Part shown: in pieces, positions 1 to 22,230 of the stretch
Numbering within the stretch: position 1 is the stretch's first letter
Layout of the letters: each line of letters starts with the position of its first letter
IMG/VR virus record: IMGVR_UViG_3300029567_000333
Coordinates: 1 to 22,230 of that record
From: a virus
Taxonomy: Duplodnaviria > Heunggongvirae > Uroviricota > Caudoviricetes
Strand: one strand, 5' to 3'
DNA: 22,230 bases
Notes under the pieces: generated by a model
Databases searched by the model: none
The model's input: only the letters and a program-made list of their open reading frames with translations
Told to the model about the DNA's origin: nothing
Made by a program: the position numbers and the translations under genes

Positions 1-9
1 TCACTCTGC

Positions 10-32
10 CAGATGGCGCAATGCCATCTGGT
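10..32. repeat. perfect 9-bp inverted repeat CCAGATGGC-gcaat-GCCATCTGG
   Basis: Read directly from the sequence. No T-run follows on either strand, so it is not a canonical intrinsic terminator. Function unknown. Confidence 0.5.
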
Positions 33-251
33 ATCACTTAAAGGTATTAAAAACAACTTTTTGTCTTTTTACCTTCCCGTTTCGCTCAAGTTAGTATAAA
101 AAAGCTGAACGTGAAACATTAAAAACCATTAATATCAATGTGTTACAATATCTTTAGTCTAAAAAATAGACTACATAATGCTACAAAACACAACATATCC
201 AGTCACTATGAATCAACCACTTAGATAGTATTAGTGACCTGAGACAGAGCA

Positions 252-291
252 TTAGCGCAAGGTGATTTTTGTCTTCTTGCGCTAATTTTTT
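252..291 (+). terminator. candidate rho-independent terminator, plus strand
   Basis: TTAGCGCAAG (252-261) pairs with CTTGCGCTAA (276-285) and is followed by TTTTTT (286-291). The 14-nt loop is long, so strength is uncertain. No plus-strand ORF lies upstream inside the window. Confidence 0.35.
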
Positions 292-423
292 GTCAAACAC
301 ATTACGTCGTTTGCTGAATTTACAACCATGCTCAGTATTTCGATAAGCGCAGAGAAATGATGCAGTGGTGGGCGGACTGGATTGATGAAAAAGTTGAGTG
401 ATCCACCTTAGCTATCGAATGAC

Positions 424-455
424 ACAAAGCCTTGTAATCCATTACAAAGCTTTGT
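424..455. repeat. nested palindromic element downstream of the tail fibre assembly gene
   Basis: ACAAAGC occurs twice (424-430 and 444-450). ACAAAGCTTTGT (444-455) is a perfect 12-bp palindrome. CTTGTAAT-cc-ATTACAA forms an inverted repeat between them. Confidence 0.4.
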
Positions 456-485
456 TTGTCTCAGTTTTGTCCTGTGCGCCGGATG

Positions 486-1100
486 TCATCTGGCCTGAAC
501 TGCCGGAGGCGTAGGCCATTCAATATCTGGCGCGGTGCTGGTATCTGTTGCCGTCACCGCGTCAATGTAATCCAGCACAGTGTTAAGGCGGGTTGTTTCT
601 GCCTGCGTCAGCTTCCGTCCGGCCTGTAATTTCAGTTGAATCAGACTGATGGAGGCCATTGCAGTATCAATCAGCGACTGGCGCTGTGCTTCTGCTGCAT
701 CTACTGCTGCGCCGTGCTGTGCCTCAGTATCGGTCACCCATTTCTCACCATCCCATTTATCGTATGGCGTTAATGGGGCGATAGTGGTTGTATTTTTCGG
801 GTAGTCACCCAGCGTCGTGATTTCTTCGGTGTTTCCCGTGTCAGTGTTGTAGACGGTTTCACCACGATGGTCTGGCACATATTCCCATGAGTTTAAATCT
901 GCCGAACGGCAGATTGCATAACCAGCCTTATGTGTCCCAGGAGCATCTAAACAAGAACATGCCGGGATACCGACGCCGACAGCGAGATATTCAGTTGATG
1001 TAGAAATATATTCCCGCGTTTCACCATCATAATTATAAATGATAATGTCTCCCGCTTTTATGGCAATGAGTTTACTATTTAATACAGCTTTATTCATCAT
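486..1100 (-). CDS. tfa: tail fibre assembly protein (Tfa/gpU-like chaperone)
   Basis: 204 aa. C-terminal half (YDKWDGEKW...AEAQRQSLIDTAMASISLIQLKLQAGRKLTQAETTRLNTVLDYIDAV...APDIEWPTPP) has the pattern I recognise from Mu/lambda-type tail fibre assembly proteins. GAGGG Shine-Dalgarno about 5 nt before the ATG at 1100. Sits immediately 3' of the tail fibre gene. Confidence 0.85.
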   Translation of the reverse strand: MMNKAVLNSKLIAIKAGDIIIYNYDGETREYISTSTEYLAVGVGIPACSCLDAPGTHKAGYAICRSADLNSWEYVPDHRGETVYNTDTGNTEEITTLGDYPKNTTTIAPLTPYDKWDGEKWVTDTEAQHGAAVDAAEAQRQSLIDTAMASISLIQLKLQAGRKLTQAETTRLNTVLDYIDAVTATDTSTAPDIEWPTPPAVQAR

Positions 1101-1964
1101 ACGGCCCTCACAATATAATTAAAGGTGATGTTACGTGGACGATTTTCATTTGCTGTTGGAACAACTTTGGAAGCGTCAAAAGTGGCGTAAGCATTCGCCC
1201 CAGTTCCTGCTATTGGGTTTTGTTTATTCGATGACGATGGCCCAAGAGAAAAAACTCCCGAAGCGTAAGTCAGGAGGCCATCGGCATAAACACCAACATT
1301 ACCAGTAATGTTTCGAATAGCATCTCCTTGCGATGAAAGCAGAGTTCGCCCNNNNNNNNNNNNNNNNNNNNCGTTCATCATCCCAGCCACGAATAAACTC
1401 ACCACGTAAATCAGGCAATTTATTTGTCGGGTAAACTTTTGCCAGTTCAGGGTATTCTTCAGCAGAAAAAGCTGCACCATTGCATTTCAGCCAGCCTGTT
1501 GGAGGAGTGGCTGAAGGCCACGGAACAGGCACCCCAACCGGTAATGCAGAGCCTTCCCCCAAACCAAGGTATGAAAGAACATCTTTCCACCCGGCACCAT
1601 TGCTGTTTGGATCAGATAGATTTCCTTCTGTTGTGTTAATAAATATTCTTTCCCCATCGTCCGAGATGAGCATCGCCCCTGACGGATATCCAGAAATCTC
1701 CGAAGCAAATTCAGAATCAAAAGTATTCAGCGCCCCGGTGCTCGACCATCTCCCCAGAGCAGAAAGTTCGTATAAAATTTGGTTCATATCCTGGCCTTTT
1801 GGCGGCAAACCGCCAGCAGATTTCAGGATCATTGTTATTGGAGGAAACCCCTGTTCATACGATGCTGAGTTATCACCTGCAGGGGTGGTTGGCAATATTG
1901 CCCCTCTCTGTCCATTAACTCCAAATGGCTTAGGTTGTTTTTTAGGTGAGTCAGAACGATTCAT
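1097..1964 (-). CDS. tail fibre protein with phage tail-collar domain; reading frame broken by an assembly gap
   Basis: N-terminal part (ORF 1299-1964) contains the tail-collar motif GWLKCNGAAFSAEEYPELAKVYPTNKLPDLRGEFIRGWDD. After the N-run the C-terminal part continues in another frame (ORF 1097-1480, ...GDAIRNITGNVGVYADG...) and ends 2 nt into the tfa start. The apparent frame change is an artefact of the gap. Confidence 0.8.
1352..1371. other. assembly gap (run of 20 N) inside the tail fibre gene
   Basis: Twenty consecutive n characters in the sequence. True length of the missing segment is unknown. Confidence 0.99.
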
Positions 1965-1966
1965 GC

Positions 1967-2605
1967 TTAATTCCTATAAAATGTGCCGTCATTAAATGGA
2001 TATGCATCTGTAGCAAAACCAAAGTATGGGCTTACAATTTGTTTGATATTTACCTGAACTCCACTTGGTACAGGAGTCACATCGTAATTTGTTAAAATCG
2101 ATTCTTCGTAGGGAGCAAGTGAGAACTCAAAATTTATACCAATGGTCATATCTCTGTAATTGACACAATATGCTCTGCCTCGTTGATAAAAAAGTATTTT
2201 AAGAAATTTATTTATATCAGGAATGGTTGCCACACTGATGTTAGCAAAAGCCTTGCAGAGTATTAATGTTCTGTAAGCGTCATCCCCGAGCCTGACATTT
2301 GTTGTTTCCTGCACGCCACCATAAAAAGGAGAATCATTAAATGGTGAAGGATAATCAGTGCCTCCATCGTCAGCCTCACTAAACCCAAATGAGTCACTGT
2401 CAATTGAAGCGACAATGTATCTGCTTATACCTACTATTTTCCCCCACATATCAAGGCCAAAAGATTCACACGTTGTCAAATCCCATACCTTTTTGATGAA
2501 TTCATCTGTGAAGTCATCGAGGCTTACCGCCTGATTAAAAGTGTCAATGATAGATAATAATTTTTTGCTTGCCGAGTATTGGGTAAGAATTGTGTCTTCC
2601 CACAT
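1967..2605 (-). CDS. putative baseplate / tail-fibre attachment protein
   Basis: 212-aa ORF between the baseplate J-like gene and the tail fibre gene, where Mu-like and P2-like tail modules carry a baseplate protein. Call is positional only. Confidence 0.5.
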   Translation of the reverse strand: MWEDTILTQYSASKKLLSIIDTFNQAVSLDDFTDEFIKKVWDLTTCESFGLDMWGKIVGISRYIVASIDSDSFGFSEADDGGTDYPSPFNDSPFYGGVQETTNVRLGDDAYRTLILCKAFANISVATIPDINKFLKILFYQRGRAYCVNYRDMTIGINFEFSLAPYEESILTNYDVTPVPSGVQVNIKQIVSPYFGFATDAYPFNDGTFYRN

Positions 2606-2615
2606 ACCGCTCCCC

Positions 2616-2870
2616 CTACGATAATGTAACAGTGATATCTGATTCCTGAATGGTTGGAACCTGGTCTATGCCCATAGTCACAGCAGGTCCGTATAGTGAA
2701 CCATCTATGGAAACTTCAAGAGACAAAATTCCAACTGTATCAGGAGATATTGAAATAACAGGGGCATAGTATTTACCAGCATTTATCGTCGAACCAATTC
2801 GTGACTTTCCAATACCCTCATACCCTCCATTGAACACAGTGACAATCATTTCCTTGTTTAGTAATATCAC
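2616..2870 (-). CDS. small hypothetical ORF overlapping the 3' end of the J-like gene
   Basis: 84-codon frame that overlaps the upstream gene by 53 nt. No well-spaced Shine-Dalgarno: AAGGAA abuts the internal ATG and the GTG start has none. A CCCCC run sits at the frame junction. Could be a separate small gene or a frameshifted tail of the J-like gene. Confidence 0.3.
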   Translation of the reverse strand: MILLNKEMIVTVFNGGYEGIGKSRIGSTINAGKYYAPVISISPDTVGILSLEVSIDGSLYGPAVTMGIDQVPTIQESDITVTLS

Positions 2871-3840
2871 TTGGGGGATTTAGTGAAGCATCGACATTTA
2901 CCTTAAAGTAAACCCGCGTAGGTGATGCCTTTTGCCATTGCATTACATAAGATGGATATGGCGGCATGTAATTAACGTTATCGTAAACAGTGAACGTTGT
3001 ATTACCATTCATATTGGCGCCGGGGTTATAAGTATTGAATATTGACTCGGCAACATCCGTATCAGCCCCGCCATAAACACAAATATAAACAGAATGCGCA
3101 AGAATCGGGAAATTCGTTGTTCCTTTATTTACTGTTTCTGCAGTTCTGTTTGACCATACGTAAGCATCAAGCACACCATCAGTCGCAAGTAACGCTGCTA
3201 ATGTAGATGCGTCCTGATTTCGACTGTTTCTGGCAACTGATTGTCTCCGGCGAGTTTCAAAGGCGATACGTGATTCAACATCAACACCAACGACTCCAGG
3301 GCTAATATTATTTACAGCATCCCACCCGGAAACGGCTCGATAAATCTGGTTCAGTGAACCGGCGGCACACGGAATCGGCCCGGTTGTTGTGTTGACAAAC
3401 TGCACATCAACAGAGCCTGATGAGGGTATTACAGCATTATCAATTGACTGATATATATACCCGCTCGTATCCACAGCGGTACTCCCTGCTGGTATTGTTG
3501 TTCCAACCTGACCAATGCATGTTGCTGTAACAACTGTCCCCTGAGCAGCGATCCGCTCCATAAAGTAAATCCGACCAATCCCGTCCTGGAATCTGCCAGT
3601 TGAGAAGTCAGGGTTAATTTGATTAAACAAACAAAGAAGTTTGTCGTATTCCTGAGCAATAATTTCAGTGTCAGACTGTGCGATCTGCCCTTGCGGTGAA
3701 CTCAGTGATTGACTAGCACCACCGCCAAGAGCCGTTGACATGTCTGTAAGTCTTCCCGCCAGCACATCCGCTATGTCGGGAACTGAAAGACCGTTTTCAG
3801 TGATGGTTACATCAGGAACAGCCGTATTTAATATCGTCAT
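2818..3840 (-). CDS. baseplate J-like protein
   Basis: 340 aa. Follows a W-like small protein and precedes the fibre genes. Start overlaps the upstream stop (ATGA). Assigned from size and gene order. Confidence 0.55.
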   Translation of the reverse strand: MTILNTAVPDVTITENGLSVPDIADVLAGRLTDMSTALGGGASQSLSSPQGQIAQSDTEIIAQEYDKLLCLFNQINPDFSTGRFQDGIGRIYFMERIAAQGTVVTATCIGQVGTTIPAGSTAVDTSGYIYQSIDNAVIPSSGSVDVQFVNTTTGPIPCAAGSLNQIYRAVSGWDAVNNISPGVVGVDVESRIAFETRRRQSVARNSRNQDASTLAALLATDGVLDAYVWSNRTAETVNKGTTNFPILAHSVYICVYGGADTDVAESIFNTYNPGANMNGNTTFTVYDNVNYMPPYPSYVMQWQKASPTRVYFKVNVDASLNPPSDITKQGNDCHCVQWRV

Positions 3841-4196
3841 AAGGTGGCCTGTGCAATATTACCATTGATATCTGTAACGCGGATTGTGCCGCGAGTTGTG
3901 CGTGTATTCTTGTCAAAGAAAACTGATGCCAGAGCATCCTCAACGACGGGTAATTTGAGTGCTTCAGCCTGCATTTTCTGAGCAATAAAACCAGGAGATG
4001 GTCGCCTGCCAAGAACTTCTGCCTTCCATGGGATCCCAAGTGTATTGTCGTAATAACACTCTCCTGAAAACACCAGGCACGCACTGGCGACATCCTGAGC
4101 AACAGAATATGATTCTTCTGCGATCGCCAGATTGCCATTTCCGTCAAGCGTCAAGTCCCACGTAGAAGTGTCCAGTTGCATAGTTCTGTATGTCAT
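3837..4196 (-). CDS. small baseplate protein (gpW/gp25-like by position)
   Basis: 119 aa, translationally coupled on both sides (ATGA overlaps). Sits between the spike-like and J-like genes. Confidence 0.45.
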   Translation of the reverse strand: MTYRTMQLDTSTWDLTLDGNGNLAIAEESYSVAQDVASACLVFSGECYYDNTLGIPWKAEVLGRRPSPGFIAQKMQAEALKLPVVEDALASVFFDKNTRTTRGTIRVTDINGNIAQATL

Positions 4197-4885
4197 GTCG
4201 GTTTATCCGTTGCATTGGAATTTATTGTTGACCCACCACTTTGTACTCCTGAAACAGAATGTTTGTGATTGTTATAGTTGTCCCTTAAATTTTTAACAGT
4301 AGATGACTGTGAACTTGCGTTATCCTGAATATCACCGCTAACTTTAAGTAAAGGAGTATTCATGTTGACCCCATTAGGAGCATCAATATTTAACGATGAA
4401 CATTTAATATTTAGTGGGTTAGGTGTGGTTATGTTTATTGCACCATCAGCAAATTCAATGAATTGAGTAGGTGCAATATTTAATACCCCACCAAGATAAA
4501 TTGCATCAGATTTACTGTGTCGCCTTTTGCTTCCAGGTACTGATTCTTTACGATTTTTTCTTACCAGTGATGTGTCTTTGTCGCAGACAGCAATCAGACC
4601 AATATCACCTGCCACAGGGTCCATAATTACAGCACTGTTGCCTCTCTGCAACCGCCATACAGGAATATCATATAAAACCGAGTTAGAAATCATTTTTCCT
4701 GTACGGTCTGTTCTGGTTAGTAAAGGAAGAGCGTCAACAACTAAATCCGGTGCTTCCCCCCTGACTTCATGAACTATCGCTAACTCAATGAAGAAATATC
4801 CAGACATCATCATCTCAAAAATATATTCCTGAGATTGAGCCTCACTTACCTGAGCAGTCGTTGGAGTAAATAGTTGCTTATCCAT
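4193..4885 (-). CDS. baseplate spike / gpV-like protein (start moved to the internal ATG at 4885)
   Basis: The ORF-track N-terminus overlaps the upstream gene by 100 nt. The internal ATG (MDKQLF...) overlaps the upstream stop by only 8 nt. Contains VWRLQRGNSAVIMDPVAGDIGLIAV, reminiscent of spike proteins. Confidence 0.45.
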   Translation of the reverse strand: MDKQLFTPTTAQVSEAQSQEYIFEMMMSGYFFIELAIVHEVRGEAPDLVVDALPLLTRTDRTGKMISNSVLYDIPVWRLQRGNSAVIMDPVAGDIGLIAVCDKDTSLVRKNRKESVPGSKRRHSKSDAIYLGGVLNIAPTQFIEFADGAINITTPNPLNIKCSSLNIDAPNGVNMNTPLLKVSGDIQDNASSQSSTVKNLRDNYNNHKHSVSGVQSGGSTINSNATDKPT

Positions 4886-5759
4886 TATTCTGTTGCGCCT
4901 CTGCTCTTTGTTCCGCTGTTCTGGCGGCAATACATATTGAGTGCCATGAACCATTTGGCATCCATGATGATAATTCATGCCGAACGGAGGTTAACTTATA
5001 CCTTCCGCTTGCATGTGGTAGTTCTGTTTTGATATCCACATATCTTCCAATGCAAAGGAGAGATGAATATTGCGACTGAAACATCAGTCCCCCATTTGAA
5101 AATACAGGATATCCAACAAGTCCGTATTCTCTGGATATAAACGGAATTACATCGTCTCTGTTTTTTTCTGAAGGCCAGAACTCTACTTTTGTCGGTGGCG
5201 TGGCTGACATCGCAAGTCCATAATCTGAACAGACCCTATAAAGTTGTTCAAAAACACTTCCTTCAAAATGCGGACTTCCTGATGTTGTCATCCCTTTTAC
5301 ATTATTAAACACAGCCTCATAACCTGCACTTGCACAAATGGATGAGATGACATCTTCAACACTTTGCGCACCCTGCGCTGTAAACGGACTTGCTGGCATG
5401 TTCTGTAAATCAACATTAGAAGAGGCTGTTATCATCAAACTGCTTTCAGGAGCAGAATTCATGTTTGCTATTGATGAAAGCATCGTGCCGGAGAAAACAA
5501 GAGAATCATCAGCAAATACCTCAACATTTAACTTCTGACCTTCCCCAACAATACCATCAGCCTTCCCTGATATATCAGCAAGTCTTTCAATTCCTAAGCC
5601 GTAAAGAGATATATCAGCCTGAGCACCTCCCCGACCGGTAACAAAGTTCAGGGATACTGTTGACTTAACATTTCTGATGGAGATTTTATTGTTTCCATTT
5701 TTATCAAATGCTGATGATTCATTCGTGAAGTCAAACCGAAGACTGTGATTTTTATACAA
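4878..5759 (-). CDS. baseplate protein, probably initiating at TTG 5759
   Basis: No in-frame ATG or GTG follows the upstream stop until codon about 128. A TTG at 5759-5757 has a GAGGAA Shine-Dalgarno 8 nt upstream and overlaps the upstream TAA. The sequence before it in this frame (MDLRETLFSLITMGSRTRNGKAW...) does not look protein-like. Alternative ATG starts at 5831 or 5867 cannot be excluded. Confidence 0.4.
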   Translation of the reverse strand: MYKNHSLRFDFTNESSAFDKNGNNKISIRNVKSTVSLNFVTGRGGAQADISLYGLGIERLADISGKADGIVGEGQKLNVEVFADDSLVFSGTMLSSIANMNSAPESSLMITASSNVDLQNMPASPFTAQGAQSVEDVISSICASAGYEAVFNNVKGMTTSGSPHFEGSVFEQLYRVCSDYGLAMSATPPTKVEFWPSEKNRDDVIPFISREYGLVGYPVFSNGGLMFQSQYSSLLCIGRYVDIKTELPHASGRYKLTSVRHELSSWMPNGSWHSICIAARTAEQRAEAQQNNG

Positions 5760-6054
5760 GCTCGTTTTCCTCAATGTAATACAGCAAGTAACGGCCACCC
5801 AAGCCTTCCCATTGCGGGTCCGACTCCCCATCGTTATCAATGAAAATAAGGTCTCCCTTAAATCCAAGGTAGGAATATCTTACCATCTTATTCCCATACA
5901 GGCATGGAACGCCCTGCATAATTGGGACTTCATTAACAGTTAAATCCATGTACATAAAACTCTGTCGCTGAACAAGTTTTATATTACATTGCTGACCAGC
6001 CAGACTTACCGAAATGGACTGAGATTTGCTGGGAAGAACAGATACTGTAATCAT
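5752..6054 (-). CDS. small tail/baseplate protein
   Basis: 100 aa. Start overlaps the upstream stop (ATGA). Sits in the distal tail module. Confidence 0.5.
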   Translation of the reverse strand: MITVSVLPSKSQSISVSLAGQQCNIKLVQRQSFMYMDLTVNEVPIMQGVPCLYGNKMVRYSYLGFKGDLIFIDNDGESDPQWEGLGGRYLLYYIEENELV

Positions 6055-6866
6055 GTGCTCGCCTTAACTATATTTTTTGCAATATCTGCCGCTTTTTTTG
6101 TTGCGCTGTTTGTAACTTCGAGTATTGGTTTGGACACCGTATCAAGAGCACTCTGAAATTCAGTCTTGATTGTGTCGGAGATTTTTCCAGTGATGTCGCC
6201 AACAGATGACTTCAGTGATGACCATGATTTACTTAGCTCATCGACAGTAGATTCCCTGGCTCCGCCATTGGTTATTTGCGGATCAACTCCTACATCTCCC
6301 TGTGACTTATTGTTATCCGTTGGCTTCTGTTCTGACTGAGATCCAGAGAGGATAACCTCCATTTGCTGAATGACCTCCTGAAAATCAAGATAAACCGTCA
6401 GAAGAGTCACCCCTTTTTGAGAGTTAACTTCGTAATAGTGGTCAACAAGGTCGAAACTCTCCAGAGTTTCCTTTGGCGTTTCAATATCGTATGTTTTTGC
6501 AGAGGACAGCATCGTTTTGATTGTGTTCAGCGTGCTGTTCTGGCTTGTGAATGTGAGATCGAAAATATTCGGGATATTGCCGGAAAAACCAGTAAGACCA
6601 TTTACGATGATTGCGCATCTTACTCTGGCTGGTTCTTTAACTTTGTTGATGGACTGGTATTTCCCTTTCTCCACCGGAGCATTTGTTATTTGCGCCCTTC
6701 CGCTTGGCTGTACGGATGCCATACCACTGAACTCAAGAGCAACCTCGCCAGTTTCCCTGTCACGAATCACATACTGGGGATGCAGAACGCTGTCGATGAT
6801 CGAAAGCGGAGAGCCACCACCGATAGCATTGAATATGTCTGCTGTGTTTAAATCGATTATGCTCAT
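6051..6866 (-). CDS. tail protein, first gene after the accessory island
   Basis: 271 aa. GGAGAG Shine-Dalgarno before the ATG at 6866. Begins 12 nt 3' of a terminator hairpin. Confidence 0.5.
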   Translation of the reverse strand: MSIIDLNTADIFNAIGGGSPLSIIDSVLHPQYVIRDRETGEVALEFSGMASVQPSGRAQITNAPVEKGKYQSINKVKEPARVRCAIIVNGLTGFSGNIPNIFDLTFTSQNSTLNTIKTMLSSAKTYDIETPKETLESFDLVDHYYEVNSQKGVTLLTVYLDFQEVIQQMEVILSGSQSEQKPTDNNKSQGDVGVDPQITNGGARESTVDELSKSWSSLKSSVGDITGKISDTIKTEFQSALDTVSKPILEVTNSATKKAADIAKNIVKAST

Positions 6867-6884
6867 CTACTCTCCATTAAACAA

Positions 6885-6906
6885 AAACCCAGTCGAAGCT
6901 GGGTTT
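6885..6906 (-). terminator. rho-independent terminator, minus strand
   Basis: AAACCCAG / CTGGGTTT stem with a 6-nt loop. On the minus strand it is followed by TTTTTGTTT. Lies just 3' of the 73-aa gene. Confidence 0.6.
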
Positions 6907-6916
6907 AGTGAATTGG

Positions 6917-7138
6917 CTAGTTATCAAAAAGTCCGTACGTTTCTTCTTCTTCAGGAGTAAGGGGAAGAATCTCAATTCTATCTATAGATACCTTTTCAAT
7001 GTACCCATGAGGTCTGCTTAAAATTAAAGCTCTCTCATGCCACAAAACACCAAGAATGTGATATCTCCCAGCATCGCCTTTTACCCTGGCTCTTCCTTTG
7101 ATTCTTGGCGGCATAATGCCATATTTTTTCTTTGCCAT
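6917..7138 (-). CDS. hypothetical small basic protein (73 aa)
   Basis: Start ATG shares a base with the upstream TAA (TAATG), suggesting translational coupling. No family recognised. Confidence 0.45.
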   Translation of the reverse strand: MAKKKYGIMPPRIKGRARVKGDAGRYHILGVLWHERALILSRPHGYIEKVSIDRIEILPLTPEEEETYGLFDN

Positions 7139-7866
7139 TATGCAACATTACTCCCATGAACCAGGTGTTGTAGTGCTTTAACACCTTCCGCATTGTAGCG
7201 GAATGCTTCCACCTGTTTGCTGGAATGCGCAGATTTATCCAGGAAGAACTTCCCGTACTGCTCAGTTTTGAGGTTGTTTGCGTTAGCAATGCGACCAATC
7301 TTGTTGGCCGTTACTCCAAGCTGCTCTGCAACCTCCCCTGCTGAGTAGTAATGCTCTTCTATTGCTGGAAGAGGTATTGCATTAAAACCAACGATCGGGT
7401 TGATTATGCTTGCTGCCGCAGTCTGCTTTGCTTCCGGCGCAAGATTTGGCATCAAATCGAACAGATTGGTAACAGCTTCAACCGTCATTTTCAATGTTCG
7501 CGCCTGGCGATACTCAACAAGTCCACTAGACGATTTACCGCTTTTAATGTGCGCTTCTTGCATACTTTCAAGTTGGTCTACAAGTGAGCGGCGAACAGCT
7601 TTAGATTCACGAGCAGCCACTCGAAGGGCTTGCTTAATTGACATAACAACTTTTTCAGAAGTTGTCTTGTTTGATTTTTGAACTACGAAAATTTCGTAGT
7701 GCTCACCTTCAAGTTCATCCTTAATGCGTGCAATAAAGTCGTTATTGCGGACTTCTTTTTCCCCGCACTGTCTACGAGCATGATTGACCATCTCTAACAG
7801 GTACTGGCTATCAATGGTTTTATCCGTGACAACGGATCCGATGTTTGCTACATTCTTAAAAGTCAT
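7138..7866 (-). CDS. putative phage regulatory protein (possibly antirepressor-like)
   Basis: 242 aa from the internal ATG at 7866, which has an AAGGA Shine-Dalgarno 7 nt upstream. The longer ORF-track N-terminus would run through a terminator hairpin. Only a weak resemblance to the N-terminal region of phage Rha/antirepressor-type regulators (TIDSQYLLEMVNHARRQCGEKEVRNNDFIARIKDEL); the call rests mainly on position directly downstream of ant. Confidence 0.4.
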   Translation of the reverse strand: MTFKNVANIGSVVTDKTIDSQYLLEMVNHARRQCGEKEVRNNDFIARIKDELEGEHYEIFVVQKSNKTTSEKVVMSIKQALRVAARESKAVRRSLVDQLESMQEAHIKSGKSSSGLVEYRQARTLKMTVEAVTNLFDLMPNLAPEAKQTAAASIINPIVGFNAIPLPAIEEHYYSAGEVAEQLGVTANKIGRIANANNLKTEQYGKFFLDKSAHSSKQVEAFRYNAEGVKALQHLVHGSNVA

Positions 7867-7904
7867 TAGGCATTCCTTATGTGGTAGTAAGGGTGTGACA
7901 TAGG

Positions 7905-7933
7905 CCGCCAGCTGCACACTGGCGGTTTTTTTT
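7905..7933 (+). terminator. rho-independent terminator oriented on the plus strand
   Basis: CCGCCAG-ctgcaca-CTGGCGG (7-bp stem, 7-nt loop) followed by eight T (7926-7933). On the minus strand the hairpin is followed by CCUAUG, not a U-run. Sits between ant and the next minus-strand gene. Confidence 0.6.
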
Positions 7934-7950
7934 CACCACCAGATGCGTCA

Positions 7951-8967
7951 TTAATACAGATGAACAGAAGGCGGTAATTCTTTATTCTTAAGCCTTATCC
8001 ATGCAGAAAGATTTGTTGGTCCGTCTGGCTCATTGATATCAACATCTCGTGTGTGGTTGATTAAAACGTCTCTCGCCGTTCCGATAACATACGAGAACTC
8101 ATGACCGTAGTCGTAGCATCTGCCGGAATAGTTCGATTGAATTTGTTTTAATGCCGGATACAGTTCGCGGAATAATGCCTGTGAGCGGTTGGCATAATCC
8201 CATAACCATACAAGGCTGTTTGCTTCTTTTGCGGAAAGCTCGTTGGTGCTCTTCTCTTGTTTGCTAATGAACTCACCTTCAAGTGGAACTCGAGCTGCAA
8301 GTGACAGTGCTTCGGTAAACTGCTCCTCACTGATTTCTTTGTACGAACATCCAAAATGGGATTTCAGTGACGACCACATGGTGATCATCGCCTTCGCCTG
8401 TTTTTCTTTTGGCAGAGACTGACCGCGACTCATGACAAGTTGTTTAATGGCTTCCTGCTGTTCAGTGGTGATTTTGCCCGGCAACGCCTTTTTAGCTTTG
8501 CGCGGGTTAACCACATGGCCTTTAGTCCAGTAGTCATGCAGCACAGTAAAGCATTCTTCCTGGTACTGAATCAGTTTATCGCGGATGTCAGCACGAACTT
8601 TCTCAGGGTTGATGCTGAACAGCCATCCATTTAACTTCTTCAAAGGAAGGCAGAGTAGCTTACGAAGCTTCCCATCAGCAGCAACCATATTCATATGAAT
8701 ACAGTTGAACTTATCTAGTTGTTTCATAAGTTTTTGTTGCTGAGTACCCCAGCTCATTCCGAGGTTTTCAACGATTGGCTTCATCGCAACATATGCAACT
8801 CCTGCAGCCATGGCGGTGATAATTTGCTGACCGTTGAAGGGTACGTAAGAGGTGTTCACTGCTTCTAAAATTGCTATACTATTCATATCAGTTTTCTCGT
8901 AGTTAACTGGTAATTTAGAAGCCTCAATGGTTGCAGCCATTGGGGCTTCGCTGTTTTTAGCGACCAT
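7951..8967 (-). CDS. ant: antirepressor (Ant-like)
   Basis: N-terminal region ([37 protein letters not shown]...[16 protein letters not shown]) has the shape of phage antirepressor N-terminal domains. Lies directly 3' of an Arc-like gene and divergent from an Mnt-like gene, as in P22 immI. ATG at 8967 has a GAGGTGG Shine-Dalgarno and overlaps the arc-like stop by 11 nt. A start at 8886 is also possible. Confidence 0.65.
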
Positions 8968-9130
8968 TCGCCACCTCTTCCCTAACACCTTTTGCCAGCA
9001 AACGAACAATTGCAGAGTTCAGAGATATACAGTCCATTTCCGCCAGGCGGCGAAGGTCTTCATTCAGCCGTGATGGAAGGCGAAGGTTGAGTTTGATATT
9101 TTTGCGCTCAGTGAAAAGTGTATCTTGCAT
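8957..9130 (-). CDS. arc: Arc-like ribbon-helix-helix repressor (57 aa, missed by the ORF track)
   Basis: Translation [57 protein letters not shown] has the beta-strand plus two helices layout of the Arc/MetJ family. AAGGAG Shine-Dalgarno 9 nt before the ATG at 9130. Confidence 0.7.
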
Positions 9131-9236
9131 TATCTAATCTCCTTTATTTGGTGCCAAAGTGACGCCATGAAGGCCATAATGCCACCATTGAAATCGTATG
9201 GCAATATGGCACCATGGTTTTTTTGAGAGATTTGCA
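9131..9236. promoter_or_regulatory. divergent promoter/operator region between the arc-ant and mnt-like genes
   Basis: Minus strand: TTGCCA (9204-9199), 17-nt spacer, CATTAT (9181-9176). Plus strand: CATAAT at 9175-9180, so the two -10 hexamers overlap. Dense GCCAT/ATGGC and GGTGCCA/TGGCACC inverted motifs are candidate operator half-sites. Confidence 0.45.
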
Positions 9237-9557
9237 ATGGCCGAAAAACAAGTAAAAGACTACGACAAGTTCAACCTCCGTTTTCCTGACGGAATGCGAG
9301 ATGCTATAGCTGAACGAGCTAAACGTAACGGCAGATCAATGAACTCAGAGATTGTGCAGATACTGGAAGATGCCTTGAATGCAGAAAATACTCTTGGGGA
9401 AATAGCAGACAAAATCAACAGCGTCTCGGTTCCGCTAAATGTTGATGCGCTAGTTCAACTTCAAGCCCAGGTTATCGCCATGCAAAAAGAAATACAGGAA
9501 AAGTTCAGAGAGCAAAACGAAAAGTTAAGAGAACTGCTAAACAAAAAACCCACCTGA
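9237..9557 (+). CDS. mnt: Mnt-like ribbon-helix-helix repressor
   Basis: FNLRFPDGMRDAIAERAKRNGRSMNSEIVQILEDAL closely matches the Mnt/Arc DNA-binding region as I recall it (FNFRMP...EANGRSMNSELLQIVQDAL in P22 Mnt). C-terminal half is heptad-like and coiled-coil-prone. Start taken at the ATG at 9237 (GAGAGA Shine-Dalgarno); the longer N-terminus from 9198 has none. Confidence 0.85.
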   Translation: MAEKQVKDYDKFNLRFPDGMRDAIAERAKRNGRSMNSEIVQILEDALNAENTLGEIADKINSVSVPLNVDALVQLQAQVIAMQKEIQEKFREQNEKLRELLNKKPT

Positions 9558-9570
9558 CGGTGGGTTTTTC
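9543..9570. terminator. bidirectional rho-independent terminator between convergent genes
   Basis: A-run (9543-9548), CCCACC-tgac-GGTGGG stem-loop, then TTTTT (9565-9569). The mnt-like stop TGA lies in the loop, and the convergent minus-strand gene ends at 9571. Confidence 0.75.
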
Positions 9571-10563
9571 TTATTCTTTATCTTTTAAGTCGATGGTTCT
9601 TTGTCCAATAACCTTTTCATCTATGTATTTCTCATACTCTTCTCGAGTATCAGAAACCATTGCAATACCAGTAACCTTACCTATTTGGGTTCTAAGAGCT
9701 TTAACTCCAACCTCTGATAAAAACTGGTGTATTTTATCGTTTTTGCTGCCTTTCTCTTCTTTTGACGTTTTTGCTAAATTAAATACCTTTCCTTCACTTC
9801 TGGCTAATGGGTAGTAAATGTGATCTATCGTAAGATATTTAAACGCCCACGGTCGCCCTCTAACTGGTTTGTCTATACCATACAGACGATACCAATGCTC
9901 ATAAAGTTCAGGGGTGAACTCTCTTTCATACTCACGAGCCTCTTCAGCAACATATCGCTTATATGCTTGAATTACTTCTTCTTTTGTTCTGTCATACCCT
10001 GCCAAAGCATAAACAAGCCCCTGAATTCCCGCCTTGGCTGATGCATCAATAATTATCCTGGCTTGCTTAGCAATCCCTTCCTGACTAGAAAGCAACTTAC
10101 CTTCAGCTTTAGCGTTAGAGATTGCTCGACATAAATCAATTAAGATTGTTACATCGTAGCCATGTATTACAGGGTTAGCTGGTGTGTTCGTGCCCACCTG
10201 TTTGTATTGAAAAATAAGAGGATTTTCAAGTTTTGCCCTTAATTCATGCCCGATATACTGAGAAATAGTTTTCCCCTGAATAAACTTTGGCAACCTGCTG
10301 CCACCTTCGCCAAGACCAATCGCTTCTCCCATGCCTCTCTGGCTAATAACGGCAGTTTTGTTATCATCATTTAACACATAGCACTCAACATCAATCCCGA
10401 ATTCATGCTGGAACGATCCCTTATGCGTAGCAATTAATGGTTTATCCTTCCATCTTGCAGCCGCTGCTTTCTTTGCTATTTCAGAACGCTGCTCTTTAGT
10501 CAGCGACTTTGCGCGAGCGATTCCGCCCTTAGCTTTCCCTTCACCACTTTTCTTTTCAGTCAT
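9571..10563 (-). CDS. hypothetical protein, possibly P63C-domain-like; function unknown
   Basis: 330 aa from the ATG at 10563, which has an AAGGTG Shine-Dalgarno 8 nt upstream. Basic N-terminus (KKSGEGKAKGGIARAKSLTKEQRSEIAKKAAAARWK). The gene is visibly more AT-rich than the structural genes. The P63C resemblance is from memory and unverified. Confidence 0.45.
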   Translation of the reverse strand: MTEKKSGEGKAKGGIARAKSLTKEQRSEIAKKAAAARWKDKPLIATHKGSFQHEFGIDVECYVLNDDNKTAVISQRGMGEAIGLGEGGSRLPKFIQGKTISQYIGHELRAKLENPLIFQYKQVGTNTPANPVIHGYDVTILIDLCRAISNAKAEGKLLSSQEGIAKQARIIIDASAKAGIQGLVYALAGYDRTKEEVIQAYKRYVAEEAREYEREFTPELYEHWYRLYGIDKPVRGRPWAFKYLTIDHIYYPLARSEGKVFNLAKTSKEEKGSKNDKIHQFLSEVGVKALRTQIGKVTGIAMVSDTREEYEKYIDEKVIGQRTIDLKDKE

Positions 10564-10564
10564 A

Positions 10565-10654
10565 ATGCAAGCACCTTTGCTGTGATATATGCTTGCATTA
10601 TATGCACTGTACCCACATACAAGCAAGCATAAAACAAAAGCAAAATGCTTGCAT
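10565..10654. promoter_or_regulatory. array of four 10-bp near-palindromes ATGC(W)(W)GCAT with a putative promoter
   Basis: ATGCAAGCAc at 10565-10574, ATGCTTGCAT at 10589-10598, aaGCAAGCAT at 10621-10630, ATGCTTGCAT at 10645-10654, giving two units of inverted half-sites 24 bp apart. On the minus strand a perfect TATAAT (10602-10597) with a weak TTGCTT -35 lies among them, and the repeats overlap the -35, the transcription start and the Shine-Dalgarno. Confidence 0.55.
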
Positions 10655-10771
10655 TGCAACCGCACTACTCCAACTACACAGTATCATCTGGTATCCTGCG
10701 TAAAACCGAGTGTTGCGTGCTTTTGCTTAAGTTAACGGATACAAACATAGGAAACGTTACAAGGGGAAAGA

Positions 10772-11230
10772 ATGAAATCCAGATTTTTCACAATAGCAAT
10801 ATTTTCTTCCGTTCTTCTATCACTCGCAGCTTATGCTGCATCCGACAAAGATAAGGAAAAAATGATGTCTTTAATAAAAGATGCTTCTCCTTATGTTGCA
10901 GGCATGGGCAAAAGCATTGATGAAGTTTGTCAGGATATGGCTAACGACATGGTAAAAAAGTATGGAAATCAACTTAGTGCTATTGGCAAGTCACCGTCAG
11001 ATATACGAGATTCATCGTATGGTATATGCTTTGACGCTGCATCTTCAGCATCATTATCGCAATCCATAGAAGAAGTAAGCATGTGGAAAAATGCAGCAAT
11101 GCAAAACATTAACGCCACATTCCGAGGCGAGAATGAGCAATCTCCCGCGCGAAAATTTCTCGTTGAGACAATTGATCACTCTGAGAAAATGGCAAAAACA
11201 ATTGCATTCATGCGGGAAATTAGTCAATAG
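10772..11230 (+). CDS. small secreted (periplasmic) protein of unknown function
   Basis: N-terminal signal peptide (MKSR, hydrophobic core FFTIAIFSSVLLSLAA, AYA-AS cleavage motif) with no lipobox cysteine. Two Cys in the mature part. AAGGGGA Shine-Dalgarno. AT-rich. Converges on the tape measure gene with an 8-nt gap. Confidence 0.65.
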   Translation: MKSRFFTIAIFSSVLLSLAAYAASDKDKEKMMSLIKDASPYVAGMGKSIDEVCQDMANDMVKKYGNQLSAIGKSPSDIRDSSYGICFDAASSASLSQSIEEVSMWKNAAMQNINATFRGENEQSPARKFLVETIDHSEKMAKTIAFMREISQ

Positions 11231-11238
11231 CAAATCTG

Positions 11239-13014
11239 CTAAGGCACTGCACTTGAAAATGCCTGATTTACTGATGATCTGCGATTCAACTCCTTAAATC
11301 CTTCGGTTAGTTTTGAGGATTGATCCGTTTTGGCAATTACCTTTACCTCTCCTATGTGCTGGCTGTTGTAATTGTTAACAACGCTTTGGGTATAGGATTG
11401 ATTTGCAGATCCATTAGCCAATCTTTGCTGAGTTTGGTAGTAAGCGGCATTGCTATTTTTCGTTGGGTTACCATAATCAAGACCCCGCTTCCAATCTGGA
11501 TAACCTTCATGCCTAGCCATATAGGCGCTAAGTTTTGCCATAACCTCTGGATCTGAGAGGTTTAGCTTATCATTGGCACCAACGCCCATAGACTTAGAAA
11601 CCTGGTCAATATACGCCTTTGTGTTGTTTTCTGAGGATGGTGCCCACTTGCTTATTATTCCTTGCAACGTATCAAGCTTATCTCTTTTGTAGTATAGAGT
11701 CAGTTGATTCCTGGCGGCCTCCCAACCCTCTTCTGGGTCGAAGTATTGAGCAAATCCGTCTTTGTCTCTTCTTCTGTTTCCAGTAGCTTTAAGATTTAAT
11801 GGGTTATTGTTTCTGTCAGGCCTGTTGACACCATTTTTGTTAGGAGGAATCTCTTTATTTGGATCGTCATAATCCAGCCCAATGAGCCTTTCAAGCCAAT
11901 GCTGCTGAAATGCGAATGGCCGCATCTCATCAGGAACATCTTTATACTGGTCTTGTACCATCTGCCCAAAAATACCAACAGCACCGATTAATCCCAGCTT
12001 GCTTCCTAACCCCTTGCCGCTAAGAAGAGCCATGGCAGCAAGAATGCCCAATGCGTTTCCAGCGCCACCAACGGCTTTAACAAAACCATCAATACCTGTA
12101 CTCAGGTTCCTGAAGAACCCAACAATGTCACCCTTGTTGTTTTTCAGCCACTCTAAAAACTCCTGTTCAGCTTTAAGCACTTCAGGGCCAAATGTAGCCA
12201 TTAATTCTTGTTTAACCTGAGCAAATTGCGAGTCAAGGGCTTTAGTCGTAGCAAGAATGTTGCGCTGTGCTTCTTCCTGCTCTTTGGTCATCTGCCATCG
12301 TTTTTCTTCCTCAGATACCATCTGCACAGCTTTTCCGCTTTTAATATCCCCGGCAAGATTAGGGTCATAACCAAAAGCAGAAAGCACTTGCATTAACTGT
12401 TTCTCGTTATGGTTCTTCCCATATTTCTGAAATTCCGCCAGAGCATCTTCTGATTTACCTCCAAGCTTACTAATATCAATGCCTGTTCTCGCTCCAGTTG
12501 TTAGTAAATTCTGAGCCTCCGGTGTAAGTCCGCCGAAAATTGTTGGGTCTTCTATATTGGCAAGCGCCATCCTGGCGCTCATCTGTGCCCCAAGGAACGC
12601 GCCGCCGTTCTGACCAATTCGGGAGAATCCATACTGAGTACCAAGAACGTTACTGGCGCTTGTTCCAAGCATTCTCCCCATATTACTGGCTCTTACAATT
12701 GACTCCGAAGTACTTTCAAATGCACGATGAATGCCAATGGCTACGGCAGTCAACACACCGCCAACAGCCACAAAGCGTGTCGAAAGCCCCAAAAAACCAT
12801 TAAATGAAGCAGTCAACCCTTTCATTGCAACAGCAGCTTTGTCGGTCTCCTTAGCCGTTTTGGACATCGAGGAGGTTGTTGACCTTTCTATCGCAGATGA
12901 AGATCTCTCTATTTCGTTTTTAAGGTCTTGTGCTTCCTGCTTTACTTTCCGTTTTCCATTCAGGAATTCATCGGCCTTAATTGTGACCTTGTAGGCCAAC
13001 TCATTGATAATCAT
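11239..13014 (-). CDS. tail tape measure protein
   Basis: 591 aa, directly downstream of the chaperone pair. Gly/Ala-rich hydrophobic segments (AVGGVLTAVAIGI, GGAGNALGILAAMALLSGKGLGSKLGLIGAVGIFG) and a charged coiled-coil-like stretch. C-terminal region (NNNPLNLKATG...YFDPEEGWEAARNQL...) looks like a separate globular domain of unknown identity. Confidence 0.7.
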   Translation of the reverse strand: MIINELAYKVTIKADEFLNGKRKVKQEAQDLKNEIERSSSAIERSTTSSMSKTAKETDKAAVAMKGLTASFNGFLGLSTRFVAVGGVLTAVAIGIHRAFESTSESIVRASNMGRMLGTSASNVLGTQYGFSRIGQNGGAFLGAQMSARMALANIEDPTIFGGLTPEAQNLLTTGARTGIDISKLGGKSEDALAEFQKYGKNHNEKQLMQVLSAFGYDPNLAGDIKSGKAVQMVSEEEKRWQMTKEQEEAQRNILATTKALDSQFAQVKQELMATFGPEVLKAEQEFLEWLKNNKGDIVGFFRNLSTGIDGFVKAVGGAGNALGILAAMALLSGKGLGSKLGLIGAVGIFGQMVQDQYKDVPDEMRPFAFQQHWLERLIGLDYDDPNKEIPPNKNGVNRPDRNNNPLNLKATGNRRRDKDGFAQYFDPEEGWEAARNQLTLYYKRDKLDTLQGIISKWAPSSENNTKAYIDQVSKSMGVGANDKLNLSDPEVMAKLSAYMARHEGYPDWKRGLDYGNPTKNSNAAYYQTQQRLANGSANQSYTQSVVNNYNSQHIGEVKVIAKTDQSSKLTEGFKELNRRSSVNQAFSSAVP

Positions 13015-13229
13015 CGCTGCTCCTGATGTTTATTCCAGACCCGCTTGTTAAATGATTCCACCGAGATAATTTCCAGAAGGTTATACATATCACGAACAGA
13101 TAACCTTTCCTGCAAATCGGTATAAGTGGCTTTTCCTGAACAGATAATGGCGTTCATTGATGGTGTGACGTTTACGGGGCTAACGAGTTTTGCCGGAAGA
13201 GTCTCCTCCTCCATGAACGGGTACTTCAC
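13011..13229 (-). CDS. tail assembly chaperone, T-like extension ORF (probably expressed as a frameshift fusion)
   Basis: 72-codon ORF in the -1 frame relative to the upstream chaperone gene. No convincing Shine-Dalgarno of its own. The -1 frame is open from the slippery site into this ORF. Confidence 0.55.
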   Translation of the reverse strand: MKYPFMEEETLPAKLVSPVNVTPSMNAIICSGKATYTDLQERLSVRDMYNLLEIISVESFNKRVWNKHQEQR

Positions 13230-13633
13230 TCTCCGGCGATCGTTAAAAAATCAAAATTGACTTTAAATACCTTATCCATTACCTGACGAATGGTTGATAC
13301 CTCTTCAAAGTCGACAGGCTTCACGGTTCGCACCTGTCTGCTGCCTTCGTGTGTAATCACAATTTGCACAGTTGACATCAGGCGATCACGAAGTTTTCTG
13401 GCGACTTCCGGCGATGCAGCAGAAATAACATTCAGACCAAGGGTGGCAAGGCCAGCACACCCCATGGCAATCACATCAGCAGGAATACCAGAGAATCCCG
13501 ATTCCCCCATGGAGCGGAATAAATCCTGTGCCAGTTCGTCGGCATCCCATGCCGACATCTCTGTGATAATGAACTCCTTCCCATTGTCGCGATTATCGTC
13601 TTCCACGATAAAGGAGATTTCTTTACGTGCCAT
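13226..13633 (-). CDS. tail assembly chaperone (lambda G-like)
   Basis: 135 aa, between the tube and tape measure genes, with a slippery heptamer near its 3' end. Confidence 0.6.
   Translation of the reverse strand: MARKEISFIVEDDNRDNGKEFIITEMSAWDADELAQDLFRSMGESGFSGIPADVIAMGCAGLATLGLNVISAASPEVARKLRDRLMSTVQIVITHEGSRQVRTVKPVDFEEVSTIRQVMDKVFKVNFDFLTIAGE
13244..13250 (-). other. candidate -1 programmed ribosomal frameshift site (T TTT TTA)
   Basis: On the minus strand the heptamer TTTTTTA lies in the zero frame as gaT TTT TTA, six codons before the stop of the 135-aa gene. A -1 slip reads AAC GAT CGC CGG AGA GTG... straight into the 72-aa ORF. Confidence 0.55.
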
Positions 13634-14067
13634 CAGATAGTGCTCCGTGTTACAGACTCAAAGTGAAATACTGCCGGGCGTGGTTGCAGTACGCGCCGAC
13701 CCGGAGGGGTTGGAGTCCATGTATAAAGAACCCCGTTCACAAAATTCCACTTCGCGCCGAGAGCCGGAACTGTAAGCACCGCATTACACTGAAACGCTGA
13801 AATTGCGGTTCTCTCCGCTGCATACCAGTCATCAATCAGCGAGCCAGCATTGGATGTGGGCATCAGGTTGATGGTGAACTCTGTCGGGTTAAAGATAAAA
13901 CCAGCATGGTATTTACCGTCCGCTGACATCATGTCTTCTTTGTTCTGTAACGCACCAGTTTCAAACATGTTATCAGCTGCGTAGTCGTCAACATCAAAAC
14001 CGCCAGGGTAGTAAGCGGGTACGACGATTCGCAGCTTACTGTTTGCCGAGGTAATATCGATAGGCAT
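13633..14067 (-). CDS. tail tube protein
   Basis: 144 aa, immediately 3' of the sheath-sized gene and 5' of the chaperone pair. Positional call. Confidence 0.6.
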   Translation of the reverse strand: MPIDITSANSKLRIVVPAYYPGGFDVDDYAADNMFETGALQNKEDMMSADGKYHAGFIFNPTEFTINLMPTSNAGSLIDDWYAAERTAISAFQCNAVLTVPALGAKWNFVNGVLYTWTPTPPGRRVLQPRPAVFHFESVTRSTI

Positions 14068-14078
14068 GATTTATTCCC

Positions 14079-15569
14079 TTATAAAATCGCGGTTGAGGAC
14101 ATCGTGATGGACTGAATAAGTTGCCCATCGACATAATAAAAAATGACACCTTTCAGGTCGCGCTCAATGCGTGCAGAGCCTGACTGTGTCGGGATGTACA
14201 GGAACCAGCCCTGTGAATACAGCGTCGATGAGATATCTTTTCCAACTGTGTTATTCACAATTCTGGTTTGCGCATTATCAAGTTTCACGCCGCGCTGAAT
14301 AGCCCCGAAATTGAGAGCCTGTTCAGCAACATCAATAACAGCAGCAGAAACTGCGCCGTATCCTGTCTCATTGAACGGGTAAGACTGGTTATTGGTGAAC
14401 AGGTTGGCAAAAGCACTAACCAGATTGGCATTAATCCATACCTGATTAATAAAACTGTCCAGCCATACAAACTTTCCAGTAATGGCACCATCAGATGCGT
14501 ACTGCGCCATTGTTTTGTTCAGGCTGTATGATCCGTAGAAGTTGTAACCGTTTGACTTCAGTGCCTGAGCGGTCGCCAGATCTCTGACGTTGGGTGCTAA
14601 CCCTGAAAATCCACGGAACTTGAACGAGATACGCCCATTGGTGCGTGCAAAATCCACGGATGCAGCATATGCCAGTGCTGTAACGCTATACAGGTATGTT
14701 CCGTACACCGGAAAAATGTTCTCGTAGCCATTTGCCACAACCACTTTCTGCACAAAGCAATTGGCATTATTTGCTACCGTTCCTGCTGAGGTGGTGTCGT
14801 GAACAACATATCCAAACCGGTTTTTACTGCTGCTTGCCCATGCGCACAATTCTGTTTTCTGGTCATCGGTCAGTTCGACCAGCGAGTTAAACAGGATCCA
14901 GTTCTGGTTGACGTTGATGATGTTGTTCATCGTGTCTGTCAGCGTTACCGCATCAGAACCCGGTGATACAATCGCTGCGGAATCCTGCGTCAGTAACAAC
15001 CCGGTAGCCAGAGCGCCAGCAGAAGCATAAGACACTTCACTCTCTGCGCCAGTAGTGGCAGAGCGAATGATGAATCGGTTAGCGATTGGCAACCATTCAA
15101 CCACCACCTTGCTTGCACCAATTCCAACCTGCAACTTGGACGCAATGTCACTAAAACTTGTGGCTGTGGACAAATCAATTGATGTGCTGGTAGTCGACTC
15201 ACCGTCAATGGAAAGGGTGATTGTTCCTGCTGGAATCGCTTTCAGTGTTGCCAGGGCAACACCTTTCAGGTTGCCGGACAGAAGATACCCAGCCACTGGT
15301 GAAGTAACAATACGATACATCAGCAGTTCACCAGGAATAACGGATGAGTTTTCGTAGCCGTTAAAATACTGTTGTGCGGCGAGGAATTCTTTCGATTCAC
15401 TCCCCATCAAAGCTGATACATCAGATGAGGAGTAATAAGATTGTACCGCGCCAACCGGGATAAGCTCGTTATCGGTCAACATCAGGCCGTTAGCATCAAC
15501 CGCAGAACCGGCAGGCGTAACGACATTGGGCGTGATATTAAAATCTACAGATAAAGGGATTGTGCTCAT
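14079..15569 (-). CDS. tail sheath protein
   Basis: 496 aa, upstream of the tube gene. Size and position match a contractile-tail sheath. Confidence 0.65.
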   Translation of the reverse strand: MSTIPLSVDFNITPNVVTPAGSAVDANGLMLTDNELIPVGAVQSYYSSSDVSALMGSESKEFLAAQQYFNGYENSSVIPGELLMYRIVTSPVAGYLLSGNLKGVALATLKAIPAGTITLSIDGESTTSTSIDLSTATSFSDIASKLQVGIGASKVVVEWLPIANRFIIRSATTGAESEVSYASAGALATGLLLTQDSAAIVSPGSDAVTLTDTMNNIINVNQNWILFNSLVELTDDQKTELCAWASSSKNRFGYVVHDTTSAGTVANNANCFVQKVVVANGYENIFPVYGTYLYSVTALAYAASVDFARTNGRISFKFRGFSGLAPNVRDLATAQALKSNGYNFYGSYSLNKTMAQYASDGAITGKFVWLDSFINQVWINANLVSAFANLFTNNQSYPFNETGYGAVSAAVIDVAEQALNFGAIQRGVKLDNAQTRIVNNTVGKDISSTLYSQGWFLYIPTQSGSARIERDLKGVIFYYVDGQLIQSITMSSTAIL

Positions 15570-16081
15570 GGGCGGTTATCCACCTGTTCAGTTGAAATTT
15601 CTGCTTTGTCGAAATAGTCCTGCTGGAACGACACGGTGATGTGTGCTTGCAGGGAAAGAGTTAACGTGTAACGCTCCTGCCACTGACTCTCGGCGTTGAT
15701 CATCGGCGCCTGAATGACAGGAGATGAGTAAAGCGGTGCAAGACGTGCATCAATAGCCTTGATGATGTCGTAGCCATATCCACTGGTGAATGTTGTTTCC
15801 AGTGCAATAGCTCTATCCCCAGCCCCCTGACCATAGATATCTACCTGAATATCAGCCTGGCGGACTTCCGTATATCCCATGGCGCTTGTGTCCGGAGAGC
15901 CGGTATCTTGCTTAAGCTCTCTCGTCGTGGATAGTCTGGTGAATCGCAAAGGGGTCAGGATGCAGAACTGATCCTTGGGCATTGGTACACGGTTAGCCTG
16001 AGCCTGCAGGCATTTACCAGCGATAGGTTCTATGTAGCCAGCAAGTACATCGATAATATTATCGACAGTGAAATCATTCAT
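15566..16081 (-). CDS. neck / tail-completion protein
   Basis: Start moved to the internal ATG at 16081, which overlaps the upstream stop (ATGA). Positional call. Confidence 0.4.
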   Translation of the reverse strand: MNDFTVDNIIDVLAGYIEPIAGKCLQAQANRVPMPKDQFCILTPLRFTRLSTTRELKQDTGSPDTSAMGYTEVRQADIQVDIYGQGAGDRAIALETTFTSGYGYDIIKAIDARLAPLYSSPVIQAPMINAESQWQERYTLTLSLQAHITVSFQQDYFDKAEISTEQVDNRP

Positions 16082-16449
16082 GGGCTTACCTGCAATACAG
16101 CAATCAGTCGGCACCATGAATCCCACAACTCTATTGGCTCAACAACAAGCCATTGTTCCCCGTTAATCACGAAGATATCTCCGCCCTGCTCCAGTTCTCG
16201 CTGCACACTGAAGTAATTACCATTGACGTAAATCACTTTTGCCAGCCCCTGAATATTCAGTCCATCGACGTGTTGCATGTCGCCGCGACTGATTGGCTGT
16301 AGTTGAATGGTAACGTGCTGGTCAGGGAGATAAGACGGAATCGGCTTGCGACCGGGGCCGATAGTTTCGCCTGCATACTTTTTCAGGATTGCCGGGATAT
16401 TAGGGTTAATGCTTGTGATCGCGTTATTGGCTATCTGTCTGAGATTCAA
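16078..16449 (-). CDS. head-tail joining protein
   Basis: 123 aa ORF in the neck module. Positional call. Confidence 0.4.
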   Translation of the reverse strand: MNLRQIANNAITSINPNIPAILKKYAGETIGPGRKPIPSYLPDQHVTIQLQPISRGDMQHVDGLNIQGLAKVIYVNGNYFSVQRELEQGGDIFVINGEQWLVVEPIELWDSWCRLIAVLQVSP

Positions 16450-16870
16450 TTTCGCTCACCTCATAGCTGACGCTGTCCAGCATGTTTTTGGTATCAATCA
16501 GCGGATTATCAAATCCCTTTCTTGCGATGGTAACTGGTGAAAGTGGCGGAGAATCAAGGGAGCGAATCGACTGCTGTATATCAGCGGCGATAATAGTTCC
16601 CAGCATTGAAAATACTTCTTCAATGTCATCGCCACGCTCAATTAGCAAAGCAGTCTGCTCTTTCCACTCTTCTTCATGCTCTGCGATTGCATTTCTAAAA
16701 AAAGGTCGAGGAGGCTGATTATGAGCCGGATTCCCAAACTCGTTGGTAGCGGCAACCATGGGGACCGGGATTACACCGCCGTAAGTAGCCCCCTCAAGGA
16801 AGCCAACCTTTAGCTGAATGTTGGAAAATTGCTTTTCAACCTCATCCAGCGCATCCATCACCTTATCCAT
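16424..16870 (-). CDS. head-tail joining protein
   Basis: 148 aa ORF in the neck module. Positional call. Confidence 0.4.
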   Translation of the reverse strand: MDKVMDALDEVEKQFSNIQLKVGFLEGATYGGVIPVPMVAATNEFGNPAHNQPPRPFFRNAIAEHEEEWKEQTALLIERGDDIEEVFSMLGTIIAADIQQSIRSLDSPPLSPVTIARKGFDNPLIDTKNMLDSVSYEVSEIESQTDSQ

Positions 16871-17301
16871 CAGTACCTCCGGTAATACCCATTCGGGTAA
16901 TTTGATGGAGAATGCCCGCTTATATACTGGAAGGTGCGAAACGGCGCCGTAGCATTCCAGTAATCAGCCCCGTACTTTGTTTGCATGTACCATGCTGAAT
17001 TTGCTGTTCCCCCTGGCATATCGGCATGAACGCTAACCGAACCCTCTGAAGCACTGTCGATTCTTCCAACCAATCCGGATGGAGACTGCCCATTCGCTCC
17101 TGAATACAAACAGACGATATGGGCAACCAGCATATTCAGCAGCATCGAGCGTACAGCCAAATCCGACACACGACCTGAGTCTGTGTTATCGAGATAAATG
17201 GTTGCTTGCGTGAAATACTGCTGAAGAAGTGCGTCGTCGACAGATGAGAATTCAGGATAGCGTAGCTTAAATGCGGAGGGGTCAAATATTACGACGCCCA
17301 T
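16870..17301 (-). CDS. head-tail connector / head completion protein
   Basis: 143 aa, just after the capsid block. Positional call. Confidence 0.45.
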
Positions 17302-17313
17302 TTGCTGCTCCCG

Positions 17314-17661
17314 CTATTTTTCGTCAGCCTTTTTTACGCCCGGAGCCGGATTTTCCGGGTCAAGGCCTTCGAGGCCAGTTTTTGATTCTTTCAGATCTTT
17401 ACCCTGCGCATTCAGACTGCGAATATCTTTCTGAATGAAGATTGCATTGTTCTGAATATACGCGGCATCCTTATAGGTCTCGATGAACTTATCCATGAAG
17501 TCTTTCTCGACCATGGTAACTCCGAAAGCCCCCTCAGGAATTGCACCATCAAGACCACGGAGGGCGGTTGTTGCCGCCCCGTTCAGGATTACTGTTTTGC
17601 CATCCAGAGTTACCTGAAGGCCATTTGGCAATTTGCAGCCAACGCTTACCATTTCTGCCAT
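17314..17661 (-). CDS. small head protein of unknown role
   Basis: 115 aa, directly 3' of the major capsid gene. Confidence 0.4.
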   Translation of the reverse strand: MAEMVSVGCKLPNGLQVTLDGKTVILNGAATTALRGLDGAIPEGAFGVTMVEKDFMDKFIETYKDAAYIQNNAIFIQKDIRSLNAQGKDLKESKTGLEGLDPENPAPGVKKADEK

Positions 17662-17664
17662 GAA

Positions 17665-18705
17665 TTAAACTCCCAACATGCTTGCAAATGCCAGCGGCTG
17701 GCGAATGATTGCGCCCCAGGTGCCACCGGTTTTCTTTTGTTTGTACGCGGACAGGTCAACAACAACCGGATGCGCACGCATTTTTTCGGTAAATGCGCAG
17801 TAGCCGGTGTCCTGACCATCCAAATCGTCGGCGATCAACTGAACCAGTTCGCCGGATTCGGTTTTGTACTCAACAGCAGTAACAACGCGCAGGTTCGGGA
17901 AGTTTTTCTTCAGCTGATCAGACACGTTGACGTTGTACATGTTGGTCTTGGTCAGATTTGCTTCTGACTCTGGACTCATCGCCAGCGTCATCTTGCTGTC
18001 TCGCTCAACGTACCCCTTGGTCTGCTTCACTAACTGCATGTAAAGAGCCTGGATATCGTCATACACCGCCTGACCGTCTTTAGTTGCCCAAGTAGTTCCA
18101 CTGCCAGTACCCGTTGCGCCCGGGGTGATTGATGCCGGAAGGTTAGGGTCATTCAGAATGCCGTAGTTCTTCAGACCAGCAACGCCGAAGAAGTAGGACT
18201 TGTTCTGAAACTTATTCAGGGTCAGCGCAGAAGCAGTATTCAGTTGTTGAGCCCATGCAATGCGGCCTTCACCGTAACGATCAAGCTCCAGTTCACCCCA
18301 CTGAGTAATGGTCTGGTACAGATAGGACTCACGAGCAACCCAGTTGACGTTAGCGTTTACCTGCCCATTATTGTTGTAGTCACCATAACTGGAAACCTGA
18401 CCTGTTGATTCCACAACCGGGAATTGTGCGGTCATGGTGGTCCAGTCTCCCTTCTTCGTTTCCCCCAGAATTTCCACCGCTTTCATCGGAGTGACAAGGA
18501 TGCGAATCAGTTCCGGGTCAACGTAATTAGTGAAGTACCATGGAATGCCAGAGTTACTGGTTGTTACCAGTGAAGGCTGAGAATCCATTGCATAGGAATA
18601 GCTATTAGCAACAGCATCCGTCAGATAGGCTTTGGCTTCCGGAAGGATTACACCGTAATCTCGCTCAGCCATAGCTTTATGTTGTAAAAATTCTGCGTTA
18701 TTCAT
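17665..18705 (-). CDS. major capsid protein
   Basis: 346 aa, following the scaffold/protease and small head protein genes. Size and position are typical of a major head subunit. Confidence 0.65.
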
Positions 18706-18708
18706 GTA

Positions 18709-19188
18709 TTAGCTCCAGGTGCCCATCTGAATCAACTCGCCAGCCTCGCCAGCACTGCCAACAACAAATTTTGTTTCAACGTAATCCGAGATTGACGCCC
18801 CGGCATCGCCGGCGGTAATAGTTCCATCTGACAGTTTGGCGAAAATCTTCTGCCCTACGGTTGCCGCACCGGCCGTTTTCACCCAGTAGTCACCAGCAGT
18901 CATCAATGTCATCTGAACTCCAGGCTGAATAGTCATAGATGACTCACCAAGCCATGTGGTGACAGACGCCTGCCCTTCCCGATGAACGAAACCGGCAGGA
19001 GCACCGGTTCCAGTGTTATTGACAACACCATTGCTTACCCATGCAAAGCGACCAACAACAACCCCATTTGCACCGGCAACAAGAGCTCCCTCACCTGCAA
19101 GAAGACTTGCTTTAGGGTTAGCCGAAGCGAAATCGCCCTCAACTCCCGGCGCCTGTTGCTGATTAATTACACTTTGAAAGCCACTCAT
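18709..19188 (-). CDS. small head structural protein (Gly/Ala-rich)
   Basis: 159 aa, between the scaffold-like and capsid genes. Positional call. Confidence 0.4.
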   Translation of the reverse strand: MSGFQSVINQQQAPGVEGDFASANPKASLLAGEGALVAGANGVVVGRFAWVSNGVVNNTGTGAPAGFVHREGQASVTTWLGESSMTIQPGVQMTLMTAGDYWVKTAGAATVGQKIFAKLSDGTITAGDAGASISDYVETKFVVGSAGEAGELIQMGTWS

Positions 19189-19191
19189 TTC

Positions 19192-20418
19192 TTAGCTCCG
19201 TTTCAGTTTAGTTGCGCCAGGAAATGCCTTGGCGAAAGAATTGGTTGCGGCAGCATCCATACCCATACCATGAGATGGTTTGCGAACTACCGCTTTCTGG
19301 CTGATAGCAAATTCAACCATCGATTTAAGTGCTGAAGGATGAACGCCTTTATGTTCAGCACCAATTGAATCAAGAGCAAAGCGATAAATAGACTCTGCGG
19401 AATCCATAGCTACCAGACTCACATCACCAACCAAAGCGCGAACGCATTCTCGAGCCTCATTGGCTTGACGGATACGCCCCATCACATTCTCTTCAGCTTT
19501 TCGAATTAATGCGGCATCCATAGCTGCTTTATTCTCATCATCGTCTTCATCCTCGGCAGTCTTTTTATCCTTGCCGTCATCATCTTCGTCTTCCGCTTCT
19601 TTGCGGTCACGATCGCGATCCTTTCGCTCACGTTCTTCACGCTCTTTTAGTTCATCCTCTTCACGTTTCAGACGCTCTGCTTCTGACTCATTATCTCTCT
19701 CAGCCTGAGTGGCTTCGTCTTCAACAACCTTTTGCACTTTCTTTTCCACTTCTTCTGGCTTCTCATCACTGGCCAGCATCGGCGTGATAACTGCCATCAA
19801 CTTTTTAGTAAGTTCTGACATTGATTTCATTCCTGTTGGTATTGAATCCCCGACAACAACGTCGGATCCGGCTCTTCCCTCTGTTACGAGAGCAACGTGG
19901 TTCCCGACGATATCGCGCATTACACCATCGTATGGCTGGCCTTCATGCACGCCGGGGGTCATGTCAGCTACATATCTGTAGGCCGACGAAAGTTCTTTCT
20001 TCTCGTCTGTCTCGATTCCAGCGATAGAATCTGCGTCCCAGACGACAAGCGAGTTCTTGAGATAAGTCCCGTCAAACTCAGCATCAGTACCAGTAGAACC
20101 AACCACAGCCATCTTCTGAGGGTCTGAAGCAGTAACCGGAATGTGTTCGTTAAGGAGCGGGATGTTGTTGAATGTAGATGCTGCTTTGGCTAACTCTTTC
20201 GGGTCGCGAAGCAGGTAGTAAACTTTGTCAGGCTGTAAACCTAGCGATCTGTAATTAGGAATTTCACGTCCATAATAAGGGCAAACGTTAGCCTTACTGA
20301 TTGGCGTCACTTCGATATGCAAACGCCCATCCTTATCAAAGGAGCGCACCGTTGCCTTGTCGAATGCCAATCCGTGATATCCCCATTGCCAGTCGCCTTT
20401 AACTTTGCGTAATGGCAT
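19192..20418 (-). CDS. putative prohead scaffold/protease
   Basis: 408 aa with a strongly acidic, charged coiled-coil-like stretch ([65 protein letters not shown]) typical of scaffolding domains. Sits between the F-like gene and the capsid gene. Confidence 0.55.
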
Positions 20419-20438
20419 GCATTTACCTTTCGGCAGGC

Positions 20439-20461
20439 AATAAAAAAGCCGCAGTAGCGGC
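20439..20461 (-). terminator. terminator-like hairpin inside the head operon
   Basis: GCCGC-agta-GCGGC stem-loop followed on the minus strand by TTTTTTATT, about 20 nt before the AAAGG Shine-Dalgarno and ATG of the scaffold gene. The stem is only 5 bp. Confidence 0.35.
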
Positions 20462-21291
20462 CATTATTTCCTCTTGGACATAGCTATTTTCAGTAGTGCA
20501 ATCATTAAGCAACCAAAAATTAACACTAAGCCCAGAGACCATAAAACCTCAATCATTTTCTATCTACCCCAGGGATAACAGGAGACCACGTACAACGGCA
20601 GTTGATAGCCTCTCCAGGCAGCACCCATTCACCATCGAGATACAGCCCTTTATCGAGGTCGAACTCTTTACCGTCAGCTTTCACATGGGACGGCCTTGGC
20701 TGCTTCCCGGCGTGTGAGTGACGCCAGATTCCTTTGGTGATGCCTAACTTCTTCTGCCGTTCAGACTGAATTACCGCTGTAGCTTTGTTGTTCTGGTCGC
20801 GTGCAATCGTCTCAGCGCGTCTGCGAGTAATGCCATATCGCTTAACCAGTTCATCAGTGAGATAGCCAAGGTCACGACCACGGCTGACAGACTGCATGAC
20901 TATCGTCTCAACCTGTGTGTGATAGTGTTCAGGTATGGATTTAATCAGGTTGACGTTCTCGTTAACGACAGCCTGCATCACGTTCTTAAGCTCGTCATTC
21001 ATTGTGAACTTAACGGTAAATCCGCCAGCCTTTAACGCTGAGTGTAACGAAACGTCGGTGTTGCGCAGTGTCTTATCAACGAAGCGATCAGCCAGTTTCT
21101 TAGCCAGTTCATTGAATTTATGCTCCCACTGCATGCCTAGTCTGGATAATCTGCGCCTTAACTCATTCGCAGGACTGGAATCCATCGCCATGTTGTTTTT
21201 GTATGCGCCCTCAAGCCAGTATCGGTATGACTTATCCATCTCCCTAACCAGTTTAAGAAGCTCAGAGCGATACCACTCATGAACTCCGGCG

Positions 21292-22230
<939 letters not shown>

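Follow-up and report, generated by a model that had tools for sequence, protein, structure and literature searches.

A probable P22-type ant moron in the contractile-tail operon of an E. coli lambdoid prophage

The tail operon of an E. coli lambdoid prophage is interrupted by a segment of about 4.4 kb that is very probably an 'ant moron' with a complete P22-type immI region, here set among myovirus tail genes. This explanation is built on gene content and gene order, which match the annotated map of P22 element for element. In the window, i.e., the whole stretch of 22,230 nt that was analysed, the late genes occupy the minus strand and run contiguously from 486 to 6866 and again from 11239 to 22206. 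The gap, from the tape measure stop (11239) to the start of the baseplate-hub gene (6866), contains seven non-structural genes, distributed over both strands, and at least one small antisense RNA. The initial annotation had described such an interruption of the tail genes, with seven to eight non-structural genes on both strands; the interruption is real, with contiguous structural flanks on either side, and the number of genes found is seven. The segment and its two flanks comprise the following features:

6051-6866, minus strand: Dit-like baseplate-hub gene, 271 aa (PHROG 1830; Pfam Dit_like sub-threshold)
6885-6906, minus strand: intrinsic terminator before the baseplate-hub ribosome-binding site (fold z = -3.5)
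6917-7138, minus strand: 73-aa gene (PHROG 4977)
7138-7866, minus strand: second antirepressor-type gene, 242 aa (PHROG 1726 'anti-repressor', E = 6e-100)
7826-7936, plus strand: candidate second antisense RNA unit (promoter, predicted RNA, terminator)
7951-8886, minus strand: antirepressor gene ant, 311 aa (Pfam P22_AR_N 151 bits, P22_AR_C 103 bits)
8887-8957, plus strand: sar-like small antisense RNA (Rfam RF00262, fold z-score, comparison with P22)
8957-9130, minus strand: Arc-like repressor gene, 57 aa, first in the ant operon (Pfam Arc 22.1 bits)
9131-9236, no strand assigned: divergent Pant-like/Pmnt-like promoter region with operator-like repeats (promoter-like sites and motifs)
9237-9557, plus strand: Mnt-like ribbon-helix-helix repressor gene, 106 aa (Pfam Arc 72.7 bits)
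9544-9569, no strand assigned: bidirectional intrinsic terminator where the mnt-like and P63C genes converge (z = -4.5 and -5.9)
9571-10563, minus strand: P63C-domain protein gene, 330 aa (P63C domain)
10564-10771, no strand assigned: divergent control region of the P63C and 152-aa genes (repeats, -10 element, conservation)
10772-11230, plus strand: 152-aa gene with a secreted helical product, converging on the tape measure stop
11239-13014, minus strand: tape measure/lytic tail protein gene, 591 aa (PHROG 873, 2013, 2276)

The immI core

Judged by sequence, the stretch from 7951 to 9570 is a complete P22-type immI region consisting of a Mnt-like gene, a divergent promoter/operator region, Arc, sar RNA and Ant. 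Genes, order and orientations are those of P22 immI; in P22, too, mnt and arc-ant point away from each other, and their promoters overlap. Identity between Ant and P22 Ant is 68% along the entire protein (Met1 to end), and positions 7967-9564 are 94-97% identical to the immI modules of Stx and other lambdoid prophages. Directly upstream of ant is the arc-like gene, whose product scores barely over the Pfam Arc cut-off (22.1 vs. 20.4 bits) and is 30% identical to P22 Arc; its identification as an Arc-type ribbon-helix-helix repressor is weak but consistent. The mnt-like gene lies 106 bp away from arc on the strand opposite to arc-ant and the late operon. The N-terminal domain of its product is 50% identical to that of P22 Mnt, whereas the C-terminal part is unrelated to that of P22 Mnt; a homologue in one relative (L001), annotated as a 106-aa protein, is 97% identical.

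Between arc and mnt, predicted promoter-like sites at 9204-9176 (minus strand) and 9151-9180 (plus strand) overlap and have a common -10 region, an arrangement that is also that of annotated P22 Pant/Pmnt/Oarc/Omnt. The motif ATGSCACCAT occurs twice in 9131-9236, with inverted copies in addition. These operator-like motifs form clustered repeats unlike the P22 operators, with window-wide counts not above chance; the operator sequences differ from those of P22, and their specificity presumably does as well.

The sar-like RNA spans the gap between arc and ant together with the ribosome-binding site of ant, starts by the ant start codon as in P22, and has a fold z-score of -6.6. Its predicted promoter lies within ant (extended -10 TGCTATACT, 8872-8880). 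The assignment to sar is based on a full-length match to Rfam RF00262 (28.6 bits, E = 0.016, under the gathering score of 43), on the TTCTAAAATTGCTATACTATTCAT block, which is identical in P22 where the corresponding sequence overlaps the annotated Psar, and on the terminator stem, in which pairing relative to P22 is preserved via compensatory changes. Most of the segment had initially been taken to lack a confident family assignment. This view is not tenable, since Ant, Arc, Mnt and sar constitute a P22-type immI and the 242-aa gene falls into an antirepressor PHROG.

Degraded ant genes occur in the morons of HK620 and Scho1 (PMC2629481), and the corresponding slot of the relative TW10590 contains an ant fragment pseudogene and no 152-aa gene, with an IS3 in the fibre region. 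The segment could accordingly be a decaying remnant in a cryptic prophage, now inactive. However, all seven open reading frames are full length relative to their homologues, no damage is visible in the sequence of the sar promoter and terminator, of the bidirectional terminator or of the divergent promoter region, and the structural genes on either side are uninterrupted, and we consider decay very unlikely.

For an active ant moron, we infer the regulatory interactions, the target of Ant and the read-through described here, as well as the roles proposed below for the 242-aa, 73-aa, P63C and 152-aa products. By analogy with P22, the Mnt-like repressor, made from the strand opposite the late genes, would shut the ant promoter in a lysogen. 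Infection or a loss of Mnt control would set off the arc-ant operon, and Ant would bind and inactivate CI/C2-type prophage repressors; lytic growth would then be favoured, and resident lambdoid prophages could be induced. Subsequently, Arc would repress the promoter and sar antisense RNA would block translation of ant, so that Ant would be made only as a pulse. The variable cargo slot follows the gene for the DNA-delivery protein (tape measure) and precedes a conserved operon-internal terminator. Late transcripts modified by a Q antiterminator would read through the internal terminators to the baseplate genes, and transcripts begun inside the segment would stop at them. The window does not extend to the primary repressor and Q gene of this prophage. 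Its closest relative, itself a lambdoid prophage, encodes both a CI-type S24 repressor and a Q antiterminator. Q-like proteins are also encoded by the Edwardsiella phages GF-2 and Edno5, which have Arc/Ant at the same slot.

A variable slot and its terminators

The structural flanks place the segment in a setting that differs from that of P22. The upstream flank, the tape measure gene, is the positional counterpart of P22 gene 16, and relatives have homologues in the same place, under the annotation SLT-domain or hypothetical protein. The downstream flank, the baseplate-hub gene, is the positional counterpart of the P22 tailspike gene; it scores 22.5 bits against Pfam Dit_like, under the cut-off of 24.2, and is followed by a Pam3_gp18 plug gene. 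The tail genes are of the contractile type (DUF3383/E217-type sheath and Baseplate_J), and the prophage is an E. coli lambdoid with a myovirus tail related to Gofduovirus phages and Pseudomonas phage E217. A P22-like host phage with an insert between gene 16 and tailspike was considered and rejected on account of the contractile tail genes and of Gofduovirus as the nearest phages.

Among relatives, the slot between these two genes varies from -1 bp to 5.0 kb, with differing gene sets. Cargo of 1.2-5.0 kb is found in E. coli, Yersinia, Citrobacter and the phages GF-2 and Edno5. In distant relatives (Arsenophonus, Sodalis, Symbiopectobacterium, Izhakiella) the two structural genes abut, with a gap of -1 to ~180 bp. 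The initial annotation had envisaged an accessory mid-operon cargo slot with immunity-type content and had suggested a search for relatives in which the tape measure gene directly abuts the baseplate gene; such relatives exist, and the differing cargo and the empty or nearly empty slots agree with that description. The idea of a new or recent island, on the other hand, fails, as close relatives in E. coli, GF-2 and Edno5 have a module of this kind in the same location. Composition adds little contrast: GC content is 42.5% in the segment, 43.3% in the baseplate/fibre genes to its left and 47.8% in the genes to its right. Positions 9571-11238, at 40.2% GC, are the lowest 1668-bp stretch in the window, and the AT-richness reported for 9571-11230 is real to this extent. 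It is not markedly distinct, however, as single baseplate genes are equally low (37.7-39.3%).

Three terminators had been attributed to the segment itself. The one at 9543-9570 holds, as a bidirectional element at 9544-9569 with a stem of 11-12 bp and T-runs on both strands. The hairpin reported at 7905-7933, found here at 7902-7928, has a T-run on the plus strand only and is therefore not a terminator of the ant transcript. The terminator at 6885-6906 does not belong to the cargo. In 18 of 18 selected relatives, near-empty slots included, a hairpin and T-run stop 12-16 nt short of the baseplate-hub start codon, with 13 different stem sequences. This terminator is a conserved, lineage-wide element internal to the operon, and the cargo sits upstream of it.

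Such conservation would also fit a selected role that is transcriptional, in which the segment is an attenuator setting baseplate and fibre against sheath, tube and tape measure, with the genes as passengers. For this purpose the terminator alone would suffice, however, and it exists without cargo in four relatives (L019, L022, L026, L031); it is absent from Sodalis and Phaseolibacter, the most distant of the relatives with abutting genes. The cargo genes are, moreover, intact and have their own predicted promoters and operators. We regard attenuation as a doubtful account of the selected role, and one that is compatible with an ant moron instead of an alternative to it.

The ant moron of P22-like phages has been defined, and its variability described, by Villafane, Casjens and colleagues (2008, PMC2629481) as a non-morphogenetic insert that occupies a single site in the late operon, with differing or no genes. 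The slot described here behaves in the same way. As in many ant morons, it combines immI with putative exclusion genes and genes without assigned role, and as in P22, immI lies in the late operon after a DNA-delivery gene, with a terminator ahead of the next structural gene. Individual genes are common to both as well: the P63C gene is found in the ant moron of P22-like phage 611R6 (vB_EcoP-611R6; 54% identity) and in the ST104 moron, and the 242-aa and 73-aa genes in JEP4. Compared with P22, the window has additional genes, i.e., the second antirepressor and 73-aa genes after ant and a P63C gene that separates mnt from the gene in the place of sieA. In podoviruses, for which the ant moron was defined, the insert lies between gene 16 and tailspike; the operon here is that of a contractile tail, the flanking genes are those for a myovirus tape measure and baseplate hub, and the conserved terminator lies downstream of the cargo. 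By this analogy, the segment works like an ant moron but occupies a different virion module.

An immI region has been named in Edwardsiella phage Edno5 (PMC6372524). Among sequenced phages, Edno5 and GF-2 (genus Gofduovirus) come closest, with sheath proteins 73-75% identical, lambdoid early regions, and Arc, Ant and a Mnt-like gene between lytic tail protein and baseplate genes. Their slots are shorter (1.7-2.4 kb), and neither a second antirepressor nor the P63C and 152-aa genes are present in them; small membrane proteins follow the tape measure gene instead. Both immI at the Edno5 slot and the ant moron concept are thus already known, and what is new is the structural setting, which comes with a few uncharacterised passengers.

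Passengers beside the tape measure gene

The P63C and 152-aa genes diverge from a control region with four ATGCWWGCAT-type palindromic sites at 10565-10654 and a predicted TATAAT -10 element for the P63C gene; the region is conserved up to 10706 in vB_EcoP-611R6. Seven matches of this type occur in the window, a count not above chance, four of them within the 90 bp of 10565-10654.

In the 152-aa protein, the signal peptide looks cleavable and the predicted model is soluble and helical; a fold comparison gave no informative match. Its gene matches P22 sieA in position, and sieA likewise lies on the strand opposite the late genes. SieA is a multi-pass inner-membrane protein, however, whereas the 152-aa protein appears to be soluble and secreted. 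A SieA homologue was rejected because BLASTP found no similarity between the two, which leaves positional equivalence. PMC11364771 cites HK97 gp15 as a superinfection-exclusion moron. Like sieA and gp15, the 152-aa gene encodes a small envelope-targeted protein beside the gene for a DNA-delivery protein. At least five mutually unrelated families, all of membrane proteins or proteins with a signal peptide, occupy the position adjoining the tape measure gene. Since an identical 152-aa protein stands beside two different tape measure C-terminal domains, the protein does not co-vary with the tape measure. Position and targeting signals make the cell envelope the most likely site of action of the 152-aa protein, with superinfection exclusion or lysogenic conversion as its probable role.

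These recurring envelope proteins raise the question of whether the segment is mainly a defence or anti-defence island, in which the P63C, 152-aa and 73-aa products would form an anti-phage or counter-defence system and immI would be incidental. The slot of EC16, A41 and E423 contains defence-like cargo, a Panacea-domain antitoxin gene and a partner gene. The P63C family is unusually conserved across genera, and P63C-type genes occupy positions of a prophage-expressed type, directly after a CI-type repressor in WS4437A-1 and adjoining a ParE/Phd toxin-antitoxin pair in Azotobacter. In the window, however, the P63C gene points in the direction of the late operon and not in the prophage-expressed direction, and immI and the antirepressor-type genes make up more than half of the length. 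Defence or anti-defence cargo had been proposed initially, with profile searches as the check, but the island proteins gave only marginal matches to PADLOC-DB 2.0 (E 0.002-0.004, 14-15 bits), none at a meaningful score, and NCBIfam and PDB sequence searches returned no matches. We therefore consider a predominantly defensive island unlikely and favour an ant moron with individual passengers.

A second antirepressor-type gene and its candidate antisense RNA

At the baseplate side of ant, the start of the 73-aa gene overlaps the stop codon of the 242-aa gene (TAATG), and the two genes co-occur in EC16 and in the P22-like phage JEP4, where the 242-aa gene also follows the first antirepressor. The C-terminal domain of the 242-aa protein is common to Rha-N-domain proteins of other phages. 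Across the start of this gene runs the candidate antisense unit, with a predicted promoter (GTGACA-17-TACATT with TG, 7826-7854) and a predicted RNA of ~75 nt (7861-7936; fold z = -2.8) that would end at the plus-strand terminator at 7902-7928 plus T8. The candidate RNA is complementary to the beginning of the 242-aa gene, covering its start codon and ribosome-binding site. Across relatives, promoter and terminator are conserved and the RNA body diverges, and the cassette precedes unrelated N-terminal protein domains. As a candidate reading drawn from sequence features, the 242-aa antirepressor-type gene is probably braked by its own sar-like antisense RNA.

Far more tentatively than for the ant moron itself, and against the odds in our own estimate, the slot could thus hold two undescribed layers: a portable 'sar2' cassette and an envelope-protein position adjoining the tape measure gene. 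The cassette may comprise the terminator, the 5' UTR and about 15 initial codons of the gene that follows, with the antisense promoter encoded in these codons. Its product may be an antisense RNA of 70-81 nt, and several antirepressor N-terminal domains, unrelated to one another, may have received the cassette. At the envelope-protein position, the periplasmic helical 152-aa family may represent a new superinfection-exclusion or defence factor directed against incoming DNA delivery, and the P63C family possibly another. If the 'sar2' reading is true, the prophage would carry tandem antirepressors, each with its own antisense brake.

Gene layout of the interruption in the tail operon

Minus-strand open reading frames tile positions 486-6866 and 11239-22206 of the window, and seven genes without a structural family match lie between the tape measure and baseplate-hub genes, which bears out the interruption of the tail operon proposed in the initial annotation. 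The gene at 11239-13014 encodes a 591-aa product that matches PHROGs for tape measure and lytic tail proteins. The gene at 6051-6866 encodes a 271-aa product whose Dit-like match is below threshold, and the gene after it is of the Pam3_gp18 baseplate plug type. After their starts were refined by comparison with homologues, the seven genes of the island (6878-11238) are:

6917-7138, minus strand, gene for a 73-aa protein
7138-7866, minus strand, gene for a 242-aa protein
7951-8886, minus strand, gene for Ant
8957-9130, minus strand, Arc-like gene
9237-9557, plus strand, Mnt-like gene
9571-10563, minus strand, gene for a P63C protein
10772-11230, plus strand, gene for a 152-aa protein

The island had also been described as markedly AT-rich, and this proved a weak distinction, as its GC content is 42.5% vs. 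43.3% in the baseplate and fibre genes to the left and 47.8% to the right. The stretch 9571-11238 (40.2% GC) is the lowest of its size in the window, and single baseplate genes are equally low. Composition was rejected as an argument for a foreign origin. Three terminators had been assigned to the island, of which those at 6885-6906 (minus-strand intrinsic) and 9544-9569 (bidirectional) were found as such, whereas the hairpin at 7902-7928 is on the wrong strand; its T-run lies on the plus strand and the minus-strand reading has an A-run ahead of the hairpin, and it is therefore not the terminator of the ant transcript.

The structural genes are 95-97% identical to those of about 20 prophages in complete E. 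coli genomes and have no DNA-level match to any record of the phage collection. At the protein level, Edno5 and GF-2, Edwardsiella phages of the genus Gofduovirus, come closest (sheath 73-75% identical), and Pfam labels on relatives indicate an E217-type contractile tail. The best-matching prophage, in E. coli WS4437A-1, has a lambdoid early region with a CI-type S24 repressor, Cro, CII, a nin region, the Q antiterminator and lambda-type lysis genes, a plan also found in GF-2 and Edno5. Among near-identical prophages the tape measure protein occurs with two C-terminal variants, one of 591 aa without a Pfam match and one that contains an SLT domain and is about 605 aa long; comparison of the window with its relatives places the swap point at about residue 315-350. 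An enterobacterial-type prophage with a baseplate-hub protein 76% identical to that of the window was also found on a contig labelled Chryseobacterium sp. 18061, a Bacteroidota genus, a label that probably reflects contamination or mislabelling.

An immI core and a candidate second antisense RNA

Judged by sequence, a P22-type immunity I (immI) region forms the island's core. Ant carries P22_AR_N and P22_AR_C domains, and its 68% identity to P22 Ant extends from Met1 to the C-terminus, so that the start of ant can be placed at 8886. The Mnt-like protein, encoded on the plus strand, is of the ribbon-helix-helix type, with a DNA-binding domain 50% identical to that of P22 Mnt; the assignment of the small gene ahead of ant as Arc-like is weak but consistent. 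Promoter-like sites of both strands share a -10 region in the arc-mnt gap, where repeated and inverted motifs occur. Window-wide counts of the operator motifs were not above shuffled expectation and only their local clustering stands out, the motifs having been derived from those same regions. At the arc-ant junction the Rfam sar model matches end to end (8886-8952, plus strand) with 28.6 bits and E = 0.016, against a gathering score of 43. The sar-like RNA has a fold z of -6.6 relative to shuffled sequence, and pairing in its terminator stem is kept between the window and P22 via compensatory changes. A block identical in the window and P22 by alignment, TTCTAAAATTGCTATACTATTCAT, overlaps the annotated Psar and holds an extended -10 element and the complement of the ant start codon.

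The annotated P22 map runs gene 16, sieA, orf59a, mnt, Pmnt/Pant with Oarc and Omnt, arc, sar, ant, terminator and gene 9. Order and orientations in the window are alike, except that the tape measure gene replaces gene 16 and the baseplate-hub gene replaces that of the tailspike. Over positions 7967-9564, identity to the immI modules of Stx-converting and other lambdoid prophages is 94-97%, and the module has therefore been exchanged among phages of different virion types. An immI region with Ant, Mnt and Arc has already been noted in Edno5 (PMC6372524). The view of the island as an accessory slot for immunity-type cargo is upheld. The suggestion that most of its content lacked a confident family assignment is not, as the core is a classical immI module. 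Defence cargo, also suggested initially, found no backing, since PADLOC gave no meaningful match among the island proteins; an NCBIfam profile search of the same proteins yielded nothing useful.

Downstream of ant, the 242-aa protein belongs to PHROG 1726, 'anti-repressor' (E = 6e-100). In other viral contigs this protein's C-terminal domain is found fused to N-terminal domains of the Rha type, the kind of domain shuffling that characterizes antirepressor-type proteins. JEP4, a P22-like phage, has the 242-aa gene and its 73-aa partner behind a Rha-type antirepressor gene in its ant region. PDB sequence and profile searches with the 242-aa protein and Ant gave no real match, only designed repeat proteins judged spurious. 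An 80-bp segment inside the 242-aa gene (7639-7718) is 77.5% identical to positions 16069-16148 of P22 (NC_002371), between the ant terminator and gene 9, and P22 may retain a remnant of this second antirepressor gene.

The opening codons of the 242-aa gene contain a plus-strand promoter-like site (7826-7854; GTGACA and TACATT spaced by 17 nt, TG upstream), and the -10 element of this candidate promoter is TGCTACATT. About 45 nt beyond the site, the 7902-7928 hairpin is followed by a T8 run. The RNA, with a predicted length of about 75 nt, would be antisense to the RBS and start codon of the 242-aa gene, a design as in sar; the first ~15 codons contain its promoter, and its terminator is found on the 3' side of the upstream gene, after the stop codon. 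The candidate cassette (7826-7936, plus strand) also occurs at four other loci (L007, L008, L014 and L016) and in 75 IMG/VR contigs (L044-L118). These 75 viral contigs carry the exact terminator, which the exact-pattern scan used to find them fixed by construction. The full promoter consensus is kept in 36 of 44 distinct upstream sequences, and sampled exceptions retain TGCTA[AC]AGT, while the RNA body from promoter to terminator has diverged strongly. The promoter-encoding leader peptide (NVAN...VVT) is fused to unrelated N-terminal domains, including the window type, the Rha type and others. A search for divergent copies among sequenced phages found three records only. The pattern is that expected of a portable antisense-RNA cassette, which we regard as a candidate, as kinship and protein-coding constraint may contribute. 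In Klebsiella phage KP12, a Rha/KilA-type antirepressor module with the cassette (6001-8391) sits elsewhere in the baseplate gene cluster, and the module is therefore not limited to the tape measure-hub junction.

Companion genes on the tape measure side

The N-terminus of the 152-aa protein resembles a signal peptide, two of its cysteines are invariant, and it is modelled with confidence as all-helical. It belongs to a family of 29 members, all in Enterobacterales and without a Pfam domain. In all contexts examined its gene is convergent with the tape measure gene or overlaps its stop codon. Small proteins directed to the envelope, from at least five unrelated families, occupy this position; beside tape measure or DNA-delivery genes we find four families with signal peptides, the small membrane proteins of GF-2 and Edno5, a P22-like phage's membrane protein with a single pass, and SieA in P22. 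Such placement supports, and does not prove, an envelope-acting role of the 152-aa protein in exclusion or conversion. That the 152-aa protein is a periplasmic inhibitor, co-evolving with the lytic domain of the tape measure protein encoded beside it, was tested and rejected, as the identical protein P0021 lies beside two tape measure C-terminal types and, conversely, the window-type tape measure also pairs with a secreted family of no relation. When the profiles of secreted families A and B were compared, only the signal peptide matched.

The P63C family is widespread (2766 matches), with identities of 60-70% even in Burkholderia, Ralstonia and Azotobacter prophages. Its genes occupy several prophage positions, i.e., after the tape measure gene, among recombination genes and beside CI, and occur in P22-like ant regions at 54% (vB_EcoP-611R6) and 32% (ST104 orf23) identity. 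We found no functional study of the family in the literature; PDB sequence and profile searches with the P63C protein returned no relative (designed repeat proteins only, judged spurious), and fold searches gave no informative match. Upstream of the gene, four ATGCWWGCAT-type palindromes within 90 bp (10565-10654) overlap a TATAAT -10 element and the start codon, an arrangement that points to tight regulation by a protein that would bind the palindromes. All four sites lie between the P63C and 152-aa genes, and two of them are exact 11-mers 56 bp apart. In the E. coli WS4437A-1 prophage, a second P63C-domain gene (L043, 8357-9268) overlaps the CI-type repressor gene at the latter's end, where lambda has rexAB, a placement that hints at prophage expression of P63C proteins.

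An ant moron-like slot in a contractile-tail operon

From these comparisons, the interval is an insertion slot that behaves like the published 'ant moron', the gene 16-tailspike interval of P22-like phages described by Villafane, Casjens and colleagues, with ten types in sixteen genomes, some of them without it, holding immI, sieA and unknown genes (PMC2629481). The concept is already published, and the contractile-tail operon is its new structural context. The distance from tape measure stop to baseplate-hub start ranges from 1.7 to 5.0 kb across E. coli relatives and the cargo differs: the P63C gene and a secreted protein only; immI with or without the second antirepressor; a CI/LexA-like S24 repressor instead of Mnt together with a Panacea-domain antitoxin pair; or DUF2513 or HTH genes. 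Yersinia, Citrobacter and Enterobacter relatives carry further combinations, with four antirepressor domain types. In line with the insertion proposed initially, the structural genes abut, or nearly so, in more distant relatives found via the baseplate-hub protein (41-75% identity), with gaps of -1 bp in Arsenophonus, 10 bp in Sodalis, 63 bp in Phaseolibacter, 71 bp in Izhakiella and 103-184 bp in Symbiopectobacterium.

Individual slots show further features. An HTH and Peptidase_S24 (CI/LexA-like) repressor stands in place of Mnt in the sister prophages of E. coli EC16 (L004, 11696-13385), A41 and E423, whose slots also hold a Panacea-domain antitoxin gene and a 139-aa partner, a probable toxin-antitoxin pair. 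The prophage of TW10590 (L002) shows decay, with an internal ant fragment as a pseudogene in the slot (9782-10048) and an IS3 in the tail-fibre region (1680-2908); it is without the 152-aa gene yet has kept the region upstream of it.

A GC-rich hairpin with a T-run ends 12-16 nt before the baseplate-hub start codon in all 18 selected relatives (18/18), near-empty slots included, and the cargo always lies upstream. The 18 relatives have 13 different stem sequences, and it is therefore the structure of this terminator, not its sequence, that is conserved. This count rests on per-sequence folding; MAFFT with RNAalifold misaligned the stems and was uninformative as to covariation. The 6885-6906 terminator, with equivalents at 17 related loci and present even where there is almost no cargo, is thus not the island's own, and its distribution suggests an ancestral attenuator inside the tail operon.

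By analogy with P22, Mnt from the lysogen would hold Pant off, and infection or loss of Mnt control would lead to arc-ant transcription. Ant would inactivate CI/C2-type repressors, and Arc and sar would then end Ant synthesis. Transcripts initiated within the island would stop at 9544-9569 or 6885-6906, and late transcription modified by Q, whose gene is present in relatives (WS4437A-1, GF-2 and Edno5), would read through both sites so that the baseplate genes are expressed. There is a precedent in P22, in which read-through affects tailspike levels (PMC2629481).

Overall, the results show the P22 secondary-immunity module and its companion genes to move as a unit among lambdoid phages with podovirus, siphovirus and myovirus tails, landing each time after the gene for a DNA-delivery protein. 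For a common type of E. coli prophage this provides an annotation aid, as RefSeq labels the slot genes mostly 'hypothetical'. Experimental leads, of modest novelty, are the candidate second antisense RNA, the 152-aa periplasmic family, the 73-aa protein and the widespread P63C family. Antirepressor modules of this kind let one phage induce resident prophages, Stx prophages included.

Follow-up and report, generated by a model that had tools for sequence, protein, structure and literature searches.

Two genes follow a P22-type ant gene in the window analysed here, a 22,230-nucleotide stretch of Caudoviricetes DNA, and they raise the question of whether they act together as a dedicated two-gene system or are merely neighbours. 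The initial annotation had described them as two extra genes co-oriented with ant, translationally coupled to each other and closed by a terminator, and had suggested a toxin-antitoxin, exclusion or anti-defence pair carried as prophage cargo. The layout was borne out. The first gene, encoding an antirepressor-class regulator of 242 aa, lies on the minus strand at 7866-7138 (ATG 7866-7864, TAA 7140-7138), behind the Shine-Dalgarno sequence AAGGAA at 7878-7873 on the same strand. The mechanically called ORF extends to a GTG at 7917; the start was set at the ATG at 7866 because all the homologues start there. The second gene, encoding 73 aa, occupies 7138-6917 of the minus strand (ATG 7138-7136, stop codon 6919-6917), and the two ORFs have one A in common in a TAATG stop/start overlap (7136-7140, minus strand), read from the sequence as translational coupling. 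On the same strand, 3' of the 73-aa gene, a terminator-like hairpin with an 8-bp stem followed by the T-rich run TTGTTT closes the pair (6906-6885).

The pair stands directly behind a region with the hallmarks of P22 immI (mnt, arc, sar RNA and ant). The ant ORF, immediately upstream of the 242-aa gene (7951-9009, minus strand; PF10547 and PF10548; phrog_245), matched P22_AR_N and P22_AR_C in Pfam with E-values of 1.6e-44 and 8e-30, respectively, and has start candidates at 8967, 8940 or 8886. It is accompanied by divergent genes for ribbon-helix-helix repressors of the Arc and Mnt types, namely an Arc-like gene (8957-9130, minus strand; PF03869 Arc, E = 1.4e-4) and a Mnt/Arc-like gene (9198-9557, plus strand; PF03869 Arc, E = 2.1e-20), between which a consensus scan detected promoter-like sites (9129-9204). 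A putative sar-like antisense RNA of ant on the plus strand at 8886-8952 matched Rfam RF00262 over its full length, although below the gathering score (28.6 bits against 43, E = 0.007), and the scan placed a plus-strand terminator within this site (8918-8949). The immI assignment covers this upstream context rather than the 242-aa and 73-aa genes themselves.

The window belongs to a myovirus-type prophage, as seen from its baseplate plug and spike domains (Pfam), and a near-identical E. coli prophage carries proteins annotated as baseplate J, DUF2612 and transglycosylase SLT-domain proteins. The immI-like block is located between the gene matching the SLT-domain protein (11239-13014) and the baseplate genes, and interrupts the tail operon, whereas in P22-like podoviruses the module occupies the gap between gene 16 and gene 9. 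In P22-like phages the 'ant moron' has been described as hypervariable, with extra genes annotated without a function in rapid flux (PMC2629481). The region studied here is a tandem extension of such an immI-type ant moron in a prophage, and its genes are cargo of the usual kind for a phage region known to vary. The stretch 7933-6896 is shared with the P22-like phage JEP4 at 88% nucleotide identity, and in the ant moron of JEP4 the pair follows, instead of ant, a Rha-annotated antirepressor-type gene (Bro-N plus P22_AR_C). The cassette is a mobile mosaic module.

The initial annotation had seen only a weak resemblance of the 242-aa protein to phage antirepressors; the resemblance proved to be strong. 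Residues 1-242 aligned with profile positions 1-264 of 264 of phrog_1726 ('anti-repressor') at E = 6.3e-100, and 2102 homologous clusters at 90% identity were found across Enterobacterales. In a tblastn search against phages, residues 14-106 were 63.5% identical to Ant1/Ant2 of P7 and 59% identical to P1, and the homology with the P7 Ant N domain was upheld by BLASTP and hhalign (probability 99.9%, E = 1.8e-34). The protein comprises an N domain of the P1/P7 Ant type (residues 13-118), which is 59-63% identical to residues 111-219 of P7 Ant1, a helical linker (residues 89-159) and a MerR-like winged-helix C domain (residues 176-237), while residues 1-14 are predicted to be disordered. According to the annotation of the P7 record, Ant1/Ant2 antagonise C1 repression.

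The likeness to the P1 and P7 proteins is confined to the N domain. P1 Ant has a C domain of the KilAC type (PF03374 ANT), to which P7 Ant1 matched at E = 4e-31; this domain was absent from the 242-aa protein and from 20 relatives, even at E-values up to 5. A Pfam search with the 242-aa protein gave no match at all, including to the KilA-N, Bro-N, Rha and KilAC models, and the members of its family alignment yielded only weak HTH_17 matches. The only weak matches recorded for the protein across PADLOC, Pfam and NCBIfam were to mad1 (E = 0.004) and SP_VI (E = 0.018), neither of them a toxin; a PDB search with the family profile returned no meaningful match. No sequence similarity was found with the neighbouring P22-type Ant, a difference that extends to P22 Ant. 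These relationships place the 242-aa protein beside Ant as another antirepressor-class regulator, most likely a second antirepressor or regulator with a target other than that of Ant. Since the protein resembles a DNA binder, it could instead work as a transcription factor and not by binding a repressor.

The names 'Anti-repressor', 'KilA' and 'Roi' came to this subfamily by transfer. The 242-aa protein is 62% identical over its full length to a protein annotated as 'Roi' in the lambdoid E. coli prophage PhiR12_3, and in Stx phages a Roi gene of 242 aa is described behind an Ant gene (PMC3430580). The only 'Roi' member with published genetics, that of HK022, was compared as a possible relative and set aside, with no noteworthy tblastn match at E-values up to 10 and an hhalign probability of 0.2%; the name 'Roi' carries no functional evidence here, since HK022 Roi is not detectably related. 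In the LF82 Gally study, the 'Roi' gene is found in the nin region beside a different 96-aa ORF, and the study yielded no transcript data bearing on the cassette.

The 5' end of the 242-aa gene carries a second layer of signal. A consensus scan revealed a candidate antisense promoter on the plus strand at 7826-7854 (-35 GTGACA, 17-nt spacer, TG-extended -10 TACATT), which sits within codons 5-14 of the gene. The cis-antisense RNA predicted from it, of about 75 nt (7861-7935, plus strand), would be antisense to the start codon (7864-7866) as well as to the Shine-Dalgarno sequence (7873-7878), and would end at an intrinsic terminator in the gap between ant and the 242-aa gene, for which the scan identified a hairpin plus T8 (7902-7928, plus strand); on the sense strand this hairpin is without a T run. 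The predicted RNA has a fold energy of -25.1 kcal/mol (z = -2.4). An opposite-strand promoter in the 5' coding region, a start codon and Shine-Dalgarno sequence covered by the transcript, and a terminator in the upstream gap ahead of the ribosome binding site reproduce the way in which sar is laid out on ant in P22. The likeness is one of arrangement: Rfam has no family at 7861-7935, and the Rfam sar model did not match the predicted RNA there at E-values up to 1.

The promoter and the terminator are both conserved. Among 15 lineages with 42-100% protein identity, GTGACA and TGnTAnAnT were invariant at a fixed spacing, including all five third-codon positions within the elements (5/5), while the spacer sequence varied and the third-codon positions between and upstream of the elements were 33-87% identical. 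The terminator helix showed compensatory changes at 4/9 pairs, with 97.4% of the cells paired; its score was reached by none of 500 shuffles and exceeded that of all slid controls. RNAalifold supported the terminator helix alone, with no conserved 5' hairpin in the predicted RNA. A covariance model of the element (R1), built from 17 sequences, scored 71.4 bits at 7861-7935 and matched nine sites outside the training set, as well as the Klebsiella phage phiKp_30. Each of the nine stands at the 5' end of a divergent homologue whose N domain is different; the GTGACA promoter geometry was present in six of them (L060, L062, L067, L068, L070 and its like), and a different TTGAC-type hexamer was seen in the Proteus and Providencia loci and in L075. 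The same placement of the terminator, just ahead of the ribosome binding site, was found in at least 26 loci. The antisense element is conserved well beyond coding needs and across genera. The predicted disorder of residues 1-14 fits codons that are constrained by the promoter, or that mainly encode it. The homologue in PhiR12_3 differs in having neither the antisense promoter nor the terminator.

That a sar-like RNA is made from this element and acts on the 242-aa gene is what we infer from its position and conservation. A literature search for antisense RNAs on antirepressor genes of this family returned nothing specific. The element is maintained while the N domains change, a pattern which recalls phage regulators of the KilA-N/Bro-N/Rha type, in which DNA-binding domains are reportedly shuffled (Iyer, Koonin and Aravind are said to have described this in 2002). 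In the 242-aa family, N domains are swapped among members and the C domain and 5' regulatory head are kept, although none of the Pfam models of those regulators matches the 242-aa protein. If the reading is correct, the gate, which consists of an upstream terminator and a promoter in the first 14 codons, accompanies the gene family through the N-domain swaps, and it would provide a cheaply testable case of a coding sequence constrained by a regulatory RNA, as well as a possible addition to Rfam.

A comparison with P1 immI (c4 RNA, icd and ant) shows a similar combination of features in another arrangement. The P1 ant gene is controlled by an antisense RNA and is coupled to a 73-aa ORF, icd, located upstream of ant; in the 242-aa gene the antisense control is predicted and the coupled 73-aa ORF lies downstream. 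By its record annotation, P1 c4 is a co-directional processed RNA, in contrast to the cis-antisense transcript predicted here. P1 Icd was also compared with the 73-aa protein as a candidate relative, and gave no match.

The 73-aa protein belongs to phrog_4977 (E = 5e-54), a family whose function is not annotated. In 44 copies of the gene, 15 of the 23 variable nucleotide sites were synonymous only (one of the 15 being in the stop codon), and the replacements were mostly conservative; the ORF is a real gene under purifying selection. Exhaustive HMMER and profile searches recovered remote homologues with 30-47% identity in Serratia, Klebsiella, Salmonella, Citrobacter, Pseudomonas and Vibrio, which have in common the motif KYGxMP...A.[VI][KR]GD.G.Y.[VI].G.DW. 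The family is small (42 clusters). Pfam, NCBIfam and PADLOC gave zero matches for the protein, Pfam none for any member of its alignment, and sequence searches of BFVD and PDB nothing meaningful. In the confident AlphaFold model (pLDDT 88) five strands form an SH3-like barrel; the N-terminal tail, which carries the conserved KYGxMP, is basic and flexible, and the C-terminal helix is acidic. Its resemblance to SH3-like small beta-barrels (Tudor, KOW and the C-terminal domain of retroviral integrase) is at the level of the fold, with 5-18% identity, and a family-level or functional link to known SH3-like barrels was not found. The protein probably has a nucleic acid or another protein as its binding partner.

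How closely the two genes belong together was read from their distribution. The 73-aa gene was linked to the 242-aa gene in all its occurrences in E. coli and Salmonella (44/44). In the 41 IMG/VR loci with the 73-aa gene, the 242-aa gene was always directly upstream with the same TAATG overlap (41/41; in one of them the 242-aa gene contains an insertion), and the arrangement recurs in E. coli EC16 and in JEP4, the only deposited phage carrying the 73-aa gene. Among 5426 complete E. coli genomes, the 73-aa gene was present in 54 and the 242-aa gene, as a close and nearly full-length copy, in 76; the 12 listed of the 54 genomes all have a second annotated gene beside the 73-aa gene. The copy of the 242-aa gene in E. 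coli 55989 is 99.7% identical. In the other direction the association does not hold: none of the 242-aa homologues in 38 loci from other species was followed by a coupled 73-like ORF. In phiKp_30, a 242-aa protein 99% identical to that of the window occurs without a 73-aa gene, and the nucleotide identity with the window, 97% from 7933, ends exactly at 7138, the end of the 242-aa stop codon. The TAATG overlap therefore marks precisely where the 242-aa gene module ends, with the module edge at the 73-aa start codon. The remote relatives of the 73-aa protein occur without a 242-aa gene, in early or accessory phage operons and on plasmid-like contigs, with varying neighbours, and no consistent neighbour was found for the distant ones; a KilA-N or ORF6N regulator gene was nearby in 2 of about 8 of these contexts.

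Conservation of the 73-aa ORF with its partner, on which the initial annotation had made the pair depend, was thus found on one side: the 73-aa gene is always with the 242-aa gene, and the 242-aa gene is mostly without the 73-aa gene. The linkage is one-way, and an obligate toxin-antitoxin or two-component system is unlikely, because 242-aa homologues occur without the 73-aa gene and 73-aa relatives without the 242-aa gene.

The reading that we favour, and that we regard as somewhat probable, is that of a second antirepressor-class gene with its own antisense RNA, placed in a tandem ant moron and followed by a separable 73-aa passenger. Neither a sense-strand promoter-like site for the 242-aa gene nor a sense-strand terminator after ant was found in the scan, and on these grounds the gene is probably co-transcribed with arc and ant, with late read-through in addition. 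It would be read, together with ant, from the ant promoter under Arc/Mnt control and by late read-through. The antisense RNA of about 75 nt would start in codons 5-14 and stop at the hairpin just upstream of the ribosome binding site, which it would block, keeping the protein off when it is not to be made, by the same logic as sar on ant. The 73-aa gene is fused to the 3' end of the 242-aa gene by TAATG, so that synthesis of its product would depend entirely on translation of the 242-aa gene; by way of this coupling, the antisense RNA would reduce the translation of both genes. For the 73-aa protein, the role of an accessory passenger factor is likelier than that of an obligate partner.

Other readings give the small protein a different place. 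It might be an independent early accessory factor, serving for instance in anti-defence or host takeover, which has no functional relation to the 242-aa protein and borrows its expression signals. This is possible though doubtful: it agrees with the module boundary exactly at the 73-aa start codon, with the remote homologues in early or accessory operons of the six genera named above and with KYGxMP in a flexible basic tail and an acidic C-terminus, but neither the sequence nor the fold is similar to characterised anti-defence proteins, and the family is small. The two proteins might instead form a functional unit, in which the 73-aa protein, acting as a specificity subunit, an inhibitor or a chaperone, binds and modulates the 242-aa regulator while the coupling sets their stoichiometry. 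The invariable position of the 73-aa gene directly behind the 242-aa gene speaks for such a unit, as do the annotated neighbour in the 12 E. coli genomes listed, the regulator genes adjoining two distant homologues and the higher conservation of the 73-aa protein (97-100%, against 86-99% for the neighbouring 242-aa protein). We nevertheless consider it unlikely, given the solitary 242-aa gene of phiKp_30, whose identity with the window ends at the stop codon, the 38 loci of other species and the unrelated neighbours of most of the distant homologues.

A toxin-antitoxin, abortive-infection or exclusion cassette, the possibility put forward initially, appears very unlikely. A compact coupled gene pair at a hypervariable prophage cargo site would suit it, and remote 73-aa homologues are located near TIR, SLATT and RelB/YafQ genes on Salmonella contigs of plasmid-like gene content. 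The pair, however, is not obligate, both proteins occurring singly in many elements; PADLOC, Pfam and NCBIfam gave no significant toxin, antitoxin or defence match, and neither product falls in a known toxin family or fold, the 242-aa protein being a winged-helix regulator of the antirepressor type and the 73-aa protein SH3-like. The one-sided conservation described above likewise makes the toxin-antitoxin reading unlikely. If the favoured reading is correct, the gene pair is no good candidate for a toxin-antitoxin or defence system, and a false lead is removed; an exclusion or anti-defence role of the 73-aa protein on its own gained no support here but is a possibility.

What is known in this locus is the immI-type anti-immunity region; what is new is the conserved sar-like gate on a second antirepressor-class gene and the small SH3-like family. 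If the favoured reading is true, anti-immunity regions of the immI type can contain antirepressor units arranged in tandem, every unit being gated by a sar-like antisense RNA of its own. The 73-aa family, made up of small, uncharacterised proteins from mobile elements, may merit a screen. A bolder version of this reading, which we consider improbable, is that of a novel type of two-layer anti-immunity module, in which an antisense-gated antirepressor co-delivers a KYGxMP SH3-like effector and the RNA represents a family not described before, common in Enterobacterales, that gates an entire class of antirepressor genes. Such an effector might act on the host or on a competitor phage, its target being, say, a defence system or a factor that stabilises a repressor.

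The immI-like block (6917-11230), which resembles the P22 immI region, splits a myovirus-type tail operon in the window, with a gene matching an SLT-domain protein on one side and the baseplate genes on the other. Its content is a plus-strand ORF of 152 aa, the gene of a P63C-domain protein, Mnt-like and Arc-like genes, the P22-type antirepressor gene ant, and the coupled 242-aa and 73-aa genes. In the near-identical prophage of E. coli EC16, a LexA-family gene and a Panacea-domain gene occupy the corresponding slot instead, indicating that this slot is a cargo hotspot. The Mnt-like gene is flanked by the gene for the P63C-domain protein (9571-10665, minus strand; phrog_2384) and by the 152-aa ORF (10772-11230, plus strand), which had no matches in Pfam, NCBIfam or PADLOC.

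Transcripts of the two-gene cassette would end at its own terminator (6885-6906, minus strand), and 19 nt further downstream, at 6866, another tail/baseplate gene begins in the same orientation; therefore, late transcription must either read through this terminator or restart past it.

An Rfam search yielded a full-length but sub-threshold match to the P22 antisense RNA sar (28.6 bits vs 43, E = 0.007) at 8886-8952 on the plus strand, and a 14-bp terminator hairpin was found within this sar-like candidate, at 8918-8949. The site is antisense to the start region of ant, which suggests that the true start of this gene is near 8886 rather than at the TTG at 9009.

A near-perfect palindrome, CTACGAAAATTTCGTAG, with 8-bp arms and a central A, was detected within the 242-aa coding sequence (7683-7699), where it falls at residues EHYEIFVV, and it was restricted to one allele class of the gene. 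Copies of the surrounding ~40 bp, with 95-100% identity, were present in roughly 280 E. coli genomes, located in unannotated gaps of other prophages, adjoining DNA-ejection genes; the flanks of these copies look like decayed pieces of the N domain of the 242-aa protein.

For the 73-aa protein, several database variants (P0123, P0124 and P0126) were out of frame at residues 4-19 and regained the frame afterwards; in the window, an A-rich run, AAAGAAAAAA, occupies codons 3-5 of the gene (7122-7130). The frame-shifted variants could represent either sequencing errors or genuine slippage at the homopolymer. In a single locus (L030, IMG/VR 2541047757_000009, 3538-5000) an insertion of ~1.4 kb was noted to break the 242-aa gene, with the downstream 73-aa gene remaining intact. 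A distant homologue of the 73-aa protein, 70 aa long (P0158), was encoded at 4001-4213 in two Salmonella contigs of plasmid-like gene content (L087 and L088), where its neighbours were defence-type genes (TIR and SLATT), RelB/YafQ, Hha and a ProQ/FinO-like gene.

Follow-up and report, generated by a model that had tools for sequence, protein, structure and literature searches.

The G+C-rich hairpin and T-run at positions 7905-7933 (plus strand) of the window, by which we mean the whole 22,230-base stretch of DNA analysed here, probably (roughly two chances in three) serve as intrinsic terminator to a small gene that encodes an antisense RNA in cis. This gene would lie opposite the 5' end of gene X, the second antirepressor-type gene of its operon, and its predicted product of about 70 nt, for which we use the working name asX, would run from 7861 to 7933 on the plus strand. 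Covariation and strand asymmetry in the terminator, conservation of synonymous positions under a predicted promoter, the geometry of that promoter, and the predicted fold of the RNA agree with a short plus-strand antisense transcript and support this reading at the level of comparative sequence analysis. The first-pass annotation of this DNA had suggested an antisense RNA like sar of phage P22; the layout, the conservation and the predicted fold support a functional analogue of sar, and homology is not detectable between the two RNAs.

Gene X (7138-7866, minus strand; 242 aa) belongs to a P22-type immI module or 'ant moron', whose minus-strand order is Pant, arc, ant, X, orf73, and the operon terminator. 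In promoter scans Pant (9157-9129, minus strand) is divergent from Pmnt (9151-9180, plus strand), and mnt (9234-9557, plus strand) makes up the rest of the module. The arc gene (9130-8957, minus strand) has a Pfam Arc domain, and ant (7951-8886, minus strand; true start ATG 8886) encodes a P22-type antirepressor with the Pfam domains P22_AR_N (E = 1.5e-44) and P22_AR_C (E = 7.5e-30) and an N-terminus identical to that of epsilon34 Ant. Directly after X there is always orf73 (6917-7138, minus strand), placed by its neighbourhood and by a profile match to PHROG 4977 (function unknown), and the scan finds the operon terminator of arc-ant-X-orf73 at 6885-6906 (minus strand; AAACCCAGCTTCGACTGGGTTT then TTGTTT). 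X has neither a sense-strand terminator nor an evident promoter of its own. Described at first only as regulator-like, X matches PHROG 1726 'anti-repressor' over its full length (E = 6.3e-100), so that it appears by profile similarity to be a member of a recognised antirepressor protein family. PHROGs alone names X, with no useful match in sequence searches of Pfam, NCBIfam, and PDB; its 5' part resembles Stx phage genes annotated as antirepressor or Roi, and its start codon, ATG 7866, is common to all homologues.

The hairpin was read correctly in the first-pass annotation: a stem CCGCCAG (7905-7911), a loop ctgcaca (7912-7918), a stem CTGGCGG (7919-7925), and T8 (7926-7933) are exactly present in the sequence. 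The stem extends to 10 pairs (7902-7911 with 7919-7928) once flanking A-T and G·T pairs are counted, and the hairpin by itself has a folding energy of about -14.9 kcal/mol. A strict scan of both strands of the window (perfect stem >= 7 bp containing >= 5 G/C, loop 3-8, >= 7 T among the 8 bases that follow) returned two sites, 7905-7933 (plus strand) and 9548-9565 (minus strand), and none in 100 dinucleotide-preserving shuffles; a looser scan is not significant by itself (5 sites observed vs 3.1 +/- 2.0 expected). The predicted terminator, 7902-7933, thus has the G+C-rich stem-loop and the U-run on the transcribed strand that define an intrinsic terminator. On the minus strand, the sequence next to the hairpin is CCTATGTCAC, without a U-run. 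The T-tail has been maintained although a mosaic junction starts just past it.

Comparison with other loci shows that this structure is maintained in plus-strand RNA. Among 162 homologues of X, which comprise 94 unique sequences and 55 distinct 5' coding haplotypes, a G+C-rich hairpin with a T-rich tail is present in 94 of the 94 unique variants, in 19 stem variants. In an alignment of 49 sequences, 99.5% of the cells of the terminator helix are paired, and compensatory changes on both sides occur at three pairs (32 cells), a number that none of 500 shuffles reaches, with the reservation that the homologues are related. RNAalifold recovered the same helix independently. This formal pair count covers the terminator helix only because MAFFT failed to align the first stem-loop of the predicted RNA across leader classes, and covariation in that stem-loop is taken from per-sequence folds. 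Wobble pairs give the helix a strand: each of the 52 wobble cells forms G·U when read as plus-strand RNA and would leave an A·C mismatch in RNA of the minus strand, and no cell of the alignment has the reverse wobble that would pair in minus-strand RNA only. The initial view that the terminator works on the plus strand alone is confirmed by these pairs and by the missing minus-strand U-run, which together rule out a bidirectional terminator serving ant. The initial view that no plus-strand gene lies upstream also holds, in that none is conserved: the only candidate, a 39-codon ORF at 7784-7903, has lost its start or gained in-frame stops in most homologues and is rejected as a protein gene.

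Promoter prediction in 7700-7900, which the first-pass annotation had proposed as a check, yields a putative sigma-70 promoter, P_asX, with the sequence GTGACA-17-TGc-TACATT at 7826-7854 (plus strand), spanning codons 5-14 of X in antisense orientation. Its -35 hexamer (7826-7831) lies within codons 12-14, and its extended -10 (7846-7854) consists of TG at 7846-7847, a c, and TACATT at 7849-7854, behind a 17 bp spacer. Taken by itself, the scan match lacks significance (3 kb contain 4 promoter-like sites vs 5.2 expected), and the -10 equals the consensus at only 4 of 6 positions. What singles the promoter out is its conservation at synonymous positions. GTGACA is found in 53 of the 55 haplotypes (the remaining two have TCGACG), and T1, A2, A4, and T6 of the -10 are invariant in 55 of 55, together with the TG. 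Entropies at the third-codon positions that overlap the promoter (-10, TG, -35) are 0, 0, 0, 0.23, and 0, the two inside the -35 being those of 0.23 and 0. These five are the lowest of 20 (Mann-Whitney p = 0.0006), a figure which, like the shuffle-based statistics, overstates independence because the homologues are phylogenetically related. The encoded residues vary despite the fixed promoter: codon 5 is N, T, or S, codon 6 L or V, codon 7 A, T, S, or P, and codon 12 any of eight different residues. Codons 8-11 are hypervariable and their number is constant in the 55 haplotypes, which keeps the promoter spacer at 17 bp; likewise, the -10 and the ATG of X are always 9 nt apart. The consensus match combined with synonymous-site conservation argues strongly for a predicted antisense promoter opposite X.

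A transcript that starts 7 nt past the -10 and ends in the T-run, 7861-7933, is predicted to fold into two stem-loops (-25.1 kcal/mol, z = -2.6). In stem-loop 1 (7863-7900), the 5' GUC, complementary to the start-codon region, pairs with GAC at 7898-7900, and the inner stem CCUUAU/GUAAGG carries an anti-Shine-Dalgarno sequence. Complementarity to the translation start of the gene at 7866 had been anticipated before this analysis, and the predicted RNA does cover its presumed target on the minus strand (7864-7878), including both the Shine-Dalgarno AAGGAA (7878-7873) and the ATG (7866-7864) of X. In per-sequence folds, the helix that closes stem-loop 1 changes along with codon 2 of X, its two sides varying together among lineages (GUCA/UGAC, CUCA/UGGG, GCAU/AUGU, CGUCA/UGACG, and UUGUCA/UGACAA). 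The leader of about 30 nt between promoter and terminator is the most variable part of the locus and falls into about six sequence classes. A covariance model built from 49 asX homologues (R1) matches only 7860-7935 in the window, at 65.5 bits. A search of 6500-10000 against Rfam at E <= 10 returned only chance-level overlapping matches at asX (Hrs13 and SgrS, E about 1), which rules out a known Rfam family.

The element could in principle work in the sense strand, in the minus-strand mRNA only, with no antisense RNA made. Leader hairpins might sequester the Shine-Dalgarno and AUG of X, for example, or the element might serve for processing or RNase III cleavage between ant and X, or lend stability to a 5' end left by processing. 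Indeed, in the complement of stem-loop 1, GUCA pairs with the start-codon AUGAC and CCUUA with the Shine-Dalgarno UAAGG, covariation alone does not distinguish the strands, and among 53 variants there are 16 in which stem-loop 1 is about equally stable, or more stable, when folded from the minus strand, because of which the sense-strand leader fold may have a role. We consider a purely sense-strand element quite unlikely, however, since its wobble pairs in the terminator form in plus-strand RNA alone, a T-rich tail that has no role in sense RNA is kept in every lineage, and such an element would not account for the invariance of synonymous positions that match an antisense promoter. Stem-loop 1 itself is more stable on the plus strand in 37 of the 53 variants, and on average (-7.1 vs -4.5 kcal/mol).

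The distribution of the locus gives further support to a conserved antisense RNA gene. In 161 of the 162 loci, X is preceded by the end of an ORF of 40 codons or more, and with one exception the gap measures 61-91 nt; representatives drawn from the main clusters of such upstream ORFs carry antirepressor-type domains, and several of the first genes have matches to the sar family RF00262, in antisense orientation and near the expected starts. A near-identical class of the predicted asX is present in 77 of 5,426 complete E. coli genomes and in 3 phage genomes, and more classes are spread over Klebsiella, Proteus, Providencia, and additional Enterobacterales. Among the E. coli strains with the module are HS (NC_009800.1, about 327,800-327,929), where IS3 interrupts X and leaves the RNA module whole, A10 (NZ_CP028764.1, about 3,012,805-3,013,204), and KCJ3K291. 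The N-terminus of the second gene is an unrelated Bro-N in Proteus and Providencia (the Proteus variant is the X-type C-terminal part fused to Bro-N), yet this gene carries an antisense TTGACT-18-TACTAT or TTGACT-16-GATAAT followed by a hairpin and T-run, and model R1 scores these sites at 30-52 bits. The module is absent from Stx-phage relatives of X that have a different N-terminus (L088-L092). Similarity to other phages and prophages stops exactly at the end of the T-run, and the X cassette is found behind several different kinds of first antirepressor gene, as would also be expected if the hairpin were a horizontally spread recombination 'linker' that acts at the DNA level at a module boundary and has no RNA function. 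A linker kept by recombination should conserve its sequence, though, and the stem instead changes by compensatory substitutions that preserve pairing, while hairpin and T-tail persist in lineages at only 58-65% protein identity; a linker is thus extremely unlikely.

The position at the cassette boundary also fits a terminator that is a plain insulator, halting antisense transcription through X before it reaches ant. Spurious promoters might be the source of such transcription, as might, in P22-like genomes, a convergent Arc/Mnt-family gene past orf73: JEP4, E. coli HS, and NC22 have a plus-strand Arc-family gene 14-15 bp past orf73, with no space for a terminator of its own. Alternatively, the conserved promoter might act by transcriptional interference, hindering polymerases that come from Pant, with the short RNA a by-product that has no pairing function. 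Against these readings, which are unlikely in our view, stand the window itself, where only minus-strand tail and baseplate genes and no plus-strand gene lie downstream of X, and the presence of a conserved promoter only about 70 nt from the terminator. The two delimit an RNA that overlaps precisely the Shine-Dalgarno and AUG and has a conserved two-hairpin fold, and for P22 sar, whose layout is the same, pairing with ant mRNA is the reported mode of action (reviewed in PMC12197685).

The antisense RNA that we propose resembles sar in several respects and may be considered its functional analogue, a conclusion supported by the comparison of sequences and layouts. Both are found in the same type of module and, in the window, in the same operon. 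A sar homologue lies at 8886-8952 (plus strand; 28.6 bits and E = 0.0076 against RF00262, under the gathering score of 43), and its promoter Psar (GTGTTC at 8852-8857, 17 bp, TGc, TATACT at 8875-8880; the whole unit spanning 8852-8952) does not differ from the promoter that is annotated in epsilon34 on the grounds of its similarity to P22 Psar. The predicted P_asX shares with Psar the layout GTGnnn, a 17-bp spacer ending in TGc, and TAnAnT, and likewise runs antisense to the first codons of the antirepressor gene within which it lies. P22 sar, at 68-69 nt, is close in length to the predicted asX and also has two stem-loops, and each RNA is complementary to the ribosome-binding region of its target, ant for sar and the second antirepressor gene (PHROG 1726) for asX. 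The RNA bodies, in contrast, have no detectable homology: RF00262 has no match at E <= 10 at 7861-7933, and so does not reach the 43 bits of the family there, and R1 has none at E <= 10 in the sar region of the window or in epsilon34 (L003, with annotated sar). A diverged copy of sar is thereby ruled out at the RNA level, and asX is without curated sequence precedent because neither the sar model nor any other Rfam family matches it. The two also differ in their ends, since the predicted asX starts in codon 2 and overlaps the start codon, whereas the annotated epsilon34 sar starts just upstream of the ATG, and asX, unlike sar, has a canonical hairpin end with a T5-T8 tail.

Other phage antisense RNAs offer partial parallels. 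OOP of lambdoid phages, antisense to cII, is likewise a short RNA encoded in cis, and it affects the choice between lysis and lysogeny. OOP is transcribed from a promoter of its own up to an intrinsic terminator, and RNase III-dependent decay is its mode of action. Its overlap is with the 3' end of the target gene, whereas the predicted asX covers the translation start. The c4 RNA of the immI region of P1 and P7 is processed from a transcript shared with its target and pairs via short complementary boxes, and asX, unlike c4, would arise from a separate promoter, converge on the X transcript with full complementarity, and end at a terminator of its own. Pairing of c4 around the ribosome-binding site of the ant mRNA blocks antirepressor synthesis, and differences in c4 sequence define the heteroimmunity of P1 and P7 (PMC12197685). 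The asX leaders likewise split into about six sequence classes. In the literature on antirepressors, immI, and antisense RNAs (sar, c4, 24B_1, IsrK, STnc6030, 'ant moron') we found no antisense RNA over a second antirepressor gene, and asX is annotated in none of the public records examined.

If P_asX is active, RNA polymerase would initiate near 7861, inside codon 2 of X, pass first the start codon and Shine-Dalgarno and then the 5' leader, and terminate at 7926-7933, releasing a two-hairpin RNA. Transcription of X itself probably begins at Pant, in common with arc and ant, or reaches X by read-through from the late operon. Pairing of asX with the translation-initiation region of X would prevent ribosome binding, and the duplex could be a substrate for RNase III. 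X would thereby gain a post-transcriptional brake of its own, parallel to that of sar over the ribosome-binding site of ant 1 kb upstream, and the strong terminator would also shield ant from antisense transcription. It is possible, if doubtful, that asX and the leader also act as an RNA-level determinant of immunity specificity, as c4 does in P1 and P7; new specificities would arise freely because a cis-antisense pair stays perfectly complementary under any mutation. A resident prophage, with Pant repressed, would then make asX constitutively and silence in trans the second antirepressor only of those incoming or co-resident phages that share its leader class, and sar and asX would form two independent RNA locks on tandem antirepressors.

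Antirepressors decide whether a prophage stays silent, and P22 sar is a long-studied example of their antisense control. The general principle of antisense control over antirepressor translation is already known and is unchanged by this locus. A putative promoter embedded in coding sequence can evidently be detected by synonymous-site conservation alone, and asX may represent a class of small-RNA genes that annotation pipelines overlook. The locus suggests that the widespread 'ant moron' often has a tandem pair of antirepressors, each with its own antisense RNA.

Comparative sequence evidence supports the interpretation that a plus-strand antisense RNA, asX, predicted at about 7861-7933, overlies the start of gene X, the second antirepressor-family gene of a P22-type immunity I module (6885-9557; "ant moron", PMC2629481) set within a block of minus-strand tail and baseplate genes. 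In this module mnt (9234-9557, plus) and arc (9130-8957, minus) both encode Arc domains, and the divergent promoter-like sites at 9129-9204 overlap (minus TTGGCA-17-GATAAT, plus GTGCCA-18-CATAAT, with GGTGCCA/TGGCACC inverted repeats inside) and probably represent Pant and Pmnt and their operators. The ant gene (8886-7951, minus; P22_AR_N and P22_AR_C) truly starts at ATG 8886, with an N-terminus identical to that of epsilon34 Ant; the mechanical 352-codon ORF at 7951-9009 (minus) overstates it, the extra N-terminal part (KNSEAP...) being translated sar hairpin. Comparable extensions (MLSSNKNSEA..., MLGHKNGEAQ...) occur in upstream ORFs of related loci and may mislead gene callers. An 84-nt spacer, which holds the hairpin at 7905-7933, separates ant from gene X (7866-7138, minus; 242 aa), a full-length match to PHROG 1726 "anti-repressor" (E = 6e-100) with no match in Pfam, NCBIfam or PDB; orf73 (7138-6917, minus) and an operon-end terminator (6906-6885, minus) follow. 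Within X, a 38-41-nt stretch at 7672-7712 with the palindrome ctacgaaaatttcgtag recurs, unannotated and at 95-100% identity, in many E. coli chromosomes; in strain 165 this site lies in the gap separating a TOPRIM/DUF927 gene from a small hypothetical gene that adjoins a phage DNA ejection gene, and it is probably the remnant of an X-like gene.

The spacer hairpin reads as the first-pass annotation had it: CCGCCAG (7905-7911), loop ctgcaca (7912-7918), CTGGCGG (7919-7925) and T8 (7926-7933), the stem extending to 7902-7928 when flanking A-T and G·T pairs are added. What follows the hairpin on the minus strand is CCTATGTCAC, and termination is thus possible for plus-strand transcripts only, as had been proposed. 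A strict scan of both strands of the whole window (perfect stem ≥7 bp long including ≥5 G/C, loop of 3-8, and ≥7 T among the 8 bases that follow) found only this site and minus-strand 9548-9565, and none in 100 dinucleotide-preserving shuffles; the hairpin is thus confirmed as well beyond chance. The strong hairpin at 9545-9570, flanked by an A-run and a T-run (AAAAAACCCACCTGACGGTGGGTTTTT) between the convergent mnt (plus) and a P63C-domain gene (minus), looks like a bidirectional terminator; its weak Rfam matches to STnc370, sroH and RNAI are at chance level.

Loci carrying relatives of X, down to 58% protein identity, were fetched from GTDB genomes and IMG/VR (taxa including Escherichia, Klebsiella, Proteus, Providencia, Dryocola and Intestinirhabdus), and 161 loci together with the window yielded 94 unique segments of 160 nt around the start of X. 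In 161 of 162 loci X is preceded by an ORF of at least 40 codons, which in all but one of them ends 61-91 nt away; in main-cluster representatives this ORF encodes Bro-N, P22_AR_N or ORF6N domains combined with P22_AR_C or a different C-terminus. The match to other phages stops precisely where the T-run ends: that of the X cassette reaches 7933 and that of the ant cassette begins at about 7960, so the hairpin belongs to the X cassette. At this mosaic junction (7933/7960), phiKp_30 retains beyond the terminator a 3'-end fragment, about 40 nt long, of the gene annotated Rha in JEP4, the gene itself being gone (L001, L002), which suggests that the Rha-gene arrangement is older than the ant-X junction of the window. 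Of 5,426 complete E. coli genomes, 77 carry the near-identical asX class, as do 3 phage records (JEP4, phiKp_30, KP12); records of this class annotate CDS only, none of the public records examined annotates asX, and we found no published description of it. In the E. coli HS prophage (L004, NC_009800.1, 2472-3131), X is truncated by an IS3 element and the promoter, leader and terminator of the predicted RNA are intact, which makes HS a handy strain for a transcript search.

In all 94 unique variants a T-rich tail (e.g. TTTTTCTTT, TTTTCTGTTTTT, TTTTCTATTT) follows a G+C-rich hairpin, with 19 stem variants that include CCGCCAG/CTGGCGG, GCCGGTAG/CTACCGGC, GCCAATAG/CTATTGGC, GCCGATAG/CTATCGGC, GCCAGCAG/CTGCTGGC and ACCGTCAG/CTGACGGT. 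Across a 49-sequence alignment, 99.5% of cells in the nine-pair helix are paired, three pairs have changes on both sides (32 cells), and the observed covariation score was reached in 0 of 500 shuffles; pairing is lost when partner columns are slid, and RNAalifold on its own predicts the same helix. Every wobble cell (52/52) is G·U in plus-strand RNA and an A·C mismatch in minus-strand RNA, with no case of the reverse. These substitution patterns indicate a terminator under selection, its function assigned to the plus-strand RNA because the wobbles are plus-only and the T-tail is universal.

Promoter prediction, which the first-pass annotation had suggested for 7700-7900, gives a plus-strand site at 7826-7854, GTGACA-17-TGc-TACATT (-35 at 7826-7831, TG at 7846-7847, -10 at 7849-7854), about 70 nt upstream of the terminator. 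By itself the match is weak (4 sites in 3 kb versus 5.2 expected); the promoter lies inside codons 5-14 of X, so nucleotide-level selection is testable. Among 55 distinct 5' coding haplotypes, codons 5, 6 and 7 are always ANT, (G/T)TA and NCA, encoding N/T/S, L/V and A/T/S/P; codon 12 ends in T in 53 yet specifies any of eight residues, and codon 13 is GTC in all. Third-position entropies in the -10, TG and -35 (0, 0, 0, 0.23 and 0) are the five lowest of 20 (Mann-Whitney p = 0.0006), the remaining positions ranging from 0.36 to 1.9 bits. The spacer (codons 8-11) is hypervariable in sequence and constant in codon number, and 9 nt invariably separate the -10 from the ATG. Within the -10, T1, A2, A4 and T6 do not vary; T1, A2 and T6 are the -10 positions of greatest importance in sigma-70 promoters. 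In Proteus and Providencia (L010-L012, L116, L119, L124, L125; about 2110-2250), the second gene joins an unrelated Bro-N N-terminus to the C-terminal half of X, and its first codons carry a promoter-like antisense TTGACT-18-TACTAT or TTGACT-16-GATAAT motif, with a hairpin and T-run upstream of the gene; R1, a covariance model built from 49 asX homologues, scores these sites at 30-52 bits.

The predicted RNA of about 70 nt would start at A7861, about 7 nt past the -10, and end in the T-run, covering the complements of the Shine-Dalgarno AAGGAA (7878-7873) and ATG (7866-7864) of X, in agreement with the complementarity first proposed. It contains no meaningful ORF; upstream, where no plus-strand gene had been seen, a plus-strand ORF (7784-7903, 39 codons) is not conserved. 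It folds into two stem-loops (-25.1 kcal/mol, z = -2.6 versus shuffles). In the first, the 5' GUC, complementary to the start-codon region, is predicted to pair with GAC directly before the terminator, and the inner stem contains the anti-Shine-Dalgarno sequence. The closing helix covaries with codon 2 across leader classes (GUCA/UGAC, CUCA/UGGG, GCAU/AUGU, CGUCA/UGACG, UUGUCA/UGACAA), and the plus fold of this part is the more stable in 37 of 53 variants (means -7.1 versus -4.5 kcal/mol), moderate and not decisive evidence for the plus strand. Conservation is lowest in the leader, between promoter and terminator (mean pairwise identity 0.65 versus 0.85 for the stem); the leader falls into about six classes, a variability that leaves room for class-specific trans action of the P1/P7 c4 type and does not show it.

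The proposed likeness to sar, the antisense RNA of P22 ant, holds for location, promoter layout (Psar is GTGTTC-17-TGc-TATACT), size and two-hairpin shape, but not for family membership: the sar model RF00262 gives no match to asX, and R1 matches neither the window sar nor epsilon34 and within the window finds only 7860-7935 (65.5 bits). The annotated epsilon34 sar RNA also begins just upstream of the ATG, whereas asX overlaps the start codon. A genuine sar homologue lies separately at 8886-8952 (plus; RF00262, 28.6 bits, E = 0.0076), so 7861-7933 is a second element, placed over the second of the two antirepressor genes in this operon. The score of the sar homologue is under the gathering score of 43, and standard Rfam annotation would therefore miss it. 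Its promoter is identical to the one annotated in epsilon34 from similarity to Psar; promoter and homologue together span 8852-8952 (plus) over the ant start, and the hairpin of the homologue (8918-8949) is followed by GCTGTTTTTA.

A purely sense-strand leader structure would leave the T-tail, the strand-specific wobbles and the conserved promoter unexplained, and compensatory substitutions contradict a DNA-level recombination linker. A plain insulator against antisense read-through suits some P22-like genomes, in which orf73 faces a convergent Arc-family gene, but misfits the window, which has no plus-strand gene at that place, and gives no reason for a conserved promoter lying 70 nt from the terminator. 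A variant of the insulator reading, transcriptional interference with no pairing, is possible.

X probably shares the Pant transcript with arc and ant, since we found neither a sense-strand terminator ahead of it nor an evident promoter specific to it. According to the UAB_Phi20 paper, the late promoter also transcribes arc and ant, and according to the epsilon34 paper, transcription from the late promoter reads through the ant moron. Repressors at Pant would be unable to silence such late read-through messages, whereas an antisense RNA over each antirepressor start could. sar binds the ant mRNA by base pairing and blocks translation initiation (PMC12197685); by analogy, asX may occlude the X ribosome-binding site and perhaps trigger duplex cleavage, with the strong terminator limiting the transcript to about 70 nt and shielding ant. 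In one viral contig (L018), X has a strong RF00262 match (4804-4870, minus; 66 bits) about 1.6 kb downstream, which suggests that another immI-type module adjoins the X cassette. The predicted asX is an unannotated example of an already known type of regulator, and tandem control by sar plus asX seems common, because antisense RF00262 matches occur in several related operons (L079, L095, L135, L050), where they lie upstream of X and close to where the first gene is expected to start.

Follow-up and report, generated by a model that had tools for sequence, protein, structure and literature searches.

Background

The secondary immunity region immI of phage P22 has the order mnt - Pmnt/Pant - arc - sar - ant. 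In P22-like phages (epsilon34, HK620, CUS-3 and others) the 'ant moron' is a variable, independently expressed cargo of the late operon, often with mnt/arc/sar/ant content, and many allelic types and a high rate of genetic flux have been described for it (Villafane et al. 2008, PMC2629481). The moron and its gene content are also described in PMC8022706 and PMC12197685. As described, it is found in short-tailed phages, between gene 16 and the tailspike gene. A cassette of this kind is present in the Stx-converting lambdoid phages 2851, YYZ-2008, 1717 and Stx2a_WGPS8, where RefSeq names its genes anti-repressor Ant, Arc-like repressor and Arc family protein. The immI region of P1 and P7 is composed of the c4 antisense RNA and ant1/ant2. 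Antirepressor cassettes determine whether silence is kept, by the prophage itself or by its neighbours. We describe here a cassette found in a window of 22,230 nt, the whole stretch of DNA that was analysed, from the tailed phage record IMGVR_UViG_3300029567_000333.

Layout of the cassette

With a probability of about 0.85, positions 7951-9569 hold a complete P22 immI-type secondary immunity cassette, or 'ant moron', in the late operon of a contractile-tail prophage. It is a genuine yet ordinary P22 "second immunity" switch, with two small repressors, a putative small antisense RNA and an antirepressor (Table 1). The preliminary description had proposed an Mnt-like, an Arc-like and an Ant gene in the mnt / arc-ant layout of P22 immI. 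All three were found as ORFs at the places proposed, including the 57-aa Arc-like gene on the minus strand. Gene order, strands and orientation to the late operon agree with annotated P22 immI; the late-operon site is the same, arc and ant are co-oriented with it, and the ribbon-helix-helix (RHH) repressors are homologous. Differences from P22 are the contractile instead of short tail and the absence of sieA and orf59a. Searches of the cassette and its neighbour genes with PADLOC and NCBIfam gave nothing useful.

Table 1. Coordinates of the genes, predicted RNA and regulatory elements of the cassette
Feature	Position	Strand	Basis or remark
ant, antirepressor, 311 aa	7951..8886	-	start ATG 8886; alternative, probably spurious ATG 8967 would give 338 aa
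Psar-like promoter (predicted), within first ant codons	8852..8880	+	extended -10 TGcTATACT 8872-8880, weak -35
sar-like antisense RNA (putative), ~70 nt	about 8886..8957	+	complementary to ant ribosome-binding site and arc 3' end
arc-like RHH repressor, 57 aa	8957..9130	-	Pfam Arc, family profile, hhalign
divergent regulatory region	9131..9236		between arc-like and mnt-like
predicted Pmnt-like promoter	-35 9151-9156, -10 9175-9180 (CATAAT)	+	consensus scan, 9/12
predicted Pant-like promoter	-35 9204-9199, -10 9181-9176 (CATTAT)	-	consensus scan, 9/12
candidate operator boxes (TGSCACCA, 8 bp)	a 9149-9156 inverted, b 9180-9187, c 9207-9214		
inverted repeat arms	9173-9184, 9199-9210		repeat search
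mnt-like RHH repressor, 106 aa, long C-terminal helix	9237..9557	+	Pfam Arc 1.4e-20; ATG at 9237
hairpin with A-run and T-run, two-way terminator-like	9544..9569		ends mnt-like and convergent P63C gene; cassette right border

The two RHH repressors

The Mnt-like protein was expected to be an RHH protein with a long tail, and this is what was found. It matches Pfam Arc (1.4e-20), and its PDB sequence matches are Arc, AmrZ and Mnt. The AF2 model (mean pLDDT 80) has helices at residues 20-31, 35-62 and 69-102, the last being the C-terminal helix, and Foldseek places AmrZ and Arc on top (TM 0.72-0.83 on target). In relatives of the gene the upstream ATG 9198 is not in frame. Both RHH proteins had been called distant from those of P22. 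This does not hold for the DNA-binding domain of the Mnt-like protein, where residues 7-48 are 50% identical to residues 3-44 of P22 Mnt (42 residues), and it does hold for the C-terminal tail, which is longer than the P22 Mnt tail and unrelated to it in sequence. The long C-terminal helix presumably drives oligomerisation; the oligomeric state and the protein-DNA contacts are inferred.

With P22 Arc the Arc-like protein shares only 30% identity. It passes the Pfam Arc (PF03869) cut-off, with 22.1 bits against 20.4, and the top PDB matches of its family profile are Arc repressor chains (E 4.7e-4). The alignment of this profile with the Mnt-like family by hhalign has a probability of 95.6%. Helices are predicted by AF2 at residues 20-31 and 34-56; fold searches with this monomer model found nothing and were uninformative. 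Pfam Arc is passed by both small proteins, in agreement with the RHH fold proposed for them. Both repressors share the beta-strand / helix / helix DNA-binding domain with Arc, Mnt and AmrZ. The outward-facing strand residues are K-N-R here, Q-N-R in Arc and H-N-R in Mnt, so that the two present repressors have one K-x-N-x-R triad in common, unlike the P22 pair, in which Arc and Mnt are not alike.

Some database names for the two RHH genes, such as 'HicB family antitoxin' and 'plasmid stability protein', and weak Pfam HicB matches might suggest that the two genes are components of a toxin-antitoxin or partition system. This is hardly credible. The HicB matches (18.7 and 17.3 bits) are under the Pfam cut-off of 21, no toxin ORF (HicA included) or ParA-type gene adjoins, and the neighbours of the RHH genes are each other and ant.

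Ant, its start codon and a putative sar-like antisense RNA

The product of 7951-8967 contains the antirepressor domains P22_AR_N (1.5e-44) and P22_AR_C (7.5e-30) of Pfam. With P22 Ant it shares 68% identity across the entire P22 protein, and it matches PHROG 245, 'anti-repressor Ant' (2e-96). The frame is open across 7951-9009 on the minus strand, and its in-frame ATGs are 8967 and 8886. The preliminary description had Ant starting at ATG 8967 and coupled to arc by an 11-nt overlap, which would make the spacer coding and leave no sar-type control. The geometry is correct, a start at ATG 8967 giving an 11-nt overlap with the arc stop codon (8957-8959). Several features favour this start: a good Shine-Dalgarno-like GAGGTG precedes it, better than the weak GAGA before ATG 8886; RefSeq annotates the longer Ant start, overlapping arc, in the Stx phages; a gene caller likewise picks an overlapping start in Bro-N-type relatives; and the extension frame is still open in the divergent relative L089.

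However, the first methionine of P22 Ant aligns with ATG 8886, and an upstream in-frame start codon is missing entirely in 41 of the 82 related loci. ATG 8967 is a by-product of the Asn-Gly codons AAT-GGT at the C-terminus of the Arc-like protein. Relatives in which this protein ends in NAQ have no such ATG, and in them the called ant gene lies 70 nt downstream of arc. The extension upstream of ATG 8886 is not conserved. Within this cassette type, the spacer substitutions are both non-synonymous in the extension frame and neutral for the structure of the antisense RNA. For these reasons ATG 8967 is probably not the true start, and the idea of translational coupling is therefore probably wrong as well. 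In addition, PGAP annotates the short Ant form in E. coli E423, and 8 sequence types of the spacer have a sar-type fold in common. We consider ATG 8886 the most likely start of ant and the coupled, longer gene model improbable.

The 70-nt arc-ant spacer encodes a putative sar-like antisense RNA that was overlooked in the first reading. P22 immI has the same arrangement, with an arc-ant spacer of 68-70 nt and a two-hairpin RNA of sar type, and a nearly identical Psar -10. The extended -10 of the predicted Psar-like promoter is one base off that annotated for P22 Psar, and its TGCTATACT / TGCTAAACT element is retained even where the ant coding sequence diverges; a generic promoter scan did not call this promoter. 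The 5' hairpin bears an anti-Shine-Dalgarno loop. A terminator-like hairpin at 8918-8949, followed by a T-run, was detected by terminator scan. Folding of the predicted RNA gave a minimum free energy of -31.4 kcal/mol (z -6.1). The 5' hairpin was misaligned by MAFFT, so each sequence type was folded separately: all 8 divergent spacer types form the same two hairpins, with compensatory changes at 6 pairs of the 3' stem. The Rfam sar family (RF00262) matches at full length with 28.6 bits (E 6e-4, 281 nt searched), under the gathering score of 43; at gathering thresholds the whole window gave no Rfam match, and this one emerges only at E-value thresholds. As P22's own sar reaches 97.8 bits against 28.6 here, we regard the RF00262 model as narrow. 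The spacer RNA appears sar-like by architecture, promoter, terminator and covariation, yet it fails the formal Rfam threshold.

Divergent regulatory region

Overlapping -10 hexamers and a packing of GCCAT/ATGGC motifs had been noted between the two repressor genes. Both hexamers were recovered by the consensus scan, each as a weak 9/12 match, and promoter-like sites in the region are not above those of shuffled sequences (4 against 2.9 +/- 1.6 expected). The motif packing was borne out, with 5 occurrences in 9131-9241 against 0.35 expected, the densest such stretch of the whole window. When aligned with P22, the predicted Pant -35 coincides with the -35 of P22 Pant. No convincing -10/-35 pair of a Pmnt-type promoter was seen in the closest relatives. 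In P22 the two promoters overlap -10 with -35, while the predicted promoters here share the -10 region.

Oarc and Omnt of P22 are missing here (searched with up to 3 mismatches). The best operator candidates are three TGSCACCA boxes that bracket and overlap both predicted promoters. Their positions are conserved and they change in concert across related cassette types, the box pattern having been defined after the sequences had been viewed. Allele linkage (types A, A', B, C and D) gave no assignment of boxes to the two repressors, because physical proximity confounds it. Since both repressors bear the same K-x-N-x-R reading strand, the Mnt-like and the Arc-like protein may read the same kind of 8-bp TGSCACCA box. 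If this is true, maintenance by the Mnt-like repressor and early shut-off by the Arc-like one would be told apart by box spacing, orientation and oligomer geometry, in contrast to P22, whose Arc and Mnt have different operator sequences. The co-varying repressor and candidate operator alleles offer a natural series that could serve to study RHH recognition. A wider reading, which joins this shared box to a portable controller half and to a second antirepressor alongside, is tentative and we give it rather low odds.

The exact 12-mer TGGCAWTATGGC occurs in the window only in this region, as two inverted copies. One-mismatch copies at 1890, 4126 and 7110 were considered as distant operators; they are treated as coding or chance matches, because a prophage without the cassette has an identical copy of the one at 4126, and the other two lack a counterpart. 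Among species-representative genomes, an exact-pattern scan for the operator region returned nothing and a protein-based scan found a single locus.

Genomic context and distribution

The flanking genes are of contractile-tail type, as previously suggested; among them are a DUF3383 sheath, an E217 gp32-like tube protein, a Pam3 gp18 plug and Baseplate_J. The cassette has a tape-measure-like gene on one side and the baseplate hub gene on the other, within the late (tail) operon, unlike the 'ant moron' as described and unlike the Stx-phage cassette, which is placed between lambda L-like and K-like tail genes. We do not regard the contractile-tail setting as a special feature, as had been suggested, the cassette being a known mobile 'ant moron' that is also present in lambda-type and P22-type tail clusters and is found in the tail regions of many enterobacterial prophages. 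Tail clusters of 80 related viral loci are P22-like (62), lambda-like (12) and myovirus-like (6). There is little new in kind, and the documented 'ant moron' now extends from P22-like phages to a contractile-tail prophage.

The borders are discrete, at 7951/7960 and 9564/9568, and similarity to the Stx-phage and E. coli cassettes stops at 9564-9568. In the hairpin at the right border, the 5' arm encodes the conserved C-terminal NKKPT. The Stx phages named above carry the same allele (90-97% nucleotide identity over 7951-8625 and 8869-9564) with an essentially identical intergenic region; the segment of the Ant N-terminal domain (8626-8868) is divergent. The Stx-phage copy, with lambda-type tail genes on both sides, is 94-97% identical, and among 5426 complete E. 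coli genomes 1166 have a 94%-identical cassette. Of the sister contractile-tail prophages, L085 is without the cassette and L084 has a different allele; L001 has the same allele with other cargo. The cassette is thus late-operon cargo that some related phages have and others lack, with the same flux and allele variety as the moron of P22-like phages. Its regulatory half (mnt, promoters, arc and the putative sar) may behave as a portable controller, recombined onto P22-type and Bro-N-type antirepressor genes. Insertion of this controller would always be co-oriented with the late operon, in podovirus, siphovirus and myovirus tail clusters.

Degraded ant morons have been described in P22-like phages (PMC2629481), and in the relative L074 the ant ATG is replaced by ATA, so a decaying, non-functional remnant was also considered. 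It is very improbable: none of the three ORFs is shortened relative to P22, the regulatory region hardly varies among 11 loci, and an identity of 94-98% is maintained in over a thousand genomes.

Predicted switch and target of Ant

Promoter use and the target of Ant we infer by homology with P22. In a lysogen, the divergent Mnt-like repressor would hold the arc-ant promoter closed. On infection this promoter would fire briefly and then be shut off by the Arc-like repressor. A sar-like RNA of ~70 nt, predicted to start at the ant ATG and to end in the arc-ant spacer, would pair over the ant ribosome-binding site, so that the remaining message would not be translated. Ant itself would bind and inactivate the primary CI/C2-type prophage repressor, its presumed target, which lies outside the window.

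The same cassette, at 94-98% identity, occurs in phages of unrelated types, which are unlikely to share one primary repressor (P22-like podoviruses, Stx siphoviruses and the present myovirus-type prophage), and a second antirepressor gene adjoins it here. Both observations would fit an intact cassette in which Ant, working in trans, mainly targets the repressors of other lambdoid prophages, resident or superinfecting, and not that of its own prophage. We found no direct counter-evidence to such cross-talk, and consider it somewhat unlikely; it would change the target of Ant, but not the nature of the module. For the immI-type switch preferred here, a useful gene model has the short Ant start, the candidate operator boxes and the putative sar-like RNA, which current annotation lacks. 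A correct model has practical value because this allele is also carried by Shiga-toxin phages, whose induction drives production of the toxin.

The adjoining antirepressor gene (7138-7866) is P1 Ant-like. Likeness to the immI region of P1 and P7 is limited to this neighbour, residues 14-106 of whose product are 59-63% identical to P1/P7 Ant1/2; neither a c4-like RNA nor an icd gene was found. A sar-style antisense RNA opposite the start of this gene, on the plus strand at 7861-7936, is possible instead.

Gene content and comparison with P22

The cassette in the window is the 'ant moron' known from P22-like phages, for which it has been described (PMC2629481, PMC8022706). The three genes named in the preliminary description, mnt-like, arc-like and ant, are all present in the ORF list and in the sequence (see table). 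The ant product matched Pfam families P22_AR_N (1.5e-44) and P22_AR_C (7.5e-30), the Mnt-like protein matched Arc PF03869 (1.4e-20), and the Arc-like protein scored 22.1 bits with Pfam Arc, barely over the 20.4-bit cut-off. A PDB sequence search with the Mnt-like protein returned Arc, AmrZ and Mnt. The best PDB matches of the Arc-like family profile were Arc repressor chains (E 4.7e-4), and this profile aligned with the ribbon-helix-helix (RHH) domain of the Mnt-like protein with a probability of 95.6%. RHH helices are found in the AlphaFold models of both the Mnt-like (20-31 and 35-62) and the Arc-like protein (20-31 and 34-56), and the former has an additional long helix (69-102). Neither monomer model shows structure for the N-terminal strand, which fits a strand that pairs only in the dimer. 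Foldseek with the Mnt-like model found AmrZ and Arc; fold searches with the Arc-like model gave no match. The outward-facing strand residues K-x-N-x-R are identical in the two repressors. That the cassette is a decayed remnant seems very improbable, and a toxin-antitoxin or partition role, hinted at by some database names, is hardly credible. A 119-aa mnt-like form starting at ATG 9198 was rejected: the length of the T-run at 9218-9224 differs among relatives, which puts this ATG out of frame in them.

Proteins were compared directly with those of the annotated P22 genome. Ant is 68% identical to P22 Ant, the alignment beginning at window residue 28, which corresponds to P22 M1. Residues 7-48 of the Mnt-like protein share 50% identity with P22 Mnt 3-44, whereas its C-terminal half shows no resemblance to P22 Mnt; identity between the Arc-like protein and P22 Arc is 30%. 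P22 Mnt ends in KKTT and the Mnt-like protein in NKKPT. This C-terminus is kept in many homologues with otherwise unrelated tails; since its codons form the 5' arm of a terminator hairpin (both within 9541-9569), the conservation probably reflects the terminator and a recombination border, not protein function.

Features of the cassette and of the neighbouring cargo genes
Feature	Position	Strand	Description
orf73	6917-7138		PHROG 4977
Second antirepressor-like gene	7138-7866	-	242 aa; PHROG 1726 'anti-repressor', 6e-100
Promoter-like site opposite start of 242-aa gene	7826-7854	+	GTGACA-17-TACATT with TG
Terminator hairpin opposite start of 242-aa gene	7902-7928	+	followed by T-run
ant ORF	7951-9009 (open)	-	in-frame ATGs at 8967 and 8886
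Predicted sar-like RNA	~8886-8957	+	
arc-like ORF	8957-9130	-	57 aa
Candidate box a	9149-9156		inverted; TGGCACCA
Predicted rightward promoter	9151-9180	+	GTGCCA-18-CATAAT; 9/12 match
Predicted leftward promoter	9204-9176	-	TTGCCA-17-CATTAT, TG before -10; 9/12 match
Candidate box b	9180-9187		TGCCACCA
Candidate box c	9207-9214		TGGCACCA
mnt-like ORF	9237-9557	+	106 aa; ATG at 9237
P63C-domain gene	9571-10566/10665		
orf152	10772-11230	+	no family

The start of ant and a predicted sar-like RNA

In the P22 record, the sar antisense RNA lies in the 68-nt arc-ant spacer and its promoter is inside the first ant codons. This region of P22 can be aligned with the window: ant shows no difference over its first 29 nt, and both have a GAAGCC...GGCTTC hairpin. 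The Rfam sar model gave a full-length match at 8886-8952 (+) with 28.6 bits (E 6e-4 for 281 nt searched), below the gathering score of 43, while P22's own sar scores 97.8 bits. A plus-strand terminator-like hairpin (8918-8949) is followed by a T-run, and the RNA 8886-8960 folds with -31.4 kcal/mol (z -6.1). The spacers of 80 Ant loci from IMG/VR and of P22 fall into about eight sequence types, and folding of all eight gave a 5' hairpin with a pyrimidine-rich anti-Shine-Dalgarno loop, then a 3' terminator hairpin. Compensatory changes occur in six pairs of the 3' stem, and the extended -10 TGCTATACT is retained despite differing ant coding sequence.

The preliminary description, right in outline, had placed the ant start at ATG 8967, with an 11-nt overlap with the arc-like gene. 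The in-frame extension 5' of the P22-type ATG is not conserved, and 41 of 82 loci have no upstream start codon. ATG 8967 arises from codons for Asn-Gly at the end of the Arc-like protein; relatives in which that protein ends in NAQ have no equivalent of this ATG, and the ant call in them lies 70 nt downstream of arc. The window's cassette type shows two spacer substitutions, and each changes an amino acid in the extension frame; on the sar-like RNA, one converts G-U to A-U in the stem and the other is in a loop. Together these observations place the start most likely at 8886 (-), and the earlier assignment is corrected in this respect. A gene model with an ant start overlapping arc and no sar would agree with the better Shine-Dalgarno sequence at ATG 8967 and with its use in some RefSeq records, but the loci devoid of an upstream start codon and the NAQ relatives make it quite unlikely. 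Given that Shine-Dalgarno sequence and those RefSeq records, a minor long Ant isoform from ATG 8967 is possible beside the product starting at 8886. In L074, a locus of the same cassette type, ATA replaces the ant ATG (position 6001), so that ant is knocked out or another start is in use.

By homology, the module should work as P22 immI. The Mnt-like protein would hold ant off in the lysogen, and infection would lead to a burst of Arc and Ant. Arc would then close the promoter, sar (function summarised in PMC12197685) would stop translation of the leftover ant message, and Ant would inactivate a CI-type repressor. It is somewhat unlikely, and compatible with this explanation, that Ant acts in trans, chiefly on other prophages.

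Predicted promoters and candidate operators

Two divergent predicted promoters with coinciding -10 hexamers, noticed earlier, were also seen in a consensus scan, although the number of promoter-like sites is no higher than in shuffles. The leftward -35 lines up with that of P22 Pant, and relatives have TTGACA-16-TAAATT at the position of this promoter; the rightward one is less secure. P22 Oarc and Omnt were absent from the window in a sequence search. The reported packing of GCCAT/ATGGC motifs holds, with five in 9131-9241 versus 0.35 expected, the densest stretch of the window. The exact 12-mer TGGCAWTATGGC has only two copies in the window, an inverted pair (9173-9184 and 9199-9210), and with up to one mismatch there are five matches versus 0.22 expected. 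The one-mismatch copies outside the cassette (1890-1901, 4126-4137 and 7110-7121) were rejected as operators and are probably coding or chance matches, because a cassette-free prophage has the copy at 4126 unchanged.

Cassettes of the window's type hardly differ in the intergenic region. Across more distant cassettes, three 8-bp candidate boxes hold their position, 27-31 bp and 26-27 bp apart; box a, in inverted orientation, adjoins the arc Shine-Dalgarno sequence, and b and c have direct orientation. From type to type, the box sequences change together. Relatives with the same Arc-like type and another Mnt-like N-terminal arm have TGGCCCCA (a and c) and TAACACCA (b), and the type whose Mnt-like protein is nearly the same (strand K-V-R) and whose Arc is unrelated has TGCCATTA (a) and TGCCATCA (b and c). 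As the pattern was picked after viewing the sequences, this putative operator layout is a lead and not a test. Both predicted -10 hexamers are weakened by A9178G, seen in some otherwise identical cassettes (comparison of loci L070-L083); others have C9186T inside box b. Such natural variants could help to check the predicted promoters and operators.

Distribution of the cassette

The flanking genes are of the contractile-tail type, as first described, and the cassette is not peculiar to such genes. A copy with 94% identity sits between the lambda L-like and K-like tail genes of Stx-converting lambdoid phages, its genes being annotated as Ant, Arc-like repressor and Arc family protein. The cassette was found in 1166 of 5426 complete E. 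coli genomes, and the best 80 viral loci have P22-like (62), lambda-like (12) or myovirus-like (6) tail settings. In all three, arc-ant runs in the direction of the late genes and mnt against it. About 20 E. coli genomes have this myovirus-type prophage at argW/intS; it has no cassette in strain SC406, a different ant N-terminus and arc allele in WS4437A-1, and the same allele with other neighbouring cargo in E423. The cassette is bounded by the ant stop and the mnt terminator. It adds one more phage type to a textbook system, of which it is a new, uncharacterised allele. Its products are already named in annotations; the revised ant start, the predicted sar-like RNA, the borders and the candidate layout of three boxes are useful additions.

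The regulatory half (mnt-like, promoters, arc-like and spacer) is joined to Bro-N or Bro-N plus P22_AR_C antirepressors, not the P22_AR_N type, in loci L094/L095, L098/L099, L100, L102 and L089. The Salmonella loci (L094/L095) share the window's tail family and have it at the corresponding tape-measure/hub junction, with a pRha-domain gene after it. L089 (CACSKA010000002.1), labelled Chryseobacterium sp. 18061, is the only species-representative genome with the window's Arc-like type. Its locus is 66-72% identical to the window in nucleotides, and its 45.5% GC and typical enterobacterial prophage genes suggest that the assembly is contaminated or mislabelled.

Neighbouring cargo genes

The cassette lies in a variable cargo block (6906-11249) between the baseplate hub gene and a tape-measure-like gene. 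In one sister prophage (L085) the block holds only the P63C-domain gene and orf152, and in another (L001) a Panacea-domain gene replaces P63C. PADLOC gave no match for any cargo gene of the block. Directly downstream of ant is the 242-aa gene, whose product has no Pfam match and is 59-63% identical to P1/P7 Ant1/2 over residues 14-106. The promoter-like site and the terminator hairpin opposite its start would yield a predicted antisense RNA of ~75 nt (region 7826-7936, +) that spans the Shine-Dalgarno sequence and the ATG of the gene, as sar does; Rfam has no family for this putative RNA. A 60%-identical homologue (Klebsiella phage klb_E) shares the layout with another hairpin sequence, and the layout is less clear in an Stx2a phage.

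What the first reader, a model, noticed from the sequence alone, without database searches (positions are those of the whole stretch)
9571..10563. AT-rich 330-aa gene of unknown function under the operator array
The gene is compositionally distinct from the structural genes, has a basic Lys/Ala-rich N-terminus followed by a globular region, is convergent with the mnt-like gene across a bidirectional terminator, and is expressed from the repeat-controlled promoter. I have a weak recollection of this architecture in P63C-domain phage proteins, but no function is known to me. It is a candidate phage-encoded exclusion or defence determinant.
Basis: inference. Interest (0 to 1): 0.55.

Follow-up and report, generated by a model that had tools for sequence, protein, structure and literature searches.

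The report
Self-regulated P63C prophage accessory gene
The gene is real and belongs to the uncharacterised P63C family; it travels as a self-contained cassette whose promoter lies under four copies of a 10-base site conserved with the family across bacterial phyla, so the protein most likely binds its own promoter, but a phage-defence role remains a guess from its location.

Summary
Window 9571-10563 (-) encodes a soluble 330-aa protein. It has low GC (40.7% against 48.6% in the late genes) and a Lys/Ala-rich N-terminus. It is convergent with the mnt-like gene across a shared terminator and lies under a repeat array.

It is a P63C-domain protein (Pfam PF10546, PHROG 2384), a family with no known function. 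It matched no defence model and no close solved fold.

New here:
- Terminator, gene and promoter (9543-10706) form a mobile cassette. It is 97.5% identical in a P22-like prophage.
- Relatives sit after cI repressors and inside IS1-like transposons.
- Four ATGCAAGCAT-type sites overlay the -35, the -10/start site and the ribosome site/ATG. The same order and spacing recur in 62 of 81 loci from many phyla.
- The array is found only with a 30-aa N-terminal basic motif.
- Both stay constant where the rest of the gene is swapped for a 54%-identical allele.

Best reading: an autorepressed, sequence-specific DNA-binding protein expressed from the prophage. Its effector role is possibly a BstA-like exclusion function, supported only by location. 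It is an ordinary family member, but the analysis gives testable predictions.

The parts
9543..10706 (-). Mobile cassette ('moron'): terminator, gene and promoter/operator array
   Evidence: This exact stretch is 97.5% identical in a P22-like prophage of E. coli MS 21-1. There it lies between mnt/ClpP-like genes and the DNA-ejection genes, while the flanks are unrelated.
9544..9569 (.). Two-way intrinsic terminator shared with the convergent mnt-like gene
   Evidence: A stem of 11 pairs with a 4-nt loop, and T-runs on both strands. It lies between the mnt stop (9555-9557) and the P63C stop (9571-9573).
9571..10563 (-). P63C-family protein gene, 330 aa
   Evidence: PHROG 2384 matches over the full length (E 3.5e-103). 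RefSeq calls a 99%-identical cluster 'P63C domain-containing protein'. No transmembrane segment: the highest 19-residue Kyte-Doolittle mean is 1.32. The AF2 model has mean pLDDT 84.4.
10450..10536 (-). N-terminal basic two-helix motif (aa 10-38, KAKGGIARAKSLTKEQRSEIAKKAAAARW), the proposed operator-binding module
   Evidence: Helices at 9-20 and 23-39. The motif is found only together with the operator array. The same motif ends a small ORF in the IS1-like units. It stays ~100% identical where the rest of the gene is replaced.
10153..10437 (-). Alpha/beta domain (aa 43-137), possibly Bro-N-like
   Evidence: AF2 strands at 43-50, 60-64, 71-74, 116-120 and 132-137, with helices between them. Bro-N proteins dominate the weak BFVD Foldseek matches (E 0.016-0.5). 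No Pfam Bro-N or KilA-N match.
9697..9960 (-). Pfam P63C domain match (aa 202-289) within the all-helical C-terminal half (aa 138-319)
10565..10574 (-). Operator site R2, between the ribosome-binding site (AAGG, 10574-10577) and the start codon
   Evidence: In 72 unique arrays the core TGCTTGC lies 0-3 nt before the start codon, with AGGA directly upstream.
10589..10598 (-). Operator site F2, overlapping the end of the -10 hexamer and the predicted transcription start (~10590)
   Evidence: The site is an exact ATGCAAGCAT on the - strand. TAnn[AT]T lies directly before the F2 core in 58 of 72 arrays, against 4 of 72 before F1.
10597..10602 (-). Predicted -10 hexamer TATAAT
   Evidence: Read. 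Its position is conserved across the family. The consensus scan missed it because the -35 matches only 3 of 6.
10621..10630 (-). Operator site R1, containing the predicted -35 hexamer TTGCTT (10621-10626; 18-nt spacer)
   Evidence: TTGCAT, TTGCAA or TTGCTT lies inside R1, with a 17-18 nt spacer to the -10, in 66 of 72 arrays.
10645..10654 (-). Operator site F1, upstream of the promoter
   Evidence: The site is an exact ATGCAAGCAT on the - strand. The F1-R1 gap is 15-16 nt in 57 of 78 arrays.

Best explanation
The gene is the cargo of a self-contained prophage accessory cassette: its own promoter, its own operators and its own terminator. It encodes a soluble, probably non-enzymatic, sequence-specific DNA-binding protein of the P63C family.

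Proposed mechanism:
- The N-terminal basic two-helix motif (aa 10-38) recognises ATGCAAGCAT-type sites.
- Four such sites are arranged as two inverted pairs. They cover the -35 (R1), the -10/start site (F2) and the ribosome site/ATG (R2), with one further site upstream (F1).
- The protein therefore shuts off its own sigma-70-type promoter and holds its level low and constant in the lysogen, independently of the late operon that runs through the region.
- The rest of the protein (an alpha/beta domain, possibly Bro-N-like, plus the helical P63C domain) is an exchangeable effector part.
- Its most likely job is a lysogen-expressed exclusion or abortive-infection function against other phages or mobile DNA, working like BstA.

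Shown here: the cassette, its mobility, the array and promoter geometry, and the link between motif and array.

Inferred: that the protein binds the array (my estimate about 0.75).

Guessed from location only: the defence role (about 0.3-0.35).
For: Family and spread:
- Family membership.
- 2766 homologues, 55-67% identical across Proteobacteria, Acidobacteriota, Firmicutes, Chloroflexi and Myxococcota.
- The cassette 9543-10706 is 97.5% identical in an unrelated (P22-like) prophage.

Array:
- Core 7-mers GCAAGCA/TGCTTGC occur in the order F1-R1-F2-R2, at about -85, -63, -30 and -7 from the start, in 62 of 81 loci. Density is 17 per kb upstream against 0.18 per kb elsewhere in the same loci.
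- The 32%-identical ST104 ORF23 has the same array.
- The spacers between the sites are not conserved.

Promoter geometry: the -10, -35 and ribosome-site positions relative to the sites are conserved.

Who binds: the P63C protein is the only protein common to all array-bearing loci. In the window no other ORF carries the motif and no second array exists.

Motif and array (genome loci, which were chosen by body-domain patterns and so independently of the array):
- Motif with canonical array: 60.
- Motif without canonical array: 13, of which 11 have variant arrays.
- No motif and no array: 6.
- No motif but an array: 0.
- Fisher p = 1e-4 for the canonical array, 1e-7 when variant arrays are counted.
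- The acidobacterial subfamily changes both the operator (GCAAGTAT) and the motif (REIARAA[IV]QARW).

Modularity: the array plus codons 1-38 stay ~100% identical while codons 39-330 are replaced by a 54%-identical allele. This is seen in both myovirus-type and P22-like prophages.

Not an enzyme: no invariant acidic or His residues across 72 diverse members.

Location:
- A sister prophage holds a Panacea-domain pair in the same slot.
- A cI-like repressor lies directly upstream, in the same orientation, in 19 of 68 viral contigs and in ST104.
- BstA has a comparable layout (a KilA-N-like N-terminal domain plus a second domain), lies after cI, and has a DNA self-immunity element spanning its own start codon.
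Against: - No binding was measured.
- No match to any PADLOC defence model and no literature.
- About 40% of genomic relatives ride in an IS1-like transposon, with the array between the P63C gene and the divergent transposase gene. There a plain repressor role is enough.
- The loci are phylogenetically related, so the Fisher tests overstate independence.
- The viral loci were selected by the array itself and cannot be used for that test.
- The Bro-N assignment rests on weak matches (E > 0.01). hhalign found no relation to the P22 antirepressor N-domain.
Confidence: 0.45

Rival explanations
1. The protein is only a transcription regulator. It represses its own gene and whatever is transcribed divergently from the array. 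That is the transposase in the IS1-like elements and the 152-aa secreted-protein gene (10772-11230) in this prophage. It has no exclusion function.
For: - The array fills most of the 75-140 nt between the divergent transposase and P63C genes. Extra half-sites (CAAGCAT...ATGCTTGAGCGG) lie next to the transposase start.
- In the immI-slot enteric prophages examined (window, L001, L002, L003) a small gene is transcribed divergently from the array.
- No catalytic-type conserved residues.
Against: - 330 aa with a highly conserved 280-aa body is large for a repressor whose proposed DNA-binding part is 30 aa.
- The body is exchanged as divergent alleles while the operators stay fixed. That is odd if the body only serves repression.
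- ST104-type copies sit after cI with no divergent gene, yet keep all four sites.
- The divergent genes are unrelated to each other.
Confidence: 0.25
2. The repeats act as RNA, not as protein-binding DNA. In transcripts that read through from upstream (late operon), they fold into a long hairpin that buries the ribosome site and start codon. The gene is then translated only from its own short transcript.
For: RNA of 10665..10550 (-) folds to -48.5 kcal/mol (z -4.8; 0 of 200 shuffles fold as well). F1 pairs with R2 and R1 with F2, covering the ribosome site and the ATG. The late operon is on the same strand.
Against: - The arm sequences themselves are invariant across phyla, rather than merely complementary.
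- The conserved -10 directly before F2 puts the native start inside F2, so the native mRNA lacks F1, R1 and most of F2.
- In IS1-like units the upstream gene is divergent, so there is no read-through to insulate against, yet F1/R1 are kept.
- This may be an added benefit in phages rather than the main role.
Confidence: 0.1
3. It is an antirepressor-like or anti-defence protein of the Bro/Ant class. It binds a protein of a competing phage or of the host rather than acting through DNA.
For: - Weak structural matches to Bro-N, 'repressor domain' and antirepressor proteins.
- It lies next to the immI arc-ant-mnt module.
- From my memory of the domain's original description (Iyer, Koonin and Aravind 2002, which I could not retrieve), P63C was grouped with such shuffled regulators.
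Against: - Antirepressors are kept off in lysogens by other repressors (Mnt, Arc). This gene has its own constitutive-type promoter under self-control.
- No sequence relation to the P22 antirepressor.
- Occurrence in IS1-like transposons of non-phage DNA.
Confidence: 0.08
4. It is the toxic half of an addiction (toxin-antitoxin-like) module. In IS1-like units the small basic ORF is its antidote. In phages, tight autorepression replaces the antidote.
For: - A convergent small ORF, sharing the N-terminal motif and overlapping the 3' end, is present in 18 of 79 loci.
- A TA-like pair occupies the same slot in E. coli E423.
- Some copies are disrupted, by IS5 in GPEC1405 and by an insertion in L158.
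Against: - Most copies (about three quarters) have no small ORF.
- The small-ORF family is far larger than the P63C family (at least 7989 homologues).
- No toxin-type fold or catalytic residues.
Confidence: 0.07

Closest known systems
Pfam PF10546 'P63C domain' / PHROG 2384 (named after Myxococcus phage Mx8 p63)
   Same: Full-length member. 99% identical to a RefSeq cluster annotated 'P63C domain-containing protein'. The model also matches Mx8 p63 structurally (Foldseek E 2e-3).
   Different: Nothing differs. However, the family has no assigned function, no solved structure and no experimental paper that I could find.
BstA, prophage abortive-infection protein of Salmonella phage BTP1 (Owen et al. 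2021, PMC8585504)
   Same: - About 300 aa and two-part: an N-terminal viral DNA-binding-type domain plus a second domain.
- Carried by prophages. Relatives of the window gene sit in the same place, directly after cI.
- A functional DNA element spans the upstream region and start codon of its own gene.
   Different: - No sequence similarity: no PADLOC or Pfam KilA-N hit.
- The window copy is in immI, not after cI.
- aba is a single 63-bp element with no resemblance to the ATGCAAGCAT array.
- BstA reportedly shares the repressor's promoter, whereas this gene has its own.
- A defence phenotype is untested here.
P22 immI region and its sieA slot (from my knowledge of P22 genetics; not tested here)
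   Same: Same neighbourhood: ejection or tape-measure gene, accessory gene(s), mnt, arc, ant. A sub-threshold sar-like antisense RNA match is also present.
   Different: As I recall it, SieA is a small inner-membrane protein. This protein is 330 aa, soluble and predicted to bind DNA. I did not compare it with a SieA sequence.
Bro-N / KilA-N class of shuffled viral regulators
   Same: Similar layout: an N-terminal alpha/beta domain followed by a helical C-terminal domain. Bro-N proteins dominate the weak structural matches.
   Different: No Bro-N or KilA-N profile match. Every structural match has E above 0.01. The extra N-terminal basic motif is not part of that class.
IS1-family insertion sequences carrying passenger genes
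   Same: Relatives lie inside 2.3-2.9 kb units. These have an IS1-type DDE transposase, terminal inverted repeats GGTAGTGnCTCAGTTTGAAAT and 6-8 bp direct flanking repeats.
   Different: The window copy has no transposase, no inverted repeats and no small ORF. It is a phage-borne copy of the cargo only.

Membership tests
P63C domain family (PF10546 / PHROG 2384) | Profile match above the curated threshold | tested here: met
   PF10546: 35.8 bits against a gathering score of 26.1, covering aa 202-289. PHROG 2384: E 3.5e-103 over residues 6-328.
P63C domain family (PF10546 / PHROG 2384) | Full-length collinear homology with other members | tested here: met
   50- and 72-sequence alignments are collinear over about 325 aa, down to 28% identity. 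1888 cluster representatives have E <= 1e-3.
BstA abortive-infection family | Sequence homology to BstA, or a KilA-N(-like) N-terminal domain | tested here: not met
   No PADLOC model matches at E <= 1 and there is no Pfam KilA-N hit. I assumed, but did not verify, that PADLOC 2.0 holds a BstA model. The published KilA-N call was made with HHpred, which I could not run.
BstA abortive-infection family | Encoded directly downstream of the prophage repressor | tested here: not met
   The window copy lies in immI, between mnt and the tape-measure-like gene. Relatives do meet this feature: ST104 ORF23 and 19 of 68 viral contigs.
BstA abortive-infection family | Cognate DNA self-immunity element overlapping the gene's 5' end | tested here: inconclusive
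   A conserved DNA array spans -90 to the start codon. Whether it neutralises the protein cannot be told from sequence.
BstA abortive-infection family | Abortive-infection phenotype | not testable with these tools
   Needs phage challenge experiments.
Bro-N / KilA-N domain proteins | Profile or fold match to the N-terminal DNA-binding domain | tested here: inconclusive
P22 SieA-type superinfection exclusion | Small inner-membrane protein | tested here: not met
   330 aa with no hydrophobic segment: the highest 19-residue Kyte-Doolittle mean is 1.32. The model is a soluble helical and alpha/beta protein. No direct sequence comparison with SieA was made.
Known anti-phage defence systems (PADLOC-DB 2.0) | Match to any of the 5027 models | tested here: not met
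   No hit for the window protein, the 54%-identical allele or ST104 ORF23.
IS1-family transposon with passenger genes | DDE transposase, terminal inverted repeats and target duplication around the gene | tested here: not met
   None of these is present in the window. They are met for 23-32 of the ~80 genomic relatives.
   No such hit in Pfam, PHROGs or NCBIfam.

The most novel reading that the evidence does not exclude
The P63C cassette is a two-part self/non-self system carried by prophages and IS1-like transposons. The protein attacks or blocks replicating foreign DNA. The ATGCAAGCAT array doubles as an 'identity tag' that titrates or switches off the protein on the element that carries it, like BstA/aba but in an unrelated family found across phyla. 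The swappable body would set target specificity. The N-terminal motif would then be a new, portable, short DNA-recognition module, shared with a family of at least 8000 small 'histone H1-like' proteins.
Probability: 0.15. Interest if true: 0.75.

Novelty: new member of a known kind. Interest (0 to 1): 0.5.

Why it matters
P63C is a widespread phage and mobile-element protein family: thousands of members across many phyla, 55-67% identical across the phyla sampled. It has had no function, no structure and no regulatory model.

The comparison made here turns it into a tractable problem. It predicts:
- a specific 10-bp DNA target;
- a promoter with defined -35, -10 and start site;
- a 30-residue recognition motif;
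- a modular boundary at codon 38.

All of these can be tested with a reporter and a gel shift.

If the protein proves to be an exclusion factor, it would add a family that occupies both classical prophage 'immunity' slots (after cI and in immI) and also rides on transposons. If it proves to be only a repressor, it is an example of an insertion sequence carrying a dedicated regulator that phages have borrowed.

For annotation of this window the gene is an ordinary accessory gene, not a structural or lysis gene.

Tried and rejected
- PADLOC and NCBIfam scans of the protein, its 54% allele and ST104 ORF23: no hits.
- Profile search of PDB sequences: only spurious matches to designed repeat proteins, on a 25-residue stretch.
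- The AlphaFold-database fold library was not available.
- hhalign of the family against an alignment of P22-type antirepressors: probability 0.2, rejected.
- Literature: 'P63C' is swamped by p63 oncology and crystallography space groups. Only three phage papers mention the domain, none functionally. The paper that defined the domain could not be retrieved. A search for IS1 passenger genes gave nothing relevant.
- Rfam scan of 8800-11400: nothing at the array except a meaningless microRNA match at E 0.1.
- Host factor as the binder of the array: rejected, because the array is invariant from Firmicutes to Acidobacteriota and always comes with the gene.
- Transposase or small ORF as the binder in this window: rejected, because neither is present.
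- Scan of viral contigs for the site pair: 36 of the 80 listed loci had no P63C-family ORF next to the site pair. Most of these matches looked like chance, many lying inside unrelated coding sequence. A few were at contig ends or belonged to a split P63C gene. One (L092) may be an orphan array.
- No operator-type sites upstream of the small ORF in IS units.

Full report
**1. What is there**

The window is part of a myovirus-type prophage. It has baseplate J, a DUF3383 sheath and a major capsid gene, all on the - strand.

A P22-like immI module is inserted between the tape-measure-like gene (11239-13014, -) and the baseplate genes:
- ant (7951-9009, -; P22_AR_N and P22_AR_C domains);
- arc (8957-9130, -);
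- an mnt-like Arc-family gene (9198-9557, +).

The finding's ORF is real. It runs from 10563 to 9571 on the - strand and gives 330 aa. Homologues begin at this ATG, not at the upstream GTG.

The gene has GC 0.407 and GC3 0.33, against GC 0.486 and GC3 0.50-0.55 for the late genes. Its first 42 residues hold 13 K/R and 8 A. It has no hydrophobic segment.

Its stop codon is 2 nt from a hairpin (9544-9569) that overlaps the last codons of the convergent mnt-like gene and has T-runs on both strands.

Upstream lie four ATGC[AT][AT]GCAT sites within 90 nt. In 300 shuffles of the window no 100-nt span held more than two.

**2. What family it is**

The protein matches Pfam P63C (PF10546, above threshold) and PHROG 2384 over its full length. 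Both are of unknown function. NCBIfam and PADLOC give nothing.

It is 99% identical to a RefSeq cluster named 'P63C domain-containing protein'. The family is large: 2766 homologues in the 90% clusters and 1888 representatives at 50% identity.

The family is strikingly conserved. Identity is 55-67% in Proteobacteria, Acidobacteriota, Firmicutes, Chloroflexi, Myxococcota and others.

I found no paper that tests any member.

**3. Structure**

With a 72-sequence alignment AlphaFold2 gives mean pLDDT 84.4. The model has:
- two basic helices (9-20, 23-39);
- an alpha/beta domain (43-137);
- an all-helical half (138-319) that contains the Pfam match.

Foldseek against viral models finds Mx8 p63 (E 2e-3). 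It then gives a long run of weak matches (E 0.016-0.5) dominated by Bro-N proteins. That is suggestive for the alpha/beta domain but not proof. hhalign shows no relation to the P22 antirepressor.

Across the 72 diverse members no acidic or histidine residue is invariant. The best-conserved polar residues are C61, C145 and Y250. This argues for a binding protein rather than an enzyme.

**4. A mobile cassette in accessory slots**

The stretch 9543-10706 (terminator, gene, array and about 50 nt beyond) is 97.5% identical in a P22-like prophage of E. coli MS 21-1. There it lies between mnt and the DNA-ejection genes, and the flanks are unrelated.

In a sister myovirus-type prophage (E. coli E423) the same slot holds a SocA/Panacea antitoxin-domain gene with a partner.

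The 32%-identical ST104 ORF23, present in about 18 further Salmonella phage records, lies directly after cI, before gene 24. In viral contigs a cI-like repressor lies directly upstream, in the same orientation, in 19 of 68 loci. That is the slot of bstA and, from my own knowledge, of lambda rex.

Unexpectedly, 23-32 of ~80 genomic relatives are cargo of an IS1-like transposon:
- a DDE transposase is transcribed divergently from the P63C gene;
- a small convergent ORF follows the P63C gene;
- the unit ends in inverted repeats GGTAGTGnCTCAGTTTGAAAT;
- 6-8 bp direct repeats flank the whole 2.3-2.9 kb unit.

**5. The array is a family hallmark**

The exact cores GCAAGCA/TGCTTGC occur in the order F1-R1-F2-R2 at about -85, -63, -30 and -7 from the start codon in 62 of 81 loci. 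Density is 17 per kb upstream against 0.18 per kb elsewhere in the same loci. ST104 ORF23 has the same array.

The intervening sequence is not conserved. In 72 unique oriented arrays:
- the gaps are 15-16, 25-26 and 15-16 nt;
- TAnn[AT]T lies directly before the F2 core in 58 of 72, but before F1 in only 4 of 72;
- TTGCAT, TTGCAA or TTGCTT inside R1 sits 17-18 nt upstream of that hexamer in 66 of 72;
- AGGA precedes R2, and the start codon follows R2 within 0-3 nt.

The sites therefore overlay the -35, the -10/start site and the translation start of a sigma-70-type promoter. In the window these are:
- -35: TTGCTT, 10621-10626;
- spacer: 18 nt;
- -10: TATAAT, 10597-10602;
- predicted start: near 10590;
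- ribosome-binding site: AAGG, 10574-10577.

A scan of viral contigs for the site pair returned a P63C-family gene next to it in 44 of the 80 listed loci. Most of the other 36 look like chance matches inside other genes.

**6. Who binds it**

No host factor is shared by such distant phyla, and the only gene always present is the P63C gene itself. In the window no other ORF has the motif and there is no second array.

Three observations point to the N-terminal basic motif.
- **Co-occurrence.** The genome loci were chosen through body-domain patterns, independently of the array. Among them: motif with canonical array 60; motif without it 13 (11 of these have variant arrays such as TATACTTGC...GCAAGTATA); neither motif nor array 6; array without motif 0. 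Fisher p is 1e-4, or 1e-7 when variant arrays are counted. Relatedness of the loci inflates these values.
- **Shared motif.** The small ORF of the IS units shares exactly this motif and nothing else.
- **Modular swap.** Between the window and E. coli WS4437A-1 the flanks, the array and codons 1-38 are ~100% identical, while codons 39-330 are only ~55% identical. The same two alleles occur in P22-like prophages.

The motif and the array thus behave as one module, and the body as an exchangeable second module.

**7. Mechanism proposed**

The protein binds the two inverted site pairs and represses its own promoter. This gives a low, steady level in the lysogen, independent of the late operon. I rate this at about 0.75. 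It is inferred, not measured.

As a possible extra, late read-through RNA would fold into a -48.5 kcal/mol hairpin that buries the start site. This cannot be the main role, for two reasons:
- the native start lies inside F2;
- the IS copies have no read-through, yet keep all four sites.

What the body does is open. Location favours a lysogen-expressed exclusion or abortive-infection role of the BstA type. I rate this at 0.3-0.35. The IS context fits a plain regulator equally well (0.25). Antirepressor-like and addiction readings are less likely.

**8. Comparison, novelty and verdict**

The gene is a typical member of a catalogued but uncharacterised family, so I class it as a new member of a known kind. 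It is not a BstA, SieA or Bro-N family member by the tests I could run.

What the analysis adds appears to be undescribed in the papers I could search:
- the cross-phylum operator array and its promoter geometry;
- the portable N-terminal motif;
- the allelic body swap;
- the IS1-like carrier.

Each is directly testable. Interest is moderate (0.5): ordinary as an annotation, useful as an entry point to an unknown family.

Noticed in passing
window 8886-8952 (+): Sub-threshold Rfam match to the P22 sar antisense RNA (RF00262, 28.6 bits against a gathering score of 43, E 0.006). It coincides with a terminator-like hairpin at 8918-8949 and is antisense to the arc/ant junction. This suggests P22-style antisense control of ant.
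   Followed up: partly
window 10772-11230 (+): A 152-aa ORF with an N-terminal signal peptide, transcribed divergently from the P63C promoter. It has no hit in Pfam, PHROGs, NCBIfam or PADLOC. Unrelated small ORFs occupy the same position in P22-like prophages (L002 9177-9506, L003 5473-5877).
   Followed up: partly
window 9130-9200: By eye, the arc/mnt intergenic region holds repeated TGGCACCA/TGGTGCCA-type sequences and overlapping divergent promoter-like sites. They are presumably Arc/Mnt operators and are unrelated to the ATGCAAGCAT sites.
   Followed up: no
L005 5472-6339 (E. coli E423 prophage): In a sister prophage the slot of the P63C gene holds a SocA/Panacea antitoxin-domain gene plus a 139-aa partner with a weak PADLOC NsnC match. 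The slot therefore exchanges accessory cargo.
   Followed up: partly
L002 7439-7975 (E. coli MS 21-1 prophage): A ClpP-like protease gene directly follows mnt in the P22-like prophage that carries the same P63C cassette.
   Followed up: no
window 9550-10449 compared with L001 and L003: Two P63C alleles (54% protein identity) share ~100% identical promoter, array and first 38 codons. Both alleles occur in myovirus-type and in P22-like prophages.
   Followed up: yes
L011, L029, L034, L045, L061 and others (e.g. L061 777-3534): IS1-like transposon units of 2.3-2.9 kb: transposase, array, P63C gene and a small basic ORF. They end in inverted repeats GGTAGTGnCTCAGTTTGAAAT and are flanked by 6-8 bp direct repeats (AAGACCCG in L061).
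   Followed up: yes
e.g. L038 3933-4223 (-): A small ORF (73-97 aa), convergent with and slightly overlapping the P63C gene, ends in the same GGKARAxxLTxEERSEIAKKAAxARW motif. The family has at least 7989 homologues and no Pfam entry, and is sometimes named 'histone H1'.
   Followed up: partly
L024, L032, L036, L037, L039, L052, L071 (Acidobacteriota): This subfamily has a different upstream repeat (TATACTTGCTCGGGCA ... CTCGGGCAAGTATA) and a correspondingly different N-terminal motif (REIARAA[IV]QARW). L059 and L068 use ATGCTTGAC/GTCAAGCAT.
   Followed up: partly
L069, L074, L080, L081, L083: P63C proteins that lack the N-terminal basic motif also lack any array. In L081 the gene follows a cI-like repressor gene and may be co-transcribed with it.
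   Followed up: partly
L092 5454-5486: A palindromic site pair (ATGCAAGCAT-N-TGCTTGCAT) lies upstream of an unrelated 160-aa ORF in a viral contig with no P63C gene nearby. It may be an orphan array or a chance match.
   Followed up: no
E. coli GPEC1405 (hit H62) and L158 3924-6144: Copies of the P63C gene are interrupted, by IS5 in GPEC1405 and by a ~1.3 kb insertion after the N-terminal codons in L158.
   Followed up: no
window protein residues C61, C145, Y250, G286: Two cysteines are conserved in 94-97% of 72 diverse members, and a tyrosine and a glycine are invariant. No invariant acidic or histidine residues.
   Followed up: no

What the first reader, a model, noticed from the sequence alone, without database searches (positions are those of the whole stretch)
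10565..10654. Four-copy operator-like array ATGC(W)(W)GCAT overlapping a promoter with a perfect TATAAT
Two exact copies of ATGCTTGCAT (10589-10598, 10645-10654) and two near-copies of its reverse complement (10565-10574, 10621-10630) are spaced 24, 32 and 24 bp apart. They sit in the divergent region between the 330-aa unknown gene and the secreted-protein gene, and overlap the -35, the transcription start and the Shine-Dalgarno of the minus-strand gene. This is the signature of a promoter controlled by a dimeric repressor binding several sites. The repressor is not identifiable from this window.
Basis: seen in the sequence. Interest (0 to 1): 0.6.

Follow-up and report, generated by a model that had tools for sequence, protein, structure and literature searches.

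The report
Conserved four-site operator of P63C gene
Four copies of a 10-base motif cover the promoter and start codon of a prophage gene of unknown function, and the same layout recurs upstream of this gene family in phages of many bacterial phyla, which suggests the gene represses itself through a short N-terminal segment.

Summary
Four ATGCWWGCAT-type sites lie at 10565-10574, 10589-10598, 10621-10630 and 10645-10654, spaced 24/32/24 bp. About 4e-6 such clusters are expected per 22 kb.

On the minus strand they lie in fixed register with a sigma-70 promoter. S3 contains the -35 (TTGCTT). S2 begins with the last two bases of a perfect TATAAT. S1 lies between the Shine-Dalgarno and the ATG of the 330-aa P63C-domain gene.

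The array belongs to the gene family, not to this prophage. An exact-pattern scan of viral contigs and a protein-based fetch of 80 genomes across phyla found the same sites, orientation (AA/TT/AA/TT) and spacing, with unrelated spacers. The 8-bp core is about 117-fold enriched upstream of the gene. No neighbouring gene is universal.

The sites track the protein's N-terminal KGGxARA..L(S/T)xExR..IAxKAAxARW motif. Relatives lacking the motif lack the sites. RhuM-domain proteins carrying it have them. A class with an altered N-terminus has a different repeat.

Best explanation (about 0.6, inferred, no binding data): negative autoregulation by the gene's own product.

The idea of an unidentifiable external repressor and a wider regulon does not.

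The parts
10565..10574 (-). Site S1. Minus strand reads GTGCTTGCAT. It lies between the Shine-Dalgarno and the start codon.
   Evidence: In relatives this site ends 0-2 nt before the ATG or overlaps it (TGCTTGC[ATG]).
10589..10598 (-). Site S2. Minus strand reads ATGCAAGCAT. Its first two bases are the last two of the -10 hexamer, and it covers the predicted transcription start (about 10590, inferred).
   Evidence: TAnnnT sits in this exact register in 25 of 34 unbiased four-site loci.
10621..10630 (-). Site S3. Minus strand reads ATGCTTGCTT. It contains the -35 hexamer.
   Evidence: The best -35 candidate (TTGCAT/TTGCAA in 29 loci) starts at S3+4 in 30 of 34 loci, and the spacer is 17-18 bp in 29 of 34.
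10645..10654 (-). Site S4. Minus strand reads ATGCAAGCAT. It is the distal site, around -55.
10597..10602 (-). -10 hexamer TATAAT.
   Evidence: Read. Family-wide 'TA' signal at positions -4 and -3 of S2.
10621..10626 (-). -35 hexamer TTGCTT, with an 18-bp spacer to the -10.
   Evidence: It matches 3 of 6, so the consensus scan did not call it.
10574..10578 (-). Shine-Dalgarno AAAGG.
   Evidence: An SD-like GGA/GGAG lies just 5' of S1 in 30 of 34 loci.
9571..10563 (-). Regulated gene: 330-aa P63C-domain protein (PF10546; PHROG 2384, unknown function). The real start is the ATG at 10563. The longer ORF from the GTG at 10665 reads through the array and is an artefact.
10450..10536 (-). Coding region for residues 10-38, KAKGGIARAKSLTKEQRSEIAKKAAAARW. 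This is the N-terminal motif that co-occurs with the array and is the candidate DNA-binding element (inferred).
   Evidence: (two helices, 10-20 and 23-38).
9544..9569 (.). Two-way terminator-like hairpin between the converging P63C and mnt-like genes. It marks the 3' edge of the portable module.
   Evidence: Module 9543-10706 is found at 97% identity in E. coli P22-like prophages.

Best explanation
The array is the operator set of a self-contained, negatively autoregulated gene cassette. A sigma-70 promoter on the minus strand drives the 330-aa P63C-domain gene. Its -35 is TTGCTT inside S3. Its -10 is TATAAT, ending in the first two bases of S2. The start site is predicted inside S2.

The gene's own product, probably through its basic N-terminal segment (residues about 10-38), binds the four TGCWWGCA-core sites. 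These are arranged as two inverted pairs, S4/S3 and S2/S1. Occupancy of S3 and S2 would block RNA polymerase at the -35 and at the -10/+1. S4 and S1 would add cooperative binding and a block just before the start codon. The protein would thus hold its own level low and steady in the lysogen.

Shown here:
- the sites exist and are non-random;
- their sequence, orientation and spacing, and their register with the -10, -35, SD and ATG, are conserved across phyla;
- they are exclusive to the upstream region of this gene family;
- they co-occur with the N-terminal motif.

Inferred:
- the protein binds these sites;
- binding represses;
- the position of the transcription start.
For: 1. Phylogenetic footprint. 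Salmonella phage ST104 orf23 is only 33% identical as protein. It sits next to cI, not next to mnt. It still keeps all four sites with 25/32/24 spacing, while the spacers have diverged.

2. DNA-only scan. The pattern ATGCAAGCA-N12-20-TGCTTGCAT in viral contigs gave at least 119 loci. Nearly all place the pair 0-2 nt from, or overlapping, the start codon of a 320-360-aa protein with the KGGxARA...ARW N-terminus. The distal pair was not part of the search pattern, yet it is present in the AA/TT orientation in most of them.

3. Protein-only fetch of 80 genome loci from many phyla. Of 79 evaluable loci, 57 have at least 2 exact 8-bp cores upstream, and at least 34 have the full AA/TT/AA/TT array. 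Spacing is 22-25 / 30-33 / 22-25.

4. Information content is confined to the 10 bp of each site, plus the -10 'TA' and the SD 'GG'. Promoter geometry is conserved.

5. Core density is 7.3 per kb upstream against 0.063 per kb elsewhere, over 108 non-redundant groups. The ST104 genome has no other cluster.

6. No neighbouring gene is universal. The best neighbour cluster is present in 31 of 108 groups, and Arc/Mnt-type neighbours in 5 of 108.

7. Link to the N-terminal motif. Five family proteins lacking it have no sites. RhuM-domain proteins carrying it have the sites (3 distinct loci), while 28 RhuM relatives without it have none.

8. Co-variation. An Acidobacteriota-type class with an extended N-terminus and linker carries a different conserved repeat, TACTTGC-N4-GCAAGTA type, around its own promoter.
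Against: There is no binding or expression data of any kind.

The N-terminal segment matches no known DNA-binding family, neither in Pfam nor among solved structures. NCBIfam gives nothing either.

The N-terminal codons and the operators are physically contiguous. Their co-occurrence could therefore partly reflect co-transfer as one recombination block.

Subclasses with clearly different N-terminal residues (ARA->VVA, EIA->ERA) keep the same sites. The specificity-determining residues are therefore unclear.

The -35 is weak (3 of 6), and the promoter was not called by the consensus scan.
Confidence: 0.6

Rival explanations
1. The sites are operators for a repressor encoded elsewhere: the prophage's main repressor, the adjacent Mnt/Arc-type proteins, or a host factor. 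This is what the first reader assumed.
For: In the window and in E. coli P22-like prophages the gene lies next to an immI set of mnt, arc and ant. In ST104 it lies directly downstream of cI. Nothing here demonstrates binding by the gene's own product.
Against: Arc/Mnt-type neighbours occur in only 5 of 108 family groups, and no neighbour is universal. The mnt-arc intergenic region of the window has no such site. The same 10-mer is kept from Enterobacteria to Acidobacteriota and Myxococcota, and phage repressors and most host factors differ across that range. By eye the motif does not fit LexA, CRP, sigma-54 or DnaA consensus sequences recalled from memory. No other cluster was found in the ST104 genome or in about 750 kb of flanks.
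Confidence: 0.15
2. The inverted repeats act as nucleic-acid structures rather than protein sites. Hairpins S4/S3 and S2/S1 in read-through RNA would hide the start codon or terminate or insulate transcription. Alternatively they form DNA cruciforms.
For: The stretch from just upstream of S2 into the first codons (10605->10540) folds as RNA into a 14-bp stem at -16.5 kcal/mol, z = -2.0, with the SD in the loop. The whole array is a long imperfect palindrome. Rfam gives only sub-threshold miRNA-like hairpin matches.
Against: Of 55 column pairs that deviate from consensus, only 9 are Watson-Crick compensated. Deviations concentrate at positions 1 and 10 of every site, as expected for separate protein sites and not for a stem. 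The conserved -10 places the start site inside S2, so the cassette's own mRNA lacks the 5' arm. S4/S3 lie upstream of the promoter. No T-run follows the stems. Variant classes rearrange the heptamers in ways that keep a repeated word, not a common fold.
Confidence: 0.06
3. The gene's product does bind the array, but mainly for another purpose and not for simple autorepression. Examples are activation, a nucleation or centromere-like site, or a sensor platform.
For: There are four sites over about 90 bp with dyad symmetry. The function of P63C and RhuM proteins is unknown. The gene sits in accessory ('moron') slots of prophages: next to cI, in immI, and between tail genes.
Against: S3 and S2 coincide with the -35 and the -10/+1 in fixed register across phyla. 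That is the geometry of repression. There is one array per gene and none elsewhere.
Confidence: 0.12
4. The cluster is a chance or low-complexity feature.
For: Single sites with one mismatch occur at background frequency in the window.
Against: The cluster expectation is about 4e-6 per window. The array is conserved in hundreds of diverged loci.
Confidence: 0.01

Closest known systems
Phage P22 immI operators (Omnt and Oarc, bound by the ribbon-helix-helix tetramers Mnt and Arc)
   Same: Short symmetric operators overlap the -35/-10 of a prophage accessory promoter. A P22-type immI set of ant, arc and mnt lies only 1 kb away in this window.
   Different: It occurs mostly without any Arc-family gene nearby (5 of 108 groups). 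The candidate binder shows no ribbon-helix-helix match.
Lambda/P22-type multipartite operators (OR1-3 and OL1-3, bound cooperatively by CI dimers, with autoregulation at PRM)
   Same: Several spaced copies of a pseudo-palindromic site overlap the promoter elements. Cooperative multi-site binding and autoregulation are the likely logic.
   Different: The sites here are 10 bp with an 8-bp core, against 17 bp in lambda (from memory). They form two inverted pairs with 23-24-bp and 31-32-bp spacing. One site lies at the start codon. The regulator would be a 330-aa protein with a roughly 30-aa N-terminal motif, not an HTH plus peptidase repressor. In ST104 the array lies beside a CI gene but after its terminator.
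Heptad-repeat operators of plasmid autoregulators such as omega of pSM19035, and ParG/CopG-type repressors
   Same: A short asymmetric word (here TGCTTGC) is repeated in direct or inverted arrangements over a promoter. The arrangement varies between relatives while the word is kept. The function there is autoregulation.
   Different: Those proteins are small ribbon-helix-helix dimers binding contiguous heptads (from memory). Here the words are 13-22 bp apart. The candidate binder is the N-terminus of a large multidomain protein, and no RHH signature was detected.
Type II antitoxin or single-protein Abi-type autoregulation (an N-terminal DNA-binding module fused to, or paired with, an effector)
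   Same: A portable N-terminal module plus its own operator-promoter is attached to different C-terminal domains: P63C, and wHTH+RhuM. It is located in prophage accessory slots.
   Different: No toxin, antitoxin or defence model matches (PADLOC none). It is a single gene with no partner.

Membership tests
Sigma-70 promoter with overlapping operators | -10 and -35 hexamers with a 16-19-bp spacer, in fixed register with the repeated sites | tested here: met
   Window: TTGCTT-18-TATAAT. Family: TAnnnT at S2-4..S2+1 in 25 of 34 loci. The best -35 candidate (TTGCAT/TTGCAA in 29 loci) starts at S3+4 in 30 of 34, and the spacer is 17-18 bp in 29 of 34.
Sigma-70 promoter with overlapping operators | Experimentally mapped transcription start and repression on site occupancy | not testable with these tools
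   No transcript or binding data are available. Literature searches found nothing.
Negative autoregulation by the adjacent gene product | The cis sites are always linked to the gene, and no other gene is always present | tested here: met
   Core is about 117-fold enriched upstream of the family gene. The top neighbour cluster is present in 31 of 108 groups.
Negative autoregulation by the adjacent gene product | Presence of the sites tracks presence of the putative DNA-binding part of the protein | tested here: met
   All 57 of 79 loci with at least 2 cores carry the canonical N-terminal motif. The 5 proteins without the motif have 0 cores. Among RhuM relatives, 3 distinct loci with the motif have cores and 28 without it have none. 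A variant N-terminus goes with a variant repeat.
Negative autoregulation by the adjacent gene product | Direct binding of the protein to the sites | not testable with these tools
   Needs EMSA, footprinting or ChIP.
P22 immI Mnt/Arc operator | Lies in the arc-mnt divergent region and co-occurs with an Arc-family gene | tested here: not met
   The array is upstream of the P63C gene, not between arc (8957-9130) and mnt (9198-9557). No site lies in that region. An Arc-family neighbour is present in 5 of 108 groups.
Ribbon-helix-helix DNA-binding domain (for the N-terminal motif) | Match to RHH profiles, or a beta-alpha-alpha fold | tested here: not met
   No Pfam RHH hit for the protein or for 18 N-terminal segments. 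AF2 gives helix 10-20 and helix 23-38. No PDB sequence relative. A monomer model cannot exclude a strand formed only in a dimer.
P63C domain family (PF10546), for the regulated gene | Score above the Pfam gathering threshold | tested here: met
   35.8 bits against a cut-off of 26.1, residues 202-289. 2766 homologues, all listed ones PF10546.
Known RNA family (Rfam) | Covariance-model match at the gathering score | tested here: not met
   Only miRNA-precursor models at 18-23 bits, against thresholds of 70-119.
Structured hairpin or intrinsic terminator | Compensatory changes between the arms, and a T-run after the stem | tested here: not met
   9 of 55 deviating column pairs are compensated. 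The terminator scan found none in 10560-10660.
Known anti-phage defence systems (PADLOC) | Profile match of the gene product | tested here: not met
   No PADLOC family for the window protein, ST104 orf23 or the secreted neighbour.

The most novel reading that the evidence does not exclude
The roughly 30-residue KGGxARA..L(S/T)xExR..IAxKAAxARW segment is a previously unrecognised portable DNA-binding module. Together with its four-site promoter it forms a self-repressing 'expression cassette'. Phages have carried this cassette across bacterial phyla and fused it to different effector domains (P63C, wHTH+RhuM). The recognised unit is the asymmetric heptamer TGCTTGC, and operator geometry changes with the length of the protein's linker. 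P63C and RhuM proteins would then be tightly dosed prophage effectors, possibly sensors or exclusion factors, and their regulation becomes directly testable.
Probability: 0.4. Interest if true: 0.75.

Novelty: new variant of a known kind. Interest (0 to 1): 0.6.

Why it matters
P63C (PHROG 2384) and RhuM proteins are widespread in prophages and genomic islands, and none of the libraries or papers searched here assigns them a function or a regulator. This work gives three things to build on:
- a 10-bp operator word conserved from Enterobacteria to Acidobacteriota, with fixed geometry on the promoter;
- a short N-terminal motif that travels with it;
- a concrete, cheap experiment: EMSA and reporter assays with one protein and one 100-bp fragment.

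It also corrects gene starts. Many database entries, including ST104 orf23, begin inside the operator. Finally, the array is a DNA signature that finds these cassettes without any protein search.

Tried and rejected
- The consensus promoter scan did not call the promoter, because the -35 matches only 3 of 6. I kept the promoter on comparative grounds.
- Mnt/Arc as the repressor: rejected. It is a neighbour in 5 of 108 groups, and there are no sites in the arc-mnt region.
- A wider regulon: rejected for the phage and its flanks.
- LexA, CRP, sigma-54 and DnaA consensus sequences were compared by eye, from memory. None fits.
- Rfam gives only sub-threshold hairpin-like hits.
- The hairpin model lacks compensatory change.
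- The Pfam 'CSLinker' hit to one N-terminal segment is a chance match to an algal pyrenoid linker motif.
- The search for related loci with the N-terminal alignment failed because no stretch was conserved enough.
- Literature searches for P63C, the motif strings, and KilA-N/Bro-N/Mx8 found nothing relevant.
- About 20 of the DNA-pattern loci have no family gene. Some are contig-end truncations, and the rest are unrelated palindromes in AT-rich or Firmicute phages.

Full report
OBSERVATION

- S1 10565-10574 ATGCAAGCAC
- S2 10589-10598 ATGCTTGCAT
- S3 10621-10630 AAGCAAGCAT
- S4 10645-10654 ATGCTTGCAT

Start-to-start spacing is 24/32/24 bp. The exact pattern occurs only at these two places in 22 kb, against 0.27 expected. 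With one mismatch there are seven sites, four of them in these 90 bp. Simulated windows never gave clusters above two sites, and a four-site cluster is expected about 4e-6 times per window. The array as a whole is a 33-nt imperfect inverted repeat.

ANATOMY ON THE MINUS STRAND

The sequence reads: S4' ATGCAAGCAT - N14 - S3' ATGCTTGCTT - N22 - S2' ATGCAAGCAT - N14 - S1' GTGCTTGCAT - T - ATG.
- A perfect TATAAT lies at 10602->10597. Its last two bases are the first two of S2'.
- TTGCTT inside S3' is the -35, with an 18-bp spacer.
- AAAGG just 5' of S1' is the SD.
- The ATG at 10563 starts a 330-aa protein.

The consensus scan missed the promoter because the -35 matches only 3 of 6. The longer ORF listed from the GTG at 10665 reads through the array and is an artefact.

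THE GENE AND ITS SURROUNDINGS

The protein carries a P63C domain (PF10546) and belongs to PHROG 2384, function unknown. It has no NCBIfam or PADLOC match.

Downstream, across a two-way terminator (9544-9569), lies a complete P22-type immI set:
- an mnt-like Arc-family gene (9198-9557, +)
- arc (8957-9130, -)
- ant (7951-9009, -)

Upstream and divergent is a 152-aa protein with a signal-peptide-like N-terminus (10772-11230) that has no family match. Tail genes flank both sides.

The block 9543-10706, which holds the gene plus the array, occurs at about 97% identity in E. coli P22-like prophages. There it lies between the DNA-transfer genes and mnt, and the divergent neighbours differ.

FIRST COMPARATIVE CLUE

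Salmonella phage ST104 carries a relative (orf23) that is only 33% identical as protein. It sits directly downstream of cI, in the position rexAB holds in lambda (from memory), after the cI terminator. All four sites are there with the same orientation and 25/32/24 spacing, while the spacers have diverged. The annotated start of orf23 is actually the ATG inside S2. The real start aligns with the window's ATG.

DNA-ONLY TEST

I scanned IMG/VR for ATGCAAGCA-N12-20-TGCTTGCAT, which is one pair only.

In nearly all of them the pair ends 0-2 nt before, or overlaps by two bases (TGCTTGC[ATG]), the start codon of a 320-360-aa protein. Its N-terminus reads KGGxARAxxL(S/T)xExRxxIAxKAAxARW.

The upstream regions are otherwise unalignable and range from 36 to 61% G+C. 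Most still carry the distal pair, which was not searched for, in the same AA/TT orientation.

The roughly 20 loci without a family gene are either contig ends or unrelated palindromes.

PROTEIN-ONLY TEST

I fetched 80 loci from one-genome-per-species contigs using only conserved peptides from the body of the protein. They came from:
- alpha-, beta-, gamma- and delta-proteobacteria
- Acidobacteriota
- Myxococcota
- a few MAGs labelled Firmicutes, Chloroflexi or Abditibacteria

Of 79 evaluable loci, 57 have at least two exact 8-bp cores TGC(AA|TT)GCA in the upstream zone. At least 34 have the full AA/TT/AA/TT array with one mismatch or less. Spacing is 22-25 / 30-33 (rarely 22-24) / 22-25.

Information content falls exactly on the 10 bp of each site. 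The only flank signals are 'TA' at -4 and -3 of S2 (the -10) and 'GG' before S1 (the SD). In the 34 four-site loci:
- TAnnnT sits at S2-4..S2+1 in 25.
- The best -35 candidate starts at S3+4 in 30, and it is TTGCAT or TTGCAA in 29.
- The spacer is 17-18 bp in 29.
- The ATG overlaps the last two bases of S1 in 25.

In a shorter variant the S3-S2 distance is 22-24 bp. There a TTGACA abuts S3, and the 17-bp geometry is kept.

EXCLUSIVITY

Over 108 non-redundant groups the core occurs 7.3 times per kb in the upstream zones and 0.063 per kb in about 750 kb of flanks. The few 'elsewhere' pairs turned out to be arrays that my ORF-start guess had mis-zoned, or a second family gene.

The complete ST104 genome has four cores: three in the array and one isolated. 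There is no sign of a regulon.

WHO BINDS?

No neighbouring gene is universal. The most frequent neighbour is an IS1-like protein divergent upstream, in 31 of 108 groups. A 269-aa convergent gene is in 27 of 108. Arc/Mnt-type genes are in 5 of 108. In the window and in ST104 there is no room for a hidden small gene next to the array.

The one constant is the regulated gene, and within it the N-terminal motif:
- Five family proteins that lack the motif (L187, L192, L198, L199, L201) have no sites.
- The motif also occurs on proteins with a different body, a winged-helix plus RhuM domain (PF13310). Three distinct such loci have the sites in the same position relative to the ATG. Twenty-eight RhuM relatives without the motif have none.
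- About ten Acidobacteriota-type proteins have an extra N-terminal helix-like stretch and a longer linker (ARW-xKAGKxPxPxAT). They lack the canonical sites. Instead they share a different conserved repeat, TATACTTGCYCGRGCA ... TGCYCGRGCAAGTATA, around a TTGACT promoter.
- L166 has the long linker only, and it has TGCTTGC-N3-GCAAGCA palindromes.

The repeated word is therefore the heptamer TGCTTGC, and its arrangement changes with the protein's architecture. This pattern is what autoregulation through the N-terminal region predicts. It remains an inference.

RIVALS

A hairpin reading is possible in principle. The stretch from just upstream of S2 into the first codons folds as RNA at -16.5 kcal/mol, z = -2.0. 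Four things argue against it:
- Only 9 of 55 deviating column pairs are compensated.
- Deviations pile up at positions 1 and 10 of every site.
- The conserved -10 puts the start site inside S2.
- The distal pair lies upstream of the promoter.

Rfam has nothing.

An external repressor or a host factor is hard to reconcile with the phylogenetic breadth and the lack of other sites, but it is not excluded. I give it 0.15.

LIMITS

The N-terminal segment has no recognised DNA-binding signature. The AF2 model (pLDDT 71) shows helices at 10-20 and 23-38, a beta-rich domain at 43-137 and a helical C-terminal part. It has no convincing structural relative.

Subclasses with altered motif residues keep the same sites.

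Because motif and operators are contiguous, co-transfer contributes to their association.

No paper in the library mentions the motif or a function for P63C proteins.

VERDICT

The operator-on-promoter interpretation is strongly supported by comparative evidence. The regulator is most likely the product of the adjacent gene itself (about 0.6). The array is a family-wide, phylum-spanning signature of a self-contained cassette, not a feature of this prophage's immunity circuitry. It is a new variant of a familiar kind of control element, attached to a protein family of unknown function. Interest is 0.6.

Noticed in passing
window 1352-1371: A run of 20 N (masked or gap) inside the minus-strand gene cluster.
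   Followed up: no
window 7951-9557: A complete P22-type immI set sits between tail and baseplate genes of a myovirus-like prophage. It comprises ant with P22_AR_N/C domains, arc, and a 119-aa mnt-like Arc-family gene, with promoter-like sites in the 9130-9200 divergent region. The same layout occurs in E. coli WS4437A-1.
   Followed up: partly
window 10663-10706: This block is shared at about 86% identity with phages that have no P63C gene (EC.P3, E212, several E. coli prophages). There it lies just upstream of a small rightward gene. It probably belongs to the promoter or 5' end of the neighbouring accessory-gene slot, not to the array.
   Followed up: partly
L152 1873-2829 and about 30 other family groups: The divergent upstream neighbour is a 319-aa protein with weak IS1 InsA zinc-ribbon and IS1 DDE matches. 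The P63C cassette may often travel beside, or be regulated together with, a transposase-like gene.
   Followed up: partly
L178 3962-4768 and about 26 other family groups: A convergent 269-aa protein with no Pfam match ends in ...KLTAEERSVIAKKAAKARW. This is the same motif as the P63C N-terminus, but at a C-terminus.
   Followed up: no
L004 3516-3552 (ST104 orf23); window 10564-10665: Annotated or longest-ORF starts of family genes run through the operator, so the sites get translated as 'CKH' or 'ACM'. Many database entries for this family are probably 12-35 residues too long.
   Followed up: partly
L005 (E. coli 2017.18.04CC) 2288-3087: An IS1 insertion has removed the P63C gene and left only S3-S4 of the array. 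This is a decayed remnant of the cassette.
   Followed up: no
L033, L011, L058 (viral contigs): Some cassettes sit directly beside a tRNA 3' end (a prophage attachment site) and keep only one site pair. This looks like a deletion between the repeated ATGCAAGCAT copies.
   Followed up: no
window 11239-13014: The 591-aa minus-strand protein next to the secreted-protein gene matches PHROGs annotated as endolysin, lytic tail protein and tape measure. It has no Pfam hit.
   Followed up: no

Follow-up and report, generated by a model that had tools for sequence, protein, structure and literature searches.

A predicted periplasmic protein from a polymorphic cassette slot beside the tape-measure gene of E217-like temperate myoviruses, with a candidate role in superinfection exclusion

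Introduction

Why would a temperate phage carry, hard against its tape-measure gene and running opposite to its late operon, a small gene for a protein that appears to leave the cytoplasm? The question is raised by a 22,230-nt stretch of viral DNA (IMG/VR record IMGVR_UViG_3300029567_000333, class Caudoviricetes), referred to throughout as the window. Here, an open reading frame with an ATG start and a product of 152 aa, ORF152 (10772..11230, + strand), meets the gene for the tape-measure protein (TMP) stop to stop. A preliminary description labelled the product a secreted, periplasmic, two-cysteine protein, called the gene a moron, and named superinfection exclusion and host fitness as roles that such proteins often have. 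Most characterised exclusion proteins are membrane proteins or lipoproteins and, to our knowledge, soluble periplasmic phage-exclusion proteins are almost unknown outside the T4 protein Spackle. We read the locus from its own sequence, its relatives and its position, and propose that the product of ORF152 may hinder the entry of related phages from the periplasm, a reading to which we give a probability of roughly 40%.

Results

ORF152 is preceded by a Shine-Dalgarno sequence, AAGGGGA (10761-10767, + strand), placed 5 nt before its ATG. Its N-terminus, MKSRFFTIAIFSSVLLSLAAYA followed by ASDK, has the layout of a Sec signal peptide (residues 1-22; 10772..10837, + strand): an n-region MKSR with two positive charges; an h-region of 16 hydrophobic, uncharged residues, FFTIAIFSSVLLSLAA, with a 15-residue Kyte-Doolittle mean of up to 2.17; and a predicted cleavage site, AYA-AS, with A-x-A at positions -3/-1. 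There is no lipobox, the +1 position being occupied by a residue other than cysteine. The mature part (10838..11230, + strand; 130 aa plus the stop codon, with a calculated mass of 14.3 kDa and pI of 5.2) contains no second hydrophobic or transmembrane segment, as the 15-residue hydropathy mean does not exceed 0.65 after residue 25. The protein has exactly two cysteines, C53 (codon 10928-10930, + strand) and C86 (codon 11027-11029, + strand). Signal peptides were screened with a crude rule, complemented by sequence reading and hydropathy. Only 3 of the 37 window ORFs of at least 100 aa pass this rule, ORF152 among them; of the remaining two, one is probably an antisense non-gene and one has an over-extended start. 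Sequence reading and hydropathy bear out the earlier prediction of a Sec signal peptide with an AYA-AS site and no lipobox, and the label of a secreted, periplasmic, two-cysteine protein is, as a prediction, consistent with the sequence.

An AlphaFold2 model of ORF152, built from a 25-sequence alignment (mean pLDDT 86.6, pTM 0.78), is an all-helical bundle with helices at residues 25-38, 49-69, 75-94, 99-116 and 119-151 and a disordered signal peptide. C53 and C86 sit on consecutive helices of the model and are invariant across 25 aligned sequences of the family; together with the predicted periplasmic location, this placement and invariance suggest that the two residues probably form a disulfide staple. 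Foldseek comparison of the model with the PDB and BFVD returned no significant match (best E = 0.47), and a sequence-profile search of the PDB yielded chance matches only. Overall, the product is predicted to be an acidic, soluble protein of about 14 kDa, entirely alpha-helical and exported by the Sec route to the periplasm.

ORF152 and its homologues form a small family, here termed family A. A search of 5.8 billion proteins recovered 29 homologues with 44-99% identity from Escherichia coli, Citrobacter, Enterobacter, Salmonella, Yersinia and Cronobacter, none of which has a Pfam domain or an informative name. A profile search found only 9 clusters among 1.84 billion cluster representatives, and a first scan of genome contigs with the family A alignment found nothing. 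Likewise, tblastn of ORF152 against 50,697 phage records and 72,556 plasmids produced no match, and the family is carried by 1 of 5426 complete E. coli genomes. In two longer proteins, P0045 (273 aa) and P0046 (241 aa), family A constitutes the N-terminal domain. Searches of Pfam, PHROGs, NCBIfam and PADLOC gave zero matches for ORF152, for distant members of family A and for families B, C and E, which occupy the same position in related phages (see below); for ORF152 this includes 0 PADLOC families of known anti-phage defence. The RefSeq accessions of families A, B and D receive no mention in the literature searched. As far as sequence comparison reaches, no relative of known function can be detected for family A, which is uncharacterised.

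The family is nonetheless constrained. Its N-terminal 22-25 residues drift in sequence, and the MK, the hydrophobic stretch and the small-x-small motif are always kept. Between loci, synonymous sites are saturated (pS 0.68-0.87). Over the pairs from window-L003 to window-L036, pN of the mature part runs from 0.11 (window against L003) up to 0.31, against 0.36-0.49 for the signal peptide. The combination of low pN in the mature part and saturated pS indicates purifying selection on the protein. The preliminary description had staked its reading on the gene being conserved, and it is, in 29 homologues of like architecture with pN far below pS. These comparisons demonstrate that ORF152 is a real accessory gene, kept by selection in a temperate E217-like myovirus prophage.

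The start of that gene bears directly on its location in the cell. If translation began at Met31, the product would be a cytoplasmic protein of about 121 aa and would not be exported at all. This is the start annotated for a 121-aa form, P0003, on 209 contigs and for a 122-aa form, P0027; Met31 is invariant in the family A alignment, and in the window it is preceded by AAGGA. However, that AAGGA is not kept in L003, L006 or L016, the 30 codons before Met31 stay open, and the MK, hydrophobic core and small-x-small motif are kept in full-length homologues. Most cassettes, across all families, have a recognisable Shine-Dalgarno ahead of the first ATG, and two conserved cysteines fit an oxidising compartment, which argues against a cytoplasmic form. 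Because the internal Shine-Dalgarno is unconserved and the one before the first ATG is recognisable in most cassettes, we consider the long, exported form the better reading and reject the internal start, to which we leave only a very slight chance.

The surroundings of ORF152 belong to an E217-like tail module comprised of a DUF3383 sheath, an E217_Gp32 tube protein, a tail assembly chaperone and the TMP. The TMP gene (11239..13014, - strand; 591 aa), which its matches to PHROG 873, 2013 and 2276 mark as coding for a tape-measure or lytic tail protein, faces ORF152, and the two convergent stops are separated by a spacer of 8 nt (11231..11238). No terminator lies between them or just beyond; the nearest candidate on the + strand is weak and falls inside the TMP gene (11510-11527). 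The GC content of ORF152 is 0.390 against 0.453 for the window, placing it in the 4th percentile of 459-nt windows. Coordinates, composition and terminator search thus agree with the preliminary description, which had noted an AT-rich gene opposite to the late operon that ends 8 nt from the tape-measure stop with no obvious terminator.

Between the TMP and the next baseplate genes, the window holds ORF152, a P63C-domain gene, an Arc/Mnt-like gene and a small Arc-like gene with Ant. The P63C-domain gene (9571..10563, - strand; Pfam PF10546, phrog_2384) is variable cargo to the left of the cassette; its start is placed at MTEKK, following the RefSeq annotation of related loci and the comparison of the window with L038. 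The remaining genes form an immI-like module (7951..9557) of an Arc/Mnt-like ribbon-helix-helix gene (9198-9557, + strand), the small Arc-like gene (8957-9130, - strand) and an Ant anti-repressor gene (7951-9009, - strand, as the longest ORF; RefSeq gives a shorter product in L001), with divergent promoter-like sites at 9129-9204 and a strong hairpin terminator after the Mnt-like gene at 9544-9569. ORF152 and the Mnt-like gene are both oriented opposite to the late operon. The immI region of P22, together with sieA, sits immediately behind the last ejection-protein gene within the late operon, and the gene order of the window appears to follow the logic of that region.

This position is a fixed property of family A. 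In all of the family A loci retrieved, the gene is convergent with and abuts the TMP gene of an E217-like temperate myovirus tail module. These loci include L001 (E. coli WS4437A-1), L003-L005 (Citrobacter and related contigs), L006-L008 (Yersinia), L009-L011, L016 and L018 (IMG/VR prophages), and L033-L036, which carry the most distant members (P0044, P0047 and P0029). Other cargo near the slot, such as Arc, Ant, P63C, KilA-N and Bro-N, differs by locus, and in L006 the family A gene is the sole gene between the TMP and the baseplate genes. The family spans host genera with different receptors, and it has changed less than the neighbouring TMP (identity between the window and L003 is 73% for the cassette protein and 44% for the TMP). 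We note separately that a family better conserved than the adjacent TMP does not look like one side of an arms race against it.

At the same place, related phages have no fewer than six further sequence families, B to G, and comparison of the loci demonstrates a polymorphic cassette slot, bounded on the right by the TMP stop, in which family A, with ORF152, is one allele. The stops of cassette and TMP gene are 8, 3, 0 or -4 nt apart in the relatives, with 8 or -4 in the family A loci measured. Family B (152 aa, with a signal peptide and two cysteines) is represented by L002 (E. coli SC407); it is carried by 4 of 5426 complete E. coli genomes and has homologues in Citrobacter, Enterobacter, Salmonella, Yersinia ruckeri and Edwardsiella. 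The other families are C (about 250 aa; L019 and L030), D (157 aa; L038), E (149 aa; L031), F (135 aa; L025) and G (117-133 aa; L052 and L064). Family D corresponds to the C-terminal domain of P0045. A C-N-x-x-A-x-x-L-V-E motif visible in family G resembles family A. The model of family B (pLDDT 84.3) is all-alpha, with C42 and C72 on consecutive long helices much as in family A; in hhalign comparison of the two families only the signal peptides align, and no homology is demonstrable.

What the occupants have in common is the sign of export. The crude signal-peptide rule is passed by 19 of 20 distinct occupants, and the remaining one (L025, MKKYLLLSVFFSSGAFA) has a signal peptide by eye. The number of cysteines is even, either 2 or 4 after the predicted signal peptide, in 19 of the 20; the exception, L023, has three, one of them inside the signal-peptide region. 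The slot is empty in L026 and L029, and in L020 and L032 a small membrane protein on the late strand takes the place of the cassette. Because relatives do without the cassette or have something else in its place, and because the gene runs counter to the late operon, a role of ORF152 in lysis or virion assembly is rejected. The term "moron" holds in part. The gene is accessory, AT-richer than its surroundings, reversed in orientation, and present or absent among relatives; it is also an allele of an old dedicated slot, rather than a sporadic insertion, and has no terminator of its own.

The cassettes are further united by what stands before them. Alignment of cassette upstream regions defines a conserved element that in the window occupies 10713..10771 (+ strand). 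About 55 nt before the start codon are recognisably conserved in all 18 cassettes compared, across families A to G and most weakly in L023 and L028, although the ORFs behind them are unrelated. The block often opens with a GCCCACC..GTGGGC hairpin and continues as TTGCGTG-TTWT-TTGCNTC-AGNTAATGG-RTAGAAT, about 12 nt, AAAAC, AAGGA, 6 nt and ATG. In the window this corresponds to a direct repeat of 10-nt period, TTGCGT and TTGCTT (10713-10718 and 10723-10728, + strand), and to a -10-like hexamer, TACAAA (10740-10745, + strand), which is TAGAAT in most relatives.

A consensus scanner called no canonical sigma-70 -35/-10 pair upstream of ORF152. At the -35 position the block instead has the direct repeat TTGCNT-N4-TTGCNT, and TAGAAT is a good -10 hexamer. 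The TACAAA of the window and its closest E. coli relatives should be the weaker -10. Our guess is that the element is an activator-dependent promoter. Sigma-54, sigma-E and sigma-32 readings were rejected by eye because spacing and key bases misfit. A pattern search for the element gave 30 matches, about 8 of which are true slots; the rest are mostly chance or unrelated matches in giant-virus MAGs. We propose that the element, made up of the repeat, the -10-like hexamer, a 5' leader and the Shine-Dalgarno, would drive whichever ORF occupies the slot.

The boundaries of exchange can be seen in individual pairs. Upstream, the window and L038 align with about 94% identity, and at the start codon all relatedness ends; L006 and L063 have the signal-peptide codons in common and diverge completely afterwards. 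On the other side, the 3' end of the TMP gene is 97.6% identical between the window and L002. From these pairs it follows that cassettes swap between a left arm, consisting of the upstream platform and sometimes the signal peptide, and a right arm provided by the 3' end of the TMP gene.

The neighbour of the slot is itself mosaic. Residues ~395-505 of the window TMP (11500-11832) match the "Endolysin" of PDB 7q47 (E 2.9e-11) and the N-terminal part of Gp29 in 9vvp_L (E 9.1e-14), and they also match proteins annotated as "tail injection transglycosylase" or "endolysin" in many phages. By this homology to a solved endolysin, to Gp29 and to annotated transglycosylases and endolysins, the TMP carries a muralytic-type domain. 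The domain lies within a mosaic patch (aa ~345-510; 11485..11982, - strand) defined by comparison of the window with L002, in which identity is 53-80%, against 99-100% outside it (aa 1-340 and 511-591).

A muralytic domain next to the cassette brings to mind T4 Spackle, which inhibits the tail lysozyme from the periplasm and is built as a helical bundle with a single disulfide (PMC7677548). ORF152 could, in the same strict sense, encode an inhibitor of the peptidoglycan-degrading domain in the C-terminal part of the TMP of incoming phages of the same type. Its predicted build is grossly that of Spackle (periplasmic, helical, one disulfide), and it abuts the TMP gene, whose endolysin-like domain is replaced by an SLT domain in relatives; moreover, the TMPs of the window and L002, which carry cassettes A and B, differ only at aa 345-510, a suggestive single case. 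Yet L006 and L007 have an identical family A protein, beside a TMP of endolysin-like type in the first and of SLT type in the second, the distant members P0044 and P0047 stand beside SLT TMPs, and family C, like family A, pairs with both domain types. Conversely, the TMP domains of L016 (family A), L019 (family C) and L017 (no secreted gene) are closely similar, with about 92% identity between L016 and L019 as read from the alignment. Nor does ORF152 resemble Spackle in sequence or fold. Strict co-variation of cassette and TMP is rejected, contradicted as it is by L006 against L007, by L016 against L019, and by L030, L033 and L035. As the cassette type does not track the domain type, we regard a strict inhibitor of this domain as unlikely.

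The succession of unrelated alleles at one locus also resembles arrays of immunity genes, and a small exported helical protein with a probable disulfide might be an orphan periplasmic immunity protein. It would then protect the lysogen against a periplasm-acting toxin of competitors, such as a T6SS peptidoglycan hydrolase or a component of a bacteriocin or tailocin, or against exogenous lysozyme. No toxin gene is found nearby, and ORF152 matches neither solved immunity proteins nor lysozyme inhibitors. [quoted passage not shown] We consider such a role quite improbable.

A broader alternative is that ORF152 serves lysogenic conversion or host fitness, through changes in envelope physiology, in stress tolerance, or in how the bacterium interacts with competitors or an animal host, and that the slot is merely a convenient place for cargo. 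A general fitness factor would normally be expected in diverse contexts and with chromosomal relatives, whereas family A is never seen outside one position in one phage lineage. Rarity also speaks against such a benefit, as families A and B are found in so few of the complete E. coli genomes (1 and 4 of 5426). On the other hand, an exported protein borne by a prophage, of lower GC and opposite to the late genes, is what such a factor would look like; many unrelated cargo families use the slot; the identical locus comes from a strain isolated from human stool; and many such roles are described in the moron literature (PMC3594210). We consider a host-fitness function possible but doubtful.

Discussion

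The reading that we prefer is that the product of ORF152 blocks phage entry from the periplasm, and the estimate of roughly 40% given above expresses how tentatively we hold it. Three features point to it: the predicted export, the restriction of the family to one phage lineage, and a slot beside the gene for the first protein of an incoming phage to enter the periplasm. Searches of Pfam, PHROGs, NCBIfam, PADLOC, PDB and BFVD provided no homology or fold support for an exclusion role.

The proposed mechanism is as follows. ORF152 would probably be expressed from the prophage, as suggested by its orientation, shared with the Mnt-like gene and opposed to the late operon, and would then be silenced by convergent late transcription after induction. 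Its product would act in superinfection exclusion at the level of the envelope and so protect the lysogen, with the periplasmic protein hindering the genome-delivery machinery of incoming related phages. Candidate targets are the ejected tape-measure or ejection proteins themselves, or a host partner in the periplasm or inner membrane that they need. Since family A is more conserved than the TMP and spans genera with different receptors, its target, if there is one, should be conserved, either a common component of the delivery machinery or a host factor in the periplasm or inner membrane.

At the level of the slot, a wider interpretation may be offered with more reserve. The slot could be a dedicated library of periplasmic defences, in which one promoter element, possibly controlled by a regulator, serves interchangeable proteins A to G, each directed against the envelope-crossing machinery of a different phage or against another attack that acts in the periplasm. 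We think this possible, though on balance unlikely. If it is true, soluble exclusion of the Spackle type would be a widespread and diversified strategy of temperate phages and not a peculiarity of T4. In any case, seven uncharacterised exported families in one slot make a compact, directly testable panel, one that could reveal how contractile-tailed temperate phages are arrested in the periplasm. If the proteins are instead host-fitness factors, the conserved upstream element with its repeat would still illustrate neatly how cargo modules are exchanged at one fixed site of expression.

Several known systems resemble parts of this arrangement. ORF152 is like T4 Spackle (gp61.3) in being encoded by a phage and, by prediction, in having a signal peptide, a soluble periplasmic helical build and a disulfide. 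Spackle acts on a tail-borne muralytic protein of the superinfecting phage, and ORF152 adjoins the gene for a tail protein with a muralytic domain. The two differ in length, with 130 aa in mature ORF152 against 75 aa in Spackle, and in origin, ORF152 coming from a temperate prophage and Spackle being an early gene of a lytic phage.

Exported exclusion proteins encoded beside the virion gene whose function they block are represented by Llp of T5 and Cor of phi80 and N15, which are outer-membrane lipoproteins that mask FhuA. ORF152, unlike these, has no lipobox, and the host genera among which family A is conserved differ in their receptors.

In placement, ORF152 resembles SieA of P22 and gp15 of HK97, likewise found in the late or tail operon, beside an ejected-protein or TMP gene, in an orientation that suits expression from the prophage. 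The neighbourhood of P22 SieA follows the same logic as the window, with a late operon, a gene for an ejected protein and a mnt/arc/ant module. [quoted passage not shown] HK97 gp15 is a moron expressed from the prophage beside the TMP gene, and whether an incoming phage is excluded depends on its tail region (PMC3594210). The gp15 gene brings a promoter and a terminator of its own, whereas ORF152 lacks a terminator; its product, a small member of the YebO family in the inner membrane, has chromosomal homologues, whereas ORF152 has no homologues outside the slot. Both SieA and gp15 are membrane proteins, in contrast to ORF152, which has no transmembrane segment, is modelled as a soluble bundle and has no homology to SieA. 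A prophage accessory gene for an envelope protein in a tail operon is, in itself, already well known. What is new is the slot, in which a single conserved upstream element precedes any of at least seven interchangeable exported proteins and the stop of the tape-measure gene marks a fixed boundary.

Recombination and interchange at the cassette slot

The family-A genes, homologues of the window ORF 10772-11230 (+) that abut the tape-measure stop, provide a view of how predicted exported proteins may be exchanged at this position. Between the Yersinia locus L006 and locus L063, the signal-peptide codons of these genes are nearly identical (pN 0.05; pS 0.06), while synonymous sites in the mature part are saturated (pS 0.84). 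This difference indicates a recombination breakpoint directly after the signal peptide. In E. coli prophages, family A (window 10772-11230) and family B, the occupant of the slot in E. coli SC407 (L002 4531-4989), are both exactly 459 nt, encoding 152 aa, and this equal length occurs despite unrelated sequences. Two other loci with SLT-type tape-measure proteins (TMPs) and without a convergent cassette feature a 66-aa predicted membrane protein in the slot, encoded on the late-operon strand (L020 5376-5576 and L032 5388-5588). One JGI record labels a family-A member an “ABC-type sugar transport system substrate-binding protein”, an annotation that found no support in this analysis.

Mosaicism of the tape-measure protein

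The neighboring TMP of the window is itself a mosaic. Relative to its E. coli SC407 counterpart, identity is 53-80% in aa 345-510 (11485-11982) and 99-100% elsewhere; in other relatives, an SLT domain substitutes for this same region.

Sequences upstream of the cassette

A strong A-tract/T-tract hairpin, AAAAACCCACCTGACGGTGGGTTTTT, is located 3’ of the Mnt-like gene at window 9544-9569, and in many other loci a very similar hairpin lies immediately 5’ of the cassette platform, the conserved element preceding the cassette start codon. The L006 counterpart scores as a terminator on the (-) strand immediately ahead of the baseplate genes, which is unexpected in a late operon. In the window, a P63C-domain gene of unknown function (phrog_2384; longest ORF 9571-10665, -) is placed between the terminator of the Mnt-like gene and the platform. 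Its longest ORF uses a GTG start that adds a hydrophobic, lipobox-like N-terminal stretch of 34 residues, an extension absent from RefSeq annotations of related loci.

The pattern search with the upstream element also matched a recurrent motif of ~32 nt, TGCGTGTTATTGGGTNGAATGGATTGTAGAAT and variants, through which L039, L043-L045, L047, L049, L050, L054, L055, L057-L060, and L065-L068 were recovered. Numerous contigs from giant-virus MAGs carry this motif, as do further environmental viral contigs; the motif is unrelated to the prophage slot.

An immI-like module in the tail operon

Finally, the tail operon of the window contains a module resembling immI of phage P22 (7951-9557). Its (+)-strand member is an Mnt/Arc-like RHH gene at 9198-9557, whereas the (-) strand encodes a small Arc-like protein (8957-9130) and an Ant anti-repressor, for which the longest ORF spans 7951-9009. 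Overlapping promoter-like sites of divergent orientation occupy 9129-9204. Window 9000-9564 is ~97% identical to a segment found in many Stx-converting phages.

Follow-up and report, generated by a model that had tools for sequence, protein, structure and literature searches.

The window analysed here is a stretch of 22,230 nt, IMGVR_UViG_3300029567_000333, with a tail chaperone locus on its minus strand. The locus belongs to a contractile-tailed E. coli prophage that is related to Gofduovirus phages. On the minus strand the genes run in the order sheath (DUF3383), tube (PF22764), chaperone G, T ORF and tape-measure-like gene. The features of the region are as follows:

14079..15569, minus strand: tail sheath gene, 496 aa (Pfam DUF3383/E217_gp31, E 1e-106; phrog_205 "tail sheath", E 1e-102).
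13633..14067, minus strand: tail tube gene, 144 aa, immediately following the sheath (Pfam PF22764 E217_Gp32, E 5.5e-17).
13226..13633, minus strand: G, short tail assembly chaperone, 135 aa by standard decoding (phrog_1932 "tail assembly chaperone", E 1.3e-51, full length).
13251..13253, minus strand: TGA in the −1 frame, abutting the 5′ side of the heptamer, read directly from the sequence.
13244..13250, minus strand: slippery heptamer T TTT TTA (mRNA U UUU UUA), in phase gaT TTT TTA over G codons 128–130, read from the sequence and from its invariance in relatives.
13192..13237, minus strand: candidate hairpin of 10 bp plus one bulge, 6 nt 3′ of the heptamer (minimum-energy fold).
13011..13244, minus strand: T segment, 77 codons plus stop in the −1 frame, with base 13244 read twice (open frame in relatives; phrog_3976, E 1e-15).
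complement(join(13244..13633, 13011..13244)), minus strand: conceptual GT fusion, 207 aa (130 + 77), which aligns with single-frame relatives across the junction.
11239..13014, minus strand: 591-aa protein resembling tape measures, its C-terminal part lytic (matches to phrog_2276 "tail length tape measure protein", phrog_2013 "lytic tail protein", phrog_873).

The stop codon of the tube gene overlaps the start of G (TGATG), and the stop of T overlaps the start of the tape-measure-like gene (ATGA). In the related Pbunavirus Pa193, the 150-aa protein encoded after the sheath is the tube. The RefSeq name of the tube gene is "phage tail fiber protein", a label that is probably a naming carry-over. 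We found an SLT domain in the tape-measure homologues of L069, one of the related loci, and of Edwardsiella phage Edno5. At ~1.5 Å per residue, tape measures of 568–591 aa agree with the measured tails of Edno5 and GF-2 (75–82 nm).

The preliminary description of this DNA had assigned the chaperone gene to the conserved position between tail tube and tape measure genes, and both the gene order and the phrog_1932 match bear this out. The phrog_1932 annotation is itself inferred rather than experimental. Against Pfam Phage_TAC_15 (PF21822), G scored 20.2 bits (E 9e-4), for a cut-off of 22 bits, and a metagenomic relative (P0018) has a precomputed PF21822 match that is marked "faint". The AlphaFold model of G (pLDDT 71, moderate confidence) matched BFVD predicted structures labelled as tail assembly or tape measure chaperones, with E-values from 3.9e-5 to 1e-1. 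A fold search of the PDB for a solved structure gave no significant match (best E 0.87), so the comparison of the G fold is with predicted viral structures only, and a family-profile sequence search of the PDB came back empty. We also considered G as a homologue of the Pa193 post-tube proteins (gp34, a helical bundle, and gp35, the sheath initiator) and rejected this, given the lack of a fold match to those solved baseplate structures and the different gene order.

The −1 frame is open from offset 383, and the 0-frame stop of G (TGA, 13228–13226) lies 22 nt downstream of the start of this permissive interval, giving an overlap of 22 nt. Because the −1-frame TGA abuts the heptamer on its 5′ side and the G stop lies downstream, a productive shift is confined to the 22-nt interval. 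The sole slippery site within it is the T TTT TTA heptamer. Its location at 13250–13244, six codons before the stop of the 135-aa gene, is as first described, with Phe129 at 13249–13247 and Leu130 at 13246–13244. After a −1 slip the reading is AAC GAT CGC CGG AGA GTG ..., and the first stop encountered is the TGA at 13013–13011. The earlier claim that this frame runs without stops into a 72-codon ORF thus holds, and the listed 72-aa ORF (13229–13011) is part of the open −1 frame. The proposed fusion also stands, but its length is 207 aa (130 + 77) and not about 208.

Copies of TTTTTTA in the window number 10, against 7.0 ± 2.7 expected, so the motif alone is not unusual. The combination of an in-phase X XXY YYZ motif within the overlap and a −1 extension that runs for 50 codons or more was found in one of the 37 window ORFs of at least 100 aa, namely G. 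The 20 nt that precede the heptamer show no Shine-Dalgarno-like stimulator of the dnaX type.

We compared the locus with 41 non-redundant relatives that share 61–79% DNA identity with the window and come from Edwardsiella and Vibrio phages and enterobacterial prophages. In addition, 66 complete related loci were examined for the heptamer and the frame. The preliminary description had made its proposal depend on conservation of the heptamer in related phages, and we found the heptamer kept, and the −1 frame open, in 66 of 66 loci. Among the 41 representatives it is invariant save for one TTTTTTG. The Phe129 codon is TTT in all 41, whereas other invariant Phe columns are ~68% TTC, and Leu130 is encoded by TTA in 40 of 41, compared with ~4% TTA in other invariant Leu columns. 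The base before TTT TTA is T in every representative, although the codon to which it belongs encodes D, G, N or S. Synonymous sites adjoining the heptamer vary freely. The pattern points to selection on the heptamer at the nucleotide level, over and above the constraint set by the protein sequence.

The T segment matches PHROG and database families. In T codons 6–29, past the G stop, diversity is 0.57 at the third codon position versus 0.27 at position 1 and 0.14 at position 2, a coding signature. Conservation of the T protein begins at the third codon after the slip, with R-[RS]-R-V-K-Y-P-F, upstream of every candidate start. Within the overlap R-[RS]-R is kept via five codon combinations, and the 0 frame varies there (A/G, G/A/E and E/A/G). 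In a library search with the fusion, 0-frame homologues stop at residue ~130 and the matches to T are separate small ORFs.

More distant relatives have slippery or poly-T motifs at the homologous place. T TTT TTA occurs in L071, a distant one that shares 40% identity with the in-frame protein P0018, a T5 run in L072, T_TTT in Klebsiella ST15-VIM1phi2.1 and G GGT TTT in Burkholderia PE067. There are also relatives that encode G and T in one frame. The metagenomic 210-aa protein P0018 shares 52% identity with GT over 100% coverage, and its gene, as assembled (ERZ28575314 scaffold_1438), has T9 at the slip site. In Ralstonia phage PQ43W the same G–T junction lies in one frame, and a 191-aa protein aligns with GT across it (pairwise E 1e-12).

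A search for secondary structure 3′ of the heptamer, as had been proposed, yielded a candidate hairpin at a distance of 6 nt, in the window's clade only. Its 5′ arm (13237–13228) reaches as far as the U of the G stop codon and its 3′ arm spans 13202–13192. Its predicted energy, −18.8 kcal/mol, places it in the top 2% for stability of the 55-nt windows of the G–T region, although the fold of the 86-nt region is no more stable than that of shuffled sequences (z −0.71). For 31 of the 41 representatives the fold includes a similar stem, which the Edwardsiella/Vibrio clade lacks. Pairing is found in 81% of cells, versus 26–56% in slid controls. RNAalifold on 24 sequences gave seven core pairs, two of them with compensatory changes, a covariation signal that is confounded by the two overlapping coding frames. 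With all 41 representatives it returned no consensus structure, as the stem is confined to one clade and has a bulge whose place varies. A permissive Rfam scan of 12800–13800 returned no frameshift element or other RNA family. The hairpin is suggestive only, as a candidate stimulator in the window's clade.

From the architecture of the locus, its conservation and its coding signature, all of which are read directly from the sequences, we strongly infer a programmed −1 ribosomal frameshift; such a shift very probably operates in the tail assembly chaperone gene of this contractile-tailed E. coli prophage. Other routes to a T product have to be weighed against it.

RNA polymerase might stutter on the T6 run and add one U, producing a subset of mRNA in which G and T are in frame and the junction reads ...DFF-NDRRR. 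The motif is a homopolymer, an inserted U gives an identical downstream frame, and poly-T motifs recur in other myovirus chaperone genes. The T9 relative, with G and T in frame, also fits this explanation, and the comparative data do not separate ribosomal from polymerase slippage on T6. However, known cases of efficient slippage by E. coli RNA polymerase use runs of ~8–9 or more, for which six T's are short, and the T6 run is never longer in the 66 loci. The Burkholderia PE067 site is a classical ribosomal heptamer with only four T's, and the 6-nt spacing of the hairpin in the window's clade is typical of ribosomal stimulators. Moreover, the closely similar slip site of P2 in E. coli, TTTTTTG, is reported as a translational frameshift (PMC3091744). 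We consider polymerase slippage improbable here.

T might also be a separate small protein, made by termination-reinitiation at GTG 13229 or by initiation at ATG 13214 (the RefSeq start, giving 67 aa), in which case the fusion would be unneeded. In the window the GTG start of the 72-aa ORF shares bases with the G stop (GTGA), as is typical of translationally coupled genes, and RefSeq and other gene callers list separate ORFs of 48–73 aa. Neither start has a Shine-Dalgarno sequence at a working distance, however: GGAG lies 1 nt upstream of GTG 13229, too near for a normal ribosome-binding site, and ATG 13214 has none at 5–10 nt. This agrees with the earlier statement that the 72-codon ORF lacks its own ribosome-binding site. 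Nor are the starts conserved, since T codon 6 is GTA or GTC, a non-start, in 37 of the 41 representatives, only about half of them have the ATG at codon 11, and in L023, L037 and L042 no start codon is available before codon 53 of 77. On these grounds we rejected independent initiation of the 72-aa ORF as a general mechanism. A separate T would also leave the invariant heptamer unexplained, and it is at odds with the in-frame G–T proteins of relatives, with the protein conservation ahead of the candidate starts and with the synonymous −1-frame changes in the overlap. We give it little credence as the general route, and some free T could still arise by reinitiation in the window's own prophage.

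That the heptamer and open −1 frame are coincidental and the downstream ORF untranslated is close to inconceivable: TTTTTTA is not over-represented in the window, but the heptamer stays the same where synonymous sites around it change freely, all 66 loci have an open −1 frame, and the T segments have a coding signature, amino-acid conservation and matches to PHROG and database families.

Under the programmed ribosomal frameshift, most ribosomes would read ...GAU UUU UUA ACG AUC GCC GGA GAG UGA and release the 135-aa G. A minority would slip when the P site has tRNA-Phe on UUU and the A site has tRNA-Leu on UUA. The two tRNAs would re-pair one base upstream, on UUU UUU, and decoding would resume with AAC GAU CGC CGG AGA GUG..., yielding the 207-aa GT, which consists of the first 130 residues of G and a 77-residue helical T domain. 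In the window's clade the hairpin 6 nt past the heptamer would probably make the ribosome pause and raise the slip rate. U UUU UUA does not rank with the heptamers that slip efficiently in reporter assays in E. coli (Sharma 2014; Atkins 2016). From the weakness of the U_UU.A motif in E. coli and the precedent of lambda, we infer a slip efficiency of perhaps a few percent. A chaperone function of G and GT is suggested by analogy. As with G/GT of lambda and E/E+E′ of P2, the tape measure protein would be coated by G and by the G part of GT, the T domain would bring in the tube protein for polymerisation of a tail of the correct length, and neither G nor GT would end up in the virion.

The sequence features by which the G/GT class is recognised (Xu, Hendrix & Duda 2004) are present at the locus, namely the gene position, a −1 overlap lacking a conserved start, an in-phase slippery site and conservation beyond protein need. 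The class is further marked by a short and a long product with a common N-terminus, made in a fixed ratio, needed to assemble the tail and missing from the virion, as would be expected of G and GT. We regard the locus, on sequence grounds, as an unannotated addition to the class known from lambda (G/GT) and P2 (E/E+E′). The Pfam scan of G at E ≤ 0.01 returned Phage_TAC_15 alone, with no P2 gpE family and no sequence similarity to P2 gpE or lambda gpG, and the resemblance of G to P2 E and lambda G is one of proposed mechanism and of gene position, with no detectable homology.

Lambda is a siphovirus, and its slippery site is G GGA AAG. As is proposed for the locus described here, it has an abundant short chaperone and a rare frameshift-extended form just upstream of the tape measure gene, and its T domain is produced solely in fused form (Levin, Hendrix & Casjens 1993; Xu et al. 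2013, 2014). In the functional model for lambda given in review, the tape measure is bound by G and the tail tube protein by T (Atkins 2016). P2 is, like the window's element, a contractile-tailed temperate E. coli phage, in which the gene pair lies between the tube and tape measure genes and the fusion has the N-terminus of the short protein (Christie et al. 2002; Xu, Hendrix & Duda 2004). The P2 products are 91 and 142 aa, versus 135 and 207 aa here, and the P2 site is reported without a downstream structure (PMC3091744), in contrast to the candidate hairpin in the window's clade. The P2 frameshift was shown by experiment, whereas that of the window is predicted from sequence.

A −1 frameshift between TAC-N and TAC-NC has been predicted in Pakpunavirus and related myoviruses (phage Adele, PMC12846349). 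There too, a downstream "hypothetical" ORF is inferred to be the C-terminal part of the long chaperone isoform and the −1 frame is always open across divergent genomes, but these are lytic Pseudomonas phages of another family and their motif is GTTTTT, not a full X XXY YYZ. Two chaperone isoforms are also made without recoding, from two genes, in T4-like phages (Vladimirov et al. 2022, as cited in the PRFect paper) and in Ralstonia PQ43W, where the long form is colinear with the window's GT across the junction.

The chaperone and a 48–73-aa "hypothetical protein" are listed as separate genes in RefSeq/GenBank for E. coli, Citrobacter, Cronobacter, Salmonella, Yersinia and Enterobacter, for Edwardsiella phages Edno5 and GF-2 and for Vibrio phage IKEMa6-1, and the Edno5 paper makes no mention of a frameshift. 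Correcting these annotations to a 207-aa fusion would improve gene calls, proteomics databases and the training sets of frameshift predictors. The biology is ordinary and leaves concepts unchanged, and the value of the finding lies mainly in annotation.

It is conceivable, though rather unlikely, that each lineage tunes its frameshift level with its own, interchangeable device at the homologous site: the weak U6A heptamer plus a stop-codon hairpin in the window's clade, the heptamer alone in Edwardsiella/Vibrio and G GGU UUU in Burkholderia. The T9 gene of P0018 would then perhaps be inverted, with GT as the in-frame default and short G made via polymerase slippage, and in the window's E. coli prophage the GTGA overlap might add free T by reinitiation, for three products instead of two. 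The locus would add one more independent lineage to the case for a near-universal two-isoform chaperone in long-tailed phages, and its relatives, with their different slip signals at a single homologous position, form a natural set for comparison in reporters.

TTTTTTA lies at 13250-13244 on the minus strand in the phase gaT TTT TTA, and its two full codons encode Phe129 and Leu130 of G, the 135-aa tail assembly chaperone ORF. The G stop (TGA, 13228-13226) follows six codons past Leu130, so that both the position and the phase of the slippery heptamer given in the preliminary description agree with the sequence. After a step of one base back at 13244, the -1 frame reads AAC GAT CGC CGG AGA GTG AAG TAC and continues without stops, as had been described, into the 72-codon ORF and up to a TGA at 13013-13011. 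We refer to the -1-frame segment as T and to the conceptual fusion as GT; the fusion holds, with its length corrected from about 208 to 207 aa (130 + 77). A detail overlooked earlier is a -1-frame TGA (13253-13251) that abuts the heptamer on its 5′ side. Any productive shift is thus confined to the 22 nt between this stop and the G stop, where the heptamer is the sole slippery sequence. TTTTTTA occurs ten times in the window (7.0 ± 2.7 in shuffles), and the heptamer is special by position and phase, not as a bare motif. The two strands together carry 37 ORFs of 100 aa or more, and of these only G has an in-phase X XXY YYZ inside the overlap and a -1 extension of at least 50 codons. The arrangement is very probably explained by a tandem -1 slip: tRNA-Phe and tRNA-Leu would slip together on U UUU UUA, yielding a minor 207-aa GT alongside the major 135-aa G.

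The surrounding genes form a tail module, all on the minus strand:

15569-14079, minus: sheath gene, 496 aa (DUF3383/E217_gp31, E 1e-106; phrog_205, "tail sheath")
14067-13633, minus: tube gene, 144 aa (PF22764, E217_Gp32)
13633-13226, minus: G, 135 aa (phrog_1932, "tail assembly chaperone", full length, E 1.3e-51)
13229-13011, minus: 72-aa ORF, part of T (phrog_3976, function not known)
13014-11239, minus: 591-aa ORF (PHROGs for tape-measure, lytic-tail-protein and transglycosylase)

This order places the chaperone before the tape measure, as had been proposed. Neighboring genes overlap (TGATG for tube/G and ATGA for T/tape measure) as they do in translationally coupled operons. G scores 20.2 bits against Pfam Phage_TAC_15, slightly under the 22-bit threshold. 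An AlphaFold model of GT has moderate confidence (pLDDT 71; about 80 for the G part and about 60 for the T part, which is helical) and matches BFVD predicted structures named tail assembly or tape measure chaperones (best E 3.9e-5); no significant match was found among solved structures. The window is a prophage of E. coli with 99% identity to strain WS4437A-1, for which RefSeq lists G and a 67-aa ORF from ATG 13214 as two hypothetical proteins, with no ribosomal slippage annotated. The protein encoded at 13633-14067 is identified as the tube by its position and its E217 gp32 homology; RefSeq calls it "phage tail fiber protein," and Pfam describes its family as "Tail fiber protein gp32." This label is probably a propagated naming error.

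Related modules were taken from the Edwardsiella phages Edno5 and GF-2 (genus Gofduovirus) and Vibrio phage IKEMa6-1 (67-70% DNA identity), and an IMG/VR scan added 64 further loci. Lack of conservation of the heptamer would, according to the preliminary description, have refuted its proposal, but conservation is borne out: all 66 loci with complete sequence carry TTTTTT[A/G] at the corresponding site and a -1 frame open to the T stop. For 41 representatives (below 97% identity to one another, 61%-79% similarity to the window), the Phe129 codon is always TTT, while TTC accounts for about 68% at the five other invariant Phe columns. The Leu130 codon is TTA in 40 and TTG in one, against about 4% TTA at other invariant Leu columns. 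The base 5′ of the run is T in 41/41, within codons for Asp, Gly, Asn or Ser (GAT, GGT, AAT, AGT, TCT). These patterns clearly point to nucleotide-level selection on the heptamer. Conservation of the T protein begins at its third codon (R-[RS]-R-V-K-Y/F-P-F...). Within the overlap, the -1 frame retains R-[RS]-R via five codon combinations while the zero frame varies (A/G, G/A/E, E/A/G), and past the G stop (codons 6-29) nucleotide diversity in the -1 frame is 0.27, 0.14 and 0.57 at positions 1, 2 and 3.

G and T share one reading frame in two relatives. One is P0018, a metagenomic protein of 210 aa (52% identity, full coverage) from locus L069, in which T9 replaces T6A at the junction (L069 4392-4402, ENA ERZ28575314 scaffold_1438, AG TTTTTTTTT C), joining G and T in one ORF. 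Removal of one T would bring back a G-like ending (FFSIGDESNIPS and stop), and the T9 may come from an assembly error in the homopolymer or be a genuine variant with the long form as default. The other is gp5 of Ralstonia phage PQ43W (191 aa, L074 1738-2313), whose pairwise alignment to the conceptual GT is colinear and spans the junction (E 1e-12). Directly after gp5 lies a 134-aa gene (L074 2310-2714) annotated "tail assembly chaperone"; the long and short forms are thus two genes, with no recoding. When 1.8 billion representative proteins were searched, the zero-frame homologues matched GT only to residue 129-133, and T matches were separate small ORFs.

In other distant relatives the homologous site appears to remain slippery while its sequence changes. 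L071, 40% identical to P0018, keeps T TTT TTA; L072 has GAT TTT TCC, Klebsiella phage ST15-VIM1phi2.1 has GCT TTT GTA, and in Burkholderia phage PE067 a different, classical heptamer, G GGT TTT, sits one codon upstream (L075 2878-2884). All four carry a T-like domain in the -1 frame. The presumed slip site of ST15-VIM1phi2.1 (L073 2950-2960) contains just a T_TTT tetramer; this phage also has a Rha-family regulator gene between its tube and chaperone genes (L073 1864-2421) and 200 nt without annotation ahead of its tape measure gene. Two genes of the PE067 record are evidently misannotated: the homologue of the sheath gene is called "cobalamin biosynthesis protein," and that of the tube gene is called "two-component system response regulator."

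RNA polymerase slippage, inserting one U on the T6 run, would give the same frame and is compatible with the comparative data. However, the run is short, with no extension in any of the 66 loci, and G GGT TTT in PE067 points to the ribosome, making this explanation improbable. Similarly improbable is a free T produced by reinitiation, which in this prophage could use the GTGA overlap or else ATG 13214. It cannot be the conserved mechanism: just 4 of the 41 representatives have GTG as T codon 6 (37 have GTA or GTC), codon 11 is ATG in about half, and the earliest ATG, GTG or TTG comes only at codon 53 of 77 in L023, L037 and L042. Since T start codons are not conserved, gene callers report T homologues of 48, 58, 65, 66, 67, 71, 72 and 73 aa. 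Coincidence of the heptamer and the open frame is effectively excluded.

Six nt 3′ of the heptamer, a stem of 10 bp with one bulge is predicted (13237-13228 with 13202-13192). With an energy of -18.8 kcal/mol, it ranks in the top 2% by stability for 55-nt windows across the G-T region. The fold listing gives a comparable stem in 31 of the 41 representatives, including altered sequences in two divergent ones (L055, GGCGGCG/CGCCGC; L056, GGCGG/CCGCC), and none in the Edwardsiella/Vibrio clade. In pair counts, 81% of cells were paired versus 26-56% in slid controls. RNAalifold on 24 stem-bearing sequences recovered a core of seven pairs, of which two show compensatory changes, and predicted no structure on all 41; the 86-nt segment as a whole is no more stable than shuffles, and a permissive Rfam scan of 12800-13800 gave no match. 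Because its stretch codes in two frames, we regard the stem as a plausible, clade-specific candidate stimulator, not an established element.

Frameshift efficiency is probably low, as E. coli reporter assays show U_UU.A to be a weak motif (Sharma 2014) and U_UUU_UUA is far less shift-prone than A_AAA_AAG (Atkins 2016). This would fit the low GT:G ratio required in lambda, where G:GT is 30:1 (Atkins 2016). In the same host, P2 uses the near-identical TTTTTTG (PMC3091744).

A mixed-strand block (7951-11230), resembling a P22 immI-type region set within the tail module, splits the tail operon and separates the tape-measure-like gene from the baseplate genes:

7951-9009, minus: P22AR-type antirepressor-like ORF
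9198-9557, plus: Arc-like ORF
9571-10665, minus: P63C-domain ORF
10772-11230, plus: 152-aa ORF with a signal-peptide-like N-terminus

Edno5 and GF-2 have Arc and Ant genes at the corresponding place. A minus-strand ORF close to the window's left end contains 22 consecutive N (1352-1373, masked or unresolved).

The module shows all sequence-level features of the Xu-Hendrix-Duda class and would work like lambda G/GT and P2 E/E+E′, although a Pfam scan detected no sequence homology of the window proteins to P2 E or lambda G. A similar in silico inference, with a poly-T motif, was recently published for Pakpunavirus chaperones (PMC12846349). For Gofduovirus-like phages, we found no mention of a frameshift in the literature and no frameshift annotation in database records. 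Unannotated in this phage group and of a known class, the G/GT frameshift proposed here is, in our view, correct, ordinary biology that is useful to annotation.
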